Shown here in pieces: positions 1-64,000 of a stretch of DNA of 64,000 nt. Both the position numbers and the translations under genes were made by a program. How positions within the stretch are numbered: position 1 is the first letter of the stretch; the number at the start of each line of letters is the position of its first letter. The notes beneath the pieces were generated by a model. That model was not told where the DNA came from. It saw only the letters and a program-made list of their open reading frames with translations, and did no database searches. The stretch lies in the sequence record NC_048048.2. One strand, written 5' to 3'.

Positions 1-1263
1 GGCAACAGCGGTGCCGTCCAGGTCCTGGTCAACGGCGCGCTGGCCGCCACCCGGACCCTGACGGGCTCCGACGAGGGCAACTACGCCGGCTTGGTCATCG
101 CCGACCAGAAGGACTACCCGCCCGCGACGCCGGGCTTCTACAAGTCGATCGACGTCACCGCGTCCAACGTCGCCGCCCCGGTCGGCGTCAACAAGTTCCA
201 GATGAAGCATACCGGCGCGGGCCAGACCAACGTCGTCTACTTCGTCCGCGACGCCTTTACCGCATCCCCGGCGGTCAGCGACACCTCCCTGGCGCTCCAG
301 AGCCTGGGTACGTTGGCCTACTCCTCGGGCGTGCCGCACTTCGGGACCGGCGGCCAGCTTCTGGTTGGCGCCTCGACCAACAACTTTTCGGGTGAGACCT
401 ACTATGGTGGGTCTGACCCGTTCAGCGTTTCGGGCTCGGGCGGCATCATGTCCACCCAGAGCTTTGGCTACGCGGCCCTGGGCCTGACCACGCCGTTCGC
501 GCGCAACACGACCGCCACCGCCGCCCTGACGCCCCAGATCGTCAGCATCAACGGTTCGGTCCACGGCTCGGGGCAGGTCTCGGGCACGGCGCGCAACGTC
601 AATGGCTCCGGCTCGGCGCTTTTGTCGACGACCACGATCCTGGTCAAGAACGGCAGCGCTGGCGGGCGCATCGACGAGAACGCCGTCACCGTCTCGGGCC
701 TGGGGTCGAGCCCCAACGGCAATCCGGCCGTCCGGGTCAAGCTCGGCGCGGGCGACACGCCCGGCGGCGCCTATCAGGCCTGGGTCTCGGCCGACCCGCT
801 CGATACCTGGGAAGCCGCCGTCGTCGCCGGCGTCCTGGCCCACAACCAGACGGACTATACGGTGGGCGTTCTGCCGCAAGGTCCCGACTATTCGATCGGG
901 CGCAGCGGCGCCCAGTACGTCACCTTCCTGTTCCAGCGCGCGCCGCTGTCGCAGTTCAAGATCGCCGTCACGGGCGCCTATGCCGGCTGCTGGACCAAGC
1001 TGCCCGGCGTGTCCGACGCCACCCCCAACGCCCCGAACGGCTGGTGGAATGGCTTCAAGGCCTATGACGGCGCCGGCGTCCCCGGCGAAGCAGGCGATCC
1101 CGACGCCGGCTGCGCCACGGGCGCGGTCATGACCGGGGGGTCGGGGACCTTCACCATGACCTTCGGCACCCAGTCCTCCACCAACGCGACCGGCAACACG
1201 ATCCTGGTCCGCTTCAAGCTCAACCCAGGGCAGTCGATCACTGCCCTCTCCTTCACCGCCTAG
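1..1263 (+). CDS. Virion structural protein, 5'-truncated by the window edge; paralog of the C-terminal part of 1272..3452
   Basis: Frame is open from base 1. Shares blocks with the next gene: GLVIADQKDYP, YSSxVPH, GWWNxFxAYDGAGxPGEAGDP, STNATGNxILVRxKLNPGQ. Confidence 0.85.
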   Translation, partial: GNSGAVQVLVNGALAATRTLTGSDEGNYAGLVIADQKDYPPATPGFYKSIDVTASNVAAPVGVNKFQMKHTGAGQTNVVYFVRDAFTASPAVSDTSLALQSLGTLAYSSGVPHFGTGGQLLVGASTNNFSGETYYGGSDPFSVSGSGGIMSTQSFGYAALGLTTPFARNTTATAALTPQIVSINGSVHGSGQVSGTARNVNGSGSALLSTTTILVKNGSAGGRIDENAVTVSGLGSSPNGNPAVRVKLGAGDTPGGAYQAWVSADPLDTWEAAVVAGVLAHNQTDYTVGVLPQGPDYSIGRSGAQYVTFLFQRAPLSQFKIAVTGAYAGCWTKLPGVSDATPNAPNGWWNGFKAYDGAGVPGEAGDPDAGCATGAVMTGGSGTFTMTFGTQSSTNATGNTILVRFKLNPGQSITALSFTA

Positions 1264-1271
1264 GAACTCCA

Positions 1272-3452
1272 GTGGCCATCAGCACCGATGAAAAGGTCGA
1301 CTTCCTCTGGAAGAAGATCGTCTATGGCGCCACCAAGACGGCGAGCGCCGCCAACAAGGCTGGCTCGAACGAAGCCATCCCCTCGCCGGTGGTGGCCTTC
1401 TCCGACTACGTCTGGACGCAGTCGAACCTGATCCCGCTGAGCCCGCCGACCGACAGCACTCCGATCGTCGAGGTCTGGGTTGGTCCCGAGCGGATCAAGA
1501 TGACCAACGACCCGACGTCGCCGGTCAATCAGTCCTGGCTGGCCACCATCCTGCCGCCGGACCTGACCAGCCGCATCGGTGACTTCGTCCCGCCGGCCTT
1601 TGGCACTGGCTATGCTGTCAAGGTCTTCATCGGCGACCCGTCGACCGGTCCTGCCGCCCGTATCTTCCCCGAGACGACCAACGAAGAGTGGGTGTTCGAC
1701 TATTCTGCCGGCGTCCTCAACTTCCCCAATTCGATCCCGGCCTCCAAGACCGCCACGATCGGCACGGGCACCGTGGCCGTCGGCACCCATGGCATCTACA
1801 TCGAAGGCTACCAGTACATCGGCAAGACCGGCGGCGGCGCGGGCGAACTGGTCATCGAGAGCGGCTATGACCTGCCGCTGGGCGAGACGGCGACGGCCGG
1901 CGACGGCTCCTGGACCGACGGCGCGATCCCGCTGACCGACGACACCAAGGTCTCCGAAGCCATCGACCAGTTGAACGAGGTCTTGGGCCTGCTGGTCCCG
2001 GCCCAGCCGCCGGCCTTCCCGAACGCGGCCTTGAGCGTCTCCAACGGCACGGGCAACAGCCCGCGTCTGGCCACGGGCGTCACCGACAACTCTGGCGCCT
2101 CGACGATCACCGCCGGCTCGGCCGTCACCCGCATCACCGCCTCGGGCGTCTCGTCCAACACCTACAATGACGTTGGTCCTGGCAAGGGCGGCAATCTGGC
2201 CCTCCTGGTCAATGGCGCGATCGTCGGCCAGCGCGCCCTGGTGGGTACGGGCGACAACGGGACCTACAACGGTCTGGTCATCGCCGACCAGAAGGATTAC
2301 CCGGTCGCCACCCCCGGCTTCTGGAAGTCGATCGACATCTCGGTCAACCTCGCCGCCGCCCTGGACGGCGTCAACAGCTTCCAGCTTCAGCACAGCGGCG
2401 CCGGCTCCACCGCCAGCGTGTTCTTCGTCAAGGACAACCTGACCGCAGCGCCGGCCCTGTCGACGACCTCGGTGATCGAGCAGTCGGCCGGCGCGGTCGC
2501 CTATTCGTCCTCGGTGCCCCACTACAACACCGGCGCGGCCCTGACGGTCGCCGCCTCGATGAGCAATCTGGCCGGCGAGACCTATTACGGCGGCGCCGAC
2601 CCGCTGACCATCACCGGCACCAACAGCATCATCGCCGCCCAGACCTACGACTACGCGACCCTGGGCGTGACGACGCCGATCGCGCGCCAAACCACCACGC
2701 CGGTGGTCCTGACCCCGGTCACCGTCCAGATCAATGGCACGAACGTCCACGCCTCGGGGACCATCCAGGGCTCGGGCAAGAACGCCGCAGGCCAGTCGAC
2801 GGCGGCCAACATGGCCGCCACCATCATCAACGTCAAGCGCGGCAGCGCCGGCGCGCGCATCGACGAGATGAGCATCCCGGTCGTGGGCCTGGGCTCGCTG
2901 CCCAACGCCAACAACGCCGTGCGCGTCTCGGCTGGCTCGGGCGACACGCCCACGGGTTCGACCACCGCCTGGAACCCCGCCAATGCCCTGGCCACCCATG
3001 AGGCGGCCGTTGTCGGCGGCGCGCTCAAGCACGACCAGACCAACTACAGCACCGGCGTCCTGCCGGTGGGGCCGGACCTTTCGGTGGGGCGCAGCGGTGC
3101 GCAGTACGCCACCTTCAGCTTCAACCGCTCGGCGCGCTCGGGCTTCAAGATCGTCATCAACGGCGCCTATGCCGGCTGCTGGGTCAAGCTGCCGGGCGTT
3201 TCGACAGCCCAGCCCAATGCGCCGGGCGGCTGGTGGAACGCCTTCCAGGCCTATGACGGCGCGGGCATCCCCGGCGAAGCGGGCGACCCCAACGCCGGCT
3301 GCGCCACGGGCGCGGTCATGAACGGCGGCGCGGGGACCTTTGCGATCACCTTCGGGACCGAGTCGTCGACCAACGCCACGGGCAACGAAATCCTCGTCCG
3401 CCTCAAGCTGAACCCCGGCCAAACGGTCACGGCGCTCAGCTTCACCAACTAA
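1272..3452 (+). CDS. 726-aa beta-rich virion structural protein (module A + module B)
   Basis: AGGA RBS. N-terminus matches 3468..4160 (KVDFLWK...EEWVFDYxAGVLNF...YQYIG); C-terminus matches 1..1263. Confidence 0.85.
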   Translation: MAISTDEKVDFLWKKIVYGATKTASAANKAGSNEAIPSPVVAFSDYVWTQSNLIPLSPPTDSTPIVEVWVGPERIKMTNDPTSPVNQSWLATILPPDLTSRIGDFVPPAFGTGYAVKVFIGDPSTGPAARIFPETTNEEWVFDYSAGVLNFPNSIPASKTATIGTGTVAVGTHGIYIEGYQYIGKTGGGAGELVIESGYDLPLGETATAGDGSWTDGAIPLTDDTKVSEAIDQLNEVLGLLVPAQPPAFPNAALSVSNGTGNSPRLATGVTDNSGASTITAGSAVTRITASGVSSNTYNDVGPGKGGNLALLVNGAIVGQRALVGTGDNGTYNGLVIADQKDYPVATPGFWKSIDISVNLAAALDGVNSFQLQHSGAGSTASVFFVKDNLTAAPALSTTSVIEQSAGAVAYSSSVPHYNTGAALTVAASMSNLAGETYYGGADPLTITGTNSIIAAQTYDYATLGVTTPIARQTTTPVVLTPVTVQINGTNVHASGTIQGSGKNAAGQSTAANMAATIINVKRGSAGARIDEMSIPVVGLGSLPNANNAVRVSAGSGDTPTGSTTAWNPANALATHEAAVVGGALKHDQTNYSTGVLPVGPDLSVGRSGAQYATFSFNRSARSGFKIVINGAYAGCWVKLPGVSTAQPNAPGGWWNAFQAYDGAGIPGEAGDPNAGCATGAVMNGGAGTFAITFGTESSTNATGNEILVRLKLNPGQTVTALSFTN

Positions 3453-3467
3453 GAGAGGCCAGCGCCC

Positions 3468-4160
3468 ATGGCCATCTCGCTCGACCAGAAGGTCGACTTC
3501 CTCTGGAAGCGCTTGATCTACTCGGTCACCAAGACCGGGACGGCCGACGACAAGGCCGGCTCCAACGAGAGCATCGCGTCTCCGATCACGATCACGGTCG
3601 CCGACATCTGGAACGATGTCGACCTGATCACCGCCGCGCCGCCGGTCGCCGACACGGCCGCGATCAAGGTCCTCACCGGCGCCAACCGCGTCCGAGGCAC
3701 CAGCGATCCCACGGCGCAGCCCAACTTCACCTGGATCGCCACCGCAACCTTCGGCGACGTCTCCTCCAGGCTGAAGGACTTCGTGCCGGCCAGCTTCGGC
3801 TCCGGCTACGCGGTCAAGGTCTACATCGGCGATCCGTCGACGGGACCTGCCGCCCGCATCTTCCCCGACACCACGGGTGAAGAGTGGGTCTTCGACTACG
3901 CCGCAGGCGTGCTCAACTTTGCCGGAACAGTTCCGGCCAATAAAACCGCCACGATCGGAAGTGGAACGGTCTCGGTTGCCAGTAATGGCATCTACTTCGA
4001 GGCCTACCAGTACATCGGTGGAAAGGGCGGCAAGGCAGGCGTCAATCCCGAAGACCTCGGGACGATGGCCTACCAAGACTCCGACGACGTCAACATCACC
4101 GGTGGCACGATCTCCGATGCCACTTTCATCAACGTCACCATTGATGGTGGCACCTTCTAA
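3468..4160 (+). CDS. 230-aa virion protein (module A only)
   Basis: GAGG RBS; strong visible similarity to the N-terminus of 1272..3452. Confidence 0.85.
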   Translation: MAISLDQKVDFLWKRLIYSVTKTGTADDKAGSNESIASPITITVADIWNDVDLITAAPPVADTAAIKVLTGANRVRGTSDPTAQPNFTWIATATFGDVSSRLKDFVPASFGSGYAVKVYIGDPSTGPAARIFPDTTGEEWVFDYAAGVLNFAGTVPANKTATIGSGTVSVASNGIYFEAYQYIGGKGGKAGVNPEDLGTMAYQDSDDVNITGGTISDATFINVTIDGGTF

Positions 4161-4175
4161 AGAGGAACTGCCGTA

Positions 4176-4592
4176 ATGGCTTCGCTCGTCTACAACTCGA
4201 TGCTGGACGATCTCGTCAAGGGCGCGATCAACTTCAACAGCGACACCTTCAAGGTCATGCTGGTGACTTCGGCCTACACGCCGAACAAGGACACCCACAC
4301 CCGCAAGAACCAAGTCACCAACGAAGTGACCGGCACCGGCTACACCGCCGGCGGTCAGGCCTCGGCCGTGACCATCACCCCCGACACCACCAACGACCGC
4401 GAGGACCTGTCCTTCGCCACCGTGACCTGGACGTCGGCGACGATCACCGCGCGCGCCGCCGTGATCTACAAGGACACCGGCACGGCCTCGACGAGCCCGC
4501 TCGTCGCCTATGTCGATTTTGGCTCGGACGTCTCGTCCACGAACGCCAACTTCGCCGTGTCGTTCTCCAGCCCGCTGCGCTTCCAGAACTAA
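4176..4592 (+). CDS. 138-aa conserved phage virion/fibre-associated protein
   Basis: GAGGA RBS; FKVMLVTSAYTP...EVTGTGYTAGG motif typical of small proteins preceding fibre genes; paralog at 17453. Confidence 0.8.
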   Translation: MASLVYNSMLDDLVKGAINFNSDTFKVMLVTSAYTPNKDTHTRKNQVTNEVTGTGYTAGGQASAVTITPDTTNDREDLSFATVTWTSATITARAAVIYKDTGTASTSPLVAYVDFGSDVSSTNANFAVSFSSPLRFQN

Positions 4593-4666
4593 GCGCGACC
4601 TGATGGCGGCGCCTGCGGGCGCCGCATCGGTCTTTTCTCCCGCCCTCCCGTAAAGGACCCCTTCAG

Positions 4667-7600
4667 TTGGTCGATCTCGTCGCCGGCACGCCCGCCTCCG
4701 TCGCCTATACGGGCGCGTCGGTGGACTATGTCGTCAAGGCGGCGGGTCAGGTCGACATTCACCTGTGGGGCGGCGCGGGCGCGGGTGGCTACTATGCCAA
4801 CGGCAGCGGTAACGCCAACAAGTTTGGCGGAGCCGGCGGCTACACCAACGTGCGCTTCATGGCGTCCGTGGGCGACGTCATCTCCGTTGAGGTCGGTCAG
4901 GGCGGTCGCGTGCCGACCGGCTCGGGCACCACCACGTCGGCTGGTGGCCTGGGAGGCTGGCCAGACGGTGGTTTCGGCGCGCCGAACTCGGGCGCTGCGT
5001 GGGTCGCTCCAGGCGGCGGCGGCGGGTCGACGCGCATCTATCGCAATGGTGAACTGATCGCCGTTGCAGGCGGCGGCGGCGGCGCCACGGGCTTCTACGG
5101 CGGCGGCAACGGCGGCGGCGCGCTCGGGTTTGCCTCGACGGATGCCTCGTCGGGCGCTGGTGGTACGCAGTTGGCGGGCGGCGTCGCCGGTTCGGGAACG
5201 CTGGCCGTCCAGTCGGGCGGCTATTTCCGAGGCGGCCAAGCCAGCACCTCGGCGACCACCTCGAACGCCTATACGGGTGGTGGTGGTGGCGGCGGCTATT
5301 ATGGCGGTGCCTCCAACGGCGGCGGCTCGGGCGCGCACGGCTCCGGCGGTGGCGGTTCGGGTTGGATGACCCAGGCGACCGACATCGCGGGCGTGTGCCG
5401 CGCCGCGCCGCAGGATGGCACGGGCGCGCCGATCAATCCGGCGGCGATCTCCATCCCAGCCGGGACCGCCCAGGGCGGCACCAACAACATCGCCACGGGC
5501 CAGTGGGGCGCGATCACGCCGGGCGGCAATGGCTTTGCCTTCCTCACCCTGACGGACATCGCAGCCTTCGCGCCTGATCTGCCCACCGGCAGCACCACGG
5601 TCAGCTACACCGGAACCCGGCAGACCTATGTCGTAGACTCTGCCTGCTCGGTTGATTTCGAGATGTGGGGCGGCGGCGGCGGCGGCGGCTTCTACACGTC
5701 CGGCGGCAACGCCGCGCGCTGGGGCGGCGCGGCCGGCTATACCAAGCTCACCAGAATCCTCTATCCTGGCGACGTCGTCGAGATCGAGGTCGCCCAAGGT
5801 GGCCAAGCCCCCAGCGGCGTCAGCCAGACCGGCGGCGCGGGCGGCTGGCCCAATGGCGGCGCGGGCGGACGGCCCAGCGCGGCGGCGCCCAACTTCGGCG
5901 GCGGCGGCGGCTCGACCAACGTCTGGGTCAACGGACGACTGCTGGCGATCGCGGCGGGCGGCGGCGGCTCGACGGGATTCTACTATGGCGGCGCGGGCGG
6001 CGGACGCTTTGGTCTCCAGTCGTCCGACCAGACGACCAACAACGGTACCGGCGGGACCTGGGGCGGCGTCAACACGACCTCCAGCCAGGGTCGCGGCTAC
6101 TTCCTGCTGGGCGGGCACGGCTCGCCGATCGAATCCTCCACGATCATCCATGCCAATGCGGGCGCGGGCGGCGGCGGCGGCTACTATGGCGGCGGCGGTG
6201 CCAAGGGCGGCTCTGGCACGCACGGGTCGGGTGGCGGCGGCTGCGGCTATGTTTCGGGCGACAACACCTATAACCGCGTCATGCAGGCTGGCACGCCAGC
6301 CACCGGCCAGCCCTATGATCCAGGCACCAAGCCGGCGGGCGTCGGCGTCGGCGGCGTGGGCGGGAACTCGGCCGGCACCACCGGTCCGGGCGGCAACGGC
6401 GCCTGCCTGCTGACCGTCACGCCCCTGACAGGCCTGCCGACCTTGCCGACCGGCAAGACGGTCTTCAGTTTCACCAACGCCGCCGAGCACTATGTCGCCG
6501 GCAACTACGGCGTCATGGCCCTCAAGGTCTGGGGCGCGGGCGGGGGCGGCTGCACCCGCTCGTCTGGCACCCTGCGTCGCGGCGGCGGCGGCGGTTTCTT
6601 CCGCGTCGACATGGTCAAGATCGCCCCCGGCGACATCGTCACCTTCGTGGTTGGCGAGGGCGGCAAGGGCATGCCCGGCGCCAACCTGGGCGGCCGTGGG
6701 GGCTTCCCCAACGGTGAAGGCGGCAACGCCGGCGACGCGACCGGGGGTAATGGCGGCGGCGGCGGCTCCTCGCACGTCTATGTCAATGGCAAGCTTGTCG
6801 GCGTCGCGGGCGGCGGCGGCGGCGGCGCCATCTCGTTCGATGGTCAGACGGGCGGCTTGGCGGGCTATCCGCCAAGCGGCGACGGCTTCGACAAGACCGG
6901 CGCCTCCCTCTACGCCGGCGGCTATTCTGGCCAGCGCGGCGCGGAAGGCAACAATCGTGGCGTCTTCATGCTCGCCGGCATGGGCCAGATTGACGGCGCC
7001 ACCCTTGACACGCCCAACAACCTCTGCGGCGGCGGCGGTGGCGGCGGCTACTATGGCGGGGCCGGCGCGGTCCCCCTCAACTCGCGCTTCCAAGGCGGCG
7101 GCGCGGGCACGACCTACATTTCCTCGGCCTATGTCGGGACCCAGCAGGCCGGCACCACCAGCGGCACCAACATCACCGACGCCGATTGGGGATCGTCCGC
7201 CAGCGTCGGCGGCCAGGGCTCGAACACGGTAGGCAACGCCATCACCAATGGCGGGCACGGCCGTATCGTCTGCCAGTTCGATACGCCTGATCTGCTGCTG
7301 GAAAGCGCCAGCGCCAATACGCCCGTCGCCAGTCAGATGCAGACCTTCATGGTCGGCACCGATGGCACCCTGACGCTGAAGGCCTGGGGCGCGGGTGGTG
7401 GCGGCTCGATGATGACCGCCAACAACGGCTCTGAACTGGCCGGCGGCGGCGGCTATTCGACGGCGACCCTGGATGTCGTCAAGGGGCAGGTCGTTCGCGT
7501 CTGGACCGGGCGCGGCGGCGGCGGCGCCAACTACACCAGCGGGGCCAGCGGCGCCTTTGTCGGCTCGGGCGGTACGGGCGGCTGGCCCGACGGCGGCACC

Positions 7601-10600
7601 GCCGGCATGCACGTCTCGGGCATCTTCGGCGGCGGCGGCGGCTCGACCCGCGTCTATGTCGACGACGTCATGGTCCTGGTCGCCGGCGGCGGCGGCGGCC
7701 TGGGCATCGCCACCACCACCACCACGCCGGGCGGCGGCGGTGGTGCGACCGGGGGCAACTCCGACGCTCCCAGCGGCCAGAACCTGGGCGGCTTGGCCTA
7801 TCGCGGCGGCCAGAACACCGGTCGACTCACCGACACCTCCACCTCGGGCGGACCGTTCCGGGGCGGCACCGGCTACTGGTCTGGCTCGACCTCCTCGACC
7901 AGCAACATCCAGTTTGGCGGCGGCGGCGGCGGCGGCCTTTACGGCGGCGCAGGCTCGGGCGGCACCGTGCAGTCGTCGGCCTATTGGCTGGGCGGCGCTG
8001 GCGGCTCGGGCTTTGTCGCCGACGGCAAGGGCATCCTTGCCGACGATTTCCTGCGCAACTATACCTCTGTTCAATATAGCTTCGACACCAACGGTGGCGT
8101 GGCCGATGACGCGCGAATCCTCGACACCCAGCTTCTCGACACCGCGCCGACTGTCACCACGACGGGACCGAAGTACGGCACCCAGTGCCTCAATTTCCCC
8201 GGTACGGGCCACCTGACTGCCAACGTCCCGGCGATCGGGACCCAGGACTTCACGCTTGAGGGTTGGTTCAACCCGTCCTCGGTCGCCACGGGCGTCATGC
8301 TGCTGCTGGGCAACAACAGCATTGGCGGCTTCTCGCTCCACTACTATCCCGCCGCCACGACTCTGGCCTTCCGCTGGAACAACGCCGCCCAGGCTTCGGA
8401 TACGACCTACACCGACTCGGCTCGCCAAGCCAACGTCTGGGCGCATTATGCGGTCGTGCGCGACATCAACGGCACCCGCGTCTACAAGGACGGCGTCCAG
8501 GTGATGTCGATGCCCGGCTCGCCGCAGAACCTGACGGCGACGACCCTGACGCTGGGCAACTACAACGCCGCCGCCGGCGCCAGCACGCGTTTTGCTGGCA
8601 AGATCGACGAAGTCCGTCTGACCATCGGCACTGCGCGCTATCGCAACAACAACTTCAAGCCCGTCCAGTTCCGCAACACCTTCACGACCGGCCTGACGGG
8701 GACTTCCACGGTTCAGGCGCCCAATTCCGGCAACGGTCAACCCGCCTCCACGGGCGTGTCCGGCTATCTCGCAGGGCGGGGCGTCGGCGCGACCGTGCGC
8801 ACCACGACAGGCAACGGCAACACCGGCGGTGACGGTCAGGTCAACTATTACCTGCTCACCACCAACGTCACCGCCACCGGTCCGATCGGGACGGTAAATG
8901 TCGGCGGCCTGACCGAAGCAGCGGCAGGGGCTTTCTATTCGTTGCCGGCGCCCGGCTCGACGGTGGTCGTTCCCTACTCCGGTGCGCGTGTCAACTACTC
9001 GGCCGATGATCCGGGCGGCGCGCGCATCAAGGTGGAGATGTGGGGCGCGGGCGGCGGCGGCTGCTCGTTCAACAACAGCCTGACTACCAATGGCGGCGGG
9101 GGCGGGGGCTACACCGTCTATGAGATGGACCTTGCCCAAGGCGACAAGGTCATCCTCCAGACGCCTTCGGGCGGCTATGGGTCCACCACGGCTGGCGGCA
9201 GCAACGCCACCGGCATCAACACCGGCGGCTATCCCGACGGCGGCGACGGCTATCGGCCGGCGTTCACCGCCTTCAACGGCGGCGGCGGCGGTTCTGCGCG
9301 CATGTGGGCGCGTGGCGATCTAGCGGCCGTGGCGGGCGGCGGCGGTGGCAGCGCCTACGGCTCGGGTTCCTATGACTATGCCGGCGGTGCGGGTGGTGGT
9401 TCTAGCGGGGGCCAGGGCGGATACCAGCCGGACGGCACCAATGCCACTTACCCCAACAATGGCGGCAACCAGAGCGCCGGAGGCTCCGGCTCGCCCAATG
9501 GTTTCTCGGGCGGGTCCTTGGACGGTGGCGACGGCGGCACCACCATCAACCAACCCAACAACGGCCCTGGCGGCGGCGGCGGCTATTATGGCGGCGGCGG
9601 CGGCGGCGCCTACAAGGCTGCTGGCGGCGGCTCGGGCTACATCAACACCTCCCTGGCTGGATACCGCACGGGCTCGACGACCGGTGGCTCAGGCAACCAG
9701 CCCGGCGGCATGGCCTCGCCCAACTACCTCGCGGGCATCGGCGTCGGCTCCAACGGCAAGTCCAGTCAGGTCCATGGCGGCAACGGCCGCATCGTCCTGT
9801 CGGTCATCACCCCCACGCCGGCCAATGCGTCGGGTGAAATCGGCACCGTCAACGTCATCACCCCGCCGACGGTCGGTTACATTACCGGCACGCCGCGCGG
9901 CGATCTGCCCGTCGTCCAGCTTATCCAGATGGTCGGCGAGTTCGGCTATCCGGCCTATACGTCCGGGTCGCTGCCGACGGTCACCCTGGCCCCGGTCGAA
10001 TCCAACCCGACCACCAGCGCCATTGTCATTGTCCCGATCAATGACAGCACCTCGATCAATGTCACCGGCGTTAACGCCGCGCCGTTCTTCATCGACGGCG
10101 AAGGCGTGGGCGAACCACCGCCCGTCCTTCTGACGGCGCCGGAAGCCACCGCCACCGTTCCGGCGGCGGCGAGCGGCTCGCTGGTCGACATTACCATCGT
10201 CGCGCCTGAGGCAAGTGTCGACGTCATCCTGCCGGTCTCCGCCTCGGGCGATATCGGCACCATCACCGTCTCGCCGCTGCTGGGCGAGACGGACGTCAAC
10301 AATGACGTCTTCCCGTCGGGCAACATCGGCACGATCCTGGCGATCTCGCCCGAAGGCGTCGCCACGCCCGGCCCGCCGATCGCCATTGGCGACCTGAAGA
10401 CCGTCACCATCACCGCGCCGACGGGCGCGGCGAGCGCCGGCGCGGTCATCACGGGCGCCTTTGTCGATGTCCTGCTCACCCCGCCCGAGGCGGGCGTGGA
10501 CGGTGACGCGCGCGGTGACGATCTCGAATTCGCCTATGTCCAGGTCCTGCCGCCGCTGGTGTCGGTCAGCGTCTACCAGGACGGTGAAACCAACATCTAC

Positions 10601-12937
10601 GCCGATCCCGGCCTCATCCTCGTGCGCCCGGCGTACGGCGATCTGCTGGTCATCAGCGACGACAACTACTTCCACGCCCTGCCCGATCCGATCGTCATCA
10701 CGACGACGGCCCCGGCGGGCGCGGCCGTGGGCAATATTCGTCTCGACGGCGATCTCGCCACCGTCACGATCACGCCCCCGGAAGCCTCGATCACGATCCC
10801 GGCTGATGTCCAAGCCTATACCGGCGACTTCATCATCCTGTCGATCCCGCCGTTCCCGGTCACCGAACTGGCGGCGAACATCAACGTCGCCATGCCGGCG
10901 CAGATCGTCATCAACGGCAACGACGCCGAGGCCTCCAACGAGGTCACGGTACCGATCGTCGGCTATGACATCGTTGTTACGCCGCCGACCGCCACGCCGA
11001 CGGGCGTCCACGCCGGCGACATCGGCACGATCGCGATCACTCCGCCGCAAGGCGGCCCGCAGATCGACGCCAATCCGGCGGCGGCCCTGACCACCATCCA
11101 GGTCGAACCGCCGCGCTTCTACTATATCCCGCCGATCACCGTCATCCCGCCTGAAGGTCAGGCGCTGGATGCGATCTCGGTCGACCTGAACCTGCCGCTG
11201 CCGCCGGCCATCGTCCTGACGCCGTCGGACGCGGGCTTCCAGGTCGGCGTCAACATCTCCCTGCCGCTGACGACGATCTTCGTCTCGCCGATCACGGCCA
11301 TGGTGGTGATCGCCGCCGACGCCAGCGGCGCGCTGCGGACGATCAACGTCGTCAACACCAACGCCAGCGTCCAGGTCCCCAACAACGCCAGCGGCGCGAT
11401 CAGCACGATCACCGTCCAGGCGCCGGAGGCCTATGCCGGCGTTCCGGGCGCGGCGACGGGCGCCCTGACGACCGTTAATGTCGAGCCGCCGTCGGCGACG
11501 GTGAGCGGCGCGGTCCTGGCCAATCGTCCGCTTCTGACCATCACCGTGACCGCGCCGAACGGGGTCGGTCGAGTGCCGGCCGCCACCAGCGGCGACATCG
11601 GCACGATCACCGTGGTCACGCCCACGGCGCTGGCCACGACCGATCTGGTCAACGCCGCTGGCGACATTGGCACGATCACCCTCACGCCGCCGGCCGGTTC
11701 GGCGACTGGCCACGCCCGTGGCATCGGCCAGATCGGCACGATCATCGTCAGCGCGCCGGCGCCGTCGATCACCGTCCCGGCTTCGCCCAGCAGTCCGATC
11801 GGCACGATCATCGTCTCCTCGCCCGAGCCCCAGGCCGGCGTGGCGGTGGACCTGTCGCTGGCGATCGGCACGATCACCGTCAATCCGCCCGAGGCGGCCG
11901 TCCAGGTCATCCCGCCGGTCGAAACCTCCGGCGACATCGGCACGATCACCGTCACGTCCTCGCCGAACGCGACGATCGCCCATGGCCATAATCTCGTCTT
12001 CCCGCTGCGGACGATCAACGTCTCGCCGCCCGAGGCCCAGGCCTCCGGCGCCGTCGACCTGATCACCGAGCAGGAATTGACGGTGATTCTTGCGCCGCCC
12101 GTTCCGTTGCTGTATCAGGAAGCTCAGGTCATCGTGGGTTTCCCGACGATCTTCCTCTACGCGCCGGAAGCCACGGCCCTGGAGATCGCCGAGTTCGTCT
12201 CGGTGCTGGTGACGCCGCCCGATGGCTATGCCGAGGTTCCGGTCGAGCCGGGCGAGGCGCGTATCCGTTACCGCCGCTCGCAGATCAAGGGCAAGGCCCC
12301 CGCCTCCCTGGAGCCGCGAGAAATCGCCCTCAACGAGTTTGATGGCGTCCTCTATTCGCGCGACGGCGCCGGCAACGTCAAGCCAACGCCACTCGGCAGC
12401 ATCGTCGGCCAAGGTGTTCCGCCCGATGGCGGCGATGAAGGTCAGGCGCTGAACGGCGCCCTGTCCTGGAACGAGGTGACGCCGGTCTATAGCGGCCCGA
12501 TCCGCAATGCGCCGCCGGCCGGGACCACCGTGCCGCTGGCCGATGGCGTGGTGGGGTCGAGCACCTTCACCCCGACGGTGGGCTTTACCTACACCCGGCC
12601 GTTCTTCGTGGCCAAGGCCATGGAGATCGCCAACCTTGCCGTCGAAGTGGTCTCGGCCGGCGCCGCCACGGCGACCTGCGAGATCATCCACTGGAGCCTG
12701 ACGGGCACGCCCGGCGCGACCATCGTCTCCGGTTCGGTCTCGGCGGCGACGACCGGTCTCAAGGCTGTGCCGGGCACGGCCACGACCCTGGCGCCGGGCT
12801 GGTACGCGGCGACCTTCTCGGTGGCCGGCGCGGCGGGCACGTCCTATCGCGCCTCGATCACGCCCGCCACGGTGGGGCCGGACATGACCACCACCCAATC
12901 GACCCCGGCCTATGTTCTGGCCGCCTTGGAGGCCTAA
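4667..12937 (+). CDS. 2756-aa giant virion appendage protein: five glycine-rich domains, a LamG/ConA-like lectin domain, an Ile/Thr/Pro-rich repeat stalk and a C-terminal adapter
   Basis: TTG start after AAGGA. Five (W)GxGGGG domain starts. LamG-like segment DFTLEGWF...WAHYAVVR...VYKDG...GKIDEVRLT at ~8150-8680. Repeated ASGDIGTITVxxP units at ~9800-12250. Confidence 0.85.
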   Translation: MVDLVAGTPASVAYTGASVDYVVKAAGQVDIHLWGGAGAGGYYANGSGNANKFGGAGGYTNVRFMASVGDVISVEVGQGGRVPTGSGTTTSAGGLGGWPDGGFGAPNSGAAWVAPGGGGGSTRIYRNGELIAVAGGGGGATGFYGGGNGGGALGFASTDASSGAGGTQLAGGVAGSGTLAVQSGGYFRGGQASTSATTSNAYTGGGGGGGYYGGASNGGGSGAHGSGGGGSGWMTQATDIAGVCRAAPQDGTGAPINPAAISIPAGTAQGGTNNIATGQWGAITPGGNGFAFLTLTDIAAFAPDLPTGSTTVSYTGTRQTYVVDSACSVDFEMWGGGGGGGFYTSGGNAARWGGAAGYTKLTRILYPGDVVEIEVAQGGQAPSGVSQTGGAGGWPNGGAGGRPSAAAPNFGGGGGSTNVWVNGRLLAIAAGGGGSTGFYYGGAGGGRFGLQSSDQTTNNGTGGTWGGVNTTSSQGRGYFLLGGHGSPIESSTIIHANAGAGGGGGYYGGGGAKGGSGTHGSGGGGCGYVSGDNTYNRVMQAGTPATGQPYDPGTKPAGVGVGGVGGNSAGTTGPGGNGACLLTVTPLTGLPTLPTGKTVFSFTNAAEHYVAGNYGVMALKVWGAGGGGCTRSSGTLRRGGGGGFFRVDMVKIAPGDIVTFVVGEGGKGMPGANLGGRGGFPNGEGGNAGDATGGNGGGGGSSHVYVNGKLVGVAGGGGGGAISFDGQTGGLAGYPPSGDGFDKTGASLYAGGYSGQRGAEGNNRGVFMLAGMGQIDGATLDTPNNLCGGGGGGGYYGGAGAVPLNSRFQGGGAGTTYISSAYVGTQQAGTTSGTNITDADWGSSASVGGQGSNTVGNAITNGGHGRIVCQFDTPDLLLESASANTPVASQMQTFMVGTDGTLTLKAWGAGGGGSMMTANNGSELAGGGGYSTATLDVVKGQVVRVWTGRGGGGANYTSGASGAFVGSGGTGGWPDGGTAGMHVSGIFGGGGGSTRVYVDDVMVLVAGGGGGLGIATTTTTPGGGGGATGGNSDAPSGQNLGGLAYRGGQNTGRLTDTSTSGGPFRGGTGYWSGSTSSTSNIQFGGGGGGGLYGGAGSGGTVQSSAYWLGGAGGSGFVADGKGILADDFLRNYTSVQYSFDTNGGVADDARILDTQLLDTAPTVTTTGPKYGTQCLNFPGTGHLTANVPAIGTQDFTLEGWFNPSSVATGVMLLLGNNSIGGFSLHYYPAATTLAFRWNNAAQASDTTYTDSARQANVWAHYAVVRDINGTRVYKDGVQVMSMPGSPQNLTATTLTLGNYNAAAGASTRFAGKIDEVRLTIGTARYRNNNFKPVQFRNTFTTGLTGTSTVQAPNSGNGQPASTGVSGYLAGRGVGATVRTTTGNGNTGGDGQVNYYLLTTNVTATGPIGTVNVGGLTEAAAGAFYSLPAPGSTVVVPYSGARVNYSADDPGGARIKVEMWGAGGGGCSFNNSLTTNGGGGGGYTVYEMDLAQGDKVILQTPSGGYGSTTAGGSNATGINTGGYPDGGDGYRPAFTAFNGGGGGSARMWARGDLAAVAGGGGGSAYGSGSYDYAGGAGGGSSGGQGGYQPDGTNATYPNNGGNQSAGGSGSPNGFSGGSLDGGDGGTTINQPNNGPGGGGGYYGGGGGGAYKAAGGGSGYINTSLAGYRTGSTTGGSGNQPGGMASPNYLAGIGVGSNGKSSQVHGGNGRIVLSVITPTPANASGEIGTVNVITPPTVGYITGTPRGDLPVVQLIQMVGEFGYPAYTSGSLPTVTLAPVESNPTTSAIVIVPINDSTSINVTGVNAAPFFIDGEGVGEPPPVLLTAPEATATVPAAASGSLVDITIVAPEASVDVILPVSASGDIGTITVSPLLGETDVNNDVFPSGNIGTILAISPEGVATPGPPIAIGDLKTVTITAPTGAASAGAVITGAFVDVLLTPPEAGVDGDARGDDLEFAYVQVLPPLVSVSVYQDGETNIYADPGLILVRPAYGDLLVISDDNYFHALPDPIVITTTAPAGAAVGNIRLDGDLATVTITPPEASITIPADVQAYTGDFIILSIPPFPVTELAANINVAMPAQIVINGNDAEASNEVTVPIVGYDIVVTPPTATPTGVHAGDIGTIAITPPQGGPQIDANPAAALTTIQVEPPRFYYIPPITVIPPEGQALDAISVDLNLPLPPAIVLTPSDAGFQVGVNISLPLTTIFVSPITAMVVIAADASGALRTINVVNTNASVQVPNNASGAISTITVQAPEAYAGVPGAATGALTTVNVEPPSATVSGAVLANRPLLTITVTAPNGVGRVPAATSGDIGTITVVTPTALATTDLVNAAGDIGTITLTPPAGSATGHARGIGQIGTIIVSAPAPSITVPASPSSPIGTIIVSSPEPQAGVAVDLSLAIGTITVNPPEAAVQVIPPVETSGDIGTITVTSSPNATIAHGHNLVFPLRTINVSPPEAQASGAVDLITEQELTVILAPPVPLLYQEAQVIVGFPTIFLYAPEATALEIAEFVSVLVTPPDGYAEVPVEPGEARIRYRRSQIKGKAPASLEPREIALNEFDGVLYSRDGAGNVKPTPLGSIVGQGVPPDGGDEGQALNGALSWNEVTPVYSGPIRNAPPAGTTVPLADGVVGSSTFTPTVGFTYTRPFFVAKAMEIANLAVEVVSAGAATATCEIIHWSLTGTPGATIVSGSVSAATTGLKAVPGTATTLAPGWYAATFSVAGAAGTSYRASITPATVGPDMTTTQSTPAYVLAALEA

Positions 12938-13611
12938 TGACCACCGTCACCTACCTGCCGCCGGGCGTGATCTACCCCGAGGCCATCAAGCTTCGGGGTG
13001 GGGCGTTTCCGCCCGGCGCGCTGGCGCCGGGGGAGTTCTATATCGATGAGGAACACCGCCTCCTCTATATGGAAACTTCGGCCGGGCTTCTGGGCGTGCC
13101 GCTCGACGTCCTGGCCATCCCGCCTCTGATCGATCGCACCGCCGATGACAGTCTTGTCCTGGTGCGCACCACGACGGGCGCGGCCTGGGACGAACTCGAA
13201 GCCGGCGGCGGCGGCACGATCTATGACAGCGGCGCCTATCGCGTACCGGGCCTGACGCCCACGGCTCTGGGCAGCCTCGTCCTGCCGGGCGGCACAGGTG
13301 GGCGCGCCATCTTCGAGATGCCCCAGCCCGGAACCCTGACGGCGATCGCCGCGCGCGCCAAGGCCGGGTCGGGCGCGGTGACCTTCACCCTCAAGACGTG
13401 GAACGGCGCCCTGGGCGACACTCTGGCCACCCAGGGCCTGTCCTTTGCCACCGTCGAGGCCAAGGTCGCAAACCTCTCGGTGCCTCTGGATGCAGGCTAT
13501 TACGCCTGGACCTGGACCTCCGCCGCAAACCTCACCCTGGAGACGGTCGAGGGATATCTGTCCTGGTCGACCAGCCCCGAGGCCCACCCCGTCTTCATGC
13601 AGATCAGCTAA
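12937..13611 (+). CDS. 224-aa virion protein related to the C-terminal module of the giant protein
   Basis: TAATG coupling, GGAGG RBS; N-terminal IKLRGG...LAPGEFYIDEEHRLLY adapter-like motif. Confidence 0.8.
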   Translation: MTTVTYLPPGVIYPEAIKLRGGAFPPGALAPGEFYIDEEHRLLYMETSAGLLGVPLDVLAIPPLIDRTADDSLVLVRTTTGAAWDELEAGGGGTIYDSGAYRVPGLTPTALGSLVLPGGTGGRAIFEMPQPGTLTAIAARAKAGSGAVTFTLKTWNGALGDTLATQGLSFATVEAKVANLSVPLDAGYYAWTWTSAANLTLETVEGYLSWSTSPEAHPVFMQIS

Positions 13612-14393
13612 TGGCGATCCAGAACCTTCGTTCCACCGTGTCCGACAGCCTGCCGAACCTACTGCCGGGCATGGTCGCGCTCAACATTCCCGACGACGTG
13701 CTCTGGGTGCGCAAGGAAGGCCGGCGCACGCCCGTCAAGCTCGCCGATGTCCGCGATCGCGCGCCGCCGGCGGACGGCTTGCCCGGCGCGCCTCTCGTGC
13801 GCGAAGGTGGCAAGGCTGTCTGGGACGATGCCCAGGCCCCGTCCAGCGTCGTCAATGGCGTCATTCGCGTGGACCTGCCGCCAGCGCCCGGCGTCTTCGC
13901 CATCCCCGGCGCCCAGATCACCGGCTTTGGCGCCGATCGCCTTCTGGGCATCAACGCCGTCGAGGTCGCGCCCTTCTATGTGCGCTCCGACAGCGTCACG
14001 ATCACCCAGCTTGCCGTCGGCATCAAGTCCGCCTCTCCGGGCGCGGTCCGTATCGGCATCTGCGACTCTCTGGGCATCATCATCACCGACCAGTTGATCG
14101 CCGCGCCGGTCCAGGGCGCCAATGTCGTCACCCTGGGCGCGCCGCGTCTGCTGCCGCGCGGCACCTACCGCACCATCCTCTGGGCCAGCGCCGCCACCAC
14201 CTTCGGCTCGGCCAACGCCAGTGCGCCAGAGCAGGGCTGGGGCCTGACCAATTCCAGTCTTCTCTTCACCCGCGCCTACCAGGGCCTGAAGGACATGAGC
14301 GCCGGCATCGGCAGCCTACCGACGCTCTCGGCGCGCAACACCGCCGAACCGGGCCAAGACAAGCTGGTCATGCTGCGCTGGACGACCCCGTGA
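13611..14393 (+). CDS. 260-aa virion protein related to the same C-terminal module
   Basis: TAATG coupling puts the start at 13611 (MAIQNLRSTV), not at the longer track start. Confidence 0.8.
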   Translation: MAIQNLRSTVSDSLPNLLPGMVALNIPDDVLWVRKEGRRTPVKLADVRDRAPPADGLPGAPLVREGGKAVWDDAQAPSSVVNGVIRVDLPPAPGVFAIPGAQITGFGADRLLGINAVEVAPFYVRSDSVTITQLAVGIKSASPGAVRIGICDSLGIIITDQLIAAPVQGANVVTLGAPRLLPRGTYRTILWASAATTFGSANASAPEQGWGLTNSSLLFTRAYQGLKDMSAGIGSLPTLSARNTAEPGQDKLVMLRWTTP

Positions 14394-14394
14394 C

Positions 14395-14425
14395 AAGAAA
14401 AGGGCGGCCCACTACAGGCCGCCCT
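14395..14425 (-). terminator. Intrinsic terminator between convergent genes
   Basis: AGGGCGGCC/GGCCGCCCT stem; AAGAAA on the left gives a U-rich tail for the minus strand. Confidence 0.6.
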
Positions 14426-14458
14426 CCCCTGGGATTTCGTTTGGGATAGACGTCGGCG

Positions 14459-14818
14459 TCAGGTCTTGCTGGCGGCCGTCGAGCGCTCGTGGAGCCAGGA
14501 CATGGTGTCCTGCCCCGAGAACCGGCCGCCCTGTTCCTTCAGATCGCCCAACTGGTCGACCGACACGCCCAGCGACTGGGCGACGGCGTCGCGGCTGTCG
14601 AACGTGACGTCCAGGGCGTCCTGCTTGCCGAACGTGGAGGACGACAGGCCCCGCTGGAAGGCCTGGACGATCTCCGGCGTCGATTGGATCGTCTGGGTCT
14701 TGCCGTCCACCTCGATGGTGATGCGGGCGTCGCGCGCGTTCGGGCTGTTCAGCGCCTGGAGGGCGCCGTAGGCCTGGACGTATTGCGACTTGTCGTCCGA
14801 CAGATTGAGATCACGCAT
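14459..14818 (-). CDS. 119-aa hypothetical protein
   Basis: AGGAGAG RBS upstream of ATG at 14818 (MRDLNLSDDK). Confidence 0.7.
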   Translation of the reverse strand: MRDLNLSDDKSQYVQAYGALQALNSPNARDARITIEVDGKTQTIQSTPEIVQAFQRGLSSSTFGKQDALDVTFDSRDAVAQSLGVSVDQLGDLKEQGGRFSGQDTMSWLHERSTAASKT

Positions 14819-14950
14819 AGAACTCTCCTCAGAAGGGGTTTGCGGGGCGGTGACGCCGGATGAGCGCCTGAGATGGACGCTATGCCTGGGTTTTTGGGCC
14901 GTCAACGGGGTCTGGAAGAAAAAATGACGCGTGTCAGCAGGCATGACACG

Positions 14951-14991
14951 GTGACGTAATTCTTGACATGGTTAACGGCAGGCCCTATCGT
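14951..14991 (+). promoter_or_regulatory. Sigma70-type promoter with upstream GTGAC motif
   Basis: GTGAC-N7-TTGACA-17 nt-TATCGT. Confidence 0.7.
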
Positions 14992-15016
14992 GCGCCCCTG
15001 ACTGAGGAGTGCTGCA

Positions 15017-15325
15017 TTGACTGTCCGAATCTATGCCCCCGACGGTGAGCCTTTCGACGTCCCGGAGCACCGGGCGGGCGAACTGGTGCTGAACAAGGGC
15101 TTCAGCCGGCTGCCGCACGATCCCAACGCCGTCCCGCTCGTCCAGGAGACGCCGGGCTATCGCGAGACGATGGCCAAGGCCCAGGCCGAATGGGAAAGCC
15201 TCCAGGCCGATCGCGACTACATCGCCGGCCAGGACATCGACTTCGCCAACCTCCTGGCCGGCGAGGAGCCACAGGAGCCCAAGCCTGTGCGCCGTCGCCG
15301 CCGCCGCGTCAAGGACGAAGCGTGA
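15017..15325 (+). CDS. 102-aa hypothetical protein with an Arg-rich C-terminus
   Basis: GAGGAG RBS before TTG; normal codon usage. Confidence 0.75.
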   Translation: MTVRIYAPDGEPFDVPEHRAGELVLNKGFSRLPHDPNAVPLVQETPGYRETMAKAQAEWESLQADRDYIAGQDIDFANLLAGEEPQEPKPVRRRRRRVKDEA

Positions 15326-15834
15326 AGGTCGTAAATCTCTACGGCGGCCCTGGCGCAGGCAAGTCGACCACGCGGGCGGGTCTCTTCTACAAGATGAAGA
15401 TGGCCCAACTGGTGGTCGAGGAGACGCCTGAATACGCCAAGGACCTGACCTACGAGAAGAACTGGACGGCGCTTTCCAACCAGTGGCTGGTGATCGGCGA
15501 GCAGAACCATCGGCTCAATCGCCTGCGCGGGCAAGTCGACTACGCCGTCACCGACAGTCCGCTGCCCCTGGGTCTGATGTTCGCCACCCCGGCGTTCCAG
15601 ACCGAGTGGTTCACCGACGCGGTCTGGGGTCTCTATGACACCTACGACAACGTCAACATCTTCATCGAGCGCGCCAAGCCCTACCAGTCGTTTGGCCGCA
15701 ACCAGTCGGAAGATGAGGCCCGCCTTATCGACCGCAAACTGCGTCACTTGATGCGAGATCGGATCGACCTCTTCGTCCCCGGCGACGAACACGCGTCCGA
15801 CCGCATCATGGGGTTTCTGGGGCTGACGCCCTAG
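15322..15834 (+). CDS. P-loop nucleotide kinase/ATPase (NadR/AAA_28-like)
   Basis: GTG start overlapping the upstream TGA; N-terminal VVNLYGGPGAGKST Walker A, followed by EYAKDL and TDSPL motifs. Confidence 0.8.
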   Translation: MKVVNLYGGPGAGKSTTRAGLFYKMKMAQLVVEETPEYAKDLTYEKNWTALSNQWLVIGEQNHRLNRLRGQVDYAVTDSPLPLGLMFATPAFQTEWFTDAVWGLYDTYDNVNIFIERAKPYQSFGRNQSEDEARLIDRKLRHLMRDRIDLFVPGDEHASDRIMGFLGLTP

Positions 15835-15839
15835 CCGGC

Positions 15840-15914
15840 GCGGCTATAGCTCAGAGGTAGAGCGCCTGCTTGCCATGCAGGAGGTCGCGGGTTCGATCCC
15901 CGCTAGCCGCTCCA
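15840..15914 (+). tRNA. tRNA-Gly: tRNA-Gly(GCC)
   Basis: GCGGCTA/TAGCCGC acceptor, CCTGC-TTGCCAT-GCAGG, TTCGA, U73-CCA. Confidence 0.95.
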
Positions 15915-15936
15915 TTCTTCTTTCCCGTGCAGACGG

Positions 15937-16012
<76 letters not shown>

Positions 16013-16034
16013 CTCCTAAGCTAAGGCCAAGACG

Positions 16035-16289
16035 ATGAAAACGCACGAGTTCTGCTACTGGCTGCAAGGCCTCTTCGAGATCGCCGATCCCAAGACCCTG
16101 GACGAGAATCAGGTGAGGATCATCAAGGCCCATCTCGACATGGTCTTCCTCCACGACATCGATCAGCGCTACCCCGCCGAGCAGCAGCCGGCGCTCAACG
16201 CGATCCACAACGGCCTGAAAGTGGCCGGCAAGCCTCCCATTTCCAAACCCGCGCCGATCCCCGAGGATGGCATGCTCTTTCGCTGTTGA
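16035..16289 (+). CDS. 84-aa conserved phage hypothetical protein
   Basis: AAGG RBS; N-terminal FCYWLQGLFEI motif. Confidence 0.7.
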   Translation: MKTHEFCYWLQGLFEIADPKTLDENQVRIIKAHLDMVFLHDIDQRYPAEQQPALNAIHNGLKVAGKPPISKPAPIPEDGMLFRC

Positions 16290-16567
16290 TCAGCATGATC
16301 GACGACGAGGATGAGCTTCTCTGCGACGTCTGGGGCGATTGCGAGCCCTTTGACGAGCAGGCCCATCTCACGATCGGCGACTGCCAGTATTGCGGAGGCG
16401 TGCGCTACCACGTCAACGGCCGCTGGATGACCTGGACGAGCGCGATCCAGGACTACGTCGATCACCACCGGATCACGGGCTACAGCCAAGGCATGATCCT
16501 CGACGACCACCTGCCCGAGAGGTTCGTGCCATGCAAGACGCCAACTTCGGCTACCATATCCGCCTGA
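16286..16567 (+). CDS. ~90-aa hypothetical protein with a CxxC pair
   Basis: Overlaps the upstream stop; CQYCGG; alternative ATG at 16295. Confidence 0.55.
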   Translation: MISMIDDEDELLCDVWGDCEPFDEQAHLTIGDCQYCGGVRYHVNGRWMTWTSAIQDYVDHHRITGYSQGMILDDHLPERFVPCKTPTSATISA

Positions 16568-16791
16568 TCCCCAAGGGGGTCCTGGGCGAAATCTCCAAGA
16601 TCAAGGAGGAGTTCGCCGAGTTCGAGGACGCCATGGAGCAGGGCAGCCTGATCATGGCGCTTGTGGAGCTTTCCGACATGCAGGGCGCCATCAAGGCATG
16701 GCTGGCCAAGCATACGCCCGGCGTCACCCTCGACGACCTCAACGCTATGAGCCTCATCACCGAAAGGGCCTTCCGCAATGGACGCCGGTAG
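16531..16791 (+). CDS. MazG-like/NTP pyrophosphohydrolase-fold protein
   Basis: SKIKEEFAEFEDAMEQ...LVELSDMQGAI (EExxE...E/DxxD helical pattern). Confidence 0.6.
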   Translation: MQDANFGYHIRLIPKGVLGEISKIKEEFAEFEDAMEQGSLIMALVELSDMQGAIKAWLAKHTPGVTLDDLNAMSLITERAFRNGRR

Positions 16792-17356
16792 CTGGAAACG
16801 CCTGCATCAGGCTGTCGAGTTCTATGTCGATCGCGGCTACACCTACATCGATGCGCCCTGGGCCGTCGGTCGCAAGGTCATGGACATGACCTGCCCGCGT
16901 CCCGATCTGGCCAGTCCCCTGGAGGACAAGTTCCTGGTAGGCTCGGCCGAGCAGTCGTTCCTCGAACTGGAGACCGACACCCTGGGCACGGGGCGCTTCG
17001 TGGCGCTCACGCCGTGTTTCCGCGTCGCCGACGCCGGCCGATCGGTGAACCATTCGCCCTACTTCATGAAGGTCGAGCTTTACTCGAACCTCGCGCTGCG
17101 GCGCGAGCGCGTCCTGCGCCGGATGATCGAGGACGCCAAGGCCTGCTTCACCATGCTCGGCGCGACCAACCTCGAAGTCCATCCCATCCAGGATGAGACG
17201 GCCAAGTTCGCCCAGGACATCGTCTGGCGCGGCCTGGAACTGGGCTCCTACGGCATCCGCAAACGGCAGCACCCGGTTCTGGAAGAGGAGCACATCTGGA
17301 TTTACGGCACCGGTCTAGCCGAGCCGAGGTTCTCCCAGGCGCTCCGTCGATATTGA
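16778..17356 (+). CDS. Stand-alone class II aminoacyl-tRNA synthetase-like catalytic domain
   Basis: Motif 1 (FYVDRGYTYIDAP), motif 2 (TPCFR...H..YFMKVEL) and motif 3 (GTGLAEPRF), preceded by ELGSYG; only 192 aa, with no tRNA-binding domain. Confidence 0.75.
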   Translation: MDAGSWKRLHQAVEFYVDRGYTYIDAPWAVGRKVMDMTCPRPDLASPLEDKFLVGSAEQSFLELETDTLGTGRFVALTPCFRVADAGRSVNHSPYFMKVELYSNLALRRERVLRRMIEDAKACFTMLGATNLEVHPIQDETAKFAQDIVWRGLELGSYGIRKRQHPVLEEEHIWIYGTGLAEPRFSQALRRY

Positions 17357-17452
17357 TTGCATGTCGGTGAATGAGCCCCTACCACGCGACGCTGAGCCGG
17401 CGGCCGGCTTGCGCTGTCCGAATGGGGAAAGAAGAAGCAAGGTCTGAACTAG

Positions 17453-17893
17453 ATGTCGTCAATGATATTTCACGCTTTCGCTGATGACCTGACCCAGGGC
17501 AGGTTTGATCCGGCAAACTGCCGTTTCGGGATGCTCTTGGTGTCCAAGGGATACAACCCGGACCGACGCCAGCATCGCACGCTCCAGGACATCACCCATG
17601 AAATTTCAGGCGATGGCTACGTGCAGGGCGGGCAGGAGATGCAGATCGTCCCTGGACGGGAACTTCGTTTCGTACCGACCAAATGGGAGAAGGCGACCAT
17701 CGGCGCGCGTGGCGCAGTCGTCTACCGGGCCGGAGAGACTGCCGAGGAAAGCGGGCTGGTAGGCTACCTCGACTTCGGCGAAAGGGTCTCTGTCAAGAAG
17801 GCGAACCTGACCGTCTCGATCAGAAACCCCATCAGGATGCCAGGGGTCTATTGGGGCTCTAAACCTTCCCCGGCTGGACAACGGTCAGCCTAG
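17453..17893 (+). CDS. 146-aa paralog of 4176..4592
   Basis: FGMLLVSKGYNP...HEISGDGYVQGG and TIGARGAVVY align by eye with FKVMLVTSAYTP...NEVTGTGYTAGG and TITARAAVIY. Confidence 0.75.
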   Translation: MSSMIFHAFADDLTQGRFDPANCRFGMLLVSKGYNPDRRQHRTLQDITHEISGDGYVQGGQEMQIVPGRELRFVPTKWEKATIGARGAVVYRAGETAEESGLVGYLDFGERVSVKKANLTVSIRNPIRMPGVYWGSKPSPAGQRSA

Positions 17894-17904
17894 CTTCGGG
17901 CGCC

Positions 17905-17945
17905 GTGTCACCGATCTTGACAAGGTCTTCCAGATGTGAGATACG
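17905..17945 (+). promoter_or_regulatory. Promoter of the Glu/Asp tRNA unit
   Basis: GTGTC-N7-TTGACA (17917-17922); the -10 element is weak. Confidence 0.5.
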
Positions 17946-17952
17946 GCGCTTT

Positions 17953-18018
17953 ATGACCTTCTCGACCTTCCTTTTCCGAGAGATCGGCTCCGCGAGCCGA
18001 GATACCACCGCCTCCTAG
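17953..18018 (+). CDS. Candidate 21-aa leader peptide MTFSTFLFREIGSASRDTTAS
   Basis: ATG close to the predicted transcription start; overlaps alternative hairpins directly upstream of tRNA-Glu and tRNA-Asp. Confidence 0.4.
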   Translation: MTFSTFLFREIGSASRDTTAS

Positions 18019-18046
18019 GCTGGTGGTACGACGGCTCGCGCGATGT

Positions 18047-18123
18047 GGGCCTGTCTTCTAAATGGACTAGGAATCTCGGCTTTCAATCGAGCAATGCGGG
18101 TTCGAGCCCCGTCAGGCCTACCA
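18047..18123 (+). tRNA. tRNA-Glu: tRNA-Glu(TTC)
   Basis: GGGCCTG/CAGGCCT acceptor, CTCGG-CTTTCAA-TCGAG, CCA. Confidence 0.9.
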
Positions 18124-18149
18124 ACAATTTCCGATCGAAAGCCACCCTG

Positions 18150-18225
18150 GGCTCTAGGGTGTGAGGGTTAGCAGCGCCGGCTTGTCAGGCCGGAGGAAGG
18201 GGTTCGAGTCCCCTTAGAGTCGCCA
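18150..18225 (+). tRNA. tRNA-Asp: tRNA-Asp(GTC)
   Basis: GGCTCTA/TAGAGTC acceptor, CCGGC-TTGTCAG-GCCGG, GCCA; atypical D arm. Confidence 0.9.
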
Positions 18226-18229
18226 TTTC

Positions 18230-18580
18230 GCCCGGACGGGCACAACCAATCGAAAGCACCGGGCAAGAGCGCTTAGCGGCCTCCAAGCGCCTGGGTTACG
18301 CTGGAAACGCAGGGGTCGCCGGGTCGTGCGTAACGACAGCCCTGGTCAGTGACCGATGGTGGATAAGAAATTGGTCCCAACCTGCTGTAGGTGGTTGGCG
18401 GCGCCGGGTCCGAGAACCCGGACGTATTTCCCGCTGTGGCGCTAGTAGGATGCGCTAGTGGCCATGCCATCGAGGCTCACCGCATGGGGGCCGGCGGAAG
18501 TAGCTCAGGTCCGCCTAGAGTGAAAACCCACATCATGTCGTCGGCCCCACTGCTCTGCATGCGCCGCCGACGCCCTTTCG
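18230..18580 (+). ncRNA. Candidate structured non-coding RNA of unknown family, co-transcribed with tRNA-Asp
   Basis: No credible ORF. Stems GCGCTT/AAGCGC, CCAACC/GGTTGG, CCGGGT/ACCCGG, GGGGCCG/CGGCCCC; ends at a terminator. Confidence 0.4.
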
Positions 18581-18581
18581 G

Positions 18582-18623
18582 AACCCTCGGTCAGGCCAGC
18601 CCTCACCGAGGGTTTTCCTTTTT
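18582..18623 (+). terminator. Intrinsic terminator
   Basis: AACCCTCGGT/ACCGAGGGTT stem followed by TTCCTTTTT. Confidence 0.7.
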
Positions 18624-18632
18624 ATAGAGGCC

Positions 18633-18690
18633 GTGCATTTTTTATTGCACCGTTTCTTGACACGCCTGATGACCTGTGTCATAGGCTACA
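18633..18690 (+). promoter_or_regulatory. Promoter of the 12-tRNA operon with an upstream inverted repeat
   Basis: GTGCA-N8-TGCAC palindrome (18633-18650), then TTCTTGACA (-35 at 18657-18662). Confidence 0.55.
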
Positions 18691-18738
18691 TCATCAACAG
18701 CCCAGATCGGGCGCATTTTCTCCGCCGGAACAAGGTCC

Positions 18739-18858
18739 ATGACCCGCATCCATACCACGCTGCCGACCGCCAAGCCCGCCTCCACCGGCGCGCTGACGCT
18801 CGCCTCGTGGCCGGCGTCGAGCAAGCCGCTATTGCGGCACTCAGCGGTTCTCGCCTAA
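18739..18858 (+). CDS. 39-aa leader peptide of the 12-tRNA operon (MTRIHTTLPTAKPASTGALTLASWPASSKPLLRHSAVLA)
   Basis: AAGG RBS; 33 of 38 non-start residues are P/T/K/L/H/A/S/W, exactly the amino acids of the 12 downstream tRNAs. Confidence 0.75.
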   Translation: MTRIHTTLPTAKPASTGALTLASWPASSKPLLRHSAVLA

Positions 18859-18970
18859 CAGGCGACCGCTCCGGGTGCCGCTTCTAAGCCGCACCCGATC
18901 TCTCCACGACACCTCCCAACTGTCCAGGCGAACCGGGTGCTCCTGATCTCTCAGGAGATCGCTCCTATTT
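18834..18970 (+). promoter_or_regulatory. Putative transcription attenuator (alternative hairpins) before tRNA-Pro
   Basis: GCGGCACTC 18834-42 pairs with GGGTGCCGC 18873-81. CGGGTGC at 18872-78 and at 18934-40 both pair with GCACCCG 18891-97. Terminal hairpin CTCCTGA-TCTC-TCAGGAG with a weak U tail. Confidence 0.55.
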
Positions 18971-18977
18971 GGTTCAT

Positions 18978-19053
18978 CTTGGCGTAGCGCAGTGGTAGCG
19001 CACTCGGTTTGGGACCGAGGGGTCGTGGGTTCGAATCCTCACCGCCGAGACCA
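18978..19053 (+). tRNA. tRNA-Pro: tRNA-Pro(TGG)
   Basis: CTTGGCG/CGCCGAG acceptor, CTCGG-TTTGGGA-CCGAG, ACCA. Confidence 0.9.
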
Positions 19054-19126
19054 TTTCACCCTCCGCCGGCTTTGACCGGACGATCCGCGTGCGCCTGGGC
19101 GCCGGCGGAGGCGTGTTCTTCGTTGT

Positions 19127-19203
19127 GCCGGTGTAGCTCAGCCCGGTAGAGCGTCTGCCTCGTAAGCAGGGGGTCCCTGGTTCAAATCCAGGTGTCGGCA
19201 CCA
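19127..19203 (+). tRNA. tRNA-Thr: tRNA-Thr(CGT)
   Basis: GCCGGTG/TGTCGGC acceptor (3 G-U pairs), loop CTCGTAA, ACCA. Confidence 0.85.
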
Positions 19204-19257
19204 CAAAGAACACGATCGCAAGATCAAAGAGAAGGAACAGACAAGACACAGACTTTC

Positions 19258-19344
19258 GGGCGAGTAGCCGAGTGGTTAAAGGCACCTGACTCTTAATCAG
19301 GCGTGAGAAATCCTACGTGGGTTCGAATCCCACCTCGCCCTCCA
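19258..19344 (+). tRNA. tRNA-Lys: tRNA with Lys anticodon CTT on a long-variable-arm (type II) body
   Basis: GGGCGAG/CTCGCCC acceptor, CCTGA-CTCTTAA-TCAGG, ~16-nt variable region, U73-CCA. Confidence 0.8.
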
Positions 19345-19424
19345 TTGATACCATGTTCCCGCTCGGGAACATTCTGGCCAGGACAGGGGTCTTGGGATGA
19401 GAATGTTCCCGATCGGGATCACGG

Positions 19425-19511
19425 GCGGGTGTGGCGAAGTTGGTAGCCGCGCGAGTCTCAGGTACTCGTGGTCGAAAGGCCGGGGAGGTTCGAATCCTCT
19501 CACCCGCACCA
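19425..19511 (+). tRNA. tRNA-Leu: tRNA-Leu(CAG)
   Basis: GCGGGTG/CACCCGC acceptor, CGAGT-CTCAGGT-ACTCG, long variable arm, ACCA. Confidence 0.93.
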
Positions 19512-19522
19512 ATCTGAACTGG

Positions 19523-19609
19523 GCCGAGATGGCGGAATGGTAGACGCGCCGGCTTCAAGTCCCGTGTGCCCGCAAGGGCGTCCGAGTTCGACCCTCGGTC
19601 TCGGCACCA
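19523..19609 (+). tRNA. tRNA-Leu: tRNA-Leu(CAA), imperfect anticodon stem
   Basis: GCCGAGA/TCTCGGC acceptor, loop TTCAAGT, long variable arm, ACCA. Confidence 0.85.
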
Positions 19610-19650
19610 ATCAGATTGGCGATGGAAAGCGAAAGTCATGCAAGGACAGT

Positions 19651-19738
19651 GCGGAAGTGGCGTAACGGTAGCCGCGCCAGATTGAGTATCTGGTGATCTG
19701 AAAGGGTCGTGGAGGTTCGAGTCCTCTCTTCCGCACCA
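19651..19738 (+). tRNA. tRNA-Leu: tRNA-Leu(GAG)
   Basis: GCGGAAG/CTTCCGC acceptor, CCAGA-TTGAGTA-TCTGG (U37), ACCA. Confidence 0.9.
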
Positions 19739-19771
19739 AGACAAGGAGAAGAAAAGACAGGTTTGGTTTGT

Positions 19772-19843
19772 GCTGAAATGGCCTAGCGGTTAAGGCGCTG
19801 CATTGTGGATGCAGACACGATGGTTCGAATCCATCTTTCAGTG
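19772..19843 (+). tRNA. tRNA-His: tRNA-His(GTG), no G-1 and no encoded CCA
   Basis: GCTGAAA/TTTCAGT acceptor, CTGCA-TTGTGGA-TGCAG; separated from tRNA-Ala by a single C. Confidence 0.85.
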
Positions 19844-19844
19844 C

Positions 19845-19920
19845 GGGGATATAGCTCAGTTGGTAGAGCAGTTGCTTTGCAAGCATCAGGTCGTCGGTTC
19901 GAGCCCGACTATCTCCACCA
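19845..19920 (+). tRNA. tRNA-Ala: tRNA-Ala(TGC)
   Basis: GGGGATA/TATCTCC acceptor with G3:U70, loop TTTGCAA, ACCA. Confidence 0.95.
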
Positions 19921-19985
19921 GACGAAGGGACCCAGGGCGCGGCGCCGGATCGGCGACCACCTGGGTCCGTGACAACAAGACAACT

Positions 19986-20077
19986 GGAGGGCTGGCAGAG
20001 TCTGGCTGAACGCACCCGTTTCGAACGCGGGCAGGGGTGAAAGTCCCTCGGGGGTTCAAATCCCTCGCCCTCCGCCA
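19986..20077 (+). tRNA. tRNA-Ser: tRNA-Ser(CGA)
   Basis: GGAGGGC/GCCCTCC acceptor, loop TTCGAAC, long variable arm, GCCA. Confidence 0.93.
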
Positions 20078-20095
20078 ACACGAGCCGGCATCTAT

Positions 20096-20187
20096 GGAAG
20101 GATGGCTGAGTCCGGCTGAAAGCGCCCACCTGGAACGTGGGTAGGCCTTCGCGGGCCTCGGGGGTTCAAATCCCTCTCCTTCCGCCA
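20096..20187 (+). tRNA. tRNA-Ser: tRNA-Ser(GGA)
   Basis: GGAAGGA/TCCTTCC acceptor, CCCAC-CTGGAAC-GTGGG, GCCA. Confidence 0.93.
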
Positions 20188-20221
20188 ATACCGAGCCGGC
20201 GCGGATCGCCGGCCGAAGCGA

Positions 20222-20311
20222 GGTGGGTTGACCGAGTGGTAAGGTGCGCGCTTGCTAAGCGCAGGTCAGCCTGGAAGGGCTGCGGGGGTTCGATCCCCTC
20301 ACCCACCGCCA
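20222..20311 (+). tRNA. tRNA-Ser: tRNA-Ser(GCT)
   Basis: GGTGGGT/ACCCACC acceptor, loop TTGCTAA, long variable arm, GCCA. Confidence 0.93.
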
Positions 20312-20326
20312 TCGCTTCGACGATGC

Positions 20327-20402
20327 AGGAGTATAGCTCAACTGGTAGAGCGCTGGTCTCCAAAACCAGAGGTTGGGGGTTCGAGTCCCTCTGCTCCTGC
20401 CA
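20327..20402 (+). tRNA. tRNA-Trp: tRNA-Trp(CCA)
   Basis: AGGAGTA/TGCTCCT acceptor, CTGGT-CTCCAAA-ACCAG, GCCA. Confidence 0.95.
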
Positions 20403-20446
20403 ACACCGTTTCATCGATCCACAGCACCAAGGAAAGGAGGACACCG

Positions 20447-20677
20447 ATGAGAAATCCCACCATGACCCAATGCCGTATGACGCGAGGCGAGACCGGTGTC
20501 CTGATCTCGTGGATTCCGACCGAGTTCGCCCAGGTCGGCCGCAAGATCGACCTGAAGGAAAAGGACTTCTGGTCGCGCGGCTGGATCGTCGACAAGGTCT
20601 GGACCACGATGGACGCCAAGGCGGTCGCCGAGCGCGGCCACGACTACCGCATCCACCGTCGGGCCACCGACGTCTAA
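20447..20677 (+). CDS. 76-aa hypothetical protein at the end of the tRNA operon
   Basis: Strong AAGGAGG RBS before ATG at 20447. Confidence 0.75.
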   Translation: MRNPTMTQCRMTRGETGVLISWIPTEFAQVGRKIDLKEKDFWSRGWIVDKVWTTMDAKAVAERGHDYRIHRRATDV

Positions 20678-20713
20678 GAGGTTGGCCCTGCCATGTGTAG
20701 GAGCCGCATCGGG

Positions 20714-20743
20714 GCCGCCCAGGCATGACCTGGGCGGCTTTTG
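20714..20743 (+). terminator. Intrinsic terminator of the tRNA operon
   Basis: GCCGCCCAGG/CCTGGGCGGC stem followed by TTTTG. Confidence 0.8.
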
Positions 20744-20748
20744 TCGCG

Positions 20749-21156
20749 TTAGAGGGTAACGAGTTCGATGCCTCTGGTATGGGACACGACGAGCCAGTCG
20801 CGCCCAGTGGATTTCAGGAAAATCGCGATGGGAACCTTGGACGCGTCATTGTCTTTCGTGATGCCTAGGGCCACGCCAGAATCGTTCCCGTTGATGACGA
20901 AATTGGGGACTGACCGGTCCTCCATGCTGATCCCAGCGAGCTTGATAGCTTGTCCGTTGGGGGCATTAATGTTGAAATGCAGGCGAATGAACAATTCGTC
21001 GCCTACTTCCTGACCACCCGCGATTTGAGCGGCGTAGATGCCGGCTTCATCGCCGCCAGTTACGACGTCGACGATTTTTTGACCGTCCGGGTTGATAATG
21101 GGCCATTGGAAATAAGGGGCGTCAGCCTGGGTGAGCAGAATGGTGTGCCGAGACAT
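20749..21156 (-). CDS. 135-aa hypothetical protein with visibly lower GC
   Basis: AAAAGGAGA RBS; AT-richer codons than neighbouring genes. Confidence 0.7.
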   Translation of the reverse strand: MSRHTILLTQADAPYFQWPIINPDGQKIVDVVTGGDEAGIYAAQIAGGQEVGDELFIRLHFNINAPNGQAIKLAGISMEDRSVPNFVINGNDSGVALGITKDNDASKVPIAIFLKSTGRDWLVVSHTRGIELVTL

Positions 21157-21323
21157 GCGTATCTCCTTTTAGGTACTAGCCTTCGGACGGCGGGTGAACG
21201 GCGCCAGCGGGCTGGCCCAGCTACCGGCCCAGCGCCGGCAGCCCCTCCTACCCGATCCATGTGACAAGTCTATCTAAGATCGAGTTTTATCCACAGCAGC
21301 TTTAACGCGAGTATAGGCGCACG

Positions 21324-21350
21324 AAAAAGGGCTCCCCGGAGGGAGCCCTT
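21324..21350 (-). terminator. Intrinsic terminator ending the large minus-strand RNA (possibly bidirectional)
   Basis: GGGCTCCC/GGGAGCCC stem, 4-nt loop, TTTTT on the minus strand. Confidence 0.8.
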
Positions 21351-22190
21351 ATTGTTTGAAAGGTTGAGACACTAGGCCTTTCTCGACGAGACCTCAGGGA
21401 TTATCCTTGCTCAGGTTCCCCTGGGAGTCCAGGAGCCTTTCGGCTTCTCTGTCCCGCCAACGACGGTCATTTTAGGTCCACCACAGACCGTCCTGTTAAA
21501 CTACTCAGCCTCTCCGCTACCATCAAAGGCTGGCCGGCCCTCGAAGGAAGTTTCCTGACACTCACCTCAGAACCTTGCGGGGTCCTGCGATGCCCCTGCT
21601 AAGCCGAAGCCCAGGGGACGTAGTCGTCTATCGTTCAACAGCGGACTGACTTTCGCTTGTGCTTCGTCAGCCAATGATGATCGGGGTTGGTTTAAGCCCC
21701 GTGCTACCTTCCCTAGTGAAGACGTGCAGTACCTTGGGCTTCGTGGCTTTTGGCCACAAAATACCCTACGCCTCCGTGTCCCTCAGATCGGAACGGTCCT
21801 GCCCGAAAATCCCTCCAGATGCTTTTCACACCCGGCGTGACTTCCAGAAGAACTGGGTCTCGCCCTAAGCCGGTATCTCTCCGGCCTCGAACTGTCGTAG
21901 TAGGCTGTCGCCCAGCTACCCCCTACACCTGAATCCTCGCCGACAAGGCCGCCTTGATGTGTTCCTCCCGGCGGATATCACCCCGCACCAGAGCGCCTGT
22001 CGGCGCCTTTCGAGACAGAACACGGCCCCTTCGACTATCCTCCACCCCCAGTTTTTACCTGGGTATGAAAGACGGGCTGGTTAGGCCCGGTCTTCGATGC
22101 CTGCTTGAGTGAGCCCGGTTTCCCAGGTGGCGAAGGATAGGGCCTCCGCCTCGTTGCCGGGTTGCCCCGGCCGCGTCGCTCTCAAGCGAT
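21351..22190 (-). ncRNA. ~840-nt highly structured non-coding RNA, probably GOLLD family
   Basis: Bounded by its own promoter and terminator; no credible ORF; many tetraloop-capped stems on the minus strand (CCGGG-GCAA-CCCGG, AGCC-GAAA-GGCT, GGGC-TTCG-GCTT). Size and position beside phage tRNAs fit GOLLD; the family call has not been tested with a covariance model. Confidence 0.65.
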
Positions 22191-22196
22191 GACTGG

Positions 22197-22225
22197 GTTG
22201 TAGACGGACGATTTTCCGGGGTCAA
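22197..22225 (-). promoter_or_regulatory. Promoter of the large ncRNA
   Basis: TTGACC-17 nt-TACAAC on the minus strand; predicted start ~22190. Confidence 0.75.
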
Positions 22226-22270
22226 CAGGCATTTCGAACTTTTTTCGAAAAAGTTTCGATCGACGTCCCC

Positions 22271-22311
22271 GTGACGCGTTTCTTGACCCGACATCTCCCT
22301 TAGGGCAGAAG
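22271..22311 (+). promoter_or_regulatory. Divergent rightward promoter
   Basis: GTGAC-N7-TTGACC-17 nt-CAGAAG. Confidence 0.55.
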
Positions 22312-22663
22312 GGTTTCGAGGGCGCCACGCGTAGTGGAAGAATCCGTGCTCCCGCCCAAGGCGCGGCCGTGTAGCGACACAGTCCTGCACATCAGGCCAA
22401 CCCTAAGCCGCAGCGCGTTGTCTACCCGCATGCCTCGGGCAATAGGCAAATCCCGGTCCGGCGGACATCCCTCGAAGCTGGAGGAGATAACCGGAGGATA
22501 CCGTCCCCGTGGGACGGATGGAAGGAAGGGATTTTGTCGATCCCTGGTAGGCCGTCCAGGCTGTAGCGCTGCTGTCTGGGTCCGGGACCGCCAAATTCGG
22601 CGAAACGCGAAAAGAGCCCGGCTGGTTTCGCGGCTGGCCGGGCTCACTACCCCTGGAAACCTC

Positions 22664-22987
22664 ATGATCGACAACACCTTCGTCCTCGCGGATGGCCCGC
22701 TGTACCTCACCTTGGAGGCGGCCTTGGAGGCGCCCGGTGCGATCTACACCCACGTCAAGAAGGGCGGCATCTATCGCCGTATGGGCGAGGCCAAGTACGC
22801 AGGCGAGGCGGCGGCCGAGACCCTGGAAGGCGTGATGATGGCCGTCTACGAGCATCTCTACCCATACGAGCACTCTTTCTTTGTTCGTCCTCAAAGTGAG
22901 TTTGTCGAGGTCGTACGGACCCAGCACGGCGAGCACCGCCGTTTCGTCTTTCACACCAATGAGATACTCACCGTCCTCGACACCTGA
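22664..22987 (+). CDS. DUF1653-like small protein (107 aa)
   Basis: GIYTHVKKGGIY...MAVYEHLY...FVRPQSEF...RRF pattern; ATG at 22664. Confidence 0.7.
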   Translation: MIDNTFVLADGPLYLTLEAALEAPGAIYTHVKKGGIYRRMGEAKYAGEAAAETLEGVMMAVYEHLYPYEHSFFVRPQSEFVEVVRTQHGEHRRFVFHTNEILTVLDT

Positions 22988-23022
22988 CATGCGTCAAAAG
23001 CCTTGTCATACAAGGCGTCACG

Positions 23023-23063
23023 GTGTCGCCGATCTTGACTTGACACTCGATCTCCGGTAGAAG
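23023..23063 (+). promoter_or_regulatory. Promoter
   Basis: GTGTC-N7-TTGACT-17 nt-TAGAAG. Confidence 0.65.
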
Positions 23064-23089
23064 GCAGACCTGCTTTCAAGGAAATTGTG

Positions 23090-25438
23090 ATGGCCAAGCC
23101 GCTGATCGCGGCGACGAAGCGTCAGCGCTTGTCGCCTGCGCATGTCCCCCTGATCCCTACCGACATCGAACTCAGCAGCACCCAGGTGCCAGCCGGTAGC
23201 CCTGCGGGCACCACGATTGGCATATTGACGGCCAAGCCCGAGGTGGGCGAGATCGACTTTGTCCTTCTCGACGACGCCGGTGGCAAGTTCGCCATCGACG
23301 GCGCCCGGCTGGTGATCGGCCCGGTCGCCTCGGCTGGCGCGACGCTCAACATCACCGTGCGCGCCATCGCCCGCTTCTCCAAGCTCTGGGTCGACAAGGT
23401 CTTCGGCGTCGAGGTCCAGACCGTGGTCGCCCCGATCATCCTGTCGCCGACCAATCCGACCATCCTGGAAAACAGCCCCGCAGGTACTCAAGTCGCGGCG
23501 ATCTCCTCGCCCGGCTCGACCTTGGCGCTGACCAACAATGCCGGCAATCGCTTTGCCTTGAACGGCGTCAACCTCCAGGCCGGCAGCGTGCCGACCGACT
23601 ACGAGACCGCCACCAGCCACGACGTCACCATCTCGGCCACCAACAATGGCGACACCATTTCCGAGATCGTCACTGTCCAGGTGATCAATGTCGTCGAGAT
23701 CACCAACATCACCCTGTCAGCCAACACCATCGCCGAGAACTCGGCGGCCGGAACAGTCGTGGGCCAACTGGCCTCGGTCCCGGCTGGCGCGACGCTCACC
23801 CTGACCAACAACGCCGGCAATCGCTTCGCCATCGACGGCAGCAACCGGCTGGTCGCGGGCAGCGTCGCAACCGATTACGAGACCAACACCACACACGACG
23901 TGACGGTGCGAGCCACCAAGGGTCCTGACGTCTACGACAAGACCTTCACGATCAACGTCACCAACGTCAACGAACTGACCGATATCACCCTGTCGGCCAA
24001 CACCATCGCCGAGAACTCGGCGGCCGGGACGGTCGTGGGCAATCTCGCCAGCGTGATCGCCGGCGCCTCGTTCACCGTGACCAGCCAGACGCCGTCTGGC
24101 GCCTACTTCACGGTCAACGGCTCCAATCAGCTTGTCGCCGGTGCCACGCCGACCAACTACGAGGCAAACACCTCCCACTCGGTCACCATCCAGGCGACGC
24201 GCGGGACCGACACCTTCTCCAAGACCTTCACCGTCAACGTGACCAACGTCACCGAGATCACCGACTTCACCCTGTCGGCCAACACCATCACCGAGGGCGC
24301 GGCCCAGACCACCCAGGTGGGCCTCTTCACCTCGACGCCGACGGGCGCGACCTACGCCCTGGCGCCGGACAACACCGCCGGCACGCTGTTCCAGGTTTCC
24401 GGCACGGCCCTCCAGGCCGGCTCGACCGCCACCAACTACGAGAACGCCACCAGCCACGTCGTGAAGATTCGCGCCACCCGAGGCGGTGAGACCCTCGACA
24501 AGAACTTCACGATCAACGTCACCAACGTGGTCGAACTGAGCGACTTCACTCTCTCGGGTTCCTCGATCGACGAGAATTCCGGCCAAGGTACGGGCGTGGG
24601 CACCCTGTCCTCCACGCCGACCGGCGCGACCTACAGCTTCGTGGCGCCCAACAGCAGCGCCGGCAGCCGCTTCCAGATCAGCGGCAATGCGCTCCAGGCT
24701 GGCCCCGTGTCGACTGATTACGAGTCGGCGACCAGCCACGCCATCACCATCCGCGCCTCTCGCGGCGGCGAGACGATGGACAAGAACTTCACAATCACCG
24801 TCAACGACATCAACGAAGCGCCACCACCGCCGGACCTGGACAGCTTCAGCCTGTCGGGCAACTCCATTGATGAGAACTCGGGCGCGGGCACCTTTGTGGG
24901 CACCTTCTCGTCGAGTCCGTCGGGCGCTAGCTATGTCTTGACCAATTCGGCCGGCGGGCGTTTCGCTATTTCTGGCACGTCCCTCGTCGCGGGGTCGACG
25001 CCGACGGACTATGAGACAGCTACCAGCCATTCGATCTCGGTTAATGCTACGCGTGGAGCCACCACGCTGAGCGACAGCTTCACGATCAACGTCAACAACC
25101 TCGCCGAAGGCGGCGGGGGTAGTCAGACGCTGACCGTCAGCAAGAATAAAGGCAATTTGACAGGTTCAATCGTGGGGGGAACTACCCCTCCCACCACGTC
25201 AGAAACGATTACGGCGACTGCGTCTGGTGGCACGGCTCCCTATTCCTACGACTGGGAATATGTCAGCGGCGACACCCTGATCTTCCTGGCGAACGTCTCG
25301 CCCCAAGAAGCCTATTGGTACCTGGGCAACGGCGATCGTCCAGCCAACCGCACCGCCATCTGGCGATGCAAGGCGACCGACGCGGTCGGAAATTACGGCT
25401 ATACCTCCAACACTCAGATCACCCTCACGTGGTCATGA
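23090..25438 (+). CDS. Cadherin-like repeat protein (about seven ~92-aa repeats plus a C-terminal domain)
   Basis: Repeats of LSxNTIxENSxxGTxVG...DYExxTSHxVTIxA...KxFTINVxNVxE; AAGGA RBS. Confidence 0.85.
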   Translation: MAKPLIAATKRQRLSPAHVPLIPTDIELSSTQVPAGSPAGTTIGILTAKPEVGEIDFVLLDDAGGKFAIDGARLVIGPVASAGATLNITVRAIARFSKLWVDKVFGVEVQTVVAPIILSPTNPTILENSPAGTQVAAISSPGSTLALTNNAGNRFALNGVNLQAGSVPTDYETATSHDVTISATNNGDTISEIVTVQVINVVEITNITLSANTIAENSAAGTVVGQLASVPAGATLTLTNNAGNRFAIDGSNRLVAGSVATDYETNTTHDVTVRATKGPDVYDKTFTINVTNVNELTDITLSANTIAENSAAGTVVGNLASVIAGASFTVTSQTPSGAYFTVNGSNQLVAGATPTNYEANTSHSVTIQATRGTDTFSKTFTVNVTNVTEITDFTLSANTITEGAAQTTQVGLFTSTPTGATYALAPDNTAGTLFQVSGTALQAGSTATNYENATSHVVKIRATRGGETLDKNFTINVTNVVELSDFTLSGSSIDENSGQGTGVGTLSSTPTGATYSFVAPNSSAGSRFQISGNALQAGPVSTDYESATSHAITIRASRGGETMDKNFTITVNDINEAPPPPDLDSFSLSGNSIDENSGAGTFVGTFSSSPSGASYVLTNSAGGRFAISGTSLVAGSTPTDYETATSHSISVNATRGATTLSDSFTINVNNLAEGGGGSQTLTVSKNKGNLTGSIVGGTTPPTTSETITATASGGTAPYSYDWEYVSGDTLIFLANVSPQEAYWYLGNGDRPANRTAIWRCKATDAVGNYGYTSNTQITLTWS

Positions 25439-25440
25439 TA

Positions 25441-25466
25441 AAAAGCCCGGCTTCGGCCGGGCTTTT
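25441..25466 (+). terminator. Bidirectional intrinsic terminator
   Basis: AAAAGCCCGG-CTTCGG-CCGGGCTTTT. Confidence 0.85.
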
Positions 25467-25469
25467 CGT

Positions 25470-25497
25470 TTGACGGCGTCACCGCGCCGCGTATGGT
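25470..25497 (+). promoter_or_regulatory. Promoter
   Basis: TTGACG-16 nt-TATGGT. Confidence 0.55.
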
Positions 25498-25542
25498 GGC
25501 CTCACGGCGGAGAGATCGCGCCGTTCAGAAGGAGAAACCACC

Positions 25543-26079
25543 ATGACCATGATCGTCAAGATCATGACGGGCCATGACCTGCCCGACGATTCCCCCTATA
25601 AGACCTTCACCCTGGTCTCCGACGTCAAGAGCTTGACGTTCCACACCCAGGCCGACAGCGAAGGCCGGCGCCATTCTTTCATGCGCGCCTATATCGCCGA
25701 TCCGGTTAAGACCGCCGAGGTTCCGGGCTTCAGCGAGCACGAGGTCCTCTACGACATTCCGGCCCAGGCCAACGTCTATGTGATGAACGGCAACGGCAAG
25801 ACCATCTCGTCTTGGACCCCGCCGCCTGCCGACACTCAGGGTAAGTTCGTGGTCGACAGCGCCACGCCCATCCAGTTCGTCGACGTGGGCAAGGACACCA
25901 TCTACGGCCGCCAGGAGCGCTACTGCGTCCTGCGCGCCGCCGACTTCCTACCCAAGAAAGCGGCCGAGTTGGCGGGTTTTGAGCCTCGCCCCGAGGTCAT
26001 CGACGCGCTGGAGTCCGATCCCCTGCTGGCGGACCAGATCAGGCAATTGAAGGCCAAGGCCAAGCCGCCGGCCGAGTAG
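25543..26079 (+). CDS. 178-aa hypothetical protein
   Basis: AAGGAGA RBS; typical codon usage. Confidence 0.8.
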   Translation: MTMIVKIMTGHDLPDDSPYKTFTLVSDVKSLTFHTQADSEGRRHSFMRAYIADPVKTAEVPGFSEHEVLYDIPAQANVYVMNGNGKTISSWTPPPADTQGKFVVDSATPIQFVDVGKDTIYGRQERYCVLRAADFLPKKAAELAGFEPRPEVIDALESDPLLADQIRQLKAKAKPPAE

Positions 26080-26114
26080 GCCTGACTGGGCCTGCCAAGA
26101 AAATCATCGCCACC

Positions 26115-26156
26115 GCGACACGTTTCTTGACAGGCCCCTATGGCCTGATGTATAAG
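26115..26156 (+). promoter_or_regulatory. Promoter of the 8-tRNA operon; predicted start lies at the leader ATG (leaderless)
   Basis: GCGAC-N7-TTGACA-18 nt-TATAAG with TG just upstream; ATG 7 nt downstream. Confidence 0.7.
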
Positions 26157-26163
26157 CCACCTC

Positions 26164-26262
26164 ATGAGCAAGACGTATCGTCAATTTGTGCGCCAGATTC
26201 AGTTCGTCCGAGTTAATCGGACGGGCCTTTCGCGCATGGTTGACGGTGGGACCTCGATCTAG
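26164..26262 (+). CDS. 32-aa leader peptide of the 8-tRNA operon (MSKTYRQFVRQIQFVRVNRTGLSRMVDGGTSI)
   Basis: Codons 5-18 are all read by the eight downstream tRNAs; the ORF overlaps attenuator segments 1 and 2. Confidence 0.8.
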   Translation: MSKTYRQFVRQIQFVRVNRTGLSRMVDGGTSI

Positions 26263-26328
26263 GTCCCAGACCCGCTCAAACCCATCCTGCGAAGGCCCGT
26301 CCGATCTCTCGGACGGGCCTTTTCTTTT
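26205..26328 (+). promoter_or_regulatory. Four-segment transcription attenuator
   Basis: Seg1 CGTCCGA 26205-11; seg2 TCGGACGGGCCTTT 26217-30; seg3 AAGGCCCGTCCGA 26292-304; seg4 TCGGACGGGCCTT 26309-21 plus TTCTTTT. Pairings 1:2, 2:3 and 3:4 are all possible and adjacent pairings are mutually exclusive. Confidence 0.8.
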
Positions 26329-26375
26329 GTCCTCAATCCAAGGAGTTTCGCCATGCAAGGCGATGCCTATCGCTC

Positions 26376-26459
26376 GGGCCGGCTGGGCACGAGTGAGCCC
26401 ACGGGCCTGTAAAGCCCACGCGAAAGCTGTGGAGGTGCAAATTCCTCTCCGGCCCACCA
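26376..26459 (+). tRNA. tRNA-Tyr: tRNA-Tyr(GTA), atypical T loop (TGC)
   Basis: GGGCCGG/CCGGCCC acceptor, loop CTGTAAA, variable arm, ACCA. Confidence 0.8.
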
Positions 26460-26490
26460 GTTTCCGCAGAGCCGAGTATTCGGACCCTGC

Positions 26491-26562
26491 GCTTCAGTAG
26501 CTCAGTGGTAGAGCGCCTCGGTGACATCGAGGAGGTCGTAGGTTCAAGTCCTACCTGAAGCA
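26491..26562 (+). tRNA. tRNA-Val: tRNA-Val(GAC), no encoded CCA
   Basis: GCTTCAG/CTGAAGC acceptor, CCTCG-GTGACAT-CGAGG; one C before tRNA-Ile. Confidence 0.88.
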
Positions 26563-26563
26563 C

Positions 26564-26639
26564 GCTAGGTTAGCTCAGATGGTAGAGCACCCGATCGATA
26601 ATCGGGATGTCGCAGGTTCGAGCCCTGCACCTAGCACCA
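26564..26639 (+). tRNA. tRNA-Ile: tRNA-Ile(GAT)
   Basis: GCTAGGT/ACCTAGC acceptor, CCCGA-TCGATAA-TCGGG (C33), ACCA. Confidence 0.9.
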
Positions 26640-26755
26640 AACACTCTATACGGTTTGGCGTATATTCAAGAAATATACGCAATAGCGTATAATCCAGTAG
26701 ACAAATACGGAATTCCGTATATTCGATGAGGTGAAGAACGAGAGGAACAAGATAC

Positions 26756-26830
26756 GGGCCGGTAGCTCAGTGGTAGAGCGCTGCTGTCACATAGCAGATG
26801 TCGAGTGTTCGAGACACTCCCGGCCCACCA
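26756..26830 (+). tRNA. tRNA-Val: tRNA-Val(CAC)
   Basis: GGGCCGG/CCGGCCC acceptor, CTGCT-GTCACAT-AGCAG, ACCA. Confidence 0.9.
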
Positions 26831-26835
26831 GTTGT

Positions 26836-26909
26836 TGGGGCATGGTGTAATGGTAACACGTCGGACTTTGGTTCCGAAATTCCAGGTTCGAGTCCTGGTG
26901 CCCCAGCCA
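26836..26909 (+). tRNA. tRNA-Gln: tRNA-Gln(TTG)
   Basis: TGGGGCA/TGCCCCA acceptor, TCGGA-CTTTGGT-TCCGA, GCCA. Confidence 0.93.
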
Positions 26910-26967
26910 ACTTACGAAGACAACGAGGACTGATGTGACCAGTCCAGTGGAGAAGAGACAGGTTTGT

Positions 26968-27042
26968 TCCCGAGTAGCTCAGCGGTAGAGCGGCTCGCTG
27001 TTAACGAGAAGGTCGCAGGTTCGAATCCTGCCTCGGGAGCCA
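26968..27042 (+). tRNA. tRNA-Asn: tRNA-Asn(GTT)
   Basis: TCCCGAG/CTCGGGA acceptor, loop CTGTTAA, GCCA. Confidence 0.95.
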
Positions 27043-27056
27043 ATACTTTTCTCCAC

Positions 27057-27135
27057 GCCCGGTTAGCTCAGCGGAATTAAGAGCAGACGCCTACGAAGCG
27101 TAAGGTCGGGGGTTCGAATCCCTCACCGGGTGCCA
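27057..27135 (+). tRNA. tRNA-Arg: tRNA-Arg(ACG)
   Basis: GCCCGGT/ACCGGGT acceptor, loop CTACGAA, GCCA. Confidence 0.92.
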
Positions 27136-27161
27136 TTTCTCTGCAAGGTTGCGTACCTTGC

Positions 27162-27237
27162 GCATGGATAGCTCAGATGGTAGAGCGCCGGCGTGAAGCC
27201 CCGGAGGCCAGTGGTTCGATCCCACTTCCATGCACCA
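27162..27237 (+). tRNA. tRNA-Phe: tRNA-Phe(GAA), atypical anticodon loop
   Basis: GCATGGA/TCCATGC acceptor, CCGG(C)-GTGAAGC-(C)CCGG, ACCA. Confidence 0.85.
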
Positions 27238-27258
27238 GTTTCTCGGTGACCGCGAAGC

Positions 27259-27292
27259 GGCCGTCAGGACATTCGGTCCTGGCGGCCTTTTT
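27259..27292 (+). terminator. Intrinsic terminator of the 8-tRNA operon
   Basis: GGCCGTCAGGAC/GTCCTGGCGGCC stem followed by TTTTT. Confidence 0.85.
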
Positions 27293-27383
27293 CATGGATC
27301 GAAGGTCGCCGAGTCGAGTTCTCGACTTACTGGCAAGTTCTGGATTAAGTAAAACGTCAGGATGTATTTTGCGACGCGGCACC

Positions 27384-27424
27384 GTGACGCGAATCTTGAC
27401 ACAGAGCACATCCTACCCTAACCT
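27384..27424 (+). promoter_or_regulatory. Promoter
   Basis: GTGAC-N7-TTGACA-17 nt-TAACCT. Confidence 0.7.
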
Positions 27425-27438
27425 GCAACCACTTTTCA

Positions 27439-27633
27439 ATGGCTCAAGTCGGGGACGCGAGCATGGCCCATGCCACAGAACGTCCTCCCGAAGCGGCTTC
27501 GGAGGAAACCGAACAAACGCCGCGAAGGATGCACGCCATGAAGACGCTCATCGAGCATCTGCGTCAAGCCCAGATCGAGGCCGAAGCAGAGCGCAACGCC
27601 CACACCGCGACGCCTCCGGCGAAGGAGGCCTAA
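27439..27633 (+). CDS. Small hypothetical protein (likely start 27463)
   Basis: GGGGA RBS before ATG at 27463. Confidence 0.5.
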   Translation: MAQVGDASMAHATERPPEAASEETEQTPRRMHAMKTLIEHLRQAQIEAEAERNAHTATPPAKEA

Positions 27634-27636
27634 GTC

Positions 27637-27978
27637 ATGTCCTCGGCTAATACCACCGCCCAGGCGCGCGAGCGTCACCTTCAAATCCAACTGTTCGAGT
27701 CGATCAACGACAAGCTCGACAAGGTCGACGTGCGTTTCGACAAGGTCGAGGATCGCTTCGACAAGCTGTCGGACTCGATCACCGACGTCTCGACCCGCCT
27801 GACCCGGATCGAGGCCTCGGACGTCGCCTCGCGCGTCCAGAAGCTCGAAGACACCATCCACCAGACCGACACCCGCATCACCAAGCTGGAGACGATCCTG
27901 CTGCCGGTCACGGGCCTGGGTTCGGCCCTCGCCGGCGCCCTGGTGACGTGGGCCTTCAACCTCCTGCCGCACACCTAA
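27637..27978 (+). CDS. 113-aa coiled-coil protein with a C-terminal transmembrane helix
   Basis: Heptad DKLDKVDVRFDKVEDRFDKL repeats; hydrophobic ILLPVTGLGSALAGALVTWAF; GGAGG RBS. Confidence 0.75.
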   Translation: MSSANTTAQARERHLQIQLFESINDKLDKVDVRFDKVEDRFDKLSDSITDVSTRLTRIEASDVASRVQKLEDTIHQTDTRITKLETILLPVTGLGSALAGALVTWAFNLLPHT

Positions 27979-28126
27979 CGGTATAGCTTAAGCATTAGCT
28001 AGACCATAAGGTGCGTCAACCTACCTCAGGTTAAAATTTCCTAAACACCAGTCCGCGCCTCTTGTTCCTTCAAAAACTCCCTGTACGGTCATCGTCAACA
28101 GCGATCCAGGGCGTAGAGGAGAGAAC

Positions 28127-28348
28127 ATGCTGGCCGCCGCAACCGCTTACAGCCCCCAGGAGGATAACCGCCTGGAGGCCGTAGATCAGGCTCAAGAGGG
28201 CCTGATTCTTTCGACCACCACCCTTACCGAACTCTGCGCGGAACCCCTGTCTGACATGGGCGTCGCGCGGATGGCCAAGCTGATCGCCCAGGTCAACCAG
28301 GACGTGATGCTCACCATCGAGGCTTGGAAGGCCAGTAAAACCGTGTAG
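28127..28348 (+). CDS. 73-aa hypothetical protein
   Basis: GAGGAG RBS. Confidence 0.6.
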   Translation: MLAAATAYSPQEDNRLEAVDQAQEGLILSTTTLTELCAEPLSDMGVARMAKLIAQVNQDVMLTIEAWKASKTV

Positions 28349-28381
28349 CCCCTCGGTCGGAGGGGCCTGAAGGGAGTCCCT

Positions 28382-29260
28382 TTGACTGACCTGCTTCCCG
28401 AAGACATGTTCGAGGCTCGTCCTCTGAACAAGGCTGCTGTTCGAGCCCAGCGTCGCGCCGCCGCCAAGAATCAACCCGCTTCGGACCGCCGTCAACGCAC
28501 CGGGGACCAACCCGGCGCCAAGCCCCTAGAAGCTAAGACGGCGAAGCAAGCCGAGTACATCGCCCATCTCCAGGCCGGCAAGTCCGTCGCCGCCACGGGC
28601 GGCGCCGGCACGGGCAAGACCTACGTGGCTGCCCGTGTTGGAGCGCGGGGCCTGATCGAGGGACGCTTCGAGAAGATCGTCCTCTGCCGCGTGGCCGTTT
28701 CCAAGCCCAAGCACGCGATGGGCTTCCTGCCCGGCAAGATCGAAGACAAGCTCAAGCCCTGGCTGGTGCCGGTGATCGACGGCCTGCGCGCCGAGGTCTC
28801 GGCCGGCACGCTCGATGAGTGGAAGGCCAAGGGCATGTTCGAGGTCGTCGCCTTCGAGCACATGCGCGGGCGCACCTTCAGCAACGCCTTCGTCATCCTG
28901 GACGAAGCCCAGAACGCAGATTTCGGCGACCTCAAGCTGTTCCTGACCCGCACCGGCGCCAACAGCCAGATCGTGCTAACCGGCGACATGGACCAGATCG
29001 ACATCCCCAACTCGGGCCTCGCCGAGGTCATCGACATGATCCTCGACTACGACGTCCCGGTAGAAGTCGTGCAGTTCACCTCGGCCGACGTCGTGCGCTC
29101 GCCGCTGGCCAAGGCCTTCGTCCAGGCGTTCGAGCGCCACGCCGCGACCAAGAAGGCCCTGGCTGAAGGTCAGCGCCACGAGCCGGCGAATGGCGCGTTT
29201 CTTGACCGTGCGCCTGCTTTCCTTAACAATGGACTGTCGGCGCACAAACTCGCCGCCTAG
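28382..29260 (+). CDS. phoH: PhoH-family ATPase
   Basis: GGAGTGKT Walker A, GFLPG, MRGRTF, ILDEAQN, LTRTG, TGDxxQ and DVVRS motifs. Confidence 0.95.
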   Translation: MTDLLPEDMFEARPLNKAAVRAQRRAAAKNQPASDRRQRTGDQPGAKPLEAKTAKQAEYIAHLQAGKSVAATGGAGTGKTYVAARVGARGLIEGRFEKIVLCRVAVSKPKHAMGFLPGKIEDKLKPWLVPVIDGLRAEVSAGTLDEWKAKGMFEVVAFEHMRGRTFSNAFVILDEAQNADFGDLKLFLTRTGANSQIVLTGDMDQIDIPNSGLAEVIDMILDYDVPVEVVQFTSADVVRSPLAKAFVQAFERHAATKKALAEGQRHEPANGAFLDRAPAFLNNGLSAHKLAA

Positions 29261-29352
29261 CCTCATACACTAGCCGCCGTAATGGCAGGGCTCCGAGTCA
29301 GGTGCAGGAGTGCGCCGCGCTCGGAGCCCACTCACATCCCTGGAATCCCTCA

Positions 29353-29895
29353 ATGTCCTTCACCTTCGTCGTGGAGACGGGTCAGGCCCTGCCGGACGCC
29401 AACTCCTACAGCAACATCGAGTTCGCCGACGACTACGTCGAGATGGACATCCACCGTTCGGGAGAATGGCTCGGTCTTGACGAGGATGTCAAGGAGAGAT
29501 TGTTGGCGCGCGCCAGCAAGATGCTCGACAGCCGCGTGAAGTGGAAGGGCAAGAAGTACGACCGCGACAGCGGCCTGCAATGGCCGCGCATCGAAGTCCT
29601 CGATGAGGACGGCTATCCGATTTCCGACGACGAAGTCCCGCAGATCGTTCGCGAGGCCACCGTCGAGTACGCCAAGTATTTCATGGACGAGGATGTGGTC
29701 GCCGGTTCGACCATCTCCAACTATCGGGAAATCCAGGTCGACGTGATCGAACTGAAGATCAACAACGAGACCAATCCCGCCCTGGTCCCCGACGTCGTCA
29801 AGACGATGATCGAAAACTCGGGCTTGGGCACCGTCGACGACGGCACCTCCACCACCAATGGTCGGATGGGCTTCAAGAAGATTCGCCGCACCTAA
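29353..29895 (+). CDS. Head-tail adaptor (DnaT-like fold family)
   Basis: FVVETG...ANSY...GLQWPR...VREATVE pattern; first gene of the neck module. Confidence 0.75.
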   Translation: MSFTFVVETGQALPDANSYSNIEFADDYVEMDIHRSGEWLGLDEDVKERLLARASKMLDSRVKWKGKKYDRDSGLQWPRIEVLDEDGYPISDDEVPQIVREATVEYAKYFMDEDVVAGSTISNYREIQVDVIELKINNETNPALVPDVVKTMIENSGLGTVDDGTSTTNGRMGFKKIRRT

Positions 29896-30275
29896 TGGCG
29901 TCGCTTTCCAAGGTCATTCAGCGCGGCGTCGACAGCGCCTTCAAGGCGATCGGCGATATCGCCAAGCCCGGCACGTGGCGTCAAATCCGCACGACCGGCG
30001 CCAACGCCATCGACATCAACGGCGGCGTGCCGATTCAGCCATACACCGACTATCCGCTCAAGCGCGTGGTTTTCGCACGCTTCAAGCAGGAAGAAACCGA
30101 CCATACCACCATCACCCTCAACGACCAGAAGGTGCTCTTTCCGCGCCAGGATTTGCCGGTCGAGCCGGCCGACAGCGACGCGGTGATCGATAGCAAGGGC
30201 CGCCTTTGGCAGGTGGTGCGGGTGCTGAGCCCGCCGGCCGACGCCGTGGTGATCTGCCAAGTCCGGGCGTCCTAA
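29895..30275 (+). CDS. Head-closure/neck protein
   Basis: TAATG coupling; size and position; WQVVRVLSP...VICQVR end. Confidence 0.65.
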   Translation: MASLSKVIQRGVDSAFKAIGDIAKPGTWRQIRTTGANAIDINGGVPIQPYTDYPLKRVVFARFKQEETDHTTITLNDQKVLFPRQDLPVEPADSDAVIDSKGRLWQVVRVLSPPADAVVICQVRAS

Positions 30276-30781
30276 TGGCGCGCGGCGGCGGCCACATGTT
30301 TTCGGCCCAGGCCGGCGGCAACTGGCGCAAGGCGCTCCAGCAATATGCCGCCGACGTCAACCGCGCCTATATCCGCTACGTCGATCGCTTCGCTGTGGCC
30401 CTAAACGAGAATCTGCTGGGCAACACTCCGGTCTGGGAAGGCACCACGATCCGAAACTGGAACTGGTCGATCGGCGTGGCTGACCGCAGTGGCTACACGC
30501 CCGCCGAGGGCGACCTGCCGCCCGGCCCGACCAACAAGATGCCCCTGGGCGCCGAACCGCGCCGTCCCGCCAACGAGGCGTCCGAGATCGGCGACTTCGA
30601 GAATTTCCGCCGGCAACTGGCCGCCCAGACCAAGCCGGTCAACATCTACGTGACCAACACCGCCCCCAACGCCGTCTCCCTCGAATACGGCATGCTGCCC
30701 ACTCCGGCCACCTCGCGTCGCAAGAAGGGCATGCTGCTGCTGTCCCTCGTCGAGACGCTGGCGGCCATGGGTGTGCGCTAG
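30275..30781 (+). CDS. Tail-completion/neck protein (HK97 gp10-like)
   Basis: TAATG coupling; TPVWEG...NWNWSIG and YVTNTAPNAVSLEYG motifs. Confidence 0.7.
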   Translation: MARGGGHMFSAQAGGNWRKALQQYAADVNRAYIRYVDRFAVALNENLLGNTPVWEGTTIRNWNWSIGVADRSGYTPAEGDLPPGPTNKMPLGAEPRRPANEASEIGDFENFRRQLAAQTKPVNIYVTNTAPNAVSLEYGMLPTPATSRRKKGMLLLSLVETLAAMGVR

Positions 30782-30806
30782 GCCCGTTTCTTGCTAGGAG
30801 GACCAG

Positions 30807-31256
30807 ATGGCTGACGAAACCTTCGCCTTCGAGGAACTGCGCAAGCGCTTCCTCACCGAAGCTATCCAGGCCGCCAATACGGCGGGCCTAGGCGACGTCT
30901 TCAAGACGCCGGGCTATCCGTTCGTCCAGCCTCAGGCCCAGCCCTGGGTCGAGTTCTCCTACGAGGTCGGCAAGACCTTCCCGGCCAGCCTGGGCGCGGG
31001 CGAGGACCTCGACGCTCCCGACTACACCGTCGGCATCTTCCAGTTCGACGTCTATGTCCCCGAGGATAGCGGCACCGGGCCGGGCACGATCCTGGGCGAG
31101 AAGCTGCGCAAGCAGGTCAATCGAAAGGAATGGCTGGTCGGGGACGTCGGCCACGTCAAGCTCGGCGCCTTCTCCACCACGCCGGTGAACACCACCATGA
31201 AGGGCTGGAACTGCGTCTGCGTGCGCGGAAGCTACGGCTTCTGGCATCGAGGCTAA
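30807..31256 (+). CDS. Tail terminator protein
   Basis: AGGAGG RBS; GIFQFDVYVPEDSG motif; immediately before the tube gene. Confidence 0.7.
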   Translation: MADETFAFEELRKRFLTEAIQAANTAGLGDVFKTPGYPFVQPQAQPWVEFSYEVGKTFPASLGAGEDLDAPDYTVGIFQFDVYVPEDSGTGPGTILGEKLRKQVNRKEWLVGDVGHVKLGAFSTTPVNTTMKGWNCVCVRGSYGFWHRG

Positions 31257-31318
31257 GACCTCCTGACCTGACTGTCAAGACGCGCCATGACGCAAACCGC
31301 GTCACGATGCTGTGTTTC

Positions 31319-31347
31319 TTGACATTAGGAATATTTTCCTATACGGT
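31319..31347 (+). promoter_or_regulatory. Promoter of the tail tube gene
   Basis: TTTCTTGACA-17 nt-TACGGT. Confidence 0.65.
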
Positions 31348-31417
31348 CCGACCCAGCCTTTGATGCGCCACCGGGGCGGTGCGCCATCCGCAACCCCACA
31401 ACTTTAGGTGACGCCTG

Positions 31418-33250
31418 ATGGTCGCAATTTTCGCCGACTCCAACCGCGCTCGTATGCGCTACATCAAGTCCGTGGACGGCTGGGGTACGACCCCCGCCAC
31501 GGGCCGCACCCGCGAGCTTCGCTACACCGGTTCGTCCGTGACCGCCTCCAAGGAGACGACGGTCTCGGAAGAAATCCGTGCCGACCGCATGGTCTCCGAC
31601 ATCATCGAAACGTCCGCCAAGTCGGCGGGCGAGATCAACATCGAATTCTCGGCCGGCAGCCACGACGACTTCCTGGAGTCGTTCATGATGGGCGCCTGGA
31701 CGCGCCCGATGACCTTCGACAGCGCCCAGGGCAAGTCGCTGGTGTTCGCTGACGCCGACACGATCTACATCAAGGGCAAGGACGTCACGGACTACTTCTT
31801 CGCGGGCCGCCGTATCCGTACGAACGGCTTCGTGAACCCGGCCAACAACAACTACTGGCAGATCGACACGATCGTCTTCAACGCCGGCGCCAACCGCACC
31901 GAGATCACGCTGACGACCGCCACGGCCGTTGCCGAAAACGGCACCGCCAACACCTTCATGTACGACGCCAACGACGTCATCGTCCTGAAGAACACCAACA
32001 TCCGCGCCGGCACCGGCGGCCTGCCGACCTTCGACTCCAACGGCACCAACGCCTTCGCCGCCGCGATCGCCGCCGGTCAGATCGTTCCGGGCCAGAAGGT
32101 CTTCGTCGACGGTCTGGGCTTCGCCACCGGCACCGTGACCCTGACGGGTCAACCCGCCGCCGGTTCGCGCGTGCGTCTGTCGGACGGCAAGAAGGCCGTG
32201 ACCTTCCAGTTCGGTGGCGTGTTCGGTCAGACCGTCGAGCCGGTCGACCTGGGCACCGACTTCAACCAGACGGCCGAGAACCTCGCCCTGGCCCTGAACG
32301 AAGCCCGCGCCGTGGGCAAGATCGCCGCCTCGGCGACCTTCGCCGGTGGCGTGGTCACGATCAAGCTCCAGACCGAGACCGGCACCCTGACCGAAGTCTC
32401 CGACACCGGCAACGTCATCGCCGTCGCCAACTTCTCGGGCGGCGACAGCACCCTGCACGGCATCTACACGATCCTGTCGGCCACCGACGACGTGCTGGAA
32501 GTCTCGCCGGCCCCGAACACCAACGCCAATGCCGGCGCGCGCCCGATCACCATCAAGGGCTCGATGCTGCGCAACCCCCACCTCGTCGAGGACATCACGC
32601 CTCAGGACTACGTCCTGGAGACGGGCTTCGAAGACGTTGGCCAATACTTCATCGCCGACGGCCAACGCGTGGGCGGCTTCAGCTACGACATCTCGTCGAA
32701 CGCCATCCTGACCGGCTCGTTCACCTTCTCGGGCCGCGCCATGACCCGCTCGGACGTCACCATTCTGGGCGACGAGGGCGTCTACACCGTCCTGGGCACC
32801 ACCGCCACGGAAGTCGCCAACTCGACCGTCAACGTCGGCAACGTCAACGTTAACGGCGAGGTCCTGTCGACCGCGCTCCAGTCGATCCAACTGACCGGCG
32901 ACAACAACCTGCGCGACCAGAACGCGGTGTCCTACAAGTTCCCGGCCGGCATCGGCTCGGGCCGCATGGACATCACCGGCTCGGTCAACGCCTACTTCGC
33001 CGACGGCGCCCTGTGGGACAAGTTCCTGAACCACGAGACCGTCTCGCTGTCGTACTCGATCTCCGACGTGGCGGGTCACACCTACCACTTCACGATCCCG
33101 TCCTGCAAGTTCTCGTCGGACCAAGTCAACCCGGCCGGCGGCAACCAGGACGTCATGGAGGCGATGGAATTCACCGCCAAGCGTGACCCGGAAACCGAGT
33201 GCCAAATCCAGATCGACCGGTTCTCCTCGAACCTGCCGATCACCGCCTAA
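31418..33250 (+). CDS. Major tail tube protein (610 aa, with an internal insertion)
   Basis: RELRYTG...SEEIRADRM...GEINIEFS N-terminus and DITGSVNAYF...YHFTIP C-terminus of siphovirus tube proteins; highly biased codons. Confidence 0.9.
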   Translation: MVAIFADSNRARMRYIKSVDGWGTTPATGRTRELRYTGSSVTASKETTVSEEIRADRMVSDIIETSAKSAGEINIEFSAGSHDDFLESFMMGAWTRPMTFDSAQGKSLVFADADTIYIKGKDVTDYFFAGRRIRTNGFVNPANNNYWQIDTIVFNAGANRTEITLTTATAVAENGTANTFMYDANDVIVLKNTNIRAGTGGLPTFDSNGTNAFAAAIAAGQIVPGQKVFVDGLGFATGTVTLTGQPAAGSRVRLSDGKKAVTFQFGGVFGQTVEPVDLGTDFNQTAENLALALNEARAVGKIAASATFAGGVVTIKLQTETGTLTEVSDTGNVIAVANFSGGDSTLHGIYTILSATDDVLEVSPAPNTNANAGARPITIKGSMLRNPHLVEDITPQDYVLETGFEDVGQYFIADGQRVGGFSYDISSNAILTGSFTFSGRAMTRSDVTILGDEGVYTVLGTTATEVANSTVNVGNVNVNGEVLSTALQSIQLTGDNNLRDQNAVSYKFPAGIGSGRMDITGSVNAYFADGALWDKFLNHETVSLSYSISDVAGHTYHFTIPSCKFSSDQVNPAGGNQDVMEAMEFTAKRDPETECQIQIDRFSSNLPITA

Positions 33251-33567
33251 GACTCGCGGCGCCGGCGCAAGCCGGCTGTCCGTCCGCCTCGCCGGAGGGC
33301 GTAAACTTCCGGTTCCCAATCTGCCCGAACGGGCGCCCAAGACCCGCGACCCCAACAAGGTGGGGAAACGCCCTGGTCCTCATCCAAGACCAGCCCGGCG
33401 GCCAAGGCCGCCGGGGCAACCAACACCCCGACAGAGAACAGAGCTTTCGACCCTAGCGGTCACTCCCAAAGCTCACCGGTGAGCCGGGCGGGAGGGTTCT
33501 GTCGGGGTCCTCTCCCGCCCACCCCCTCCGACAACTGAAACCCCCGACAACTTAGGATTCCAAGACC

Positions 33568-33990
33568 ATGAGCAGCGTGCTCGACGACCTGTTTGCGACC
33601 GACACCTCCGCTGAAGAAGACGGCGTCTGGGTGGACGTCACCCCGACCCTGAAGTTCAAGATTCGCGCCTATAGCGCCAAGGTCGTGGGCGACCTGCGCG
33701 AGAAGCTGATCAAGCCGTTCCAGTCGATGATCCGCGCCGGCGTGCCGATCCCCAACGACCAGAACGAGGACATCGCGCTGAAGGTCATCGCCGGCGCCGT
33801 CCTGGCCGACTGGCAGGGCCTGACCGCCAAGGGCGAGGACGGCAAGGACGTCGAGGTCCCGTACTCGGCCGCCACCGCCCTCGAATACCTCAAGCGCCTG
33901 CCCAAGCTGGCCAACTTCGTGGTCGGCATCGCCACCGACACGGCCTTCTACAAGGCCGAAGAACTGCGCGAGGACGGCGCAAAAAACTAG
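33568..33990 (+). CDS. Tail assembly chaperone (G)
   Basis: Between tube and tape measure; DDLFATD...EEDGVWV; ends in a slippery site. Confidence 0.85.
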   Translation: MSSVLDDLFATDTSAEEDGVWVDVTPTLKFKIRAYSAKVVGDLREKLIKPFQSMIRAGVPIPNDQNEDIALKVIAGAVLADWQGLTAKGEDGKDVEVPYSAATALEYLKRLPKLANFVVGIATDTAFYKAEELREDGAKN

Positions 33991-34391
33991 TCGCGGCGCT
34001 AGACGCCGCCTTGACCAAAAAGGCGGACAAGGTCTCCGCGTTCCTGGATGCTCTGAGGGCCGAGGGGGTCATTGACTCCCCGGCCTCGGAGGCTCCCCAA
34101 CAGGTCAACATCTACGATGACCTGATCTGGGCCTGGAACGCCTTCTGGCGTCTATCCGCCGCTCGCGACATCGGGTTCGACCGGCCCAACCGCATCAAGG
34201 TCTCTGAGGTCAAGGCCTACGCCGATCTCAAGCGCCTCAATCCGTACAAGGCCTCCGATCTCCTCTTCTACGTAGACGCCCTCGACGAACGCTGGATGGA
34301 GCACGCCGAGGACGCCCGGCTCAAGGCCGAGGAGGAGCGGAAGAAGAAGCAGAAAGACATCACACCAGCAAGGCCGCAGCAGAAGCGGTAA
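33981..34391 (+). CDS. -1 frameshift extension of the chaperone (GT product 33568..34391)
   Basis: A AAA AAC at 33981-33987 immediately before TAG; the -1 frame is open to 34391 and ends 6 nt before the tape measure ATG. Confidence 0.8.
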   Translation, partial: KKLVAALDAALTKKADKVSAFLDALRAEGVIDSPASEAPQQVNIYDDLIWAWNAFWRLSAARDIGFDRPNRIKVSEVKAYADLKRLNPYKASDLLFYVDALDERWMEHAEDARLKAEEERKKKQKDITPARPQQKR

Positions 34392-34397
34392 GGGACC

Positions 34398-37300
34398 ATG
34401 CAAGCCGAGGCTCTCCAGCTTACAGTCGACTCGAAGGGCGCCGTTGCCAACCTCGGCGCCCTTTCGCGTGCCTTGGACGGTGCTGGTCGCGCCTTTGACG
34501 GCTTCGAGCGCTCGGTCTCGGCCGACGCCAACAAGATCGACGCGGCCCTCCAGAAGTCGATGCGATCGGCTGAAAAGGCCGCCAAGGTCGCGCAGCTTCT
34601 GGGTCAGACCAAGATCAACGGCGGCTCGGCGAACGCCCTGAAGGATTTCGCCTCCGCGCTCGACAGCCTGGGCCGCGCGCGCACCTTCACCGACGCCAAG
34701 CTCAAGAGCCTCCAGGACTTCATCCGCCTGCTGCCGCAAATCCGTGCGCCGGGCGGTGTGGCCCAGCTTCAGCAGTTCATGACGGCGCTCAGCAGCGCCA
34801 AGGCGCCCTCGCAGGCGCAAATCCGCAACCTCTCCGAGTTCCTGAAGGTCCTGTCCTCGTACAAGGGCTCCTCGGCGACGCGCGGCGCCAATCAGATCAC
34901 CACCTTCCTCCAGGCGCTCGCCGGCGCCCAGGCCCCCAGCGCCGCGACCATCAAGCGCCTGGGCGACTTCCTCAACACGCTCTCCAACGCGCGCGGCATC
35001 CCCAACGCCTCCAAGATCGCCAACGACCTGATGATGGTCGCCAACGCCGCCCAGCGCGCCTCGGCGGCCTTTGGTACGCTGCCCAACAATCTGAAGGGCT
35101 TCTCCGCGCCCGCCAACGGCGCGAGCACGGCCGCCAGCAATCTGGCCCGCAACGCCGCCGCCGCCGGCAAGACGATCGCCGGCAGCGGCGCCCAGATCGC
35201 CAGCGCGCGCACCCACGTCAAGGGCCTGGGCGTGGACTTGGGCGGCCTGGGTGATCGCTTCAAGCTGTCCTACCAAGCCGGCACGGTGTTCTCGGCCCTG
35301 TTCTCGTCGTTCACGATCGGCCAGTTCATCAAGGGCATCTACGACGCCGGCATCGAGATGGCCAAGCTGCAAAAGGCCATGCTGTTCACCACCGGCTCGT
35401 TCGAAGGCGCCCAGAAGGCGACCGGCGAGTTCATGGGCATGGCGCAGGAACTGGGCCTGTCGATCGACAAGACCGCCGAATCGTTCGGTCGCTTCTCGAT
35501 CACCGCCAAGACCGCAGGTCTGACGGCGGATTCGTCCAAGAAGATTTTCTCTTCGGTGAGTAAGGCGCTGCAAGTCGTTGGTGCTTCCAATGAACAGACG
35601 CAGTATGCCTTCTACGGCCTGACGCAGATGATGCAAAAGGGCAAGGTCTCGTCCGAAGAATTCAACCGTCAGATCGGCGAACAACTTCCAGGTAACGCTG
35701 AAGCTGGTCGTCGTGCTTTGTCTAAGCTTGAAGGTCGTGCCGTTTCGATGGGCGAATTCTTCAAGAAGATGTCGCTCGGTTCGATCATGTCGGCCGACTT
35801 CGTCCCAGCCTGGGCCGAAGAGATCAACAAGATGTTCGATCCGCTGAACGCGATCGCCCAAAAGCGCCCCGACGTGGCGCTCAACCGCCTGGGCAACGCC
35901 TTCAAGCTGTTCTCGGCGACCGCCGCCAACGCCGGCTTCATGGGCGCGGCGGGCAAGTCGTTCGACGAACTGGCCAAGAAGATGGTCGTGACCAAGGACG
36001 GCGCGCTCGAACTGACGCCGGAGTTCCAGGCGCTGGCCGACCGCATCGGCACCAACCTGGGCAAGGCGGTCAAGACCGCCGGCGACTTCCTGAAGTTCCT
36101 GGCCGAGAACATCGACGGCGTCGTCAACGCCGCCAAGATTCTCCTCGCCATCAAGATCGGTTCGACCCTGGTGGGCTGGGGCCGTGACGCCGCCGACGCG
36201 GCGGGCGCCTTCAAGCTGCTGGCCGAAAAGATCGGCATGGCGACGGCGGCGGCTGCGGCCCAGCAGGAAGTCAAGGTCGGTACGGGCGTGGCGGCGACCA
36301 CCGCCGACATCATCGCATCTCGCGGTCGCGGCGCCGGTCGCGGTGCAACGGGCCGTCCGATGGGCTCTGGCATGATGGGTCCGGCGGGCTTTGCCGTCGA
36401 CGTGGCCACCAGCTTTGGTAAGCGCGCGCCTCAGGTCGCGACCAACGCTGGTCGTGTCGTCCAGGGCGCCGAAGGCCTCGCCGGCGTGACGGCGCGCGTG
36501 GGCGCCAATGCCGCCGCCGGTGCGGCGGGTCAGGGCATCCTGGGCGCGGGCGCCACGCGCGGCCTGACCGCCCTGGCAGGCCCGCTGCGTAACGTGCTGG
36601 GCCTGCTGTCCAATGCCCACCCGCTGCTGAAGGCCATCTATGTGGCGGTCATGGCCGCCGGCGCGGCCTGGGCGATCTTCGGCAACCGCATGACCGAAAT
36701 CCAGGGCAAGCAGGTCAAGGTCAACGACATCCTGGGCGCGAGCTTCAAGATTCTGGGCAACAACCTCAAGCAAGGTTGGATGGACGGCATCGGCAAGAAC
36801 TTCCAGAACTTCAACAAGTGGCTCGACGAGGCCGCCAAGGGCAGCGGCGGCTTCGTCACGCAGATCGCCACGGGTCTCGTCTGGCTGGGCGAGTTCGTCG
36901 GCAAGCTGGGCCAGCAGATGGCCTATGATCTGGTCAAGCCGTTCAAGCAGGTCATGGCCGCTATCGAGGCCTGGAAGAAGACCGGCAAGGTGAGCGACGC
37001 CATCGCCGCCGCCGACAAGTACAACAAGCCCGGCGCGCAACCGCTGGGCCAGATGCGCTCGTGGAAGGACATCCAGGCCGAGGTCGAGAAGACCGCGATC
37101 AAGACCTTAGAGGATCGCAAGAACGCTGGCGTCAACACCGCCAAGAGCCCGGCCGAACTCGCCGCCGAGGCCGCCCTGCAACGCCAGAACGCCCAGAACG
37201 CGGCGGCCGAAGCCCAAGGGCGCGCCGAGCAACTGCGCGACATCCTCTCGCCGGTCAAGACCCCCACGATCGAGGAACTCCAGAAGTCTTTCGTCGATCT

Positions 37301-40300
37301 GGCGGCTGCCGCCAACAAGGCCACCGACAACGTGTCGGCCATGGGCGCGGGCGTGGCCACCGCTTCACTGATGGGCGGCGACGCCAAGGACCAGTCCTAC
37401 AACCTGATCAAGCAGTTCGAGGGCTATCGCGAGAAGGCCTACCTGGACACCGGTCGTGTCCGGGCGTGGCGCGCGGGCTTTGGTTCGGACACCTGGACCG
37501 ACATGAAGGGTGGCGTCCATACCGTCACCAAGGACAGCAAGGTCGGCGGCACCGAAGCCTCGCTCGACTTGAAGCGTCGCATCGGCATTTTCCAGGACAG
37601 CGCCGCCAAGACGGCGGGTCAGGCCAACTGGGACCGTCTGGCGGACTCGACCAAGGCCGCCCTGACCTCGATCACCTACAACTACGGCTCGCTGCCAAAG
37701 CGCCTGCTGGCTGCCGTCAAGACCGGCGACAACGCCAAGATCGCCACGGCGGTCGAAGGTCTGGCCGGCGACAACAACGGCATCAACCGCAAGCGCCGCA
37801 TGCAGGAAGCCGCGCTGATCCGCAACGGCAAGGTCCAGGCCGTGTCGGCGACCGACGTCGAGGACTTGGCCGAGAAGTACAACAACGCGCGCGGCACTTG
37901 GGAAGGCCTTGCCGCATCGCTGAACCCCGGCGCGGCGGCCGTCTCCGACCTCAACAAGTTCATCCTGACCCTGGAGGACCTGCGCAAGAAGCAGGAGGAC
38001 TTCAACAAGGTCAAGCCGGGCGCGCCCCAGATCGTCGACACCAAGGTGCTCGACGCCCTGATCGCGCGCAAGAAGCAGGAGGTCGAGGACCTGACCAACC
38101 CGCTGGGCAAGGACAATCGGGACGCCGAAAAGGCGCTCGAAATCGATCGTCTGCGCGCCAACGGCATGGAAGACATGGCCTCGTGGCAGGAGAAGCTGAA
38201 CAAGCTTCAGGACCAGGGCTACGACCTGACGACCATGAATCTGGATGCCGAGAAGCAACGCTTCCTCCAGGTCCAGAACGCCAACCGCGTGCTCGAAGCC
38301 CAGGTCTCGCTGGCTGGCAAGCTGCGCGACATCGAAGCCCAGCGTATCGCCCGCACCGGCAACGGTTTCCAAGCCGCCGAGGCCAACGCCGTCGCCGGTC
38401 TGGGCATCGGCAAGGAAACGCTCGACCAGACGCGCAACCGTCTCAAGCAGCAAGGCACCTACGATCCGCTGGTCCAGGGCATCCAGGCCCAGGAAAGCGA
38501 GCGCCGCTCGGCCGCGATGCAGAGCGCCCGCGACCAGTTCTCCGAAATGCGCGCCACGGCGGGCCTGTCGGACAAGGACAAGCGCTACCGCGAAGCCTAC
38601 AAGTCCTACCTCAAGGACCTGACCGGCTCGCAGGCCGACGCCCTCTCGACCATCGAGCAGGCGGCGACCGAGGCCGAGCGCAAGATGGCCAAGGGCTACA
38701 CCGACCTCCTGCGTCAACTGGAAAACCCGCCGGGCTTCCAGCGCTGGGCTGCGGCGCTGCAACCGTTCGCCGATCGTCTCCAGGACATCAAGGCCAACTT
38801 CATGGACGGCCTGTCGGACGGCATCACCGCCGCCCTGACTGGTGACAAGTTCGACTGGCGCTCGATGCTGCATGGCATCTCCCAACAACTGGTCAAGGCC
38901 CAGGTCGATTCGATGCTGGGTAGCGTCGTCACGGCGATCACCGGCAAGCCTGCCGCGCTCAAGCCTGAGCAACAGGCCATGCTGGCTGCCCAGACCCAGA
39001 CCGACGCGGCCATGACCCAGGGTCAGGCGGCCCAACTGCAATACCAAGCCGCCCAGACCATTGCCCAGGCAGCGGCGGGCGGCGGCATCGGTGCGACCGC
39101 AGGCGCAGCGCCCGGCGGCGCGATCGGCGTCCTGGCCAGCGCCCAACGTCAAGCCGCCAGCCAAGTCGCCGGCGCGATCGGACAGGCCTCGGCCAATGGT
39201 CAGCAGGCCCTGGCCTCGGTGAGCAGCGTGCTCAACACCGCCCTGGCGCCGACGCCGTCCTATGGCGCGGCCAATGACAACATCGCCACGACCGGCGCCA
39301 TGGACGTGACCAACGCCGCCATGCAGGTGGCGCAGTCGCAGATGACGGTCTCGGCGACCTCGGTGTCGCTGAACGCCGCGCAGGTCAATGGCCTGGGCGG
39401 CGCCGGAGGCGGTCTTGCTGGCAGTGTGCTCAACACGGGCCTGGGCAGCATCAGCGGCGCGACGCCCGGCGGTGTTGCCGGCGGTGGCCTGGGCGGTCTT
39501 TTCAGCGGCATCGCGCAAGGTGCAGGCAGCATCTTCAGCAGCCTGACCGGCGGCGCCAACGCCCTGTCGAACATCACCAACAATGCCGTGTCGGTCGCCG
39601 ACAACGTCCTCAAGCCCCTGATCGTCGATAGCACCGGCGGCCCCGGCTTCCAGGCGGCGGGCTCGTTCATGTCCTCGTTGGGCAAGATCACCCCGCCCGG
39701 TGGCGCTGGCGGCATTGGCGGCCTGTTCTCCAGCCTCGGCAGCGGCATGAGCGGCCTGCTGCAAGGCGCGGGCAGCATCTTCAGCATGTTCGCCGGCCCG
39801 CTGCTGGGTCAGTTGACCAAGCCCAAGAACAAGTCCCAGAAGTTCAACACCGACAAGCCGCTCAACGGCATCATCGGCGAACGTCGCGCGGTGAACCTCG
39901 AAGGCCGCGCCGTCGGTCCCAAGCAGAACATCATCGGAACGATCCTGAGCATCGCCACGGACCTGTTCAACCCGGTCGGCGGCATCATGAGCGCTGCGGG
40001 TCTGGCCAGCGGCGCTGCGGGCGCGGCCGGCGGCGCGGGCGGCCTGATGAGCATGTTCGGTGGTGCGGGCGGCGCCGGTGGCGGTCTGGGCGGCATCATG
40101 AGCCTCTTTGGCGGCATGGGCGGTGCTGGCGGCGGCATGGGCATGCTCGGCGGAATGGGCGGCCTTGGAGGCCTGTTCGGCGGTATGTCGGGCCAAGCCG
40201 GCGGCCTGGGCGGTCTCTTCGGCGGCCTGTCTGGCCAGGGTGGCGGCCTGGGTGGTCTCTTCGGTGGCCTCTTTGGCGCGTTCGAGGAAGGCGGCATCGT

Positions 40301-40619
40301 CGGCGCTCCGGTCTCCTCGGTGATGGGCGCGGTCGATTTCCGCAACGCGCCCCATTACAAGGAAGGCACCGCCAACACCTCCGGCGGCATCCCCTCGATC
40401 CTGCATCCGAACGAGGCGGTGATCCCGCTGAGCCGTGGCCGCGCCGTCCCGGTCGAGATGAACGACAATGCTCGCGTTCAGCCGATCAACGTCAGTTCGA
40501 ACTTCACGATCGTCACCCCCGACCCCAACGGCTTCCGCCAGTCGGCCGGTTCGATGATCCGCGAGCAGAACAAGGCGCAAAAGCGCGCCGCGCGTCGCAA
40601 CCTGACCCCCGGCGGCTAA
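34398..40619 (+). CDS. Tape measure protein (2073 aa) with an embedded lysozyme domain
   Basis: Tape-measure motif AFYGLTQMMQKGKVSSEEFNRQIGEQLPG; IKQFEGYREKAYLD...ALTSITYNYG at ~37400-37830; C-terminal HYKEG...ILHPNEAVIPL. Confidence 0.95.
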   Translation: MQAEALQLTVDSKGAVANLGALSRALDGAGRAFDGFERSVSADANKIDAALQKSMRSAEKAAKVAQLLGQTKINGGSANALKDFASALDSLGRARTFTDAKLKSLQDFIRLLPQIRAPGGVAQLQQFMTALSSAKAPSQAQIRNLSEFLKVLSSYKGSSATRGANQITTFLQALAGAQAPSAATIKRLGDFLNTLSNARGIPNASKIANDLMMVANAAQRASAAFGTLPNNLKGFSAPANGASTAASNLARNAAAAGKTIAGSGAQIASARTHVKGLGVDLGGLGDRFKLSYQAGTVFSALFSSFTIGQFIKGIYDAGIEMAKLQKAMLFTTGSFEGAQKATGEFMGMAQELGLSIDKTAESFGRFSITAKTAGLTADSSKKIFSSVSKALQVVGASNEQTQYAFYGLTQMMQKGKVSSEEFNRQIGEQLPGNAEAGRRALSKLEGRAVSMGEFFKKMSLGSIMSADFVPAWAEEINKMFDPLNAIAQKRPDVALNRLGNAFKLFSATAANAGFMGAAGKSFDELAKKMVVTKDGALELTPEFQALADRIGTNLGKAVKTAGDFLKFLAENIDGVVNAAKILLAIKIGSTLVGWGRDAADAAGAFKLLAEKIGMATAAAAAQQEVKVGTGVAATTADIIASRGRGAGRGATGRPMGSGMMGPAGFAVDVATSFGKRAPQVATNAGRVVQGAEGLAGVTARVGANAAAGAAGQGILGAGATRGLTALAGPLRNVLGLLSNAHPLLKAIYVAVMAAGAAWAIFGNRMTEIQGKQVKVNDILGASFKILGNNLKQGWMDGIGKNFQNFNKWLDEAAKGSGGFVTQIATGLVWLGEFVGKLGQQMAYDLVKPFKQVMAAIEAWKKTGKVSDAIAAADKYNKPGAQPLGQMRSWKDIQAEVEKTAIKTLEDRKNAGVNTAKSPAELAAEAALQRQNAQNAAAEAQGRAEQLRDILSPVKTPTIEELQKSFVDLAAAANKATDNVSAMGAGVATASLMGGDAKDQSYNLIKQFEGYREKAYLDTGRVRAWRAGFGSDTWTDMKGGVHTVTKDSKVGGTEASLDLKRRIGIFQDSAAKTAGQANWDRLADSTKAALTSITYNYGSLPKRLLAAVKTGDNAKIATAVEGLAGDNNGINRKRRMQEAALIRNGKVQAVSATDVEDLAEKYNNARGTWEGLAASLNPGAAAVSDLNKFILTLEDLRKKQEDFNKVKPGAPQIVDTKVLDALIARKKQEVEDLTNPLGKDNRDAEKALEIDRLRANGMEDMASWQEKLNKLQDQGYDLTTMNLDAEKQRFLQVQNANRVLEAQVSLAGKLRDIEAQRIARTGNGFQAAEANAVAGLGIGKETLDQTRNRLKQQGTYDPLVQGIQAQESERRSAAMQSARDQFSEMRATAGLSDKDKRYREAYKSYLKDLTGSQADALSTIEQAATEAERKMAKGYTDLLRQLENPPGFQRWAAALQPFADRLQDIKANFMDGLSDGITAALTGDKFDWRSMLHGISQQLVKAQVDSMLGSVVTAITGKPAALKPEQQAMLAAQTQTDAAMTQGQAAQLQYQAAQTIAQAAAGGGIGATAGAAPGGAIGVLASAQRQAASQVAGAIGQASANGQQALASVSSVLNTALAPTPSYGAANDNIATTGAMDVTNAAMQVAQSQMTVSATSVSLNAAQVNGLGGAGGGLAGSVLNTGLGSISGATPGGVAGGGLGGLFSGIAQGAGSIFSSLTGGANALSNITNNAVSVADNVLKPLIVDSTGGPGFQAAGSFMSSLGKITPPGGAGGIGGLFSSLGSGMSGLLQGAGSIFSMFAGPLLGQLTKPKNKSQKFNTDKPLNGIIGERRAVNLEGRAVGPKQNIIGTILSIATDLFNPVGGIMSAAGLASGAAGAAGGAGGLMSMFGGAGGAGGGLGGIMSLFGGMGGAGGGMGMLGGMGGLGGLFGGMSGQAGGLGGLFGGLSGQGGGLGGLFGGLFGAFEEGGIVGAPVSSVMGAVDFRNAPHYKEGTANTSGGIPSILHPNEAVIPLSRGRAVPVEMNDNARVQPINVSSNFTIVTPDPNGFRQSAGSMIREQNKAQKRAARRNLTPGG

Positions 40620-40647
40620 GGCCGTCGGGCGTCACGCCCACTTTCTC

Positions 40648-40690
40648 GTGACGTAATTCTTGACCCATGTCGCTTTCCGTGACACTGAGG
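40648..40690 (+). promoter_or_regulatory. Promoter-like motif before the baseplate genes
   Basis: GTGAC-N7-TTGACC; the -10 element is weak. Confidence 0.45.
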
Positions 40691-40740
40691 TCGCATGCGC
40701 CATTAACCATGGCGCCCAAACCCTTGAAGCACATCCCCAC

Positions 40741-41391
40741 ATGCCTGTCTTCCACGAGGTCCTCTTCCCGGAGGATATTTCCTATACGAGCGGCGGCGGT
40801 CCCAAGTTCAAGACCACCGTCTTCATGTCCGATTCCGGCTACGAGCAGCGCAACATCGACTGGTCCAATTCGCGCGCCGAGTACGACGTCAGTCAGGGCA
40901 TCAAGAACCAGGACCAGATGGACGTCCTGACGGCCTTCTTCTACGCCCGTCGCGGCAAGGCCTACGGCTTCCGGTTCAAGGACTTCAACGACTACCGGAT
41001 CAAGCAGCAGGTGATCGGCGTCGGCGACGGCGTCAAGACCAAGTTCCAACTGATCAAGACCTACGTCAACGGCCAGTCCGAATCCGGCGAGACCTACACC
41101 TATACCCGCAAGATCACCAAGCCCGTGTGGGGTACGGTGGCCGGCGTGACCGTGGGCGTCGCTGTCAAGGTGTCGCCTGACGACTACGAGGTCGACTACA
41201 CCACCGGCGTCATCACCTTCTTCGATCCGCCCGGCGTCGGCGCCCAGGTCAAGGTGGGCTCGGCCCAGTTCCACGTGCCGGTCCGCTTCGATACCGACCA
41301 ACTCGACGCCACCCACGAGTTCTGGAACCACCAGACCTGGGGCTCCATCCCCCTGGTCGAAGTCCGCGACTGGACGGATGTCTTCGCATGA
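40741..41391 (+). CDS. Distal tail protein, DUF2460/GTA-like
   Basis: FHEVLFPEDISY...GGPKFKTTV...SGYEQRN...FHVPVRFDTD. Confidence 0.9.
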   Translation: MPVFHEVLFPEDISYTSGGGPKFKTTVFMSDSGYEQRNIDWSNSRAEYDVSQGIKNQDQMDVLTAFFYARRGKAYGFRFKDFNDYRIKQQVIGVGDGVKTKFQLIKTYVNGQSESGETYTYTRKITKPVWGTVAGVTVGVAVKVSPDDYEVDYTTGVITFFDPPGVGAQVKVGSAQFHVPVRFDTDQLDATHEFWNHQTWGSIPLVEVRDWTDVFA

Positions 41392-43037
41392 AGGACCTGA
41401 CCGACGCTCTGCGCGCCCACCTTCGGGGCGGCGTCACGACCATCTGCACCTGCATCGAGATCGTGCGCAAGGACAAGAAGTCCTTCCGCTTCACCGATCA
41501 CGATGAACCCCTGACGGTGGCCAACGCCATCTACGTGCCCTACGCCTCCTATGCGCGCACCTCGATCTCGACCTCGATCGAGAACGAGGTCGACGAGATG
41601 GAAATCCGGGGCATCCTGAACTCCAACTACATCGCGCGCGACGACGTGGCCGGCGGCCTTTTCGATCACGCCGACGTGCGCATCTTCGTGGTCAACTACG
41701 AAGACCCCGACTCGGGCACCTGCGTCCTTCGCACCGGCTGGATCGGCGAAGTGACCATGAACGAGGACAACACCTACGTCGCCGAAATCCGGGGCCTGTC
41801 GCAGGTCCTGACCTACCGTATCGGCGAGGCCTATTCGCCCGAGTGCCGGGCTGACCTGGGCGACAGCCGATGCAAGCTGGCGCTCAAGCCGCCGCGCTGG
41901 CAGCGCAACTATCGCTATGCCCAAGGCACGTCCGTCCTGGGCATGATCAATCCAGCCTCGCTCTACCTGAACCTGAATTTCGTCAATCCGTCGTTCGATC
42001 AGGAAGGCTATGTCGAACTGACGCGCGACGTCGAGGGCTGGACGACCTATGGCGATCCGAACGGTCGCTGGTCGATCCGCCAGGACCCCTTCTACAACAC
42101 GCCCGGCAAGGAGGGACACGCCCTCTTCGGCACCGACGATGGCAAGGACCGCGATCCGGTCAAGCACACCGTCGCCGACATCGGCATCTACCAGGACCTT
42201 GATCTGGTTGAGCAAGGGGTCGACGAATACGACCTCGATAGCGGGGAGTGCCGCCTTTACGCCACGCTCTACAGCGCCTGCGTCAACGGCACCGAGGCCG
42301 GCACGCGCTTTCGCATCTTTGCGCTCAACGAGTATGGCGGCCAAATCTCGCCGGCGGCGATCTACGACACCGGCCAGCGCAAGACCGCCGAGGACAAGTG
42401 GTTCCAGACCATCGTTCAGGACCTCCTGATCCCGCCCGGCACCCGCAAGCTGCGCTTTGATCTGTTCGCCCACAAGCGCCCGCGCTACGAAGAAGGCGCC
42501 GCCTTCGATACGATCACCGCCGCCATCAACATGCCCGGTGGCAACTACGGCTCGGCCGACCAGTTCGGCGACGTGGCGTTCCTGGCGCTGAACGACGGCG
42601 TGAGCGGAGACACCGAGCCGGCCTGGGGCAACCTCCTCAACACCACCTACACCGACGGCACCATCACCTGGAAGGCCGTCAAGTCCTGGAAGCGCACGAC
42701 CTATGTCGACAGCGCCTCCAACGGGGGTCGCAACATCATCCCGACCTACGTGCCCGAGGGCAACGGCTACTATGACGGTGGCCTGATCACCTGGGAGACC
42801 GGCAAGAACGCCGGCAAGTCCCAGGAGATCAAGTCCTGGAAGGACGGGGTGATCACCACCTTCCAGCGGCCATTCTACATGCCCAAGGAAGGTGACCGCA
42901 TGGTCATCCATCCAGGCTGCGACAAGCGTCGGGTGACCTGCAAGGAGAAGTTCGCCAACATCCTGAACTTCCGGGGTGAGCCCGACGTGCCCGGCCAGGA
43001 CAGCTACTACTCCACGCCTGACGCGCCGGTGGCCTAA
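41388..43037 (+). CDS. Baseplate hub protein, DUF2163/BR0599 GTA-like, with an inserted domain
   Basis: FRFTDHD, CRADLGDSRC and GCDKR...C..KFANILNFRGEP motifs; ~280-aa insert. Confidence 0.9.
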   Translation: MKDLTDALRAHLRGGVTTICTCIEIVRKDKKSFRFTDHDEPLTVANAIYVPYASYARTSISTSIENEVDEMEIRGILNSNYIARDDVAGGLFDHADVRIFVVNYEDPDSGTCVLRTGWIGEVTMNEDNTYVAEIRGLSQVLTYRIGEAYSPECRADLGDSRCKLALKPPRWQRNYRYAQGTSVLGMINPASLYLNLNFVNPSFDQEGYVELTRDVEGWTTYGDPNGRWSIRQDPFYNTPGKEGHALFGTDDGKDRDPVKHTVADIGIYQDLDLVEQGVDEYDLDSGECRLYATLYSACVNGTEAGTRFRIFALNEYGGQISPAAIYDTGQRKTAEDKWFQTIVQDLLIPPGTRKLRFDLFAHKRPRYEEGAAFDTITAAINMPGGNYGSADQFGDVAFLALNDGVSGDTEPAWGNLLNTTYTDGTITWKAVKSWKRTTYVDSASNGGRNIIPTYVPEGNGYYDGGLITWETGKNAGKSQEIKSWKDGVITTFQRPFYMPKEGDRMVIHPGCDKRRVTCKEKFANILNFRGEPDVPGQDSYYSTPDAPVA

Positions 43038-43459
43038 TGCGACGTCAGGAGATCATCGACGAAGCCCGTCGCTACGTGGCCGCCGGTACGCGCTGGCGTC
43101 CGCGAGGCCGCTCGATCAAGGCGGTCGACTGCATTGGCCTGATCTGCTGCGTGGGCGGCCATTTCGGCGTGCCCTACGAGGATATCGACGGCTATTCGCA
43201 AAACCCCGACGGGCGCTTTGTCGAGCACATCCGCAAGTTCATGATCTATCGCGAGCCTCAGACGGTCGTGCCCGGCTGCGCGGTGATCTTCAACGACAAC
43301 CACCAAGCTTGCCACATCGGCATCATCGGCGAGCGCTATGGCCAGCGCTCGCTGATCCACGCCTCCCTCGCCCACCGACAGGTCGTCGAGGAGGAATATG
43401 ACGGCCATTGGACGAGCCGCTTCCGTTGCGCGCTCGATTTCCCCGGAGTTGAAGACTAG
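43037..43459 (+). CDS. NlpC/P60 peptidoglycan peptidase
   Basis: GRS...DCIGLI catalytic Cys, HIGI, LIHA. Confidence 0.9.
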   Translation: MRRQEIIDEARRYVAAGTRWRPRGRSIKAVDCIGLICCVGGHFGVPYEDIDGYSQNPDGRFVEHIRKFMIYREPQTVVPGCAVIFNDNHQACHIGIIGERYGQRSLIHASLAHRQVVEEEYDGHWTSRFRCALDFPGVED

Positions 43460-46400
43460 ATGGCGCAAGCAGCCGCGTTCGCCGCGACCCAGGCCCTGAA
43501 GATCGGGATCAGCTATCTGTTCCCGAGCGAAGGGCCGCGCCTGAAGGACCTCAAGCTCACCGCCTCGACCTACGGCGCGGCGATCCCGTGGGTGTTCGGC
43601 ATGATGCGCGTGCCGGGCAACATGATCTGGGCCAAGCCGATCCGCGAGAAGAAGAAGAAGAAGTTCGCCGGCAAGGGTGGCTTCTACAACCAGTACACCT
43701 ACTTTGGCACCTTCGCCATGGCGCTCTGCAAGGGGCCGGTCAAGTCGATCCTGCGCATCTGGGCCGACAACAAGATCATCTATGACGCCACGGCCGGCAC
43801 GCCGCGCAAGGAAGGCACCCTGCCGTCCGGCACGCTCAAGCAGTACATCCGCACCTTGGCCCTGGAAGCCGGCGCCCAGATCACCTCGTCCAAGTACAAG
43901 ATGCGCTTCTATACCGGCTCGGAGACTCAAGTCCCCGACTCGACCATGGACGCGCACCTGGGCGTGGGCAACGCGCCCGCCTTCCGAGGCACCGCCTACA
44001 TCCTCTTCGACGACATCCCACTGGCCGACTTCGGCAACCGCATCCCGCAGATCACCGCCGAGGTCTTCATCGGCGAGTTGAACGAGACGGTGATCGTCGA
44101 GAACCTCTACGAGGCCGACGGCGACACGCCCCTGGCCACGGACTATTCGGTGACCGACGCGGCCTTCGACTGGACCCGCAACTACGGCTACCTGCGCTAT
44201 GGGACCTCGGTGACCCAGGTCAACCTGCGCACCTATCAGGCGGTCAAGACCTTTTCGACCAGCGAGTTCCTGTTCCCCGGCGGGGCCGAGATCGCCAAGC
44301 TGCATGCCTGCGGCCAGGACAGCTTCGTCTACGCCACCTATGGCCCAGACGGTCCCACCATGCCCCTGGCGAGGCTCGATCCCTACTCCTTGCAGATGGT
44401 CGCCAGCCAGACGCTCGACAAGCCTCTGGAGGTTTCGACCGCGACCGACAGCACCGCGATCGAGCACGTCATCGCCATCTCCGAGACCGGCGGCTTTACG
44501 GTGATGAAGGCCGCCGACCTTTCGGTCGAGGGGACTGGCCAGATCGGCTCTGGACCGCATGCGGGCAACTACAAGGTCTGCGCGCGCGACCCGGATGTCA
44601 CCACCAAGTCGACCTTCTATGTCTTCCACAAGGAGGACGACAGCACGCTCAAGCTGGTGCGGATCAACGGCGCGGGCCAGAACGTCGTCGACACCATGGT
44701 CGGCACGGGCATGGAAGTGGGCGGGGCCTTCTGGGACACCGTGATCCCCGGCGTCGTCCTCTTCTGGCGCTCGGGCGGCCAAGCCTATATCTCCAAGTGG
44801 GGCGAGGATCGCGGCGCCGAGGTTTGGCGCGCGTCCATCCCTGGCTATCCCGAGCGCTTTGATGCCCAGACCCGGATCAACGGTCAGCTTTTCTGCTGGG
44901 AGTACGGCAGCGCCCTCTTTGGCGTCGACACCTCCGATGGCCAGTTCAAGGACCAGATCGTCGATCCGGCGACGGGCGAGGAGAACGCCAACGTCGGCAA
45001 GGTCGACTGGAACGACTACATGGTTCGCTATCCCGACGTCGAGGCCGCGTGGCTTTCGTCGGGGACCTCCGTGGCCGGATCGCGCGAGGGCTTTGCCCAG
45101 TGGCACTATGAGAACTACGGCAAGAATGAAGGCCGCACCCTGACCTACATCGGCCAGGGCCAGGGCGAGGGCTTCCCGCTGCCGGAAGCCTTCTCGGGCG
45201 AGCATGCCGTGCTTCAGGCCTTCAGCCCCCAGCAGGGCCTCCTGGTCGCGCTCGGCGGCATCGACGGCATCGTGCGCGTTAACACCATTTCCTCCGGCGT
45301 CAGCGTCGCCACGGTGCTGGAGCGCCTGTTCCTGGAGGCGGGCCTGACCTCGGCCCAGATGGACCTCAACACCCTCTACCAGATTCCGATCCGAGGCTAC
45401 GGCTGGGCCAACGGCACCGACATCAAGTCGATCGTCGACGAACTGGGCCGGCTCTACCTGTTCGACATCTCCGAGCGCCAGGGGGTGATGACCGCCATTC
45501 CGCGCGCGCCTGATAACGAATACGGTCCCTCCACCCAGACCATTCCGCAAAACGCCCTGGGCTCCACGAGCCCCGACGCCGTCGATTTCTGGCAGGAAAC
45601 CCGCCTCCAGGAAGTCGATCTGCCGGCCCAGGTCTCGCTGACCTACATGAATTGGGACCAGGACTATGAGACCGGCGTGGCCCGCTCCAAGCGGATCACC
45701 AGCCCGACCCCGACCATGTTCTCGCGCCAGCAGGTCAACCTGGAAATGAACATGGTCATGTCGCCCACCGAGGCGAAGATCGTGGTCAACAAGATTCTCT
45801 ACTCGCAATGGGGCGAGCGCACCAAGCACACTACCACCCTGCCCTGGGCGCTCCTGGACCTCGACCCGTCCGATATCGTCACAGTCGAGTTCAACGACGG
45901 CCGCTCCTATATCGAGCGCGTCCACCGTCTGGAGTTCGGCGCCGACTATCACTTGGCCTTCGAATCCTATGGCCAGGACAGCGGCGCCTACGAGAACTGG
46001 GAGGAGATCACCACGGCCGATGGCGGCGACGGCAAGACCCCTGCCGTCCTGGACGACGCGCCGCGCACGGCTATTCCGTTCATCCTCAACACGCCGCTGC
46101 TGCGCGATGGCGACGACACCAACGGCGCGATGTCGCGCTACTATGTCGGCATCGGCAACGGCTACCCCGGCGCCTACAAGGGCGCTGGCCTCTTCAAGTC
46201 GAACAACCTTCTCGACTACACCCAGATCGACGGCGGGGACAACGACGTCGAGTGGGCCACGGTCGTGGGCAAGCTGCCGCCGCCCCATGCAGGCCCCTTC
46301 TCGATGGATTGGCAGACGCGCCTGCGCTTGGTGCCGGCCGTGCCGTGGTTCGAGCTTGAATCCATCACTGATTCGGAGCTTTGGCAGGGCCTCAACCCGG

Positions 46401-47065
46401 TCATCGTCGGCGACGAGGTCATCCAGTTCCGCGACGCGATCGAGAACGACGACGGCACCTGGACGATCTGGAACCTGCTGCGCGGCCGGCGCGGGACCGA
46501 ATATGCCTGCGACAATCACGCCAATGGCGAGCGCTTCATCTTCCTGAACGACGCCACGATCGCCCAGCAGGCCGAGGTCCTCAACGCCCGAGGCCAAGCG
46601 CGCTATTTCAAGGCCGTGGCCCAGGACCGCACGCTCCAGGAAACCACCGCCACCACGATCCTCTACGAGCCGCGCGACCTGATGCCCTACGCGCCGGTCG
46701 ACATCCGCCGCGAGTTCGCCACCGACAACAGCCTCGACATCTCCTGGTCGCGCCGCACCCGCTACGGTGGCGGCATGATGGATGGCACCGGCGAAGTGCC
46801 CCTGGGCGAGCGGTACGAAAAGTACGAGGTCTATGTGCTGCCGGCGCCGTTCTCCGGCGATCTTTCGCGCGGCGCCGAGCCGGTGGGCTACACCCGCAAG
46901 TTCGAGACCGGCGCTCCCTCCATCAGCTACACGCCGGACATGCAGACGGTCGACGGGTTCAACCAGACGACCGATACGCTGCATCTGGCCATCTACCAGC
47001 TTTCCGACGCCGTGGGCCGAGGCTTTCCCGGCGTTCGCTCGATCCTCCCAACCAATCCGTTCTAA
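43460..47065 (+). CDS. GTA-like host-specificity/central baseplate protein, copy 1 (1201 aa)
   Basis: ASTYGAAIP...GNMIWA, PAFRGTAY...FGNRIPQITAEV, EVIQF...LLRGRRGTE motifs. Confidence 0.9.
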   Translation: MAQAAAFAATQALKIGISYLFPSEGPRLKDLKLTASTYGAAIPWVFGMMRVPGNMIWAKPIREKKKKKFAGKGGFYNQYTYFGTFAMALCKGPVKSILRIWADNKIIYDATAGTPRKEGTLPSGTLKQYIRTLALEAGAQITSSKYKMRFYTGSETQVPDSTMDAHLGVGNAPAFRGTAYILFDDIPLADFGNRIPQITAEVFIGELNETVIVENLYEADGDTPLATDYSVTDAAFDWTRNYGYLRYGTSVTQVNLRTYQAVKTFSTSEFLFPGGAEIAKLHACGQDSFVYATYGPDGPTMPLARLDPYSLQMVASQTLDKPLEVSTATDSTAIEHVIAISETGGFTVMKAADLSVEGTGQIGSGPHAGNYKVCARDPDVTTKSTFYVFHKEDDSTLKLVRINGAGQNVVDTMVGTGMEVGGAFWDTVIPGVVLFWRSGGQAYISKWGEDRGAEVWRASIPGYPERFDAQTRINGQLFCWEYGSALFGVDTSDGQFKDQIVDPATGEENANVGKVDWNDYMVRYPDVEAAWLSSGTSVAGSREGFAQWHYENYGKNEGRTLTYIGQGQGEGFPLPEAFSGEHAVLQAFSPQQGLLVALGGIDGIVRVNTISSGVSVATVLERLFLEAGLTSAQMDLNTLYQIPIRGYGWANGTDIKSIVDELGRLYLFDISERQGVMTAIPRAPDNEYGPSTQTIPQNALGSTSPDAVDFWQETRLQEVDLPAQVSLTYMNWDQDYETGVARSKRITSPTPTMFSRQQVNLEMNMVMSPTEAKIVVNKILYSQWGERTKHTTTLPWALLDLDPSDIVTVEFNDGRSYIERVHRLEFGADYHLAFESYGQDSGAYENWEEITTADGGDGKTPAVLDDAPRTAIPFILNTPLLRDGDDTNGAMSRYYVGIGNGYPGAYKGAGLFKSNNLLDYTQIDGGDNDVEWATVVGKLPPPHAGPFSMDWQTRLRLVPAVPWFELESITDSELWQGLNPVIVGDEVIQFRDAIENDDGTWTIWNLLRGRRGTEYACDNHANGERFIFLNDATIAQQAEVLNARGQARYFKAVAQDRTLQETTATTILYEPRDLMPYAPVDIRREFATDNSLDISWSRRTRYGGGMMDGTGEVPLGERYEKYEVYVLPAPFSGDLSRGAEPVGYTRKFETGAPSISYTPDMQTVDGFNQTTDTLHLAIYQLSDAVGRGFPGVRSILPTNPF

Positions 47066-50000
47066 TGGCCGATCAGCTTTTCTCCTTCGCCACCGACAAT
47101 GCCGCCATGATCGGGGTCAGCTACCTGTTCCCGAGCAAGGGGCCGCGTCTGAAGGATTTGAAGATGAGCGCCTCGACCTACGGGGCGGCCATCCCGATCG
47201 TCTTTGGCGTGACGCGCGTACCGGGCAACATGATCTGGGGCACCAAGATCAAGGAGCACAAGCGCAAGAAGCTTTCGATCGCCGGCAAGGGCGGCTTCTA
47301 CATCAAGTACACCTACACCGCCTCGGTGGCCTTCGCCTTCTGCAAGGGGCCGATCTCGCAGTTTCGCCGCATCTGGGCCGACGGCAAGGTCATCTATGAT
47401 GTGACCGGCGCGAGCAAGAAGACCAACAACGACAAGTACAAGATTCGCTTCTACCTGGGCAACGAGGAGCAGAACCCCAACTCGACGATCGAGGCCGACT
47501 TGGGCGTCGGCAACACGCCGGCCTTCCGGGGTCTGGCCTATATGGTCATTGAAGACATGCCGCTGGAGGACTTCGGAAATCATATTCCGCAGATCACCGC
47601 CGAAGTCTACAACATGCAGAAGTTCTTCGACACGCCCCAGGTGCCTGTCACTGCTTATGTCGAGGATGGGACGCCACGCCCTCTGAGCTATTATGGCAAT
47701 GCGTTCTCGGCCGACGTCACGCGTGGATACTTCTACCTGACGGACCCGTTCTTCAAGAATACAGGCAAGACTCATCTGCGCCGCTTCAGCCTGAACACGG
47801 GCAAGGAAGACATGGCCATCCTGCCGGCGTTCATCAACACGGCCCAGGGCGTGGGCATCTACGACGATCAATCGCTGCTCTACCTGCATGCGGTCAAGCG
47901 CGATGGCACCCTGTTTGTGTCGAACGGCGGCCTCAACAACTACGTCGCCGCCTCGCTGATCGAGCCTCAAGGCTACAACACCATCGCCACCCAGGGCATG
48001 TCGGACGCGTTTGGCCGTCCCAATCCGATCCTGGGCCTGGAGGTTGGCTATCCGCCCACCGACGGCTCGGCGCGCACGAGCGCCTATTCGCTCAGCAGTA
48101 GTGGTCAGGAGATGGCGCTTTGGTGGGGGCTCTTTGGCGACGTCACCACCTTCGACATCACCGATCCGATCCAGTTTCAGCGCGTGGGCGGCACGACGTG
48201 GCCCACGCGCATTGGCTCGGTCTACCATGGCGTCGTGGTTTGTGGCTCCATCGGCCTGAAGACCTGCCAGTTCTATGGTGCGATCACCTCCGAAGAGGAC
48301 GCCGACGCCCTCTATATCGACCTCTACGACATCACCAACGGCGGCGGCGGACCCCTCCTGGGCCGCCTGGAGCGCAAGTTCGCCGGGCTTGGCTTCATGC
48401 CCTACTGGATCATGTACGATGAGAGTGATCCAGGCATCCTCATGGTCTATTCCGAAGGCGACCAATCCGTCTGGATGGCCAAGTTCTCCCTGGAGAAGAT
48501 GGAGTGGAAGTGGCGCAAGCAGGTGGCTTACGACGCCCGCAGCCTCGACCCTCGCCTGGGTCGGATCGTCAACGGCCAGTATCCCTGGATTCAGTCGACG
48601 CCCTTTGGCCCCACGGACGTGGCCATCTATATCATCGACACCCGCACCGGCTCCTATGTGCTGCCCAACAACACCGCCGATGCGCCTCCCGAACTCTATG
48701 CGCCGGAGGACATTCAAAGCCCCTATGTCAGTGACGAGGACTATCACGGCATCCCGGTCGACAAGCCGGGATTGACGGCGGTTGGCTCGCAGTTCTTCAA
48801 CTGGACCAATTACAGCATCGTCTCGGTGTCGACCTTCGCCGGGGTAGGCGATAACCGCATCACCTTCCTGGGCGGCAAGATCGGCTATTGCAGCCTGGGT
48901 TTCATCTGCGACCGCCTGCTGCGCATGGCCGGCCTGACCTCGTCGCAGATCGACATGTCGCGCCTGATGGACACCGAGGTCCTGGGCTACGGCTGGGCGC
49001 AGTCGACCGACCTGAAGTCGGTGCTCGACCAGTTGAAGATGATCTACCTCTTCGACATCGTCGAGAGCGATGGCAAGCTGACGGGCTTCTTGCGCACCGA
49101 GGGCGGCAATGACGGCCTGCCGGTCGCCCAGATCAAGAAGGCCGCCCTGGGCTCGACGGGACCGGACGCGGTCGACTACTGGACCGAAACGCGCCTGCAA
49201 GAGGCTGAAATCCCTCAGAAGGTCTCGCTGACCTACCTCAACTACGATCGCGATTTCCAGGAATCGGTCGCCCATTCCAAGCGCATCAGCAGTCCGGCGC
49301 GGACCATGCAGTCCGAGCAACTGGTCGCCATCGAGGCCAATCTGGTCCTCAAGCCGGCCGAGGCCAAGGAGCGTGTCAACCACATGCTCTATGACCAGTG
49401 GAACGAGCGCACGCGTCACACCACTCACCTGCCGTGGGCCTATCTTGATCTGGACCCTTCCGACTGGGTCGAGGTGCGCCTGGATGATGACCGCACCTAT
49501 GCCGACCGTATCCAGCGCACCGAGATCGGCGCGGACTTCTCGATCGCCGTCGAAGCCTACGGCCGCGACGGCGGCGCCTACGAGCCCCTCGAACAGGAAG
49601 CTGACGGTGGCGTGAGCCCGCCCCAGGTCATCTATGATCCAGGTCAGGCGGTCCCCTTCGTGATCAACACCCCGCTGCTGCGCGATAGCGACGATAGCGG
49701 CGGCAACATGAGCGTCTTCTACTACGGGGTGGGCAACAACACCGATCGCCCATTCGATGGCGCCAGCCTGTTCCGTTCGATCAACGACCTGGACTATGAC
49801 GAACTCGACACCTTTGACAAGGAAGTCGAATGGGGCGTGACCACCATTGCCTTGCCGGCCCCGCCCACCGGGGACTTCGCCCTGGACTGGAAGACGCGAC
49901 TGATCATCCAGCCCTACACCAAGTCGTTCGAGCTTGAATCGATCACCGACGACGAGCTTTGGGCCGGACAGAACGCGGCCCTGATCGGCAATGAGGTCAT

Positions 50001-50673
50001 CCAGTTCCGAGACGCGGTCGAAAACTCCGACGGGACCTGGACCATCTGGAACCTGCTGCGCGGACGTCGGGGCACCGAGTACGCGGCCGAGGCGCACGTC
50101 AAGGGCGATCGCTTCATTGTCCTTCAAAACGAGGGCACCTTGGAGAAGGCCGGCGAGACGATCGATGTCATCGGGCAGTTTCGCTATTACAAGGCCGTGG
50201 CCAAGGCCCAGAAGCTCGAAGACGGCCTCAAGCAAACGCTCATCTATTATCCCCGCGATCTGATGCCCTATGCCCCCAAGGACATCCGGCGCACGATCAA
50301 CGGCGATGGGACCATGACCTTCACCTGGAAGCGTCGTACCCGTATGGGCGGCGGCTTGCAGGACAACACCGGCACGGTGCCGCTCAACGAAACGACCGAG
50401 CGCTACGAAATCTACATCTACGTCGGTTACGACTTCCCCTTCTTTTTCGATATCTCGACCGGCGGGATCGATCCGACCCTGGCGGTCGCCCAGGCGACGA
50501 CCACAACTAACAGTTTTGTCTGGAACTATTCCAACCTCAAGAATAGCTTGTCACTCCCCGTGACATTTGACGTCAATCTTGACAGGGTGACGTGCATAGT
50601 CTATCAAGTTTCATCCGCTGTTGGACGCGGATTCCCCGGTTGGCGTGTGATCGAGCCGTGGCGGACCTTCTAG
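47065..50673 (+). CDS. GTA-like host-specificity/central baseplate protein, copy 2 (1202 aa)
   Basis: TAATG coupling gives start 47065; same N- and C-terminal motifs as copy 1 with a different centre. Confidence 0.9.
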   Translation: MADQLFSFATDNAAMIGVSYLFPSKGPRLKDLKMSASTYGAAIPIVFGVTRVPGNMIWGTKIKEHKRKKLSIAGKGGFYIKYTYTASVAFAFCKGPISQFRRIWADGKVIYDVTGASKKTNNDKYKIRFYLGNEEQNPNSTIEADLGVGNTPAFRGLAYMVIEDMPLEDFGNHIPQITAEVYNMQKFFDTPQVPVTAYVEDGTPRPLSYYGNAFSADVTRGYFYLTDPFFKNTGKTHLRRFSLNTGKEDMAILPAFINTAQGVGIYDDQSLLYLHAVKRDGTLFVSNGGLNNYVAASLIEPQGYNTIATQGMSDAFGRPNPILGLEVGYPPTDGSARTSAYSLSSSGQEMALWWGLFGDVTTFDITDPIQFQRVGGTTWPTRIGSVYHGVVVCGSIGLKTCQFYGAITSEEDADALYIDLYDITNGGGGPLLGRLERKFAGLGFMPYWIMYDESDPGILMVYSEGDQSVWMAKFSLEKMEWKWRKQVAYDARSLDPRLGRIVNGQYPWIQSTPFGPTDVAIYIIDTRTGSYVLPNNTADAPPELYAPEDIQSPYVSDEDYHGIPVDKPGLTAVGSQFFNWTNYSIVSVSTFAGVGDNRITFLGGKIGYCSLGFICDRLLRMAGLTSSQIDMSRLMDTEVLGYGWAQSTDLKSVLDQLKMIYLFDIVESDGKLTGFLRTEGGNDGLPVAQIKKAALGSTGPDAVDYWTETRLQEAEIPQKVSLTYLNYDRDFQESVAHSKRISSPARTMQSEQLVAIEANLVLKPAEAKERVNHMLYDQWNERTRHTTHLPWAYLDLDPSDWVEVRLDDDRTYADRIQRTEIGADFSIAVEAYGRDGGAYEPLEQEADGGVSPPQVIYDPGQAVPFVINTPLLRDSDDSGGNMSVFYYGVGNNTDRPFDGASLFRSINDLDYDELDTFDKEVEWGVTTIALPAPPTGDFALDWKTRLIIQPYTKSFELESITDDELWAGQNAALIGNEVIQFRDAVENSDGTWTIWNLLRGRRGTEYAAEAHVKGDRFIVLQNEGTLEKAGETIDVIGQFRYYKAVAKAQKLEDGLKQTLIYYPRDLMPYAPKDIRRTINGDGTMTFTWKRRTRMGGGLQDNTGTVPLNETTERYEIYIYVGYDFPFFFDISTGGIDPTLAVAQATTTTNSFVWNYSNLKNSLSLPVTFDVNLDRVTCIVYQVSSAVGRGFPGWRVIEPWRTF

Positions 50674-50721
50674 GTCTCGCCCACGGACCCACGCTGGCGC
50701 GCGCTTTTCTCCCTGGAAAAC

Positions 50722-51552
50722 ATGGCCAATTCGCCCATCCTCAACCTGCCTCAGGTTGCGCCCAATCAGAATCAAAAAGAGACCACGATCAACACCGCCC
50801 AGGGCATCCTGGAAGCGGCGATGAACGATGGGATCAATCTCGCTGTCGCGGCCAATCGCGTCCTGACCTCGGACGAGTACACCAGGGCCTTCATGCTGAC
50901 GCTGACGGGCCTGACCAGCGAGTTCACCGTCTCCGCCCCGGCCACCAAGCGCTTCTTCGCCGTCAACAACGCCGGCGCCTCCAACGCCACCATTAAGGTT
51001 AACGGCTCCTCGGGCGCCACCGTTGTGGTCGAGCCGGGTAAGCGGACCTTGATCTACAGCAATGGCGTCGACATGGTCGCCATCAGTTCGGGCAACAGCA
51101 ATCTCGCAGGCATGAGCGACACCGCCGGCGTCGACGACGCCAGCGACGGCCAAGCCCTGGTGTGGGACGCCACCGCCGGCCGCTGGACCCCGGCGGACAT
51201 CCCGGCCGATCACACGATCACCAGCATCGCCAAGCCCACCAACGGCCAGACCCTCTACAAGCACGTCTTCACCCGGACGGTCCGCTTCTACAGCAACTAT
51301 TCCGGCTCGCAGGGCCATGCCGACACCACCGCGACGGCCTCGGCGGTCTTCAACGTCTACAAGAACGCGACCTTGGTCGGTCATGTCACCTTCGCCGCCG
51401 GCTCGGCCACGCCGACCTTCAGCACCGACCTGGGCAGTGGCTCGGTGTCGGTGACCTACGCCCCCGGTGATCGGATCACCGTCACCGCCCCAGCCTCCGC
51501 CGACGCCACCCTGGCGCTTCTGTCCTTCACCCTCAAGGGCGTCTACCTCTAA
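50722..51552 (+). CDS. Short tail fibre/adapter (DUF2793-like N-terminus)
   Basis: PILNLPQVAPNQNQKETTINTA N-terminus shared with the next gene. Confidence 0.75.
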   Translation: MANSPILNLPQVAPNQNQKETTINTAQGILEAAMNDGINLAVAANRVLTSDEYTRAFMLTLTGLTSEFTVSAPATKRFFAVNNAGASNATIKVNGSSGATVVVEPGKRTLIYSNGVDMVAISSGNSNLAGMSDTAGVDDASDGQALVWDATAGRWTPADIPADHTITSIAKPTNGQTLYKHVFTRTVRFYSNYSGSQGHADTTATASAVFNVYKNATLVGHVTFAAGSATPTFSTDLGSGSVSVTYAPGDRITVTAPASADATLALLSFTLKGVYL

Positions 51553-54500
51553 ATGGCCGAATATACGCCCATCCTCCATCTGCCCCAGGTTGCGCCCAAC
51601 CAGGACCAGAAGGAATCGACGATCAACACCAGCCTCGCGATCCTGGAGGCGGCGTCCAACGACACGCTCGAAGTGTCGCTGACCGCCGGTGACGTCACGC
51701 TCAACACCGACGAATATACCAAGTATTTCCATCACCAGTTCTACGGACACACGACGACCCGCACGGTTTCGCTGCCAGCGACCAAGCGTTGGTTCAGTGT
51801 CGAGAACATGGGCACCGCCACCATCACCTTCCAAATCTATGGTTCGGCGGGGCTTTCGGCCGAATTGGCCTCGGGCAAGATTGGACTGGTCGTTTCCGAC
51901 GGCACCAATCTGCGTTTTGTCGTGCCCGACCCTACCAGCGGACTGGGACTGCTGACCGACCTGTCCGACGTCGACGGCGGCCAGACCGATGGACAGCTTC
52001 TGCGCTGGTCGAACGCGTTCAGCGCCTGGAAGCCGTGGACGCTGGATTTCTCGTTCCTGAACCTGAACGACACGCCCAACACCTACGTCGCCAACGTCGG
52101 TAAGCTGGTGGCGGTCAAGGGTGACGGCACGGGCCTGGAGTTCGTCTCCTCGGCCGCCAACGTCAATTCGTTCGTTGATCTGGACGATACGCCCGGCAGC
52201 TACAGCGGTGCGCCCAATCGCACGGTCAAGGTCAACGGTTCGGCCTCGGCGCTGGTGTTCGACTGGCCCAAGCTGACCGAAGCCTCCGATTTCGTGTCGT
52301 CCTACGCCGGCGCGGCCAACAAGTTCCTGCGCGTCAAGGCCGACACGAGCGGCGTGGAACTGCATGCGCCGGTCGTCGCCGATCTCACCGACGGGCCGGG
52401 CGCGCCGACGGGCAACGCCCTGAAGTACCTGCGCGTCAAGGCCGATGGCACGGGCGTCGAGTACGCCACCGGCACCGGCGGCCCCGACGACTTCCTGGAA
52501 CTGCTCGACACCCCCGACAGCTATGCCGGCAAGGGCCTCTATTTCGTGCGCGTCAAGTCCGATGCGACGGGCCTGGACTTCCTGCGCGCCAGCTTCACCG
52601 ACCTGATCGACGTCCCGAGCAGCTACAGCGGCCAGGGCGGCAAGTACGTCAAGGTCAATGGCGGCGGCACGGGCCTGAGCTTCTCGGCGCCCACCGTCCA
52701 GGAACTCTCCAATGGTCCGGGCAACCCGGCCGGCCAGAACGGCAAGGTGGTGCGCGTCAAGACCGACGGCACCGCTCTGGAATACGCCGTCCTGCCGATC
52801 ACCTCGCTCTCGGGCTTTCCGTCGAGCTTTTCGGGCCAGGGTGGCAAGTACCTCCAGGTCAAGGGCGATGAAACCGGTCTCCAGTTCGTCACCACCTCCT
52901 ACACGACCAACTTCCTGGCCCTGACCGATACGCCCAGCAGCTATGCGGGGCAAGCCGGCAAGATTCTGGCCGTCGACCCGACCAGCAGCGGCCTGATCTT
53001 CATCACCCCGCCCAGTGGAGGCGGCGGCGCGACCAAGCTCGACGACCTCAATGACGTCGAATTCCCGACCGGCACGCCGGCCGACGGCATGGTGCTGACC
53101 TTCAGGGGCGGCATGTGGTCGCCGGAAGTCTCGGCGGGCGGCTCGGACGGCACGCTGGAAGGCCTGACGGACGTCGACCTCACTTCGCCGACGGACGGCC
53201 AGACCCTGATCTATCGCGCGGGGTCCTGGGTGAACGAGGACACCGTCGGCATGGGCGTGCCATCGTTCGGCGAGCACACCTACTGGCGCCTGCTGCTGCA
53301 CACCACTGACGGCTCGACCGTTCAGTACGGCATCCAGGAAATCCAGTTCAAGCACACCAAGACCGGCCCCGACATGGCCAATGGCGGTACCGCCTCGGCC
53401 AGCAGTGATGAGTTTGGGACCGTAAGCGGCGCCTTCGACAACGTGATCAGCGGCGCGTGGTTCTCGACCAGCGCCGCCGATGGCGAATGGATCAAGTACC
53501 AGTTCCCCGCCCCGGTCGACGTGCGCTACATGACGATCCAGGGCTCGCAATCCCAGCCCACGACGTCCCCGGCCTCGTTCTCGGTTCAGTTCAGCGACGA
53601 CAACGCCGGCTGGACCACGGCCTGGGAAGTGACCGGACAGACCGGATGGGCGCCGGGCCAGACCCGCGAGTTCCACGCTCCGGTCGATTTCTACTTCACC
53701 GACCTTGCCGATGTGCCTCAGTCCTACATTGGCCAGGGTCTCAAGGCGCTGCGCGTCAACACCGCCGGCACGGCCCTGGAATTCTTCACCTTGCCGTTTG
53801 TCCCGACTCGTATCGGTGATCTGGCGGACGTCGAGATGGGCACCGGCACGCCAGCCGAAGGCGCGGTGCTGACCTGGAAGGATGGCGTCTGGCAGGCCGA
53901 GCCGAACACGGGCGGCGGCGGTGGAGGCGGCGCAAGCTCCTTCCTGGACCTCAACGACACGCCCAACGCCTATGCCGGCGAAGGTGGCAACGCCGTTCGG
54001 GTCAAGATGACCGAGGATGGTCTGGAGTTCTACACCGCAGGAACCGGTGGCGGCGGCGGCGGAGGCTGGCGCGGAGGCTGGGCGGCCGGCGCCGAGCAGG
54101 TCTTCATCGACTTCGAAGATGGCGCCCTCAACCCTGCGTTTACGTACGACGCCTCGGGCTTTGCCGTTGTCACCCAGCCCGACTCCGTGCCGGGCACGAC
54201 CTATGCTCTGAAGTTCCGGCCGATCGGCAACGGCGCGACCTGCTATTGCGAACTGCCGATCGTCGACGTCCTCAATGTGTCGAACCTGAAGGTTCGTTAC
54301 AAGGTCTCTTCCGAAGGGCCTGACTACTTCCGTATTCTCCAAGACGGATCGCAAGTCCACCAAGATAGCGGCAACAATGGACTCTATGAAGAGTTCTCGT
54401 TCGCGACCACAGGCGACCACACGCTTCGTTTCTCCTATTCGAAGGACAATTCGCTCGCGGTCGGCGACGATACCGTCTATATTTCGCAGATTACCTATTA

Positions 54501-56415
54501 CAAGACGCTGGACAATCCTTACGTCTATGGGGACACGGTGTCCTACCAGGGCGGCTATTGGTTCTGCCGTCAGGCGGGAACCACCGAGGAACCGGGCGCG
54601 GGCGATGATTGGATCAGGCTCGCCGAAGGGCTCGCCAACCTCAAGGACGTCGATTTCACGACGCCACCCGAAAACGGTCAGACCCTGGTCTACGATTCTT
54701 CGTCGAGCAAGTTCAAGCCTGCCGACGCCGCGTCCGGCGGATCGGGCGGCAACACCTATTATGTCGGCCTGCCGCCGCGCACCCGCCTGCACCGCGCGGC
54801 GACCCAGACGATCCCGACGACCACCTGGACGGCCATCCAGTGGGATACCGAAGTCGAGGATGCTGTCAACGCATACACGAGCGCTGCCAATACGCGCATC
54901 ACCGTGCCGGCCGGGGTTTCCAAGGCGCGGGTCACTGGCTACCTGACCTGGGCCGACAACGTCGCGGGCGCCACGATCGGCATGGCTTTGCGCCGCAACG
55001 GCGTTGAGACCGGATCGTCAGGCGGGACCCCTCTTGCCGTCTCGCGCACGGGCATCGCCGAATCGCACCTCAACATGACCTCTGAGTGGTTCTCGGTCAC
55101 GCCCGGCGATTACTACGAGGTGTACGCGCTCCAGTCGACTGGCGGCAATGCCAACATCAATGGCCCGGTGACTCATTTCGGCGAGAACAGCTACGTCCAG
55201 TTCGAATGGGACGACGGCACGCCGCTGACCGCGATCGAGGCCGGCGACAACCACGGACCTCACCAGGGCTGGCGCATGCTCGTGCTGGAGAGCCAGACCG
55301 ACACCTTTGCGACCATCTCGGAACTGAAGTTCTACGATCGCTCCGGGGTGCAGATCGCCACCACCGGTGGTAGGCTCTACGACACCAACTCCCACGCCTC
55401 CTACCCGGTCCAGAACGCCTTCGATGGCAGCACCTCGACCTACTGGTCCTCGCTGCAACAGACGTCGACGGGCCAGATTGCTGGACCCGGATACATCTTC
55501 GCCTCGGCGGTCGATGTCGGCTCGATCAAGATCACCTCCACGGGCACGGATTTCAACGCCACCAACTCGCCCAAGAATTTCGTCGTCCAGTACAGCGACG
55601 ATCGTGGGGCGACCTGGACGACGTTCAAGACGTTCACGGGTCAGACTTCGTGGGGCGACAAGGAGGAGCGGACCTTCGTCCTGCCCGCCGTCGGCGAGGC
55701 CCGAGTGGCCGGCGCACGAACCCTCGACGAGCTTATCGACGTCACCCTGGGGACGCTCAAGAACGGCGATCGCCTGACCTACGACCTCGCCTCGGGAACC
55801 TGGAAGCAGAAGACCCCGCTGGGCTGGGGACCGCCGGTCGCCAGCGATTTTCCGACGGCGATCGGCACGGTTCCCCTGACCCTGGCCAACGACGCCGACG
55901 TGGGCCTGACCATCGACTGTGGCGCGGCGGCGTCCGGCGACGTCCAACGGGGCGTCTTCAAGAGCCTGCCGGCCTCGGGGGACTGGTCGGTGACCGCCAA
56001 GATCGTCGATCACCTTGCGCCGGTCTACTACAACGCCGTGGGCATCATGCTGCGGGAATCGACGACTGGCAAGCTTGTGCTCCTCGGTTGCGAGATCGCC
56101 GGATCGAGCTTTTCGGTTCCCATGCGGCAGGTGCGCTATTCGCGCCTTCCAGGGCTGACGGGTTTCACGGCCAACGACTATGGCCGTCCCTCGCCGTCCC
56201 TGCCTCAATGGTATCGCGTGTCGTTCACCTCTGGCACCTCGACGCTGAAGGCCGAAGTGTCGACCGACGGCAAGTTCTGGCGAACCATTGTCTCTCAACC
56301 CGTAACCACTGGTTTCACCACCAAACCCGACCAGATTGGACTGGGCTGTTCGCTGAACTACTCCGACACCCAGTCGGCGATGTTCTCGGTCCCGTACTGG
56401 TCTCAGTCCTTCTAA
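51553..56415 (+). CDS. 1620-aa tail fibre: ~37-aa tandem repeats, two discoidin/F5-8C-like domains and a C-terminal beta-sandwich
   Basis: Nine tandem LxDTPxSYxGxxGKxxxVKxDxTGLEF repeats at ~52050-53010; YWRLLL...EIQF...AFD...W..YQF..P and WRMLV...SELKFYD...AFDG..STYWS domains. Confidence 0.85.
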   Translation: MAEYTPILHLPQVAPNQDQKESTINTSLAILEAASNDTLEVSLTAGDVTLNTDEYTKYFHHQFYGHTTTRTVSLPATKRWFSVENMGTATITFQIYGSAGLSAELASGKIGLVVSDGTNLRFVVPDPTSGLGLLTDLSDVDGGQTDGQLLRWSNAFSAWKPWTLDFSFLNLNDTPNTYVANVGKLVAVKGDGTGLEFVSSAANVNSFVDLDDTPGSYSGAPNRTVKVNGSASALVFDWPKLTEASDFVSSYAGAANKFLRVKADTSGVELHAPVVADLTDGPGAPTGNALKYLRVKADGTGVEYATGTGGPDDFLELLDTPDSYAGKGLYFVRVKSDATGLDFLRASFTDLIDVPSSYSGQGGKYVKVNGGGTGLSFSAPTVQELSNGPGNPAGQNGKVVRVKTDGTALEYAVLPITSLSGFPSSFSGQGGKYLQVKGDETGLQFVTTSYTTNFLALTDTPSSYAGQAGKILAVDPTSSGLIFITPPSGGGGATKLDDLNDVEFPTGTPADGMVLTFRGGMWSPEVSAGGSDGTLEGLTDVDLTSPTDGQTLIYRAGSWVNEDTVGMGVPSFGEHTYWRLLLHTTDGSTVQYGIQEIQFKHTKTGPDMANGGTASASSDEFGTVSGAFDNVISGAWFSTSAADGEWIKYQFPAPVDVRYMTIQGSQSQPTTSPASFSVQFSDDNAGWTTAWEVTGQTGWAPGQTREFHAPVDFYFTDLADVPQSYIGQGLKALRVNTAGTALEFFTLPFVPTRIGDLADVEMGTGTPAEGAVLTWKDGVWQAEPNTGGGGGGGASSFLDLNDTPNAYAGEGGNAVRVKMTEDGLEFYTAGTGGGGGGGWRGGWAAGAEQVFIDFEDGALNPAFTYDASGFAVVTQPDSVPGTTYALKFRPIGNGATCYCELPIVDVLNVSNLKVRYKVSSEGPDYFRILQDGSQVHQDSGNNGLYEEFSFATTGDHTLRFSYSKDNSLAVGDDTVYISQITYYKTLDNPYVYGDTVSYQGGYWFCRQAGTTEEPGAGDDWIRLAEGLANLKDVDFTTPPENGQTLVYDSSSSKFKPADAASGGSGGNTYYVGLPPRTRLHRAATQTIPTTTWTAIQWDTEVEDAVNAYTSAANTRITVPAGVSKARVTGYLTWADNVAGATIGMALRRNGVETGSSGGTPLAVSRTGIAESHLNMTSEWFSVTPGDYYEVYALQSTGGNANINGPVTHFGENSYVQFEWDDGTPLTAIEAGDNHGPHQGWRMLVLESQTDTFATISELKFYDRSGVQIATTGGRLYDTNSHASYPVQNAFDGSTSTYWSSLQQTSTGQIAGPGYIFASAVDVGSIKITSTGTDFNATNSPKNFVVQYSDDRGATWTTFKTFTGQTSWGDKEERTFVLPAVGEARVAGARTLDELIDVTLGTLKNGDRLTYDLASGTWKQKTPLGWGPPVASDFPTAIGTVPLTLANDADVGLTIDCGAAASGDVQRGVFKSLPASGDWSVTAKIVDHLAPVYYNAVGIMLRESTTGKLVLLGCEIAGSSFSVPMRQVRYSRLPGLTGFTANDYGRPSPSLPQWYRVSFTSGTSTLKAEVSTDGKFWRTIVSQPVTTGFTTKPDQIGLGCSLNYSDTQSAMFSVPYWSQSF

Positions 56416-56429
56416 CCTGAGTAGAGTAA

Positions 56430-57080
56430 ATGCAGCGCCACTACTGGTCTGTCCCACGCCTTTGGCTGGGGCAGACGGCGGTGATCGTCGGCGGCGGCCC
56501 GTCCGTCAAGGACGTTGATCTTTCCCAGATCGGCGATCGCGCCCGCGTCATCACCCTCAACAACGCCTGGGAACTGCTTCCCGCCCCCGACATCATCTTC
56601 TTCGCCGATACCCGCTGGTGGCGCTGGCATGGCGCCGATATTCCCAAGGACTTCGGCGGTCGCATCGTTACGGTCTCCAAGGGTGACCTCCCAGGCGGCA
56701 ACGAGCGGGTCTTTCGCCTGCGCAAGGAGCATGAAGGCGGCCTTTGCACCGATCCCAAGGGCGTCTATGGCCGCGATAGCGGCTTGATGGCCATCAACCT
56801 CGCCCACAACCTGGGCGCCAGCCGTATCGTCCTGATCGGCATCGACATGCGCTTCACCAATGGTCAAGCCCATTGGCATCCCGATCATCCGATCGCCGCC
56901 GTCGAGAGCTACTATACCCAGGATTTTGCGCCCACCTACCCGCCGGTGATCGCGCAAATCCAGGAGACGGGCGTGGAGGTCCTGCGCGTGACGCCGTCGG
57001 CCCTTGACTTCATCCCACAGGTCTCATTGGAGGACGCCCTAAGCCGCCCGCCGCGCCATCGTAGCGACATCTATGTCTAG
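56430..57080 (+). CDS. Sialyltransferase/MptE-like Rossmann-fold enzyme (glycan modification)
   Basis: VIVGGGPS...VITLNN...DIIFFAD...SGLMAINLA..LGASRIVLIGIDM. Confidence 0.65.
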   Translation: MQRHYWSVPRLWLGQTAVIVGGGPSVKDVDLSQIGDRARVITLNNAWELLPAPDIIFFADTRWWRWHGADIPKDFGGRIVTVSKGDLPGGNERVFRLRKEHEGGLCTDPKGVYGRDSGLMAINLAHNLGASRIVLIGIDMRFTNGQAHWHPDHPIAAVESYYTQDFAPTYPPVIAQIQETGVEVLRVTPSALDFIPQVSLEDALSRPPRHRSDIYV

Positions 57081-57897
57081 GGCCTATGTCGACCTGAAGG
57101 ACAATCCGCACTATCGGATGTCCAGCTTCATCAATGGCTTGGCGCGGCTGGGCTACACGGTCAGACGCGGCTTGCCAGATCATCCGGTCGAACCCGGCGA
57201 CGTGGCGCTGATCTGGAACCGCCTGGGCCGCTCGGTTCAGGCCGAGGCCATGGTCAAGGCCGGCGGCGGCGCCCTGATCGTCGCTGAAAACGGCTATTAC
57301 GGCCAGGACGCCGACGGCAATCAAGCCTATGCCCTGGCGCTAGACGGCCACAACGGTTCGGGCCGCTGGTTCGTCGGCGACCAGAGTCGCCTGGACGCCC
57401 TGAAGATCGACTTCAAGCCCTGGCGCATCCAAAACACCGGCCGCCTCCTGGTCGCCGATCAGCGAGGGATCGGCTCCCCGGTCATGCGCTCGCCCGCCCT
57501 CTTTGCCGAAAAGATGACGGCCTTGGTCGAGGCCCAGGGCAAGAAGGCCTATGTCCGGCCCCATCCAGGGCGTAACAAGCCGCTTCGGAGCCTGATGCAG
57601 GACCTGGAGGACAAGGAGGGCCTGATCGTCTGGTCCTCCAACGCCGCAACCGAGGCGCTGATCGCCGGTGTGCCTGTGCATTACGCGGCGCCAGCGATCG
57701 TGACACGAGGCGCGGCCAAGCGCTTGACAACTCCTTTCTTGTGGAATAGCGATGCGGACGCCCGCCCTGACGCTTTCAAGCGGCTGGCCTGGGCGCAGTG
57801 GTTTCTTCATGAGATCGCCTCTGGCGAGGCCTTGAGGACCCTGCTTGACGTCCATCAGGGGAAACTCCCCGCCGTGCAGGAAGGGTTTGGCATTTGA
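57073..57897 (+). CDS. Capsule-biosynthesis-like GT-B glycosyltransferase, paralog A
   Basis: AENGYY, VRPHP, WSSNAATEALIAGVPV, LAWAQW. Confidence 0.6.
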   Translation: MSRAYVDLKDNPHYRMSSFINGLARLGYTVRRGLPDHPVEPGDVALIWNRLGRSVQAEAMVKAGGGALIVAENGYYGQDADGNQAYALALDGHNGSGRWFVGDQSRLDALKIDFKPWRIQNTGRLLVADQRGIGSPVMRSPALFAEKMTALVEAQGKKAYVRPHPGRNKPLRSLMQDLEDKEGLIVWSSNAATEALIAGVPVHYAAPAIVTRGAAKRLTTPFLWNSDADARPDAFKRLAWAQWFLHEIASGEALRTLLDVHQGKLPAVQEGFGI

Positions 57898-58754
57898 GCA
57901 ACTACGGGGTCTTCAAGCCGCCGTTCGTGGTGATCCAGCGCGGCAAGGAGAAATCCGAGATGCTCGCCAACGCCGTGGTCAAGGGCTATGGCCTGGGCGC
58001 GGGGCGTATCGGCTATGAGACGCCCGTCGCCGACATCCCCGACACCTTCATGCCCGTCTATGTCGGCGTTCACCCGACCACCGTTCAGTCCTTGCGCGAC
58101 TGCCATGCCGCCCGCCGCCCGTTCGTCACCGTCGACAACGGTTATTTCCGGGGCTACAAGCGCGGCGGCTATTTTCGCCTGACGACCAACGCCATGCAGT
58201 GGGCGCAGCGGCGTCACGAGACCAACGCCGAGGATATCGCCCGCTTCAAGGCCCTGGACATGCCGGTGCAGCCGCTCCGGCTGAGCCAGGGCGAGCACAT
58301 CCTGATCGCCTGCCAGTCGCCGGCTTGGTACCAGATGATGGGCCTGGGCAGCGTCGAGGCCTGGGTCAATCCCCTGGTCGACCGCCTGCGCCTGATCACC
58401 GACCGGCCCATTCGCGTGCGCCAGAAGCCGCTCAAGGGTGTCAAGGAACCACCGATCGAGGAAGACCTGAACAAGGCCTGGGCCGTGGTCGCTTTTTCCT
58501 CCAACACCCTGATCGAGGCGTCCTTGATGGGTATCCCGATCTTTCCCATGGCGTTCAGCGCTGCCACGCCGCTGGGCAGCGATGATCTTTCGACCATCGA
58601 GAGCGCGCCGTTCCGCAACCAGCGCACCATCAACCGTCCCGAGGTGTTTGCCCAACTGGCCGGCGCCCAATGGACGGTCCCTGAAATCGAATCGGGAAAG
58701 GCGTGGCTGGTCCTGAACCAGCGCTACGACCCCGACTTCAAGCCCCTGGCCTAA
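57894..58754 (+). CDS. Capsule-biosynthesis-like GT-B glycosyltransferase, paralog B
   Basis: VDNGYF, IRVRQKP, FSSNTLIEASLMGIPI, LAGAQW; same pattern as the previous gene. Confidence 0.6.
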   Translation: MSNYGVFKPPFVVIQRGKEKSEMLANAVVKGYGLGAGRIGYETPVADIPDTFMPVYVGVHPTTVQSLRDCHAARRPFVTVDNGYFRGYKRGGYFRLTTNAMQWAQRRHETNAEDIARFKALDMPVQPLRLSQGEHILIACQSPAWYQMMGLGSVEAWVNPLVDRLRLITDRPIRVRQKPLKGVKEPPIEEDLNKAWAVVAFSSNTLIEASLMGIPIFPMAFSAATPLGSDDLSTIESAPFRNQRTINRPEVFAQLAGAQWTVPEIESGKAWLVLNQRYDPDFKPLA

Positions 58755-58763
58755 GGAGCCCAC

Positions 58764-59579
58764 ATGCCCTTCCATGTCTTCGTGGGCTACGACAGCCGCG
58801 AACAAGCCGCCTACGACGTCTGCGTCAGCAGCCTCACCGAGCACAATGTCGGTGACGACCGCGACGTCGTCGTTCACAAGCTCGAACACCGCGACCTGCG
58901 CCGGCGCGGCCTCTTTGATCGTCCATGGCGGATCGATGAGACCGGGCAGTTCTGGGACATGCGCGACGGCCGTCCCTTCTCCACCGAATTCAGCCACAGC
59001 CGTTTCCTGGTGCCGACGATCGCCCGTGACCTGGGCATCGAGGCGCCGGTGTTGTTCGTCGACTGCGACTTCCTGTTCCTGGAGCCGGTCCAGAGCCTGT
59101 TCGATCAAGTCCTGGCGACCGAACCCTTCAAGGACGGAAGCTATCCGCTTTGGGTGGTCAAGCACGAGTTCAGCAAGGCCGACGAAGGCGTCAAGATGGA
59201 CGGCATGGTCCAGCAGGCCTACTTCCGCAAGCTCTGGTCGAGTTTGATGATCTACGATCTTCGGTTCCCCAATATTCGCGGCTGCTTCCCGTCCAGACAT
59301 GACGCCAACCACAAGTCGGGACGCGACCTGCACGGTTTTGGCAACTCCATTGTGCAGCCCCTCGACGAGGACCTGATCGGCGCCCTTGACATGGGCTGGA
59401 ACTGGATTCCGGGCCACTCCGCGCCCCTCGACAACCCCAAGGCCGTCCATTGGTCCCTAGGCGGCCCCTGGATGGAAGGCTATGAAGACACGCCCTACGC
59501 CAACACGTGGCGCGTTTACCACCGAGGCGCCCTTCTCCAGCAAGTGGGTCTCGTGCCCTCCATGACCAAGGCCGCCTGA
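58764..59579 (+). CDS. GT-A glycosyltransferase (GT8-like)
   Basis: VFVGYDSRE, STEFSHSRFLVP, LFVDCDFL (DxD), KLWSSLM, WNW...KAVHWSLGGPW. Confidence 0.8.
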   Translation: MPFHVFVGYDSREQAAYDVCVSSLTEHNVGDDRDVVVHKLEHRDLRRRGLFDRPWRIDETGQFWDMRDGRPFSTEFSHSRFLVPTIARDLGIEAPVLFVDCDFLFLEPVQSLFDQVLATEPFKDGSYPLWVVKHEFSKADEGVKMDGMVQQAYFRKLWSSLMIYDLRFPNIRGCFPSRHDANHKSGRDLHGFGNSIVQPLDEDLIGALDMGWNWIPGHSAPLDNPKAVHWSLGGPWMEGYEDTPYANTWRVYHRGALLQQVGLVPSMTKAA

Positions 59580-60106
59580 TGTCCGACACGATCTCCGAAG
59601 CCTACCGCTCGCTCAACGCGGCCCTGCACGGCGAGAACCCTTCCTACGGCGCCAATGGCTGGCAGTGGATCGGCCCGGTCCTGCATTTCGCCCAGACCCA
59701 CGACGCCCGCTCGATCCTCGACTATGGTTGTGGCAAGGACAGCTTCGCGCGCTGGGCGCCGCAGACCGCGCCGAGCATCCGCTACGAAAGCTATGACCCG
59801 GCGATTGCCGAGCACGCCGCGCCGCCGCCGATCTGCGACTTCGTCGCCTGCCTGGACGTGCTGGAGCACATCGAGCCCGATCACCTCGACGCGGTCCTGG
59901 CCGACATCCGCGATCACATGCGCCTGGGCGGCTTCTTCGTGATCTGCCTGCGCGCGGCCAAGAAGGAACTGCCCGACGGCCGCAACGCCCACCTGATCGT
60001 CGAAAGCGATGGGTGGTGGATCGAGCGCCTGAAGACTGTCTTCAGCGCCATCCACAAGATCAAGGGCCTGTCCAAGGACAGCCTCGTCGTCCACGTGGAG
60101 CGCTGA
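59579..60106 (+). CDS. Class I SAM-dependent methyltransferase
   Basis: ILDYGCGK, YDPAI, DVLEHIEP; ATG overlaps the upstream TGA. Confidence 0.85.
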   Translation: MSDTISEAYRSLNAALHGENPSYGANGWQWIGPVLHFAQTHDARSILDYGCGKDSFARWAPQTAPSIRYESYDPAIAEHAAPPPICDFVACLDVLEHIEPDHLDAVLADIRDHMRLGGFFVICLRAAKKELPDGRNAHLIVESDGWWIERLKTVFSAIHKIKGLSKDSLVVHVER

Positions 60107-60109
60107 TCG

Positions 60110-60967
60110 ATGGGCATTGGCGACAAGATGATGGCGATCGGCGACGCCTGGAAGCTCCATCAGGAAGACCCGCTCAAGCGCAAGGTCGCGATCGGCGATG
60201 GCCAGATCGTCGACCCAACCGACAACGACCTGCTCTGGGGCCTGGACTTCGTGGCGCGGGCGGGCCAGACCAACAAGGACACGCCCTGGGTGATCAGTCA
60301 TCCCGGCACGCGGCCCTATATCGACTATAGGGCCATGCGCCGCGAACTGATCCGCCAGGGGCGTCGGCCCTTCAAGCACAAGAAGCTGGCCGCCATGCTG
60401 GGCCGGTTCATCTGGAACATGGACTATCGCCCCACGCCGGCGCCCATCCGCCTGACCACGGACGAGGAGATGATCGTCGCCCGCTGGGCCAAGGAGCCTT
60501 TCGTGGCCATCGAGCCCTACATCAAGGCCGCAGCCCCCGTCGCCAAGCAGTGGCCGATCGACTACATGACCGAGACGGTCAAGCGCCTGCGCAAGGAGGG
60601 CGTCAAGGTCGTCCAGATCAGCGCGGGAGGTCAGCCGATCATCCCCGGCGCGGTGATGGCCGCCACGCGGACCTATCGCGAGGCCCTGGCTGTCCTGAAG
60701 GCCGCCAGCCTCTATGTCGGCCCCGAGGGTGGCCTGCATCACGGCTCGGCGGCTATGGGAACCAAGGCCGTGGTCATGTTCGGGGGCTATATCAGCCCCC
60801 TGACGACCGGCTACGACTTCCATGTCAACCTGACCGGTGGCGTGGAGGAGCCCTGTGGGCGCCGGGACGGGGTCTGTCCGCATTGCGTCGAGGCCATGGC
60901 CAGGATCACGCCAGACCTCGTCACCGACCATGCCTTGCGCCTGCTGCGCGAGACGGTGAAGGCCTGA
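60110..60967 (+). CDS. GT9 (heptosyltransferase-like) glycosyltransferase
   Basis: MGIGD N-terminus, KQWP, LYVGPEGGLHHGSAAMGTKAVVMFG, C-terminal C...C motif. Confidence 0.8.
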   Translation: MGIGDKMMAIGDAWKLHQEDPLKRKVAIGDGQIVDPTDNDLLWGLDFVARAGQTNKDTPWVISHPGTRPYIDYRAMRRELIRQGRRPFKHKKLAAMLGRFIWNMDYRPTPAPIRLTTDEEMIVARWAKEPFVAIEPYIKAAAPVAKQWPIDYMTETVKRLRKEGVKVVQISAGGQPIIPGAVMAATRTYREALAVLKAASLYVGPEGGLHHGSAAMGTKAVVMFGGYISPLTTGYDFHVNLTGGVEEPCGRRDGVCPHCVEAMARITPDLVTDHALRLLRETVKA

Positions 60968-61074
60968 AAATAGAGGCTTGACTAGCTGTCAAGCCTCTGA
61001 TACATGCTACGAATCTTGACACGAGACGTTAACCATGACACGAAAGGGTCCTCCTTCCCTTTCGTGAGCATCTC

Positions 61075-61710
61075 ATGCGCGTCTCCCCCACGGGTCTGGC
61101 CCTGATCCAGGCCTGGGAAGGCATCGAAGACGGCGATCCGTCGACGGTCCTTCTCGATCCCTACATCGACATGGTCGGCATCTACACCATTGGATGGGGC
61201 CATGTACTGCTCACGCCCGCCGGCCAGCAGATCAACATCAACGTGTTCGGCCGCGCCAAGGCCAAGACCCTGGCGACCCAGGCGATGATCCGCATGTTCG
61301 GCACGCCGGCGATCACGCGCGAGAAGGCCGAAGAACTGCTTCGCGCCGACATCATCTCGTTCGAGAACGCCGTGGCGGGCATGGTCGCCAAGGACACCAC
61401 CCAGAGCCAGTTCGACGCCATGGTCGCCTTCGCCTTCAACGTCGGCAAGACGGGCCTATCGAAGTCCTCCCTGCTGAAGCTGCACAACGCCGGCAAGCGC
61501 GCCGTGGGCGCCCTGGACGTGGCCAACCTGATCGCCACCTCCAAGGCCCAGAAGGCTCCGACCAACATTCCGCAGGGCTTCACCTCGTGGTCGTACGCGG
61601 CCAAGAAGTGGACGCGAGGCCTGTTCCGTCGTCGCTGCTCCGAAGCCCTGGTCTATGGCGGCATGCCCGGCGCCCAGGCCTTCAAGCAGGTCCAGGCCTA
61701 TGCCGCCTAA
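61075..61710 (+). CDS. Endolysin (GH24 lysozyme)
   Basis: IQAWEG...YID..GIYTIGWGH, QSQFDAMVAFAFNVG, GLFRRR..E. Confidence 0.92.
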   Translation: MRVSPTGLALIQAWEGIEDGDPSTVLLDPYIDMVGIYTIGWGHVLLTPAGQQININVFGRAKAKTLATQAMIRMFGTPAITREKAEELLRADIISFENAVAGMVAKDTTQSQFDAMVAFAFNVGKTGLSKSSLLKLHNAGKRAVGALDVANLIATSKAQKAPTNIPQGFTSWSYAAKKWTRGLFRRRCSEALVYGGMPGAQAFKQVQAYAA

Positions 61711-62011
61711 CCGCCGCCTGAGCGAGAATTCGGTCAGCCGCGTTCGCCGGGCGATCTTCGCCTTCTTCCTGACCCTGCTCTGCTGGGCCAGCATCATGAC
61801 GCTGGCGCGCTTTCCGGTCCCGGTCAACCAGGAGATCGTCAACAAGGCGATCGACACCCTGGGCTTCTTCGCCACGGCCATCGGCCTGGGCTACATCGGC
61901 GGCTCGGTCGTCGACTTCTCGGGCATGTTCAGCGCCATCGGCGGCAAGTTTGGCATCAGCATCCCGCAGGCCCAGCCTCAACCCCGCAACGACGAGATCG
62001 GAGGCGTCTGA
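61700..62011 (+). CDS. Holin candidate (two transmembrane segments, 103 aa)
   Basis: Hydrophobic AIFAFFLTLLCWASIM and LGFFATAIGLGYIGG; lies between endolysin and spanins. Confidence 0.6.
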   Translation: MPPNRRLSENSVSRVRRAIFAFFLTLLCWASIMTLARFPVPVNQEIVNKAIDTLGFFATAIGLGYIGGSVVDFSGMFSAIGGKFGISIPQAQPQPRNDEIGGV

Positions 62012-62541
62012 TGCTCGGTTTCCTCTTTGGGCACTTTGATCTTTTCGGGTTCATCTTCGGCCATCCGAAGGTGATCCTCGGCGTCATCGTCCTGGCGCTG
62101 GCCGCCGGCCTGATCGTCTTCAAGGGCGCGTTCCTGAAGTTCATCACCAACGCCCGCGTGCTGCTGGTGATCGCCGTCGCCGTCGGCATCCTGTCGGTGG
62201 CGAGCGTCAAGCGCGACATGGCCGCGCTCGAAGCCAAGAACGCCCACCTGACCGAACAGGTTCAGGCTGCCGCCGATGGCGCCAAGGCCGTTTCCCACAA
62301 ATCCGAAGCGCAGCGCGTGAACGCCCGAAACACCGCGCGCCTGCATGAGGTTATTTCCAATGCAAAGCCCGACCAAGCCCTCGACGACGTCCTCGACGAG
62401 ATCGCCCTTCAACAAGGCCAGAGCGTCCCTGGCGGCGCTGGCCATGATCCTGTCGCTCAGCCTGTCGGCGTGCGCAACGACGCCCCCGCCGCCTATCAAC
62501 CCGGAAGCATTGATCCCAACGACATTGACCGTCTGCGCTGA
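62011..62541 (+). CDS. Inner-membrane spanin (Rz-like)
   Basis: N-terminal hydrophobic segments followed by a coiled coil; overlaps a lipoprotein gene in another frame. Confidence 0.75.
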   Translation: MLGFLFGHFDLFGFIFGHPKVILGVIVLALAAGLIVFKGAFLKFITNARVLLVIAVAVGILSVASVKRDMAALEAKNAHLTEQVQAAADGAKAVSHKSEAQRVNARNTARLHEVISNAKPDQALDDVLDEIALQQGQSVPGGAGHDPVAQPVGVRNDAPAAYQPGSIDPNDIDRLR

Positions 62542-62746
62542 CGCGCCGAAGGTTCCCGATCGGATCAGTCCAGGCGAGCCGCGTTCCGACGCGGTCCAGG
62601 CCAACTATGTCGTCGGCCTCTACGACGCCTATAAGGACTGCAAAGCCACGGTCGAGGCGGTCAAGGTCCGCCGCCAATCCCTGGATCAGCGCGAATTCGA
62701 GGCCAAGCCCTGGTACCAGCGCCTGTTCAAGAAGGCTCCCCAATGA
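62360..62746 (+). CDS. Outer-membrane lipoprotein spanin (Rz1-like)
   Basis: GAGG RBS; lipobox LSLSLSAC; Pro-rich segment after the Cys; overlaps the Rz-like gene. Confidence 0.8.
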   Translation: MQSPTKPSTTSSTRSPFNKARASLAALAMILSLSLSACATTPPPPINPEALIPTTLTVCADAPKVPDRISPGEPRSDAVQANYVVGLYDAYKDCKATVEAVKVRRQSLDQREFEAKPWYQRLFKKAPQ

Positions 62747-63099
62747 TCCCGCATCTCCGCCAAGACCATGACGATCTCCTGGCGCGTATCGCCGCGCTGG
62801 AGGCCGAGGTCGAGAAGCTGAAGAACGCCCTGTTCCATCGCCATCCCGACCCCGTGGTTCCGCTTCCGGCGCGACCCATCCCCGCGCCGTCGCCCATGGT
62901 GCCCTACACGCCACAACCGTTCGACTATCCGACGGTCGTGCCGATGACTCCCATGGTGCCGCTCCAGCCGGGTTTCCCGAGCTTTCCGGGCGTGCCGACC
63001 TATCCGGCGTATCCAGCCCTGGACCCCACGTCGCCCTACGCGCCCTGGGTAACGCCCATCACCATCTGCGCGACCGACAACGCCTCGGATGCGGCATAG
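62743..63099 (+). CDS. 118-aa Pro-rich hypothetical protein
   Basis: ATGA coupling; N-terminal coiled coil; Pro-rich tail. Confidence 0.55.
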   Translation: MIPHLRQDHDDLLARIAALEAEVEKLKNALFHRHPDPVVPLPARPIPAPSPMVPYTPQPFDYPTVVPMTPMVPLQPGFPSFPGVPTYPAYPALDPTSPYAPWVTPITICATDNASDAA

Positions 63100-64000
63100 G
63101 CCGCGCCCCGCGCCTCGATCGCCTTCAGATAATCCTCGCCGGCCAGGAAGACTTCGACGTTTTCCTGGTCGTCGCCTTTTTTGATGTCCTTCATGTTGGA
63201 CTTCAGGACCGAGGCATGCTTGGTCAGCATGTCCATCTCGCCCGATCCATCACGCTTGACGACCCCGACGCGAACGGCGCCGGCCGTCTTGCGCACATCC
63301 TCGATGGGCCGGTCAATCAGCACATAGGCCACCTTGACGCCCTTGGGCGCCAGCTTGGCCAGCGCCACGCGATCGGCGCGCCGGATATTCGTGGCGTCCA
63401 CCACCGTCGGCAGGCCGCCGTCCATTCGCGCCGCGACCACCTTGTGAACGGCGGCGAAGACCGCCGCATTGCGGTCCTGGATGTGCGGCGAGCCGGTCAG
63501 GAGGCGCCGGAACGCGTCCGACGAGACGATCGTCGCCGGATCGAAGTGGCGGCTGGCGAAGGTCGACTTGCCTGCGCCCGAGATGCCGATCAACACCGTC
63601 AGCAGCGGCACGCCCCCGTCGACATACACGCCATAGGGCCGCACCCTCGGCGGTTCGTCGAAGTCGCCCGGCGCGACCTGGAAGCAGGCCACGCCGTTGT
63701 CGCGCCACATGTCCACGACCTTCTGACGATCATCGAAGATCGCGTCGGGCTCGTTGCCCAGGGCGCGCTCCTCCAAGAGCCAGGACAGCTTCAGCTTCTC
63801 GTCGGGCGTGTTGTCGCCTTCCACCCGCATGCGCTTGAGGTGTGCGCGATCGATGCCCTGGGCCTCCAGCCACACCGCCGATTTTTCGAAAACGATATCG
63901 CTGCGGCCCGACCAGATTTCGACTCGGTGGCCAGCCTGGATCAGGTCCTTCATGATGTTGAGGACGGCGTGGACCGGCTCGTCCTGATCGCAGGCCTGGA
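63036..64000 (-). CDS. Polynucleotide kinase/3'-phosphatase-like RNA repair protein; 5' end lies beyond the window
   Basis: T4 PseT-type HAD segment (SGR...R..GD.TPD..LK...FDDRQKVVDMWR..G..CFQVA.GDF) followed by a P-loop kinase (LIGISGAGKST...SSD..R...VVDATN); frame is open to the window end. Confidence 0.85.
   Translation of the reverse strand, partial: QACDQDEPVHAVLNIMKDLIQAGHRVEIWSGRSDIVFEKSAVWLEAQGIDRAHLKRMRVEGDNTPDEKLKLSWLLEERALGNEPDAIFDDRQKVVDMWRDNGVACFQVAPGDFDEPPRVRPYGVYVDGGVPLLTVLIGISGAGKSTFASRHFDPATIVSSDAFRRLLTGSPHIQDRNAAVFAAVHKVVAARMDGGLPTVVDATNIRRADRVALAKLAPKGVKVAYVLIDRPIEDVRKTAGAVRVGVVKRDGSGEMDMLTKHASVLKSNMKDIKKGDDQENVEVFLAGEDYLKAIEARGAAYAASEALSVAQMVMGVTQGA

Follow-up and report, generated by a model that had tools for sequence, protein, structure and literature searches.

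Candidate leader-peptide attenuators in front of the tRNA gene arrays of Caulobacter phage CcrSC

Results and Discussion

tRNA operons and promoter-like sites

The analyzed stretch of DNA (64,000 nucleotides, "the window") belongs to Caulobacter phage CcrSC (MH588547.2). Positions given here refer to the window and are converted to record positions by adding 62000; all features are located on the plus strand. Array A (18978–20402) contains 12 tRNA genes, namely Pro(tgg), Thr(cgt), Lys(ctt), Leu(cag, caa, gag), His(gtg), Ala(tgc), Ser(cga, gga, gct) and Trp(cca). Array B (26491–27237) contains seven canonical genes with the anticodons Val(gac), Ile(gat), Val(cac), Gln(ttg), Asn(gtt), Arg(acg) and Phe(gaa), and ends in a strong intrinsic terminator (27259–27296). 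It is preceded by a non-canonical tRNA-Tyr(gta) at 26376–26459, which was missed by Rfam and by standard-threshold tRNA calling and was reported by ARAGORN at relaxed thresholds only. Its variable arm is long, the CCA end is encoded, and the T loop (TGCAAAT) is unusual; homologues are present in all relatives. The gene content of both arrays, which is nearly invariant among the phages compared, bears out the statement of the initial annotation that their amino-acid sets do not overlap. A separate unit consists of tRNA-Glu(ttc) and tRNA-Asp(gtc) (18047–18225) and is closed by an intrinsic-terminator-like site (18598–18625) just 5' of the promoter-like site of operon A.

Promoter-like sites were found for the Glu/Asp operon (17917–17945; TTGACA, 17 nt, GATACG; 7 nt to ATG, with identical spacing in relatives), for operon A (18657–18685; TTGACA, 17 nt, CATAGG; conserved in C1) and for operon B (26127–26156; TTGACA, 18 nt, TATAAG; 7 nt to ATG). 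The TCTTGACR motif is enriched, with 19 occurrences compared to 3.1 expected. In operon B the −35 element and the ATG lie a constant 36–37 nt apart in 13 of 13 phages, and from the gap of 7 nt between promoter and ATG a leaderless mRNA is predicted. In C. crescentus, mRNAs of this type occur commonly and are translated with good efficiency (PMC4117421). No promoter motif was found in the stretches that separate the leader terminators from the tRNA genes.

Codon content of the leaders

Upstream of each array lies a short ORF encoding exactly the peptide quoted in the initial annotation. Leader A (MTRIHTTLPTAKPASTGALTLASWPASSKPLLRHSAVLA; 18739–18858, 39 codons) is annotated as gp144, and leader B (MSKTYRQFVRQIQFVRVNRTGLSRMVDGGTSI; 26164–26262, 32 codons) is unannotated. 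In leader B, 14 consecutive codons (26176–26217; TAT CGT CAA TTT GTG CGC CAG ATT CAG TTC GTC CGA GTT AAT) are each cognate to array-B anticodons and show a bias to rare codons. This sensing run, which extends to 15 residues if amino acids are counted, is the longest in-set run among the 128,000 six-frame codons of the window; the second longest has 8 codons, and the expected number of 14-codon runs is 1.2e-4. In leader A, the array-A set accounts for 32–33 of 38 residues, which places it in the top 0.28% of stop-free windows. Counted strictly by codon, 22 of 38 are cognate to array-A anticodons (top 2%), as ACC (four times), GCC (four times) and CCC need other tRNAs or a U34 modification. The proposed enrichment of each leader for its own set goes far beyond chance in leader B and is weaker in leader A if the latter is taken alone in CcrSC. 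Under conservative wobble rules each of the 20 anticodons (12 + 8) is matched by a cognate codon within its own leader.

Alternative RNA pairings

Four RNA segments accompany leader B. Region 1 (26203–26211) is the 5' arm of an anti-antiterminator hairpin and pairs with region 2 (26217–26233; TCGGACGGGCCTTT), which can instead pair with region 3 (26289–26304). Region 3 is at the same time the 3' strand of the antiterminator and the 5' arm of the terminator, whose 3' arm and T tract constitute region 4 (26309–26330; TTTTCTTTT). Regions 2 and 4 carry an exact 14-nt repeat. The terminator has 14 pairs, nine of them G-C, followed by the T tract, and is separated from tRNA-Tyr by only 45 nt. A further hairpin spans the stop codon (26247–26268) and has an equivalent in relatives. 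Judged from the repeat and the alternative pairings, leader B has the classical 1:2 / 2:3 / 3:4 layout of an attenuator.

Leader A contains an additional element, region 0 (GCGGCAC; 18834–18840), which is located in the 3' end of the ORF and is complementary to region 1 as an inverted repeat. The MFE structure has a hairpin across the stop codon (18843–18868), and the inverted repeat of regions 1 and 2 (CGGGTGCCGCTT / AAGCCGCACCCG) forms a hairpin at 18872–18897. Region 3 (CCGGGTGC; 18933–18940) is both a direct and an inverted repeat, being an exact copy of region 1 and complementary to region 2, and represents the lower 5' arm of a terminator-like hairpin (18935–18977) with 12 pairs and a bulge, a TCTC loop and a weak U-rich tail (CTATTTGGTTCATC). 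In CcrSC this terminator is weak; at the corresponding position CcrSwift, Rogue and the Brevundimonas phages have strong terminators, and CcrPW and Colossus have no obvious one. The TCTC loop noted initially as common to both leaders is present at 18947–18950 and 26305–26308. As the leader-B alignment shows it retained in no phages other than CcrSC and CcrBL9, the loop does not define these elements.

The Glu/Asp unit also has an apparently leaderless ORF of 21 codons, leader C (MTFSTFLFREIGSASRDTTAS; 17953–18018), 5' of tRNA-Glu and tRNA-Asp. An ORF of 20–21 codons occurs in every lineage whose Glu-upstream region was examined; the positions of its Glu/Asp codons are conserved, and Glu/Asp codons are not enriched. 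A composite hairpin (17983–18044) spans the leader C stop and ends 2 nt before tRNA-Glu; in relatives a U-rich tail follows it.

Conservation in related phages

The comparison included 13 phages of the Dolichocephalovirinae from seven lineages with Caulobacter and Brevundimonas hosts; pattern scans of IMG/VR and metagenomes yielded no further relatives. The initial annotation had named missing conservation of the ORFs as a result that would speak against it. Both leader ORFs are kept at the same place in 13 of 13 phages, with a conserved stop position and frame-preserving indels (alignment gaps are multiples of three). The longest in-set runs in these phages have 14–15 codons for leader B and up to 40 codons for leader A, and Fisher tests of A-set versus B-set residues yield values from 2e-7 to 5e-10 in the individual lineages. 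In the sensing columns of leader B, 15 of 18 non-synonymous variant codons stay in set B compared to 5.5 expected, a value reached in none of 200,000 simulations. Leader A peptides share 23–30% identity with CcrSC in five of six comparisons (51% for CcrPW), despite which 86–95% of residues are in-set across the lineages, and every distinct array-A anticodon is covered in eight of eight representatives. In these comparisons the composition of the leaders follows the downstream tRNA set and not the peptide sequence. The suggested co-variation of codon content with the anticodon set is seen for Trp, which occurs in leader A only where array A contains tRNA-Trp; since array content is nearly constant, co-variation between leader and array rests on this one event.

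Alternatively, each leader could be a common small phage gene, or a small RNA, that has a terminator of its own, the arrays being expressed by leak-through or from unrecognized promoters and the match in composition having no regulatory meaning. The annotation of leader A as a hypothetical protein, the PHROG formed by phiCbK-type leader A, and the comparable A-set content attained by GC-rich off-frame ORFs are arguments for this explanation. Apart from that one PHROG of unknown function, the search of protein families gave no match to the leaders, and a domain match is absent. Furthermore, the F/N, V/R and N/I/Y exchanges are radical for a protein yet remain within the tRNA set, and leader A holds its composition at the low identities given above. 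Leader B does show protein-level conservation in its C-terminal half (..AGRSRM.DGG..), yet this stretch coincides with region 2 of the RNA, for which co-variation with regions 3 and 4 is seen. Considering also that the 45 nt in front of tRNA-Tyr lack a promoter motif, we regard the small-gene explanation as very unlikely.

The helices of leader B are conserved as well. Across the alignment the terminator is 97.8% paired with four compensatory pairs, the antiterminator 89% with three and helix 1:2 86% with two, where the 13 sequences are related and these counts do not represent independent events. RNAalifold independently gives the terminated fold. Such covariation, together with the high nucleotide conservation of leader B across distant phages (69–80%), would also be expected if the leaders were untranslated structured RNAs (for example a riboswitch, a binding site for a protein or a T-box-like tRNA sensor) with the reading frames as structural by-products. 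Against this stand a start codon whose distance to the promoter is fixed, the conserved ORF length, stop codons which vary in type (TAG, TAA, TGA) at a fixed position, indels of 3 nt, and substitutions constrained by the amino-acid set; also, no T-box or leader family of Rfam was matched at E <= 0.1. An untranslated RNA thus seems extremely improbable to us.

Ribosome position and a potential mechanism

Folding of leader B with a masking ribosome shows region 3 paired with region 2 at a probability of 0.8–1.0 if the A site is at codons 2–14/15 (nine of nine phages). This probability falls below 0.1 by approximately codon 17–18 and stays below about 0.45 until codon 25–26 in the nine phages. 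The models support the view that the sensing codons are placed where a stalled ribosome would favor the antiterminator and hence read-through. In leader A the terminator appears only with the ribosome at approximately codon 33–37 (Domovoi, Kikimora, Swift); the scan is uninformative in CcrSC, CcrPW and Bajun.

Regulation might also have the opposite sign or take another route, such as read-through licensed by translation, with the ribosome blocking the terminator or Rho, or control by RNase P/E processing. Leader B of CcrSC without a ribosome is predicted to be antiterminated at equilibrium (probability of the terminator 0.03), and in the truncated-transcript model region 2 remains free when a ribosome sits at the stop codon. 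The hairpin of leader C lies right against the 5' end of tRNA-Glu, and its logic is not that of simple attenuation. A terminating ribosome is known to suppress terminators located shortly 3' of the stop codon (PMC4824070). On the other hand, the full leader B without a ribosome folds into the terminated form in eight of nine phages, and the in-set codons stop exactly where a stalled ribosome would start to occlude region 2. In leader A the residues outside the set are concentrated in the region-0 codons, which follow the sensing part. A design licensed by translation would also need no restriction to codons of the operon's own tRNAs. We therefore consider this alternative unlikely. As the CcrSC leader is antiterminated at equilibrium and the equilibrium model shows no switching for leader B of Swift, PW and Colossus, the attenuator model depends on co-transcriptional kinetics.

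Conservation of the ORFs, set-tracking composition, co-variation of Trp and the alternative helices of leader B with their compensatory changes support the tRNA-sensing attenuator proposed initially. It is likely that each tRNA operon is under control of a ribosome-mediated transcription attenuator, with the codons read by its own tRNAs as regulatory codons. From these features we infer where transcription would start, that the leaders would be translated, and in which direction and by which physiological trigger the switch would operate. Transcription of operon B would begin at or beside the ATG of the 32-codon leaderless ORF. In ribosome-free RNA, region 2 would be locked in two small hairpins (1:2 and a second one downstream), leaving region 3 free for region 4, and RNA polymerase would terminate at the T tract, ahead of the first tRNA gene. 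Scarcity of any aminoacyl-tRNA for Tyr, Arg, Gln, Phe, Val, Ile or Asn could cause the ribosome to linger at codons 5–16 and melt region 1, so that the freed region 2 pairs with region 3, prevents the terminator, and permits transcription of the tRNA genes. A fast ribosome would cover region 2 or allow the hairpins to re-form, leading to termination. Operon A might follow the same logic, with region 0 in the last leader codons pairing with region 1 unless the ribosome has reached region 0. The net effect would be negative feedback, in which an operon is expressed when its own tRNA species are limiting. An OR gate against anticodon nucleases as the purpose is speculation, and the data are explained just as well by feedback on the supply of phage tRNAs.

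Comparison with known systems

Leader-peptide transcription attenuators are classically known from operons of amino-acid biosynthesis (trpL, hisL, leuL, pheL). The phage leaders share with them a short promoter-proximal ORF rich in regulatory codons, a terminator ahead of the structural genes, and mutually exclusive 1:2, 2:3 and 3:4 hairpins among which a stalled ribosome, in our models, selects the antiterminator. They differ in preceding tRNA genes instead of enzymes, in sampling 7–8 amino acids per leader compared to one, in the apparently leaderless leader B, in their location on a lytic phage, and in having no match to an Rfam leader family. In the multivalent attenuators of ilvGMEDA (Leu/Val/Ile) and thrL (Thr/Ile) one peptide likewise reads several aminoacyl-tRNAs, and lack of any leads to read-through, as proposed here for the phage. 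Those attenuators sense two to three amino acids of a shared pathway, whereas the phage set is defined by the downstream tRNA genes, and 15 amino acids are partitioned between two operons. The pheST (pheM) attenuator and T-box riboswitches control the translation apparatus by tRNA charging, and resemble the phage leaders in that the regulated product belongs to the translation machinery and corresponds to the sensed tRNA, with feedback on decoding capacity. In contrast to the phage leaders, pheM regulates a synthetase and responds to a single amino acid, and T-boxes bind uncharged tRNA directly without translation; to our knowledge neither controls tRNA genes.

Phage tRNA arrays, studied in T4 and T5, are viewed as compensation for codon usage or as a counter to host tRNA loss. 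Like phiCbK-like and other big lytic phages, CcrSC carries its large tRNA clusters as cargo. The phiCbK genomics paper lists tRNAs and predicted terminators and is silent on leaders or attenuation (PMC3556154). In the literature searched we found no report of a regulatory sensor upstream of phage tRNA arrays and no precedent for leader-peptide attenuation of tRNA genes. If the proposed attenuators hold true, they would provide these phages with a feedback switch which raises the output of tRNAs when those same tRNAs run short.

tRNA operons and their leader ORFs

The DNA belongs to Caulobacter phage CcrSC (MH588547.2; Bertelyvirus, Dolichocephalovirinae) and carries two large tRNA gene blocks on the plus strand, each with a short open reading frame (ORF) upstream. 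Adding 62000 to a window coordinate gives the coordinate in that record. Comparison with related phages supports the reading of both leader ORFs as parts of candidate attenuators, most strongly for operon B. Array A (18978-20402) comprises the genes for Pro, Thr, Lys, three Leu, His, Ala, three Ser and Trp, and array B (26491-27237) those for Val, Ile, Val, Gln, Asn, Arg and Phe. ARAGORN and Rfam confirm the two arrays. Their amino-acid sets do not overlap, and the ORFs which the initial annotation quoted are present exactly as written: leader A at 18739-18858, annotated as gp144, and the unannotated leader B at 26164-26262. The regulated genes downstream of the leaders are tRNAs only, with no enzymes of amino-acid biosynthesis or aminoacyl-tRNA synthetases among them.

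A non-canonical tRNA-Tyr(gta) gene lies upstream of array B (26376-26459). Only relaxed thresholds call it, and every relative has a homologue; its T loop reads TGCAAAT/TGCGAAT and the gene is missed by default ARAGORN and Rfam. Also missed is an extra gene resembling tRNA-Phe(gaa), with TGCGAGC as its T loop, which occurs in CcrPW, Colossus, BL10 and the Brevundimonas phages. The genomics paper on phiCbK lists tRNAs and predicted terminators and states that these phages have no tRNA for Tyr or Thr (PMC3556154).

Further features of the arrays were observed. The tRNA-Lys(ctt) gene (19258-19344) is 87 nt long and seems to carry a long variable arm, an uncommon trait in a Lys tRNA; this also applies to all relatives, where the gene measures 87-90 nt. 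A spacer within array B (26640-26755) is AT-rich and contains three TATACG..CGTATA palindromes, an unusual composition given that the genome has about 65% GC; the spacer could serve as an internal promoter or bind a protein. Between both arrays, in a stretch of about 1.5 kb free of annotated genes, the minus strand (21361-21776) matches the GOLLD RNA model (RF02032) over its full length with 120 bits and an E-value of 1e-31, the gathering score of 150 not being reached.

Codon content of the leaders

To score cognacy between codons and anticodons we used conservative wobble rules. Under these rules every array anticodon (8 + 12) has a cognate codon in its own leader, as had been claimed from the sequence. 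In leader B each codon from 5 to 18 has its cognate anticodon in array B. No other run in the six frames of the 64 kb matches these 14 codons, the second longest having 8, and the expected number of such runs is 1.2e-4, on which a chance composition of leader B was rejected. The codons of this putative sensing run are also rare for the phage, with a mean synonymous fraction of 0.38 compared to 0.59 expected and a third-position GC content of 0.43 compared to 0.86 in genes.

Approximately 33 of the 38 residues of CcrSC leader A belong to the amino-acid set of its own array (in-set), placing it in the top 0.28% of stop-free windows; strict cognacy holds for only 22 of the 38 codons. Off-frame ORFs of high GC content can resemble it, and the top window for the A set, near 7590, reads a gene of 2756 amino acids in a wrong frame. 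Leader A of CcrSC is only moderately unusual by itself, and the case for it therefore rests on the relatives. If anticodon coverage is regarded at the codon level, beyond the amino-acid level, the result is only suggestive for leader A (P 0.15-0.23 per lineage) and not significant for leader B.

Conservation in related phages

We compared CcrSC with 12 further phages, namely CcrBL9 and C1 (Bertelyvirus), CcrSwift (Shapirovirus), CcrRogue and CcrBL10 (Poindextervirus), CcrPW and CcrColossus (Colossusvirus), and the Brevundimonas phages Domovoi, Kabachok, Kikimora, Gurke and Bajun. The initial annotation had proposed the conservation of the leader ORFs as a check, and both are kept in all 12. 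The layout of promoter, short ORF, hairpins or terminator, and tRNA array is found for both operons in 13 of 13 phages.

Leader B is 31-32 codons long in all phages, its alignment gaps are multiples of three, and the stop codon is fixed in position and variable in type (TAG, TAA, TGA). From residue 4/5 to 18/19 it consists almost only of Y, R, Q, N, F, V and I. Among the non-synonymous variant codons in the sensing columns, 15 of 18 stay in-set where 5.5 are expected, a value reached in none of 200,000 simulations. These in-set substitutions include exchanges that would be radical in a protein (F/N, V/R, N/I/Y).

The peptide of leader A is only 23-30% identical to that of CcrSC in five of six comparisons (51% in CcrPW). 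Despite this divergence 86-95% of its residues lie in the array-A set, with uninterrupted in-set runs of 32-40 residues in Swift, Rogue, Domovoi, Kikimora and Bajun, and the distinct array-A anticodons are all covered in 8 of 8 representatives. The in-set fractions and the Fisher tests hold in all lineages.

Co-variation between leader and array was a second check proposed at the outset. As the array content is nearly invariant, a single such test is possible, and its outcome agrees with the proposal: TGG (Trp) occurs in leader A only in Bertelyvirus, the sole phages with a tRNA-Trp in array A. A scan of IMG/VR with the leader-B pattern returned known isolates only, and a scan of metagenomes gave four chance matches with no tRNAs nearby and no additional relatives.

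Proposed RNA switch of leader B

Between leader B and the first tRNA gene lies a strong intrinsic (Rho-independent) terminator, a stem of 14 pairs (26291-26322) followed by the tract TTTTCTTTT. Its 3' arm (26309-26322) recurs as an exact copy, TCGGACGGGCCTTT, at 26217-26230 inside the leader B ORF, and this copy can therefore form 14 perfect pairs with the 5' arm, giving an antiterminator (26216-29 with 26292-305) that is mutually exclusive with the terminator. The segment CGTCCGA (26205-26211) in turn pairs with the start of the copy. With the pairing segments numbered as regions 1-4, this is the classical arrangement of anti-antiterminator (1:2), antiterminator (2:3) and terminator (3:4).

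In an alignment of 13 leader B sequences the terminator is paired in 97.8% of the cells, with compensatory changes in four pairs; the antiterminator reaches 89.4% with three such pairs, and helix 1:2 86.3% with two. The alignment columns of regions 1, 2, 3 and 4 co-vary. Unguided RNAalifold returned the terminator together with helix 1:2 and a second small hairpin that takes up what remains of region 2.

We further modelled ribosome stalling by masking its footprint codon by codon during folding, including truncated transcripts which end before region 4 is made. On the truncated transcripts, with the A site on codons 2-14/15, region 3 pairs with region 2 at a probability of 0.8-1.0 in all nine phages folded; by about codon 17-18 this value has dropped under 0.1, and it does not exceed about 0.45 before codon 25-26, again in nine of nine. 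Occlusion of region 2 by a stalled ribosome would begin at the end of the in-set run. In this model the regulatory codons are placed such that a stalled ribosome would favor the antiterminator.

The ribosome-free full leader at equilibrium adopts the terminated fold in eight of nine phages, CcrSC being the exception with a termination probability of 0.03, and equilibrium folding of the full leader gives no switch in Swift, PW and Colossus. Because equilibrium folding fails to switch or to terminate in some phages, the model needs co-transcriptional kinetics, and only the kinetic model with truncated transcripts is consistent across phages. Classical attenuators likewise need co-transcriptional kinetics.

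The TCTC loop said to be shared by the hairpins of both leaders is indeed present in CcrSC, but the leader-B alignment keeps it only in CcrSC and CcrBL9, and we rejected it as a functional signature.

Between terminator B and tRNA-Tyr (26341-26412) a Shine-Dalgarno sequence (AAGGAG / AGGAG) and an ATG are conserved at the same position in relatives, where they open a mini-ORF of 4-5 codons (MNNGG*, MTGGD*, MTGN*). The CcrSC version has 19 codons and extends into the tRNA.

RNA elements of leader A

The sequence of leader A in CcrSC contains a chain of complementarities of 7-12 nt. An extra segment, region 0, pairs with region 1 (18834-40 with 18875-81), region 1 with region 2 (18872-83 with 18886-97) and region 2 with region 3 (18891-97 with 18934-40); these 7-bp pairs would provide a putative antiterminator mutually exclusive with the terminator. 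Region 3 is the lower stem of the TCTC-loop hairpin, itself weak in CcrSC and followed there by a weak U-rich tail only. A strong Rho-independent terminator occupies the equivalent position in Swift, Rogue, BL10 and the Brevundimonas phages. In the masking scan of these phages, Bajun excepted, the terminator forms only once the ribosome is at about codon 33-37 or at the stop, where region 0 and the few out-of-set residues are located. Equilibrium folding of the full leader A gives no switch in CcrSC, PW and Bajun.

Promoter-like sites and a predicted leaderless start

Promoter-like TTGACA-N17/18 sites occur upstream of both leader ORFs. In 13 of 13 phages the distance from the -35 hexamer to the ATG of leader B is 36-37 nt (TTGACA, 17-18 nt, -10 element, 7 nt), a spacing which predicts that the transcript starts at the start codon itself. 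In C. crescentus many mRNAs are leaderless, and their translation is as good as that of leadered mRNAs (PMC4117421).

The motif TCTTGACR has 19 sites in the window compared to 3.1 expected, with one site upstream of each leader and none between the leader terminators and the tRNAs. The motif TCTTGACA occurs on the plus strand at 14961, 17915, 18655, 26125, 27394, 31317, 50577 and 61014, and probably marks a class of phage promoters recognized by the host sigma factor.

A third short ORF upstream of tRNA-Glu and tRNA-Asp

Leader C (17953-18018), apparently leaderless and 20-21 codons long (21 in CcrSC), precedes tRNA-Glu and tRNA-Asp and is present in every lineage whose Glu/Asp-upstream region was compared. 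A conserved composite hairpin ends just before tRNA-Glu, ORF and hairpin together spanning 17953-18044. Within the ORF, the Glu and Asp codons keep fixed positions. Examined as a third attenuator, leader C showed no enrichment of these codons, and no consistent switching logic could be derived. We regard it as a probable related element.

The gene for tRNA-Asp is followed by a non-coding stretch of about 195 nt (18226-18420), which is approximately 90% conserved among CcrSC, CcrBL9 and C1 and has no Rfam match; CcrBL9 has an insertion of about 180 nt just 3' of this stretch. A structured RNA at 18226-18597 was considered and dropped as the folding z-score is not significant.

Proposed function

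In the proposed mechanism each operon would continuously test, by translating a leaderless mini-ORF, whether one of its own encoded tRNA species is limiting, and would turn on when any one of them is. Translation of the leaders and a response of read-through to charged tRNA are the predicted part of this model. Possible causes of a shortage include a mismatch in codon usage, infection-induced decay of host tRNA and cleavage by anticodon nucleases; the physiological trigger could be a supply-demand feedback, host tRNA decay or an anticodon-nuclease defense. We lean somewhat towards the view that these are working multiplex attenuators and the first tRNA genes under leader-peptide control, which would test themselves via a leaderless mini-ORF and combine a self-tuning supply with a counter-defense sensor.

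If this is true, attenuation can feed back directly on the supply of tRNA, a single leader samples 7-8 tRNA isotypes simultaneously, and large phages regulate their tRNA arrays instead of merely carrying them. The model is relevant to the question of why phages carry tRNAs, as well as to their response to host tRNA loss, and would describe a compact natural sensor of decoding capacity. It is testable in Caulobacter crescentus, a genetically tractable host, with phiCbK-like phages, and it offers a template for searching phage genomes for upstream ORFs whose composition mirrors the downstream tRNA set.

Relation to known attenuators

A cmscan of 15000-28500 at E <= 0.1 gave no match to the Rfam leader families or the T-box (RF00230), reporting only tRNA, the GOLLD-like match, sX4 and Plastid-ycf2. 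The leader peptides match no Pfam domain. Their sole match in PHROGs is phrog_12742, of undescribed function, obtained with the phiCbK-type leader A only; this family is the phiCbK-type leader A itself. Full-text literature searches yielded no description of a leader-peptide attenuator of phage or bacterial tRNA operons. To our knowledge, the control of tRNA genes in bacteria and phages acts at promoters and through processing. Attenuation of pheA was at one time discussed together with the tRNA-Phe genes of E. coli (pheU/pheV/'pheW'), a point on which we do not rely. The phiCbK genomics paper mentions neither leaders nor attenuation (PMC3556154), and the paper on the phiCbK infection transcriptome does not mention tRNAs.

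Known attenuators have an ORF directly 3' of the promoter and 5' of the regulated genes, which is found for both leaders in all 13 phages, and a leader enriched in function-specific regulatory codons, as observed here. The mechanism would be that of classical attenuation. Its cargo differs: classical attenuators control biosynthesis enzymes or aminoacyl-tRNA synthetases, whereas those of the CcrSC type would control tRNA genes only. New besides this cargo would be the sampling of 7-8 amino acids per leader, the division of 15 amino acids between two operons, the lytic phage as carrier and, as it appears, the leaderless start.

Follow-up and report, generated by a model that had tools for sequence, protein, structure and literature searches.

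Ribosome-mediated transcription attenuation is best known from the amino-acid biosynthesis operons (trp, his, leu, thr, ilv, pheA; Rfam Trp_leader, His_leader, Leu_leader, Thr_leader), in which a promoter-proximal short ORF carries regulatory codons that report on charged cognate tRNA, and the position of the ribosome selects among mutually exclusive anti-antiterminator, antiterminator and terminator helices such that fast translation gives termination. This mode of control operates in Alphaproteobacteria, the host class of the phage considered here, as shown by the trpL attenuator of Sinorhizobium meliloti (PMC6614838), although that system is a single-amino-acid (Trp) sensor of a biosynthetic operon. 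In E. coli, leader-peptide attenuation of the pheST (pheM leader) type appears to act on a component of the translation machinery, likewise sensing the matching tRNA, but it would control a protein-coding aminoacyl-tRNA synthetase operon of the host through a single amino-acid species. T-box riboswitches also attenuate transcription in response to tRNA status through antiterminator/terminator competition, but they bind uncharged tRNA directly, have no ORF, and control synthetase or amino-acid genes in Firmicutes. In tnaC-type Rho-dependent attenuation, a translating or stalled ribosome governs access to C-rich RNA just after the leader stop codon, in that case by sensing free tryptophan inside the ribosome tunnel through a specific peptide. 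Regulation of tRNA genes, by contrast, is usually discussed at the level of promoters and growth-rate control, and in full-text literature searches we found no description of a tRNA operon that reads out its own product through translation of a leader. The phiCbK genome paper states that Rfam detected no RNA elements other than tRNAs and mentions no attenuation or leader (PMC3556154), and the Lacusarx paper mentions none (PMC5648845).

Here, we examined a 64,000-nucleotide stretch (the window; record coordinate = window + 62000) of Caulobacter phage CcrSC (NC_048048.2), a 317-kb jumbo phage of the genus Bertelyvirus with host C. vibrioides CB15. The window holds 23 plus-strand tRNA genes in four clusters, at 15840-16012, 18047-18225, 18978-20402 and 26491-27237. 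The third of these comprises 12 tRNAs, namely Pro-TGG, Thr-CGT, Lys-CTT, Leu-CAG, Leu-CAA, Leu-GAG, His-GTG, Ala-TGC, Ser-CGA, Ser-GGA, Ser-GCT and Trp-CCA, and is preceded by an ATG ORF of 39 codons plus TAA (18739-18858), annotated in RefSeq as hypothetical protein gp541; this and the elements of its leader region described below lie on the plus strand. An intrinsic terminator of the preceding transcription unit (18598-18624; stem 18598-18614 followed by TTCCTTTTTA) isolates the leader and tRNA cluster as a unit of its own. Between the two lies a promoter-like element (18657-18690), with TTGACA at 18657-62, 12 nt, then TGTG at 18675-78, followed by a -10-like stretch. This element is conserved in all Bertelyvirus lineages, the motif TTGACA-N12-TGTG matches exactly only twice in the window, at 17917 (cluster-2 leader) and 18657, and the same layout precedes the leaders of Karma and CcrPW. 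The 5′ UTR includes an invariant stretch (18720-18738) with a Shine-Dalgarno-like AAGG (18732-35) 3 nt before the ATG, which is weak.

The initial annotation had proposed that this ORF covers all 12 downstream anticodons and is followed by a cascade of alternative helices, and we confirm each of these features. Under strict wobble rules (G34 reads C/U, C34 reads G, U34 reads A/G), the ORF holds at least one cognate codon for each of the 12 anticodons and 22 of its 38 codons are cognate, while its ACC and GGC codons match, as had also been noted, the Thr(GGT) and Gly(GCC) tRNAs of the first cluster. In a simulation using the codon usage of the phage, the probability of 12/12 coverage in 38 codons was 1.6e-4 and that of at least 22 cognate codons 1.8e-4, and of 121 ATG ORFs of 30-50 codons in all six frames of the window only this one reached 12/12. 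Further, 33 of its 38 residues belong to the 8 amino acids served by the cluster, against a background of 0.445 (P = 7.6e-8), whereas D, E, N, Q, F, Y and C are absent. The cognate fraction alone (0.58) is not exceptional, since several spurious short ORFs in this GC-rich sequence reach 0.60-0.67, and we therefore relied on coverage instead; it is the complete coverage that is unusual. Some leader codons have no cognate phage tRNA (GCC x4, CTA, CGG and TCA), and a search for cryptic tRNAs in the gaps of the 12-tRNA cluster found none.

Comparison with other phage lineages indicates constraint on the leader. The ORF is 98.3% identical to that of phage C1 and 100% to that of CcrBL9. Against C1, the stretch from the stop codon to segment 2 (defined below) is 100% identical, although the 12 tRNA genes are 92%, tRNA-Pro 74% and coding genes 73-86% identical. 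The only two substitutions in the ORF (CCG to ACG, CTG to CTT) exchange one cluster-cognate codon for another. Phage RB23 carries a 15-nt tandem duplication of segment 1.

The decisive evidence is comparative. Every Caulobacter genus of Dolichocephalovirinae has a short ORF ending 114-125 nt before the first tRNA of its large cluster, and each covers all of that phage’s own anticodons (12/12, 11/11, 10/10, 10/10, 9/9, 12/12 and 10/10). When an IMG/VR relative is included together with Shapirovirus, Poindextervirus and Colossusvirus, the in-frame ORFs end 81-125 nt before the first tRNA; in the four genera and the IMG/VR contig they are 37-45 codons long. The DNA is barely alignable and the peptides share an alphabet (A, S, T, L, P, K, H) but little sequence; between Karma and phiCbK, two adjacent codons are swapped while the codon content is kept. 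Leader codons also follow gains, losses and splits of the tRNA cluster. TGG occurs only in the Bertelyvirus leader, the one genus where tRNA-Trp sits in this cluster, and AAA only where Lys(TTT) is present. In IMG/VR contig L016, the Glu/Asp cluster has gained tRNA-Cys and its leader has gained three Cys codons. In contig L017/L019, where the cluster is split, a His-Ala-Ser run has its own leader made almost only of H, A and S codons (25/33 cognate), a Pro-Met-Thr-Lys run follows a leader rich in T, P, K and internal M, and a Leu run follows a leader with four consecutive Leu codons. Exceptions exist, as ACG, AGC and His codons occur in Karma without a called tRNA. In all seven phages tested the true leader-to-cluster assignment ranks first among all possible assignments, and in CcrSC this leader matches its own cluster at 22/38 codons, versus 0/38 and 3/38 against the Glu/Asp and cluster-4 tRNAs.

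Non-homologous leaders of the same design were found in unrelated phages. Sphingobium phage Lacusarx, which belongs to a different genus, has an ORF with 13 consecutive cognate codons (residues FGKRDRREGERGF) ending 37 nt before a Lys-Lys-Gly-Asp-Glu-Glu-Gly-Arg-Phe run. A second Lacusarx ORF, apart from the Phe at codon 2, is built only from T, Q, L, C, H, Y, W and S codons and ends 34 nt before a Ser-(Tyr-like)-Leu-Leu-Thr-His-Gln-Ser-Cys-Trp run. Salicola phage SCTP-2, which is AT-rich and has a gammaproteobacterial host, has an ORF with nine consecutive codons cognate to its Leu, Pro, Leu, Tyr and Gln tRNAs, followed by an in-ORF copy of the 3′ arm of a canonical terminator placed just before the first tRNA, although one annotated gene does lie between the first and second tRNA there.

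An alternative is that the ORF encodes a small protein with a function of its own, or is a chance ORF inside a structured non-coding leader RNA, with the match to the tRNA set a by-product of an Ala/Ser/Thr/Pro/Leu-rich composition. In its favor, the Karma-type peptide matches a PHROG family of unknown function (PHROG 12742), spurious GC-rich ORFs often reach a similar cognate fraction, and nucleotide-level conservation continues past the stop codon. However, composition does not explain full 12/12 coverage including rare TTG, TGG, CAY and AAG, the complementary alphabets of the three leaders in one genome, the codon changes that track tRNA content, or the non-homologous leaders in unrelated phages, and the codon swap between Karma and phiCbK likewise argues against it. 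No Pfam family matched any leader peptide, no PHROG matched the CcrSC leaders, and a protein search with the Karma 45-aa peptide found only close relatives. ARAGORN and Rfam found no tmRNA, permuted or otherwise, and no other known non-coding RNA; Rfam gave only chance-level hits, with no leader-family or T-box match at gathering score in the window or at E ≤ 10 over 18560-19000. We regard this explanation as very unlikely.

Structurally, the whole leader folds better than shuffled versions (z = -4.7), and its competing helices share strands. Segment 0 (18834-42, codons 32-35) pairs with 18873-81 of segment 1 (18872-18881) through 9 bp including one G-U; this 0:1 helix encloses hairpin a (18843-18870), which has the stop codon (18856-58) at its loop, to give together a 48-nt hairpin of -32.3 kcal/mol. 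An analogous hairpin of unrelated sequence has the stop codon as its loop in L016. Segment 0 is also competed for by a hairpin inside the ORF (-1:0, 18819-18842; 18819-29 with 18834-42, GAG..GCCGC / GCGGC..CUC). Alternatively, 18872-78 of segment 1 pairs with the core GCACCCG (18891-97) of segment 2 (18888-18897) through 7 bp plus 3 inner pairs (-17.8 kcal/mol), as an anti-antiterminator. Segment 2 can instead pair, as an antiterminator, with segment 3 (18934-40; 7 bp, -19.6 kcal/mol with internal pairs), a second copy of CGGGTGC that overlaps the outer 5′ arm of the final hairpin; the same duplication of segment 1 is seen in L016 and, imperfectly, in CcrPW. The final, terminator-like hairpin (18935-18964) consists of 7 bp CUCCUGA/UCAGGAG plus a 5-bp outer helix with two G-U pairs and a 2-nt bulge, and is the minimum-energy fold of its stretch (-14.9 kcal/mol); its outer helix is kept in C1 through a G-U to G-C change. 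The Bertelyvirus sequences are too alike to give covariation within the genus. Because a MAFFT alignment placed segment 0 of Karma, L016 and CcrSC in different registers, column-based covariation counting was replaced by per-lineage duplex folding with shuffles. The topology 0:1, 1:2 and 2:3 recurs with different sequences in CcrSC, Karma/Rogue, CcrPW/Colossus and L016, with shuffle tests across the four lineages giving p = 0.025, <0.001, 0.083 and 0.184 for 0:1, and p = 0.113, 0.036, <0.001 and 0.015 for 2:3.

Taken as in silico evidence, these findings make a leader-peptide transcription attenuator placed in front of a tRNA operon the most likely explanation, although translation of the ORF, the site and mode of termination, the kinetic order of folding and the physiological signal are inferred, and support the core of the initial interpretation, in which a translated leader samples the codons of the downstream tRNAs and chooses between alternative helices upstream of the first tRNA. 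In the proposed mechanism, a host-type promoter at about 18657-18690 starts a transcript whose first 280 nt are not tRNA. If the ribosome keeps pace with RNA polymerase, it covers segment 0 while segment 1 emerges, segment 1 then pairs with segment 2, the final hairpin forms, and transcription would stop before tRNA-Pro, either intrinsically at the weak U tail or helped by Rho on the C-rich spacer. If decoding of any sampled codon is slow, the ribosome lags, segment 0 captures segment 1 in the 48-nt hairpin, segment 2 stays free to pair with segment 3, the final hairpin is broken, and polymerase would read into the tRNA genes. The net effect would be negative feedback, with tRNA genes transcribed in proportion to the shortage of decoding capacity for exactly those codons. 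Relative to the amino-acid operon leaders, the regulated genes are the tRNAs themselves rather than enzymes, the leader carries a mixed set of up to 12 codon species spread over about 30 codons rather than a run for one amino acid, and the extra 0:1 tier makes the passing ribosome, rather than the stalled one, the masking agent, so a delay at any upstream codon can count. Such a design fits a leader that must sample a dozen codon species. In contrast to tnaC, it is codon content and not a conserved peptide that is kept.

Ribosome-mask and growing-transcript modelling reproduce the proposed switch. On a growing transcript, 0:1 forms with probability about 1 as soon as segment 1 is out unless a ribosome covers segment 0, whereas a ribosome on codons 30-40 gives 1:2 with probability about 1 and leaves the final hairpin free to form. 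The final hairpin itself, however, stays at only about 0.4-0.5 in all states, because other pairings compete with it. Equilibrium folding of the full-length leader was ambiguous, with about 1 kcal/mol between states, and preferred the terminator state both without a ribosome (0.83) and with early stalls (codons 1-9), so that read-through on an early stall would depend on kinetic trapping of the 48-nt hairpin, which is an inference. Nor is it established that all 12 codons are sensed; TTG (the only Leu(CAA) codon, at codon 32), CAC and other codons at positions 30-39 lie where a stall is predicted to favor termination. The Karma homologue behaves the same way, and favors 0:1 even at equilibrium (0.6-0.9) when the ribosome is absent or early.

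How transcription would end is less clear. The hairpin is followed by a weak U tail (18965-18974; C-UAUUUGGUU), as the initial annotation had noted, with 4 U in the first 8 bases (CUAUUUGGUU), and it ranks low in a terminator scan, whereas real terminators nearby are -18.5 to -27.5 kcal/mol with T runs. Rho-dependent termination under the same leader-peptide sensing, with ribosome position and the 1:2 versus 2:3 choice controlling access of Rho and the 18935-18964 hairpin acting as a pause or processing element, is therefore possible, though we consider it unlikely. It is consistent with the C-rich, G-poor spacer downstream of the stop codon (18898-18933; 16 C and 5 G, C/G = 3.2), with a GC skew of -0.3 to -0.4 over 18848-18951, and with the CcrPW/Colossus and L016 homologues, which have the leader and the alternative helices but no intrinsic terminator. 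The spacer is free to vary (78% identity to C1) yet C-rich in every lineage; its 5′ end (18898-18905) can also pair with the 3′ arm of the final hairpin. Against this reading, the stretch is short for a Rho site (about 36 nt unstructured), UAUUU directly after the hairpin is kept in both Bertelyvirus lineages although their flanks differ, and the Shapirovirus and Poindextervirus homologues, as well as the cluster-4 and SCTP-2 leaders, end in canonical intrinsic terminators. In Karma, the depositors annotated a rho-independent terminator between each promoter and each of three tRNA clusters, and the homologue of this leader ends in a canonical terminator of -18.5 kcal/mol followed by a T run; Rogue also has a canonical terminator. 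Even less likely, in our view, is that the leader and its helices control processing or stability of the tRNA precursor, for example RNase P or RNase E access to the 5′ end of tRNA-Pro. In L016, segment 3 and its flank do pair with the first 10 nt of tRNA-Pro itself instead of with a terminator arm, the final hairpin in CcrSC ends only 13 nt before the tRNA, and Colossusvirus lacks a terminator, but most lineages, and the independent Lacusarx, SCTP-2 and cluster-4 leaders, place a terminator-type hairpin with a T run exactly where an attenuator needs it, and no processing signal was identified.

If this reading is right, it extends classical attenuation from amino-acid supply to tRNA supply and explains why depositors found terminators between promoters and tRNA clusters in these phages. 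It may be, and we consider it somewhat more likely than not, that such attenuators are a widespread, unrecognized class of phage regulatory element, in which each tRNA sub-operon carries a short ORF acting as a codon barcode of the tRNAs behind it, and that the examples in Dolichocephalovirinae, Lacusarxvirus and SCTP-2 arose repeatedly. The phage would thereby transcribe its tRNA genes on demand, for instance when host tRNAs are limiting or are being destroyed. Recent work places phage tRNAs in the context of tRNA-targeting defences (PMC10264068, PMC11464382), which makes a demand-driven switch plausible, although the link is our inference; such a switch would bear on whether phage tRNAs serve codon compensation or escape from these defences, because it says when the phage needs them.

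Interestingly, the window contains a sister leader that resembles a textbook attenuator. The ORF at 26164-26262 follows a TTGACA-N17-TATAAG promoter, with its ATG 7 nt after the -10 element, and has 14 consecutive codons cognate to the cluster-4 tRNAs, where the next-best short ORF in the window has 8. Its segment CGGACGGGCCTT copies the 3′ arm of the -27.5 kcal/mol terminator at 26291-26322, a pairing that co-varies between CcrSC and Karma. In the model, a ribosome on codons 1-14 gives the antiterminator (0.9) and a ribosome on codons 16-27 gives the terminator (1.0), in line with classical logic. The cognate run starts with TAT and, as leader codons would be expected to forecast the downstream tRNAs, this led us to an unannotated tRNA-Tyr(GUA)-like gene between the terminator and tRNA-Val.

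A second, much clearer predicted attenuator, at 26127-26330, precedes the 7-tRNA cluster. It has a TTGACA-N17-TATAAG promoter and a near-leaderless ORF (26164-26262) with 14 consecutive codons cognate to the downstream tRNAs, as well as an in-ORF copy (26218-29) of the 3′ arm of a 14-bp terminator (26291-26322). This element is conserved across the subfamily and in Brevundimonas phages. Interestingly, between the terminator of this cluster (cluster 4) and tRNA-Val we identified an unannotated tRNA-Tyr(GUA)-like gene with a long variable arm and an ACCA end (26377-26455 in the window; 6208-6288 in L006, the Karma sequence; 6001-6086 in L018, the phage Lacusarx sequence). It scores below the Rfam threshold in CcrSC (18.4 bits), and 42 bits in Karma, and is 86% identical to an unannotated stretch of phage Lacusarx. 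The phiCbK paper states that no Tyr tRNA exists in these phages.

A third leader, at 17917-18046, precedes tRNA-Glu/Asp. It has a TTGACA-N12-TGTG promoter and a 21-codon ORF (17953-18018) with one GAG and one GAT codon, the stop of which is situated 28 nt before tRNA-Glu. Although the match is weak here, the YERE..D pattern is conserved in other genera, and Cys codons are added where tRNA-Cys joins the cluster, as found in the IMG/VR contig L016. The motif TTGACA-N12-TGTG matches exactly only twice in 64 kb, at 17917 and 18657, the promoters of the cluster-2 and cluster-3 leaders, respectively, and the same layout (TTGACA-N12-TGTGAGAG) precedes the leaders of Karma and CcrPW.

Outside this group, we found non-homologous leader ORFs with runs of codons cognate to the downstream tRNAs, each just upstream of a tRNA run, in Salicola phage SCTP-2 (L020, 6003-6160) and in Lacusarx (L018, 4375-4516 and 5747-5849). 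In SCTP-2, a canonical terminator and an in-ORF antiterminator copy lie just before the first tRNA.

In phage RB23 (L005, about 2950-2980), a natural 15-nt tandem duplication of the 3′ arm of hairpin a, the hairpin with the leader stop codon at its loop, plus the adjoining segment 1 (ACCGCTCCGGGTGCC) sits in the otherwise invariant leader of the 12-tRNA cluster (cluster 3). The 5′ UTRs of the Karma (L006, 3512-3605) and CcrPW (L009, about 1860-1941) homologues of this leader contain further hairpins followed by T-rich runs, upstream of the ORF, while CcrBL9 has a 60-nt hairpin-bearing insertion in the same UTR.

Within the cluster itself, the gene called tRNA-Lys(CTT) (19258-19344) has a class-II body, with a 3-bp D stem, a long variable arm, U73 and a length of 87 nt; it is unclear which amino acid it carries. 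All CbK-like phages have 84-90-nt “Lys” genes, whereas Lacusarx has a normal 76-nt one. A long hairpin of unknown function (19354-19421) lies between tRNA-Lys and tRNA-Leu(CAG), and gave weak microRNA-precursor-like hits on both strands. Finally, a 146-codon plus-strand ORF (17453-17893) sits in a 690-nt stretch that RefSeq leaves unannotated, where CcrBL9 has only about 140 nt.

Follow-up and report, generated by a model that had tools for sequence, protein, structure and literature searches.

Caulobacter phage CcrSC, the source of the interval analysed here, is a Bertelyvirus (subfamily Dolichocephalovirinae) with a genome of 317 kb. Coordinates refer to the window, the whole 64,000-nt stretch of DNA that was examined; positions 21300–22300 are identical (100%) to MH588547.2 83300–84300, and a window position is the record position minus 62000. 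The GenBank annotation is blank for 1.5 kb, from the end of gp146c at 21156 to the start of gp147 at 22664. Within this gap the minus strand is predicted to encode a large RNA. As the first-pass annotation had described, it lies between two tRNA operons and is transcribed opposite to both, with the array of 16 tRNA genes 0.9 kb downstream of the RNA and the array of seven 4.3 kb upstream. The features of the region are collected in Table 1.

Table 1. Features of the RNA and its surroundings, in window coordinates
Feature	Position	Strand	Basis and remarks
tRNA array, 16 genes	15840–20402	plus	ARAGORN/Rfam
gp146c	20749–21156	minus	GenBank; same strand as the RNA, 165 nt past its terminator
Intrinsic terminator	21322–21350	minus	10-bp G+C-rich hairpin (21327–21350), then UUUUU
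Last core hairpin	21359–21381	minus	Loop ...GUCUCA...; stem covaries (AU/GC, GC/CG)
3′ domain, conserved GOLLD core	21361–21776	minus	cmscan with RF02032, model 1–416; published listing
Long-range core helix and enclosed hairpins	21493–21642	minus	21633–21642 pairs with 21493–21501
Single P21 arm	21525–21542	minus	GAGGGC-CGGCCA-GCCUUU; loop with self-complementary GGCC
Variable linker, 74 nt	21643–21716	minus	Model 63–137; small hairpin at 21682–21701
5′ domain, ~414 nt, clade-specific, multi-stem	21777–22190	minus	RNAalifold, single-fold test, P1 across genera
−10 region TCTACAAC	22197–22204	minus	Contains TACAAC at 22202–22197; 17 nt from TTGACC
−35 element TTGACC	22220–22225	minus	Sequence and pattern match
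gp147	22664–22987	plus	GenBank
tRNA array, 7 genes	26491–27237	plus	ARAGORN/Rfam

Promoter, terminator and transcript

The interval forms a unit free of ORFs, bounded by a sigma-73-like promoter and by an intrinsic terminator, and the first-pass annotation was right to regard it as a complete transcription unit. The consensus of Caulobacter sigma-73 promoters is roughly TTGACgS, 10–14 nt, GCTANAWC. The pattern TTGACN{16,19}CTANAWC, derived from this consensus, has one match in the 64-kb window (0.04 expected), and this is located at the promoter of the RNA; a generic E. coli-type promoter scan found nothing. The element is invariant among five Bertelyviruses, TTGACC is also kept in phiCbK and Bajun, and the −10 region recurs at equal spacing in two more distant relatives of CcrSC, as GCTAGAAC in phage phiCbK and as GCTAAACC in Brevundimonas phage vB_BgoS-Bajun (Bajun). 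The first transcribed bases TCRTCGCTT are common to CcrSC, phiCbK and Bajun. Judged by the position of the promoter, transcription probably starts at the A at ~22190, and during infection it would be carried out by the host RNA polymerase as the sigma-73 holoenzyme.

The stem of the terminator varies in sequence among the phages with its pairing kept. In RB23, phiCbK and Bajun the RNA likewise finishes with a corresponding hairpin followed by a T-run, at an equal distance past the last conserved motif. From the positions of promoter and terminator the RNA is predicted to run on the minus strand from ~22190 to ~21323, giving a length of ~868 nt that is close to the ~840 nt originally estimated. 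A discrete and stable transcript with roughly these ends is very likely.

Sequence from the body of the RNA turns up in public RNA libraries. A 1-kb stretch containing the RNA is present in 24 public runs, at least six of which are labelled as RNA (soil and freshwater metatranscriptomes, and the transcriptome of one organism), with four more guessed to be RNA. The contigs of four RNA libraries were placed on 20400–23400; they are undirected and of low depth, and DNA is possible in RNA libraries. All the long contigs fall within 21362–22159, with 96.6–100% identity, and gp145, gp146c, the non-coding block upstream of the RNA, gp147 and gp148 are uncovered save for one 35-nt piece of low identity. 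A stable and abundant non-coding RNA would be expected to leave such a sharp restriction of the contigs to its body. The adjacent non-coding block occurs in DNA-type runs only, plus one run of unknown type. Three contigs from different runs end at 21362–21370, at the end of the conserved core and before the terminator hairpin; this may reflect 3′ trimming, or just low depth.

That the interval is instead an overlooked protein-coding gene, or an extended leader of gp146c, is barely credible. It is true that gp146c follows the terminator on the same strand, but a strong and conserved terminator stands between the two, and the RNA contigs end before it and leave gp146c uncovered. RB23 keeps the same RNA despite a different set of downstream genes. 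There is no ORF longer than 69 amino acids inside 21324–22225, and all reading frames of the interval are disrupted by 1- and 2-base indels among related phages.

Relationship to the GOLLD family

GOLLD RNA (Rfam RF02032) is an established family (Weinberg et al. 2009). The 3′ half of the CcrSC RNA is an end-to-end homologue of the GOLLD core. When cmscan was run in E-value mode, the GOLLD model aligned over its full length (1–416 of 416) with 21361–21776 on the minus strand, scoring 120.1 bits with E = 2.1e-32 and a bias of 0.0. The Rfam gathering score for GOLLD is 150 bits, which is an operational cut-off and no biological feature. Because the score of CcrSC is below this value the RNA is missed by a default Rfam scan, and a scan of the whole window at gathering thresholds reported tRNAs alone. 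The GenBank and RefSeq records of CcrSC and its relatives are blank over the same 1.5 kb, and a default scan leaves this gap unfilled. The homologues in RB23 and Bajun each score 104 bits, and that of phiCbK is above the cut-off with 165 bits.

The motif at the 3′ end of the GOLLD match led to 107 metagenomic loci. All contain the GGGAA...AUAAUCC hairpin with covarying stems, together with the ...GUCUCA loop, and the ten that were checked by Rfam were all GOLLD and all flanked by tRNAs. Within the checked set the A+T-richer lake copies score 190–300 bits, and two high-GC copies score 127 and 137 bits; a sub-threshold score is thus a trait of divergent G+C-rich members rather than of non-membership. 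The CcrSC copy itself differs from the typical GOLLD in composition, with 56–58% G+C compared with 41–48% in the high-scoring lake copies.

The interval is already present in the literature. MH588547.2:c83776-83361, corresponding to window 21361–21776, is included in the GOLLD alignment of Supplementary File 3 of Kretsch et al. (Nature 2025), where phage genomes were searched with the Rfam model at E ≤ 1e-5. The same alignment also contains phiCbK, Ccr32, Ccr34, CcrBL9, C1, J4 and Bajun (Kretsch et al. 2025). The CcrSC locus is therefore a known member of the family and not a new class, and a GOLLD RNA in an alphaproteobacterial phage is not new. Since the family, its presence in Caulobacter phages and this very interval have been published, finding it in CcrSC adds little; what is newly defined for the Dolichocephalovirinae copies is the full-length boundaries, the promoter and the terminator.

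The first-pass annotation had proposed a new large RNA class should the GOLLD model fail, and this did not come about; only the gathering score was missed, and the homology holds. A new class of structured RNA that has no relation to GOLLD would fit with the RNA not being reported at the Rfam gathering threshold, and with a 5′ half that has no detectable sequence relatives beyond the Dolichocephalovirinae. Against this stand the full-length, unbiased match to the model, core motifs that are common to the 107 metagenomic GOLLDs, a phiCbK homologue that exceeds the threshold and a locus that is already catalogued as GOLLD. In addition, a variable 5′ region is a described property of GOLLD (Kretsch et al. 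2025). We give a new class next to no weight. Homology of the CcrSC RNA with GOLLD is close to certain, and with strong confidence the best overall explanation of 21323–22190 on the minus strand is the GOLLD-family RNA gene of CcrSC.

Searches with the models of both GOLLD and ROOL had been proposed, and only the former matched. ROOL is likewise a large phage RNA found near tRNA islands, and forms an RNA-only nanocage (Kretsch et al. 2025), but it is unrelated to the CcrSC RNA in sequence and fold. Its model has no match in the window at gathering level, nor in 20400–23200 at E values up to 10, and the Rfam scans found nothing of other large RNA families at the locus. Two DNA-pattern scans of a viral contig collection, one with a core motif and the other with the promoter and 5′ end, matched nothing but CcrSC, CcrBL9 and a single phiCbK-like contig, and so added no intermediate relatives.

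Structure of the 3′ and 5′ domains

In GOLLD RNA the 3′ region is conserved universally, whereas the 5′ region, which makes up a domain of its own, is conserved less well (Kretsch et al. 2025). The CcrSC RNA shares this two-domain organization and the family length of ~800–870 nt; its core at the 3′ end is conserved, its 5′ domain is less so, and its linker is variable. Like other members it is phage-encoded and located inside a tRNA island. All the core helices are present save one arm, including the long-range helix and the hairpin with the CAAAA loop, as well as the GGGAA...AUAAUCC hairpin and the terminal ...UCUCA loop.

The fold is markedly stable on the predicted strand. The minimum free energy of the minus strand is −381.6 kcal/mol (z = −7.6 relative to dinucleotide shuffles), and the plus strand has z = −2.9. 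RNAalifold, given CcrSC, CcrBL9, RB23 and BL47 (83–95% identity), predicts 264 pairs, 25 of which have compensatory double changes. It recovers helices of the Rfam structure independently, comprising the first stem with the CAAAA-loop hairpin, the long-range helix and the terminal hairpin. A less circular test used a fold predicted from CcrSC alone, on which the substitutions of RB23 were then scored. In this fold 15 pairs are doubly changed yet still paired in RB23 (14 of them in the 5′ half), compared with 1–3 doubly compensated pairs in controls where the 3′ partner was slid by 1–3 nt. A further 38 pairs are broken in RB23, as expected because a single-sequence fold is imperfect. The covariation that had been proposed as a check on the RNA was thus obtained by both approaches, although its power is limited because there are only ~3 independent lineages.

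The long-range helix of the 3′ domain is predicted independently by the Rfam model and by RNAalifold, and carries compensatory changes (UA/GU and AU/UA). Within the core, doubly compensated pairs are found in the first stem, in the long-range helix and the hairpin next to it, and in the terminal hairpin, over the same ~3 lineages. The region of P20 and P21 has an alternative fold; there is no sequence variation there to choose between the two.

The linker of CcrSC (21643–21716) contains no tRNA according to ARAGORN or Rfam. Linker tRNAs do occur elsewhere, as a tRNA-Gly(TCC) in phiCbK and as an embedded tRNA in one metagenomic copy. The small hairpin in the CcrSC linker was considered as a relic of a tRNA, and this was dropped on account of an unconvincing alignment to the phiCbK tRNA-Gly.

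The principal departure from the typical core is at P21. The second sister hairpin on the three-way junction (P21b, model 246–263) is deleted in CcrSC and in RB23. Bajun also has one P21 arm, phiCbK has two, and both were present in five of five typical GOLLDs inspected. The CGGCCA loop of the retained arm is identical to that of the first arm (P21a) of a metagenomic GOLLD scoring 288 bits.

The 5′ domain is built around helix P1, formed by the pairing of 22181–22187 with 22103–22109. P1 encloses three hairpins, two of which are GNRA-capped. It covaries across three genera (GC/CG and AU/UA/GC), and one of the enclosed hairpins is GNRA-capped in all three despite differing stem sequences. When sequence profiles were used, that of the 5′ half matched the Dolichocephalovirinae copies only, while that of the 3′ half recovered many of the metagenomic GOLLDs. 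The CcrSC 5′ domain bears no resemblance in sequence to those of other GOLLDs, and a domain of its type is present at none of the 107 metagenomic loci, so that these do not raise the power of covariation for this half. As a structured domain the 5′ half evolves separately, and the phiCbK-like phages and Bajun have it too.

The consensus fold contains 25 hairpins, and among those in the body of the RNA two have strict GNRA loops and one has a UUCG loop. Further loops of the GAAA and CGCAA types appear under the Rfam structure. The initial description of stems dense in GNRA and UUCG caps holds as to the presence of such caps and overstates their density, with strict tetraloops in the body on three of the 25 hairpins.

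Assembly, relatives and possible function

The structure of GOLLD env-38 has been determined by cryo-EM (PDB 9MEE). It is a 14-mer cage of 380 Å diameter with the linker inside (Kretsch et al. 2025). The two half-shells, of seven subunits each, are joined by self-pairing of loops L21a and L21b (contacts B8 and B9) and by one A-minor contact (Kretsch et al. 2025). By homology with env-38, folding of the CcrSC RNA would yield two domains, and its copies would probably assemble among themselves into a large homo-oligomeric cage. In it the variable linker would point into the lumen, with the subunits bridged by self-complementary loops, CGGCCA among them.

We have equated P21a and P21b with L21a and L21b of the cryo-EM structure by position and loop sequence, an inferred mapping in which bridge residues 656–657 were placed using ~816 of the 833 nt of env-38. 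If this mapping is right, the CcrSC RNA would keep B8 and be unable to form B9, because P21b is missing. The quaternary form may accordingly differ, since the P21b loop makes one of the half-cage contacts in env-38. A closed cage like that of env-38 is slightly favoured. On a more tentative reading, which we consider possible and hold with rather low confidence, the Bertelyvirus and Bajun copies are a reduced form of GOLLD, with one arm and no linker tRNA, and perhaps with another quaternary state such as a 7-mer bowl left open or a cage held shut by one GGCC kissing loop. If so, setting CcrSC against the two-armed phiCbK copy with its linker tRNA, in the host that they share, would reveal the parts on which GOLLD depends.

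Close relatives are the GOLLD RNAs of phiCbK and Bajun. The GOLLD RNA of phiCbK, a Shapirovirus (JX163858.1:105042-105528), comes from the subfamily and host genus of CcrSC. It has the same sigma-73-type promoter, a homologous 5′ domain in which P1 covaries and an equally placed terminator, and it differs from CcrSC in its higher score, its pair of P21 arms and its linker tRNA. The Bajun RNA (ON529858.1:c191902-191484) resembles that of CcrSC in its sub-threshold score, single P21 arm, linker without a tRNA, and architecture of promoter and terminator. It is the sole strong match to the CcrSC 3′ domain outside the Bertelyviruses in a single-sequence search (E = 6.8e-14). Its host belongs to another genus, and the P21 loop is UUAGCG.

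The missing arm and tRNA could alternatively be read as marks of a decaying GOLLD remnant that is transcribed but inert. The sub-threshold score, the deletion of P21b and the linker without a tRNA would be in keeping with this. No GOLLD was found beside the tmRNA of the related phages Rogue, BL10 and Colossus, where the tmRNA locus was searched, and this hints that the RNA is dispensable in the subfamily. However, the full length, the promoter and the terminator are kept among Bertelyviruses despite 17% sequence divergence, and the substitutions are concentrated at compensated stem positions. Moreover, the retained P21 arm has exactly the loop seen in a high-scoring GOLLD, and the RNA reaches an abundance at which RNA libraries from the environment yield contigs of it. 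Decay is thus very unlikely.

As to function, the leading idea is that the cage might sequester or scaffold a macromolecule of host or phage, such as tRNA or the ribosome. Encapsulation of tRNA and binding of ribosomes have both been raised as possibilities for GOLLD in the literature. The first-pass annotation had suggested a role in tRNA handling or protection; such a role might for example be the caging or scaffolding of phage tRNAs against host anticodon nucleases. The position of the RNA among 23 phage tRNA genes, the tRNAs that flank all GOLLD loci checked, the tRNAs embedded in the linkers of phiCbK and of one metagenomic copy, and the published suggestion of encapsulation are consistent with this. 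Yet co-location is the sole basis of the argument (guilt by association), and the literature names ribosome binding equally. In this clade the covalent attachment of a tRNA is evidently optional, since the linkers of CcrSC, RB23 and Bajun have none. The tRNA-sensing attenuators that had been placed nearby did not materialize. No T-box or other tRNA-sensing element was detected near the locus; the gathering-level scan of the window gave no T-box-like match, and none of the tRNA-sensing RNA families gave a relevant match at E values up to 10 in 20400–23200 and 22195–22700. A specific job in handling or protecting tRNA is therefore unlikely, and for any specific tRNA-related function the prospect is at best poor.

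Caulobacter vibrioides CB15 and its phages provide a non-pathogenic, genetically tractable system in which the function of the GOLLD cage could be studied. It is a good place for such tests because natural variants exist, phiCbK with two arms and a linker tRNA, and CcrSC with one arm and no tRNA, together with the tmRNA loci of Rogue, BL10 and Colossus that have no GOLLD.

The proteins encoded near the RNA are uninformative, comprising a DUF1653 protein, a cadherin-like repeat protein and PHROGs without assigned function, and a synteny search based on gp147 reaches the Bertelyviruses only. The block upstream of the RNA (22260–22663) has no match to known RNA families in Rfam. It was considered as a diverged permuted tmRNA, and this was rejected, as neither Rfam nor ARAGORN gave a signal and the alignment was unconvincing. 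It comprises ~400 nt of non-coding sequence that is conserved in the Bertelyviruses and apparently structured. What fills the slot beside GOLLD differs among these phages; in the Bertelyviruses it contains this block, unrelated to tmRNA, whereas the GOLLD RNA of phiCbK stands back to back with a permuted tmRNA gene and that of Bajun adjoins one.

A conserved non-coding block between GOLLD and gp147

In the Caulobacter phage CcrSC a second conserved block free of open reading frames is found between the promoter of the large phage RNA gene GOLLD and the start codon of gp147. The block is confined to Bertelyviruses, among which it is 85–100% identical, and a protein-coding role is excluded by indels. 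On the plus strand RNAalifold predicts 128 base pairs, at least eight of them with compensatory changes. The z-score of the minimum free energy is −1.95 for the plus strand and −0.53 for the minus strand. Rfam gives no match for the block, and it is present in DNA-type sequencing runs only, with none of the RNA-labelled runs containing it. It could represent either a structured gp147 leader or an unknown RNA.

Between the GOLLD −35 element and the block is an imperfect palindrome, near-invariant across five phages. It could be a UP element, or an operator common to divergent promoters; a second TTGACC motif lies a short distance inside the block. At the opposite end a long hairpin immediately precedes the ribosome-binding region of gp147. 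Read on the minus strand, this hairpin precedes UUUU and resembles a terminator; no minus-strand gene able to feed it is annotated within the next 7 kb.

Features in CcrSC (window positions, without prefix) and at related GOLLD loci
Feature	Position	Strand	Remarks
tRNA-Lys(ctt)	19258-19344		87 nt
Palindrome TCGAAACTTTTTCGAAAAAAGTTCGA	22234-22259		A+T-rich; immediately upstream of GOLLD −35 element
Conserved block	22260-22663		
Second TTGACC	~22284-22289		faces opposite way to GOLLD −35 element
Hairpin GAGCCCGGC...GCCGGGCUC	22605-22645		
gp148	23090-25438		782 aa; repeated cadherin-like domains
tRNA-Ala(tgc)	47455-47548	minus	94 nt; ARAGORN
Permuted tmRNA, phiCbK	L008:1716-2034	minus	two-piece
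tRNA-Gly(TCC), phiCbK	L008:2608-2680		within GOLLD linker
Permuted tmRNA, Bajun	L009:3436-3748	plus	two-piece
tRNA, metagenomic GOLLD	L049:1605-1667		within linker of a GOLLD with 63% G+C
GOLLD and class A RNase P RNA, metagenomic contig	L089:1008-1472 and 2631-2997		GOLLD 137 bits

Permuted tmRNA genes beside GOLLD

In phiCbK-like phages and the Brevundimonas phage Bajun, GOLLD and a permuted tmRNA gene are arranged back to back; the position to compare in CcrSC is that of the conserved block. The phiCbK records carry no annotation for this tmRNA gene. Searching with blastn finds matches to it in Shapiro-, Poindexter- and Colossusviruses and in Brevundimonas phages, and none in Bertelyviruses. 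A tmRNA fragment also adjoins GOLLD on a metagenomic contig (L075).

Beyond gp147 lies gp148, whose homologue in CcrBL9 is annotated as 'T1SS secreted agglutinin RTX'. The related phage Rogue has a cadherin-like protein close to its tmRNA locus.

tRNAs and RNase P RNA

The GOLLD linkers of phiCbK and of one metagenomic GOLLD each contain a tRNA; those of CcrSC, RB23 and Bajun have none embedded. On a further metagenomic contig GOLLD, six tRNAs and a bacterial class A RNase P RNA (106.5 bits, exceeding its cut-off) all fall inside 2.6 kb; this RNase P RNA may be phage-borne, within a tRNA island.

In CcrSC the Rfam tRNA model at its gathering score reports nothing for the tRNA-Ala(tgc) interval; the ARAGORN call there may be false, or the tRNA may be interrupted or atypical. 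In length the tRNA-Lys(ctt) falls into the class of Leu and Ser tRNAs, those bearing a long variable arm, which is atypical for lysine.
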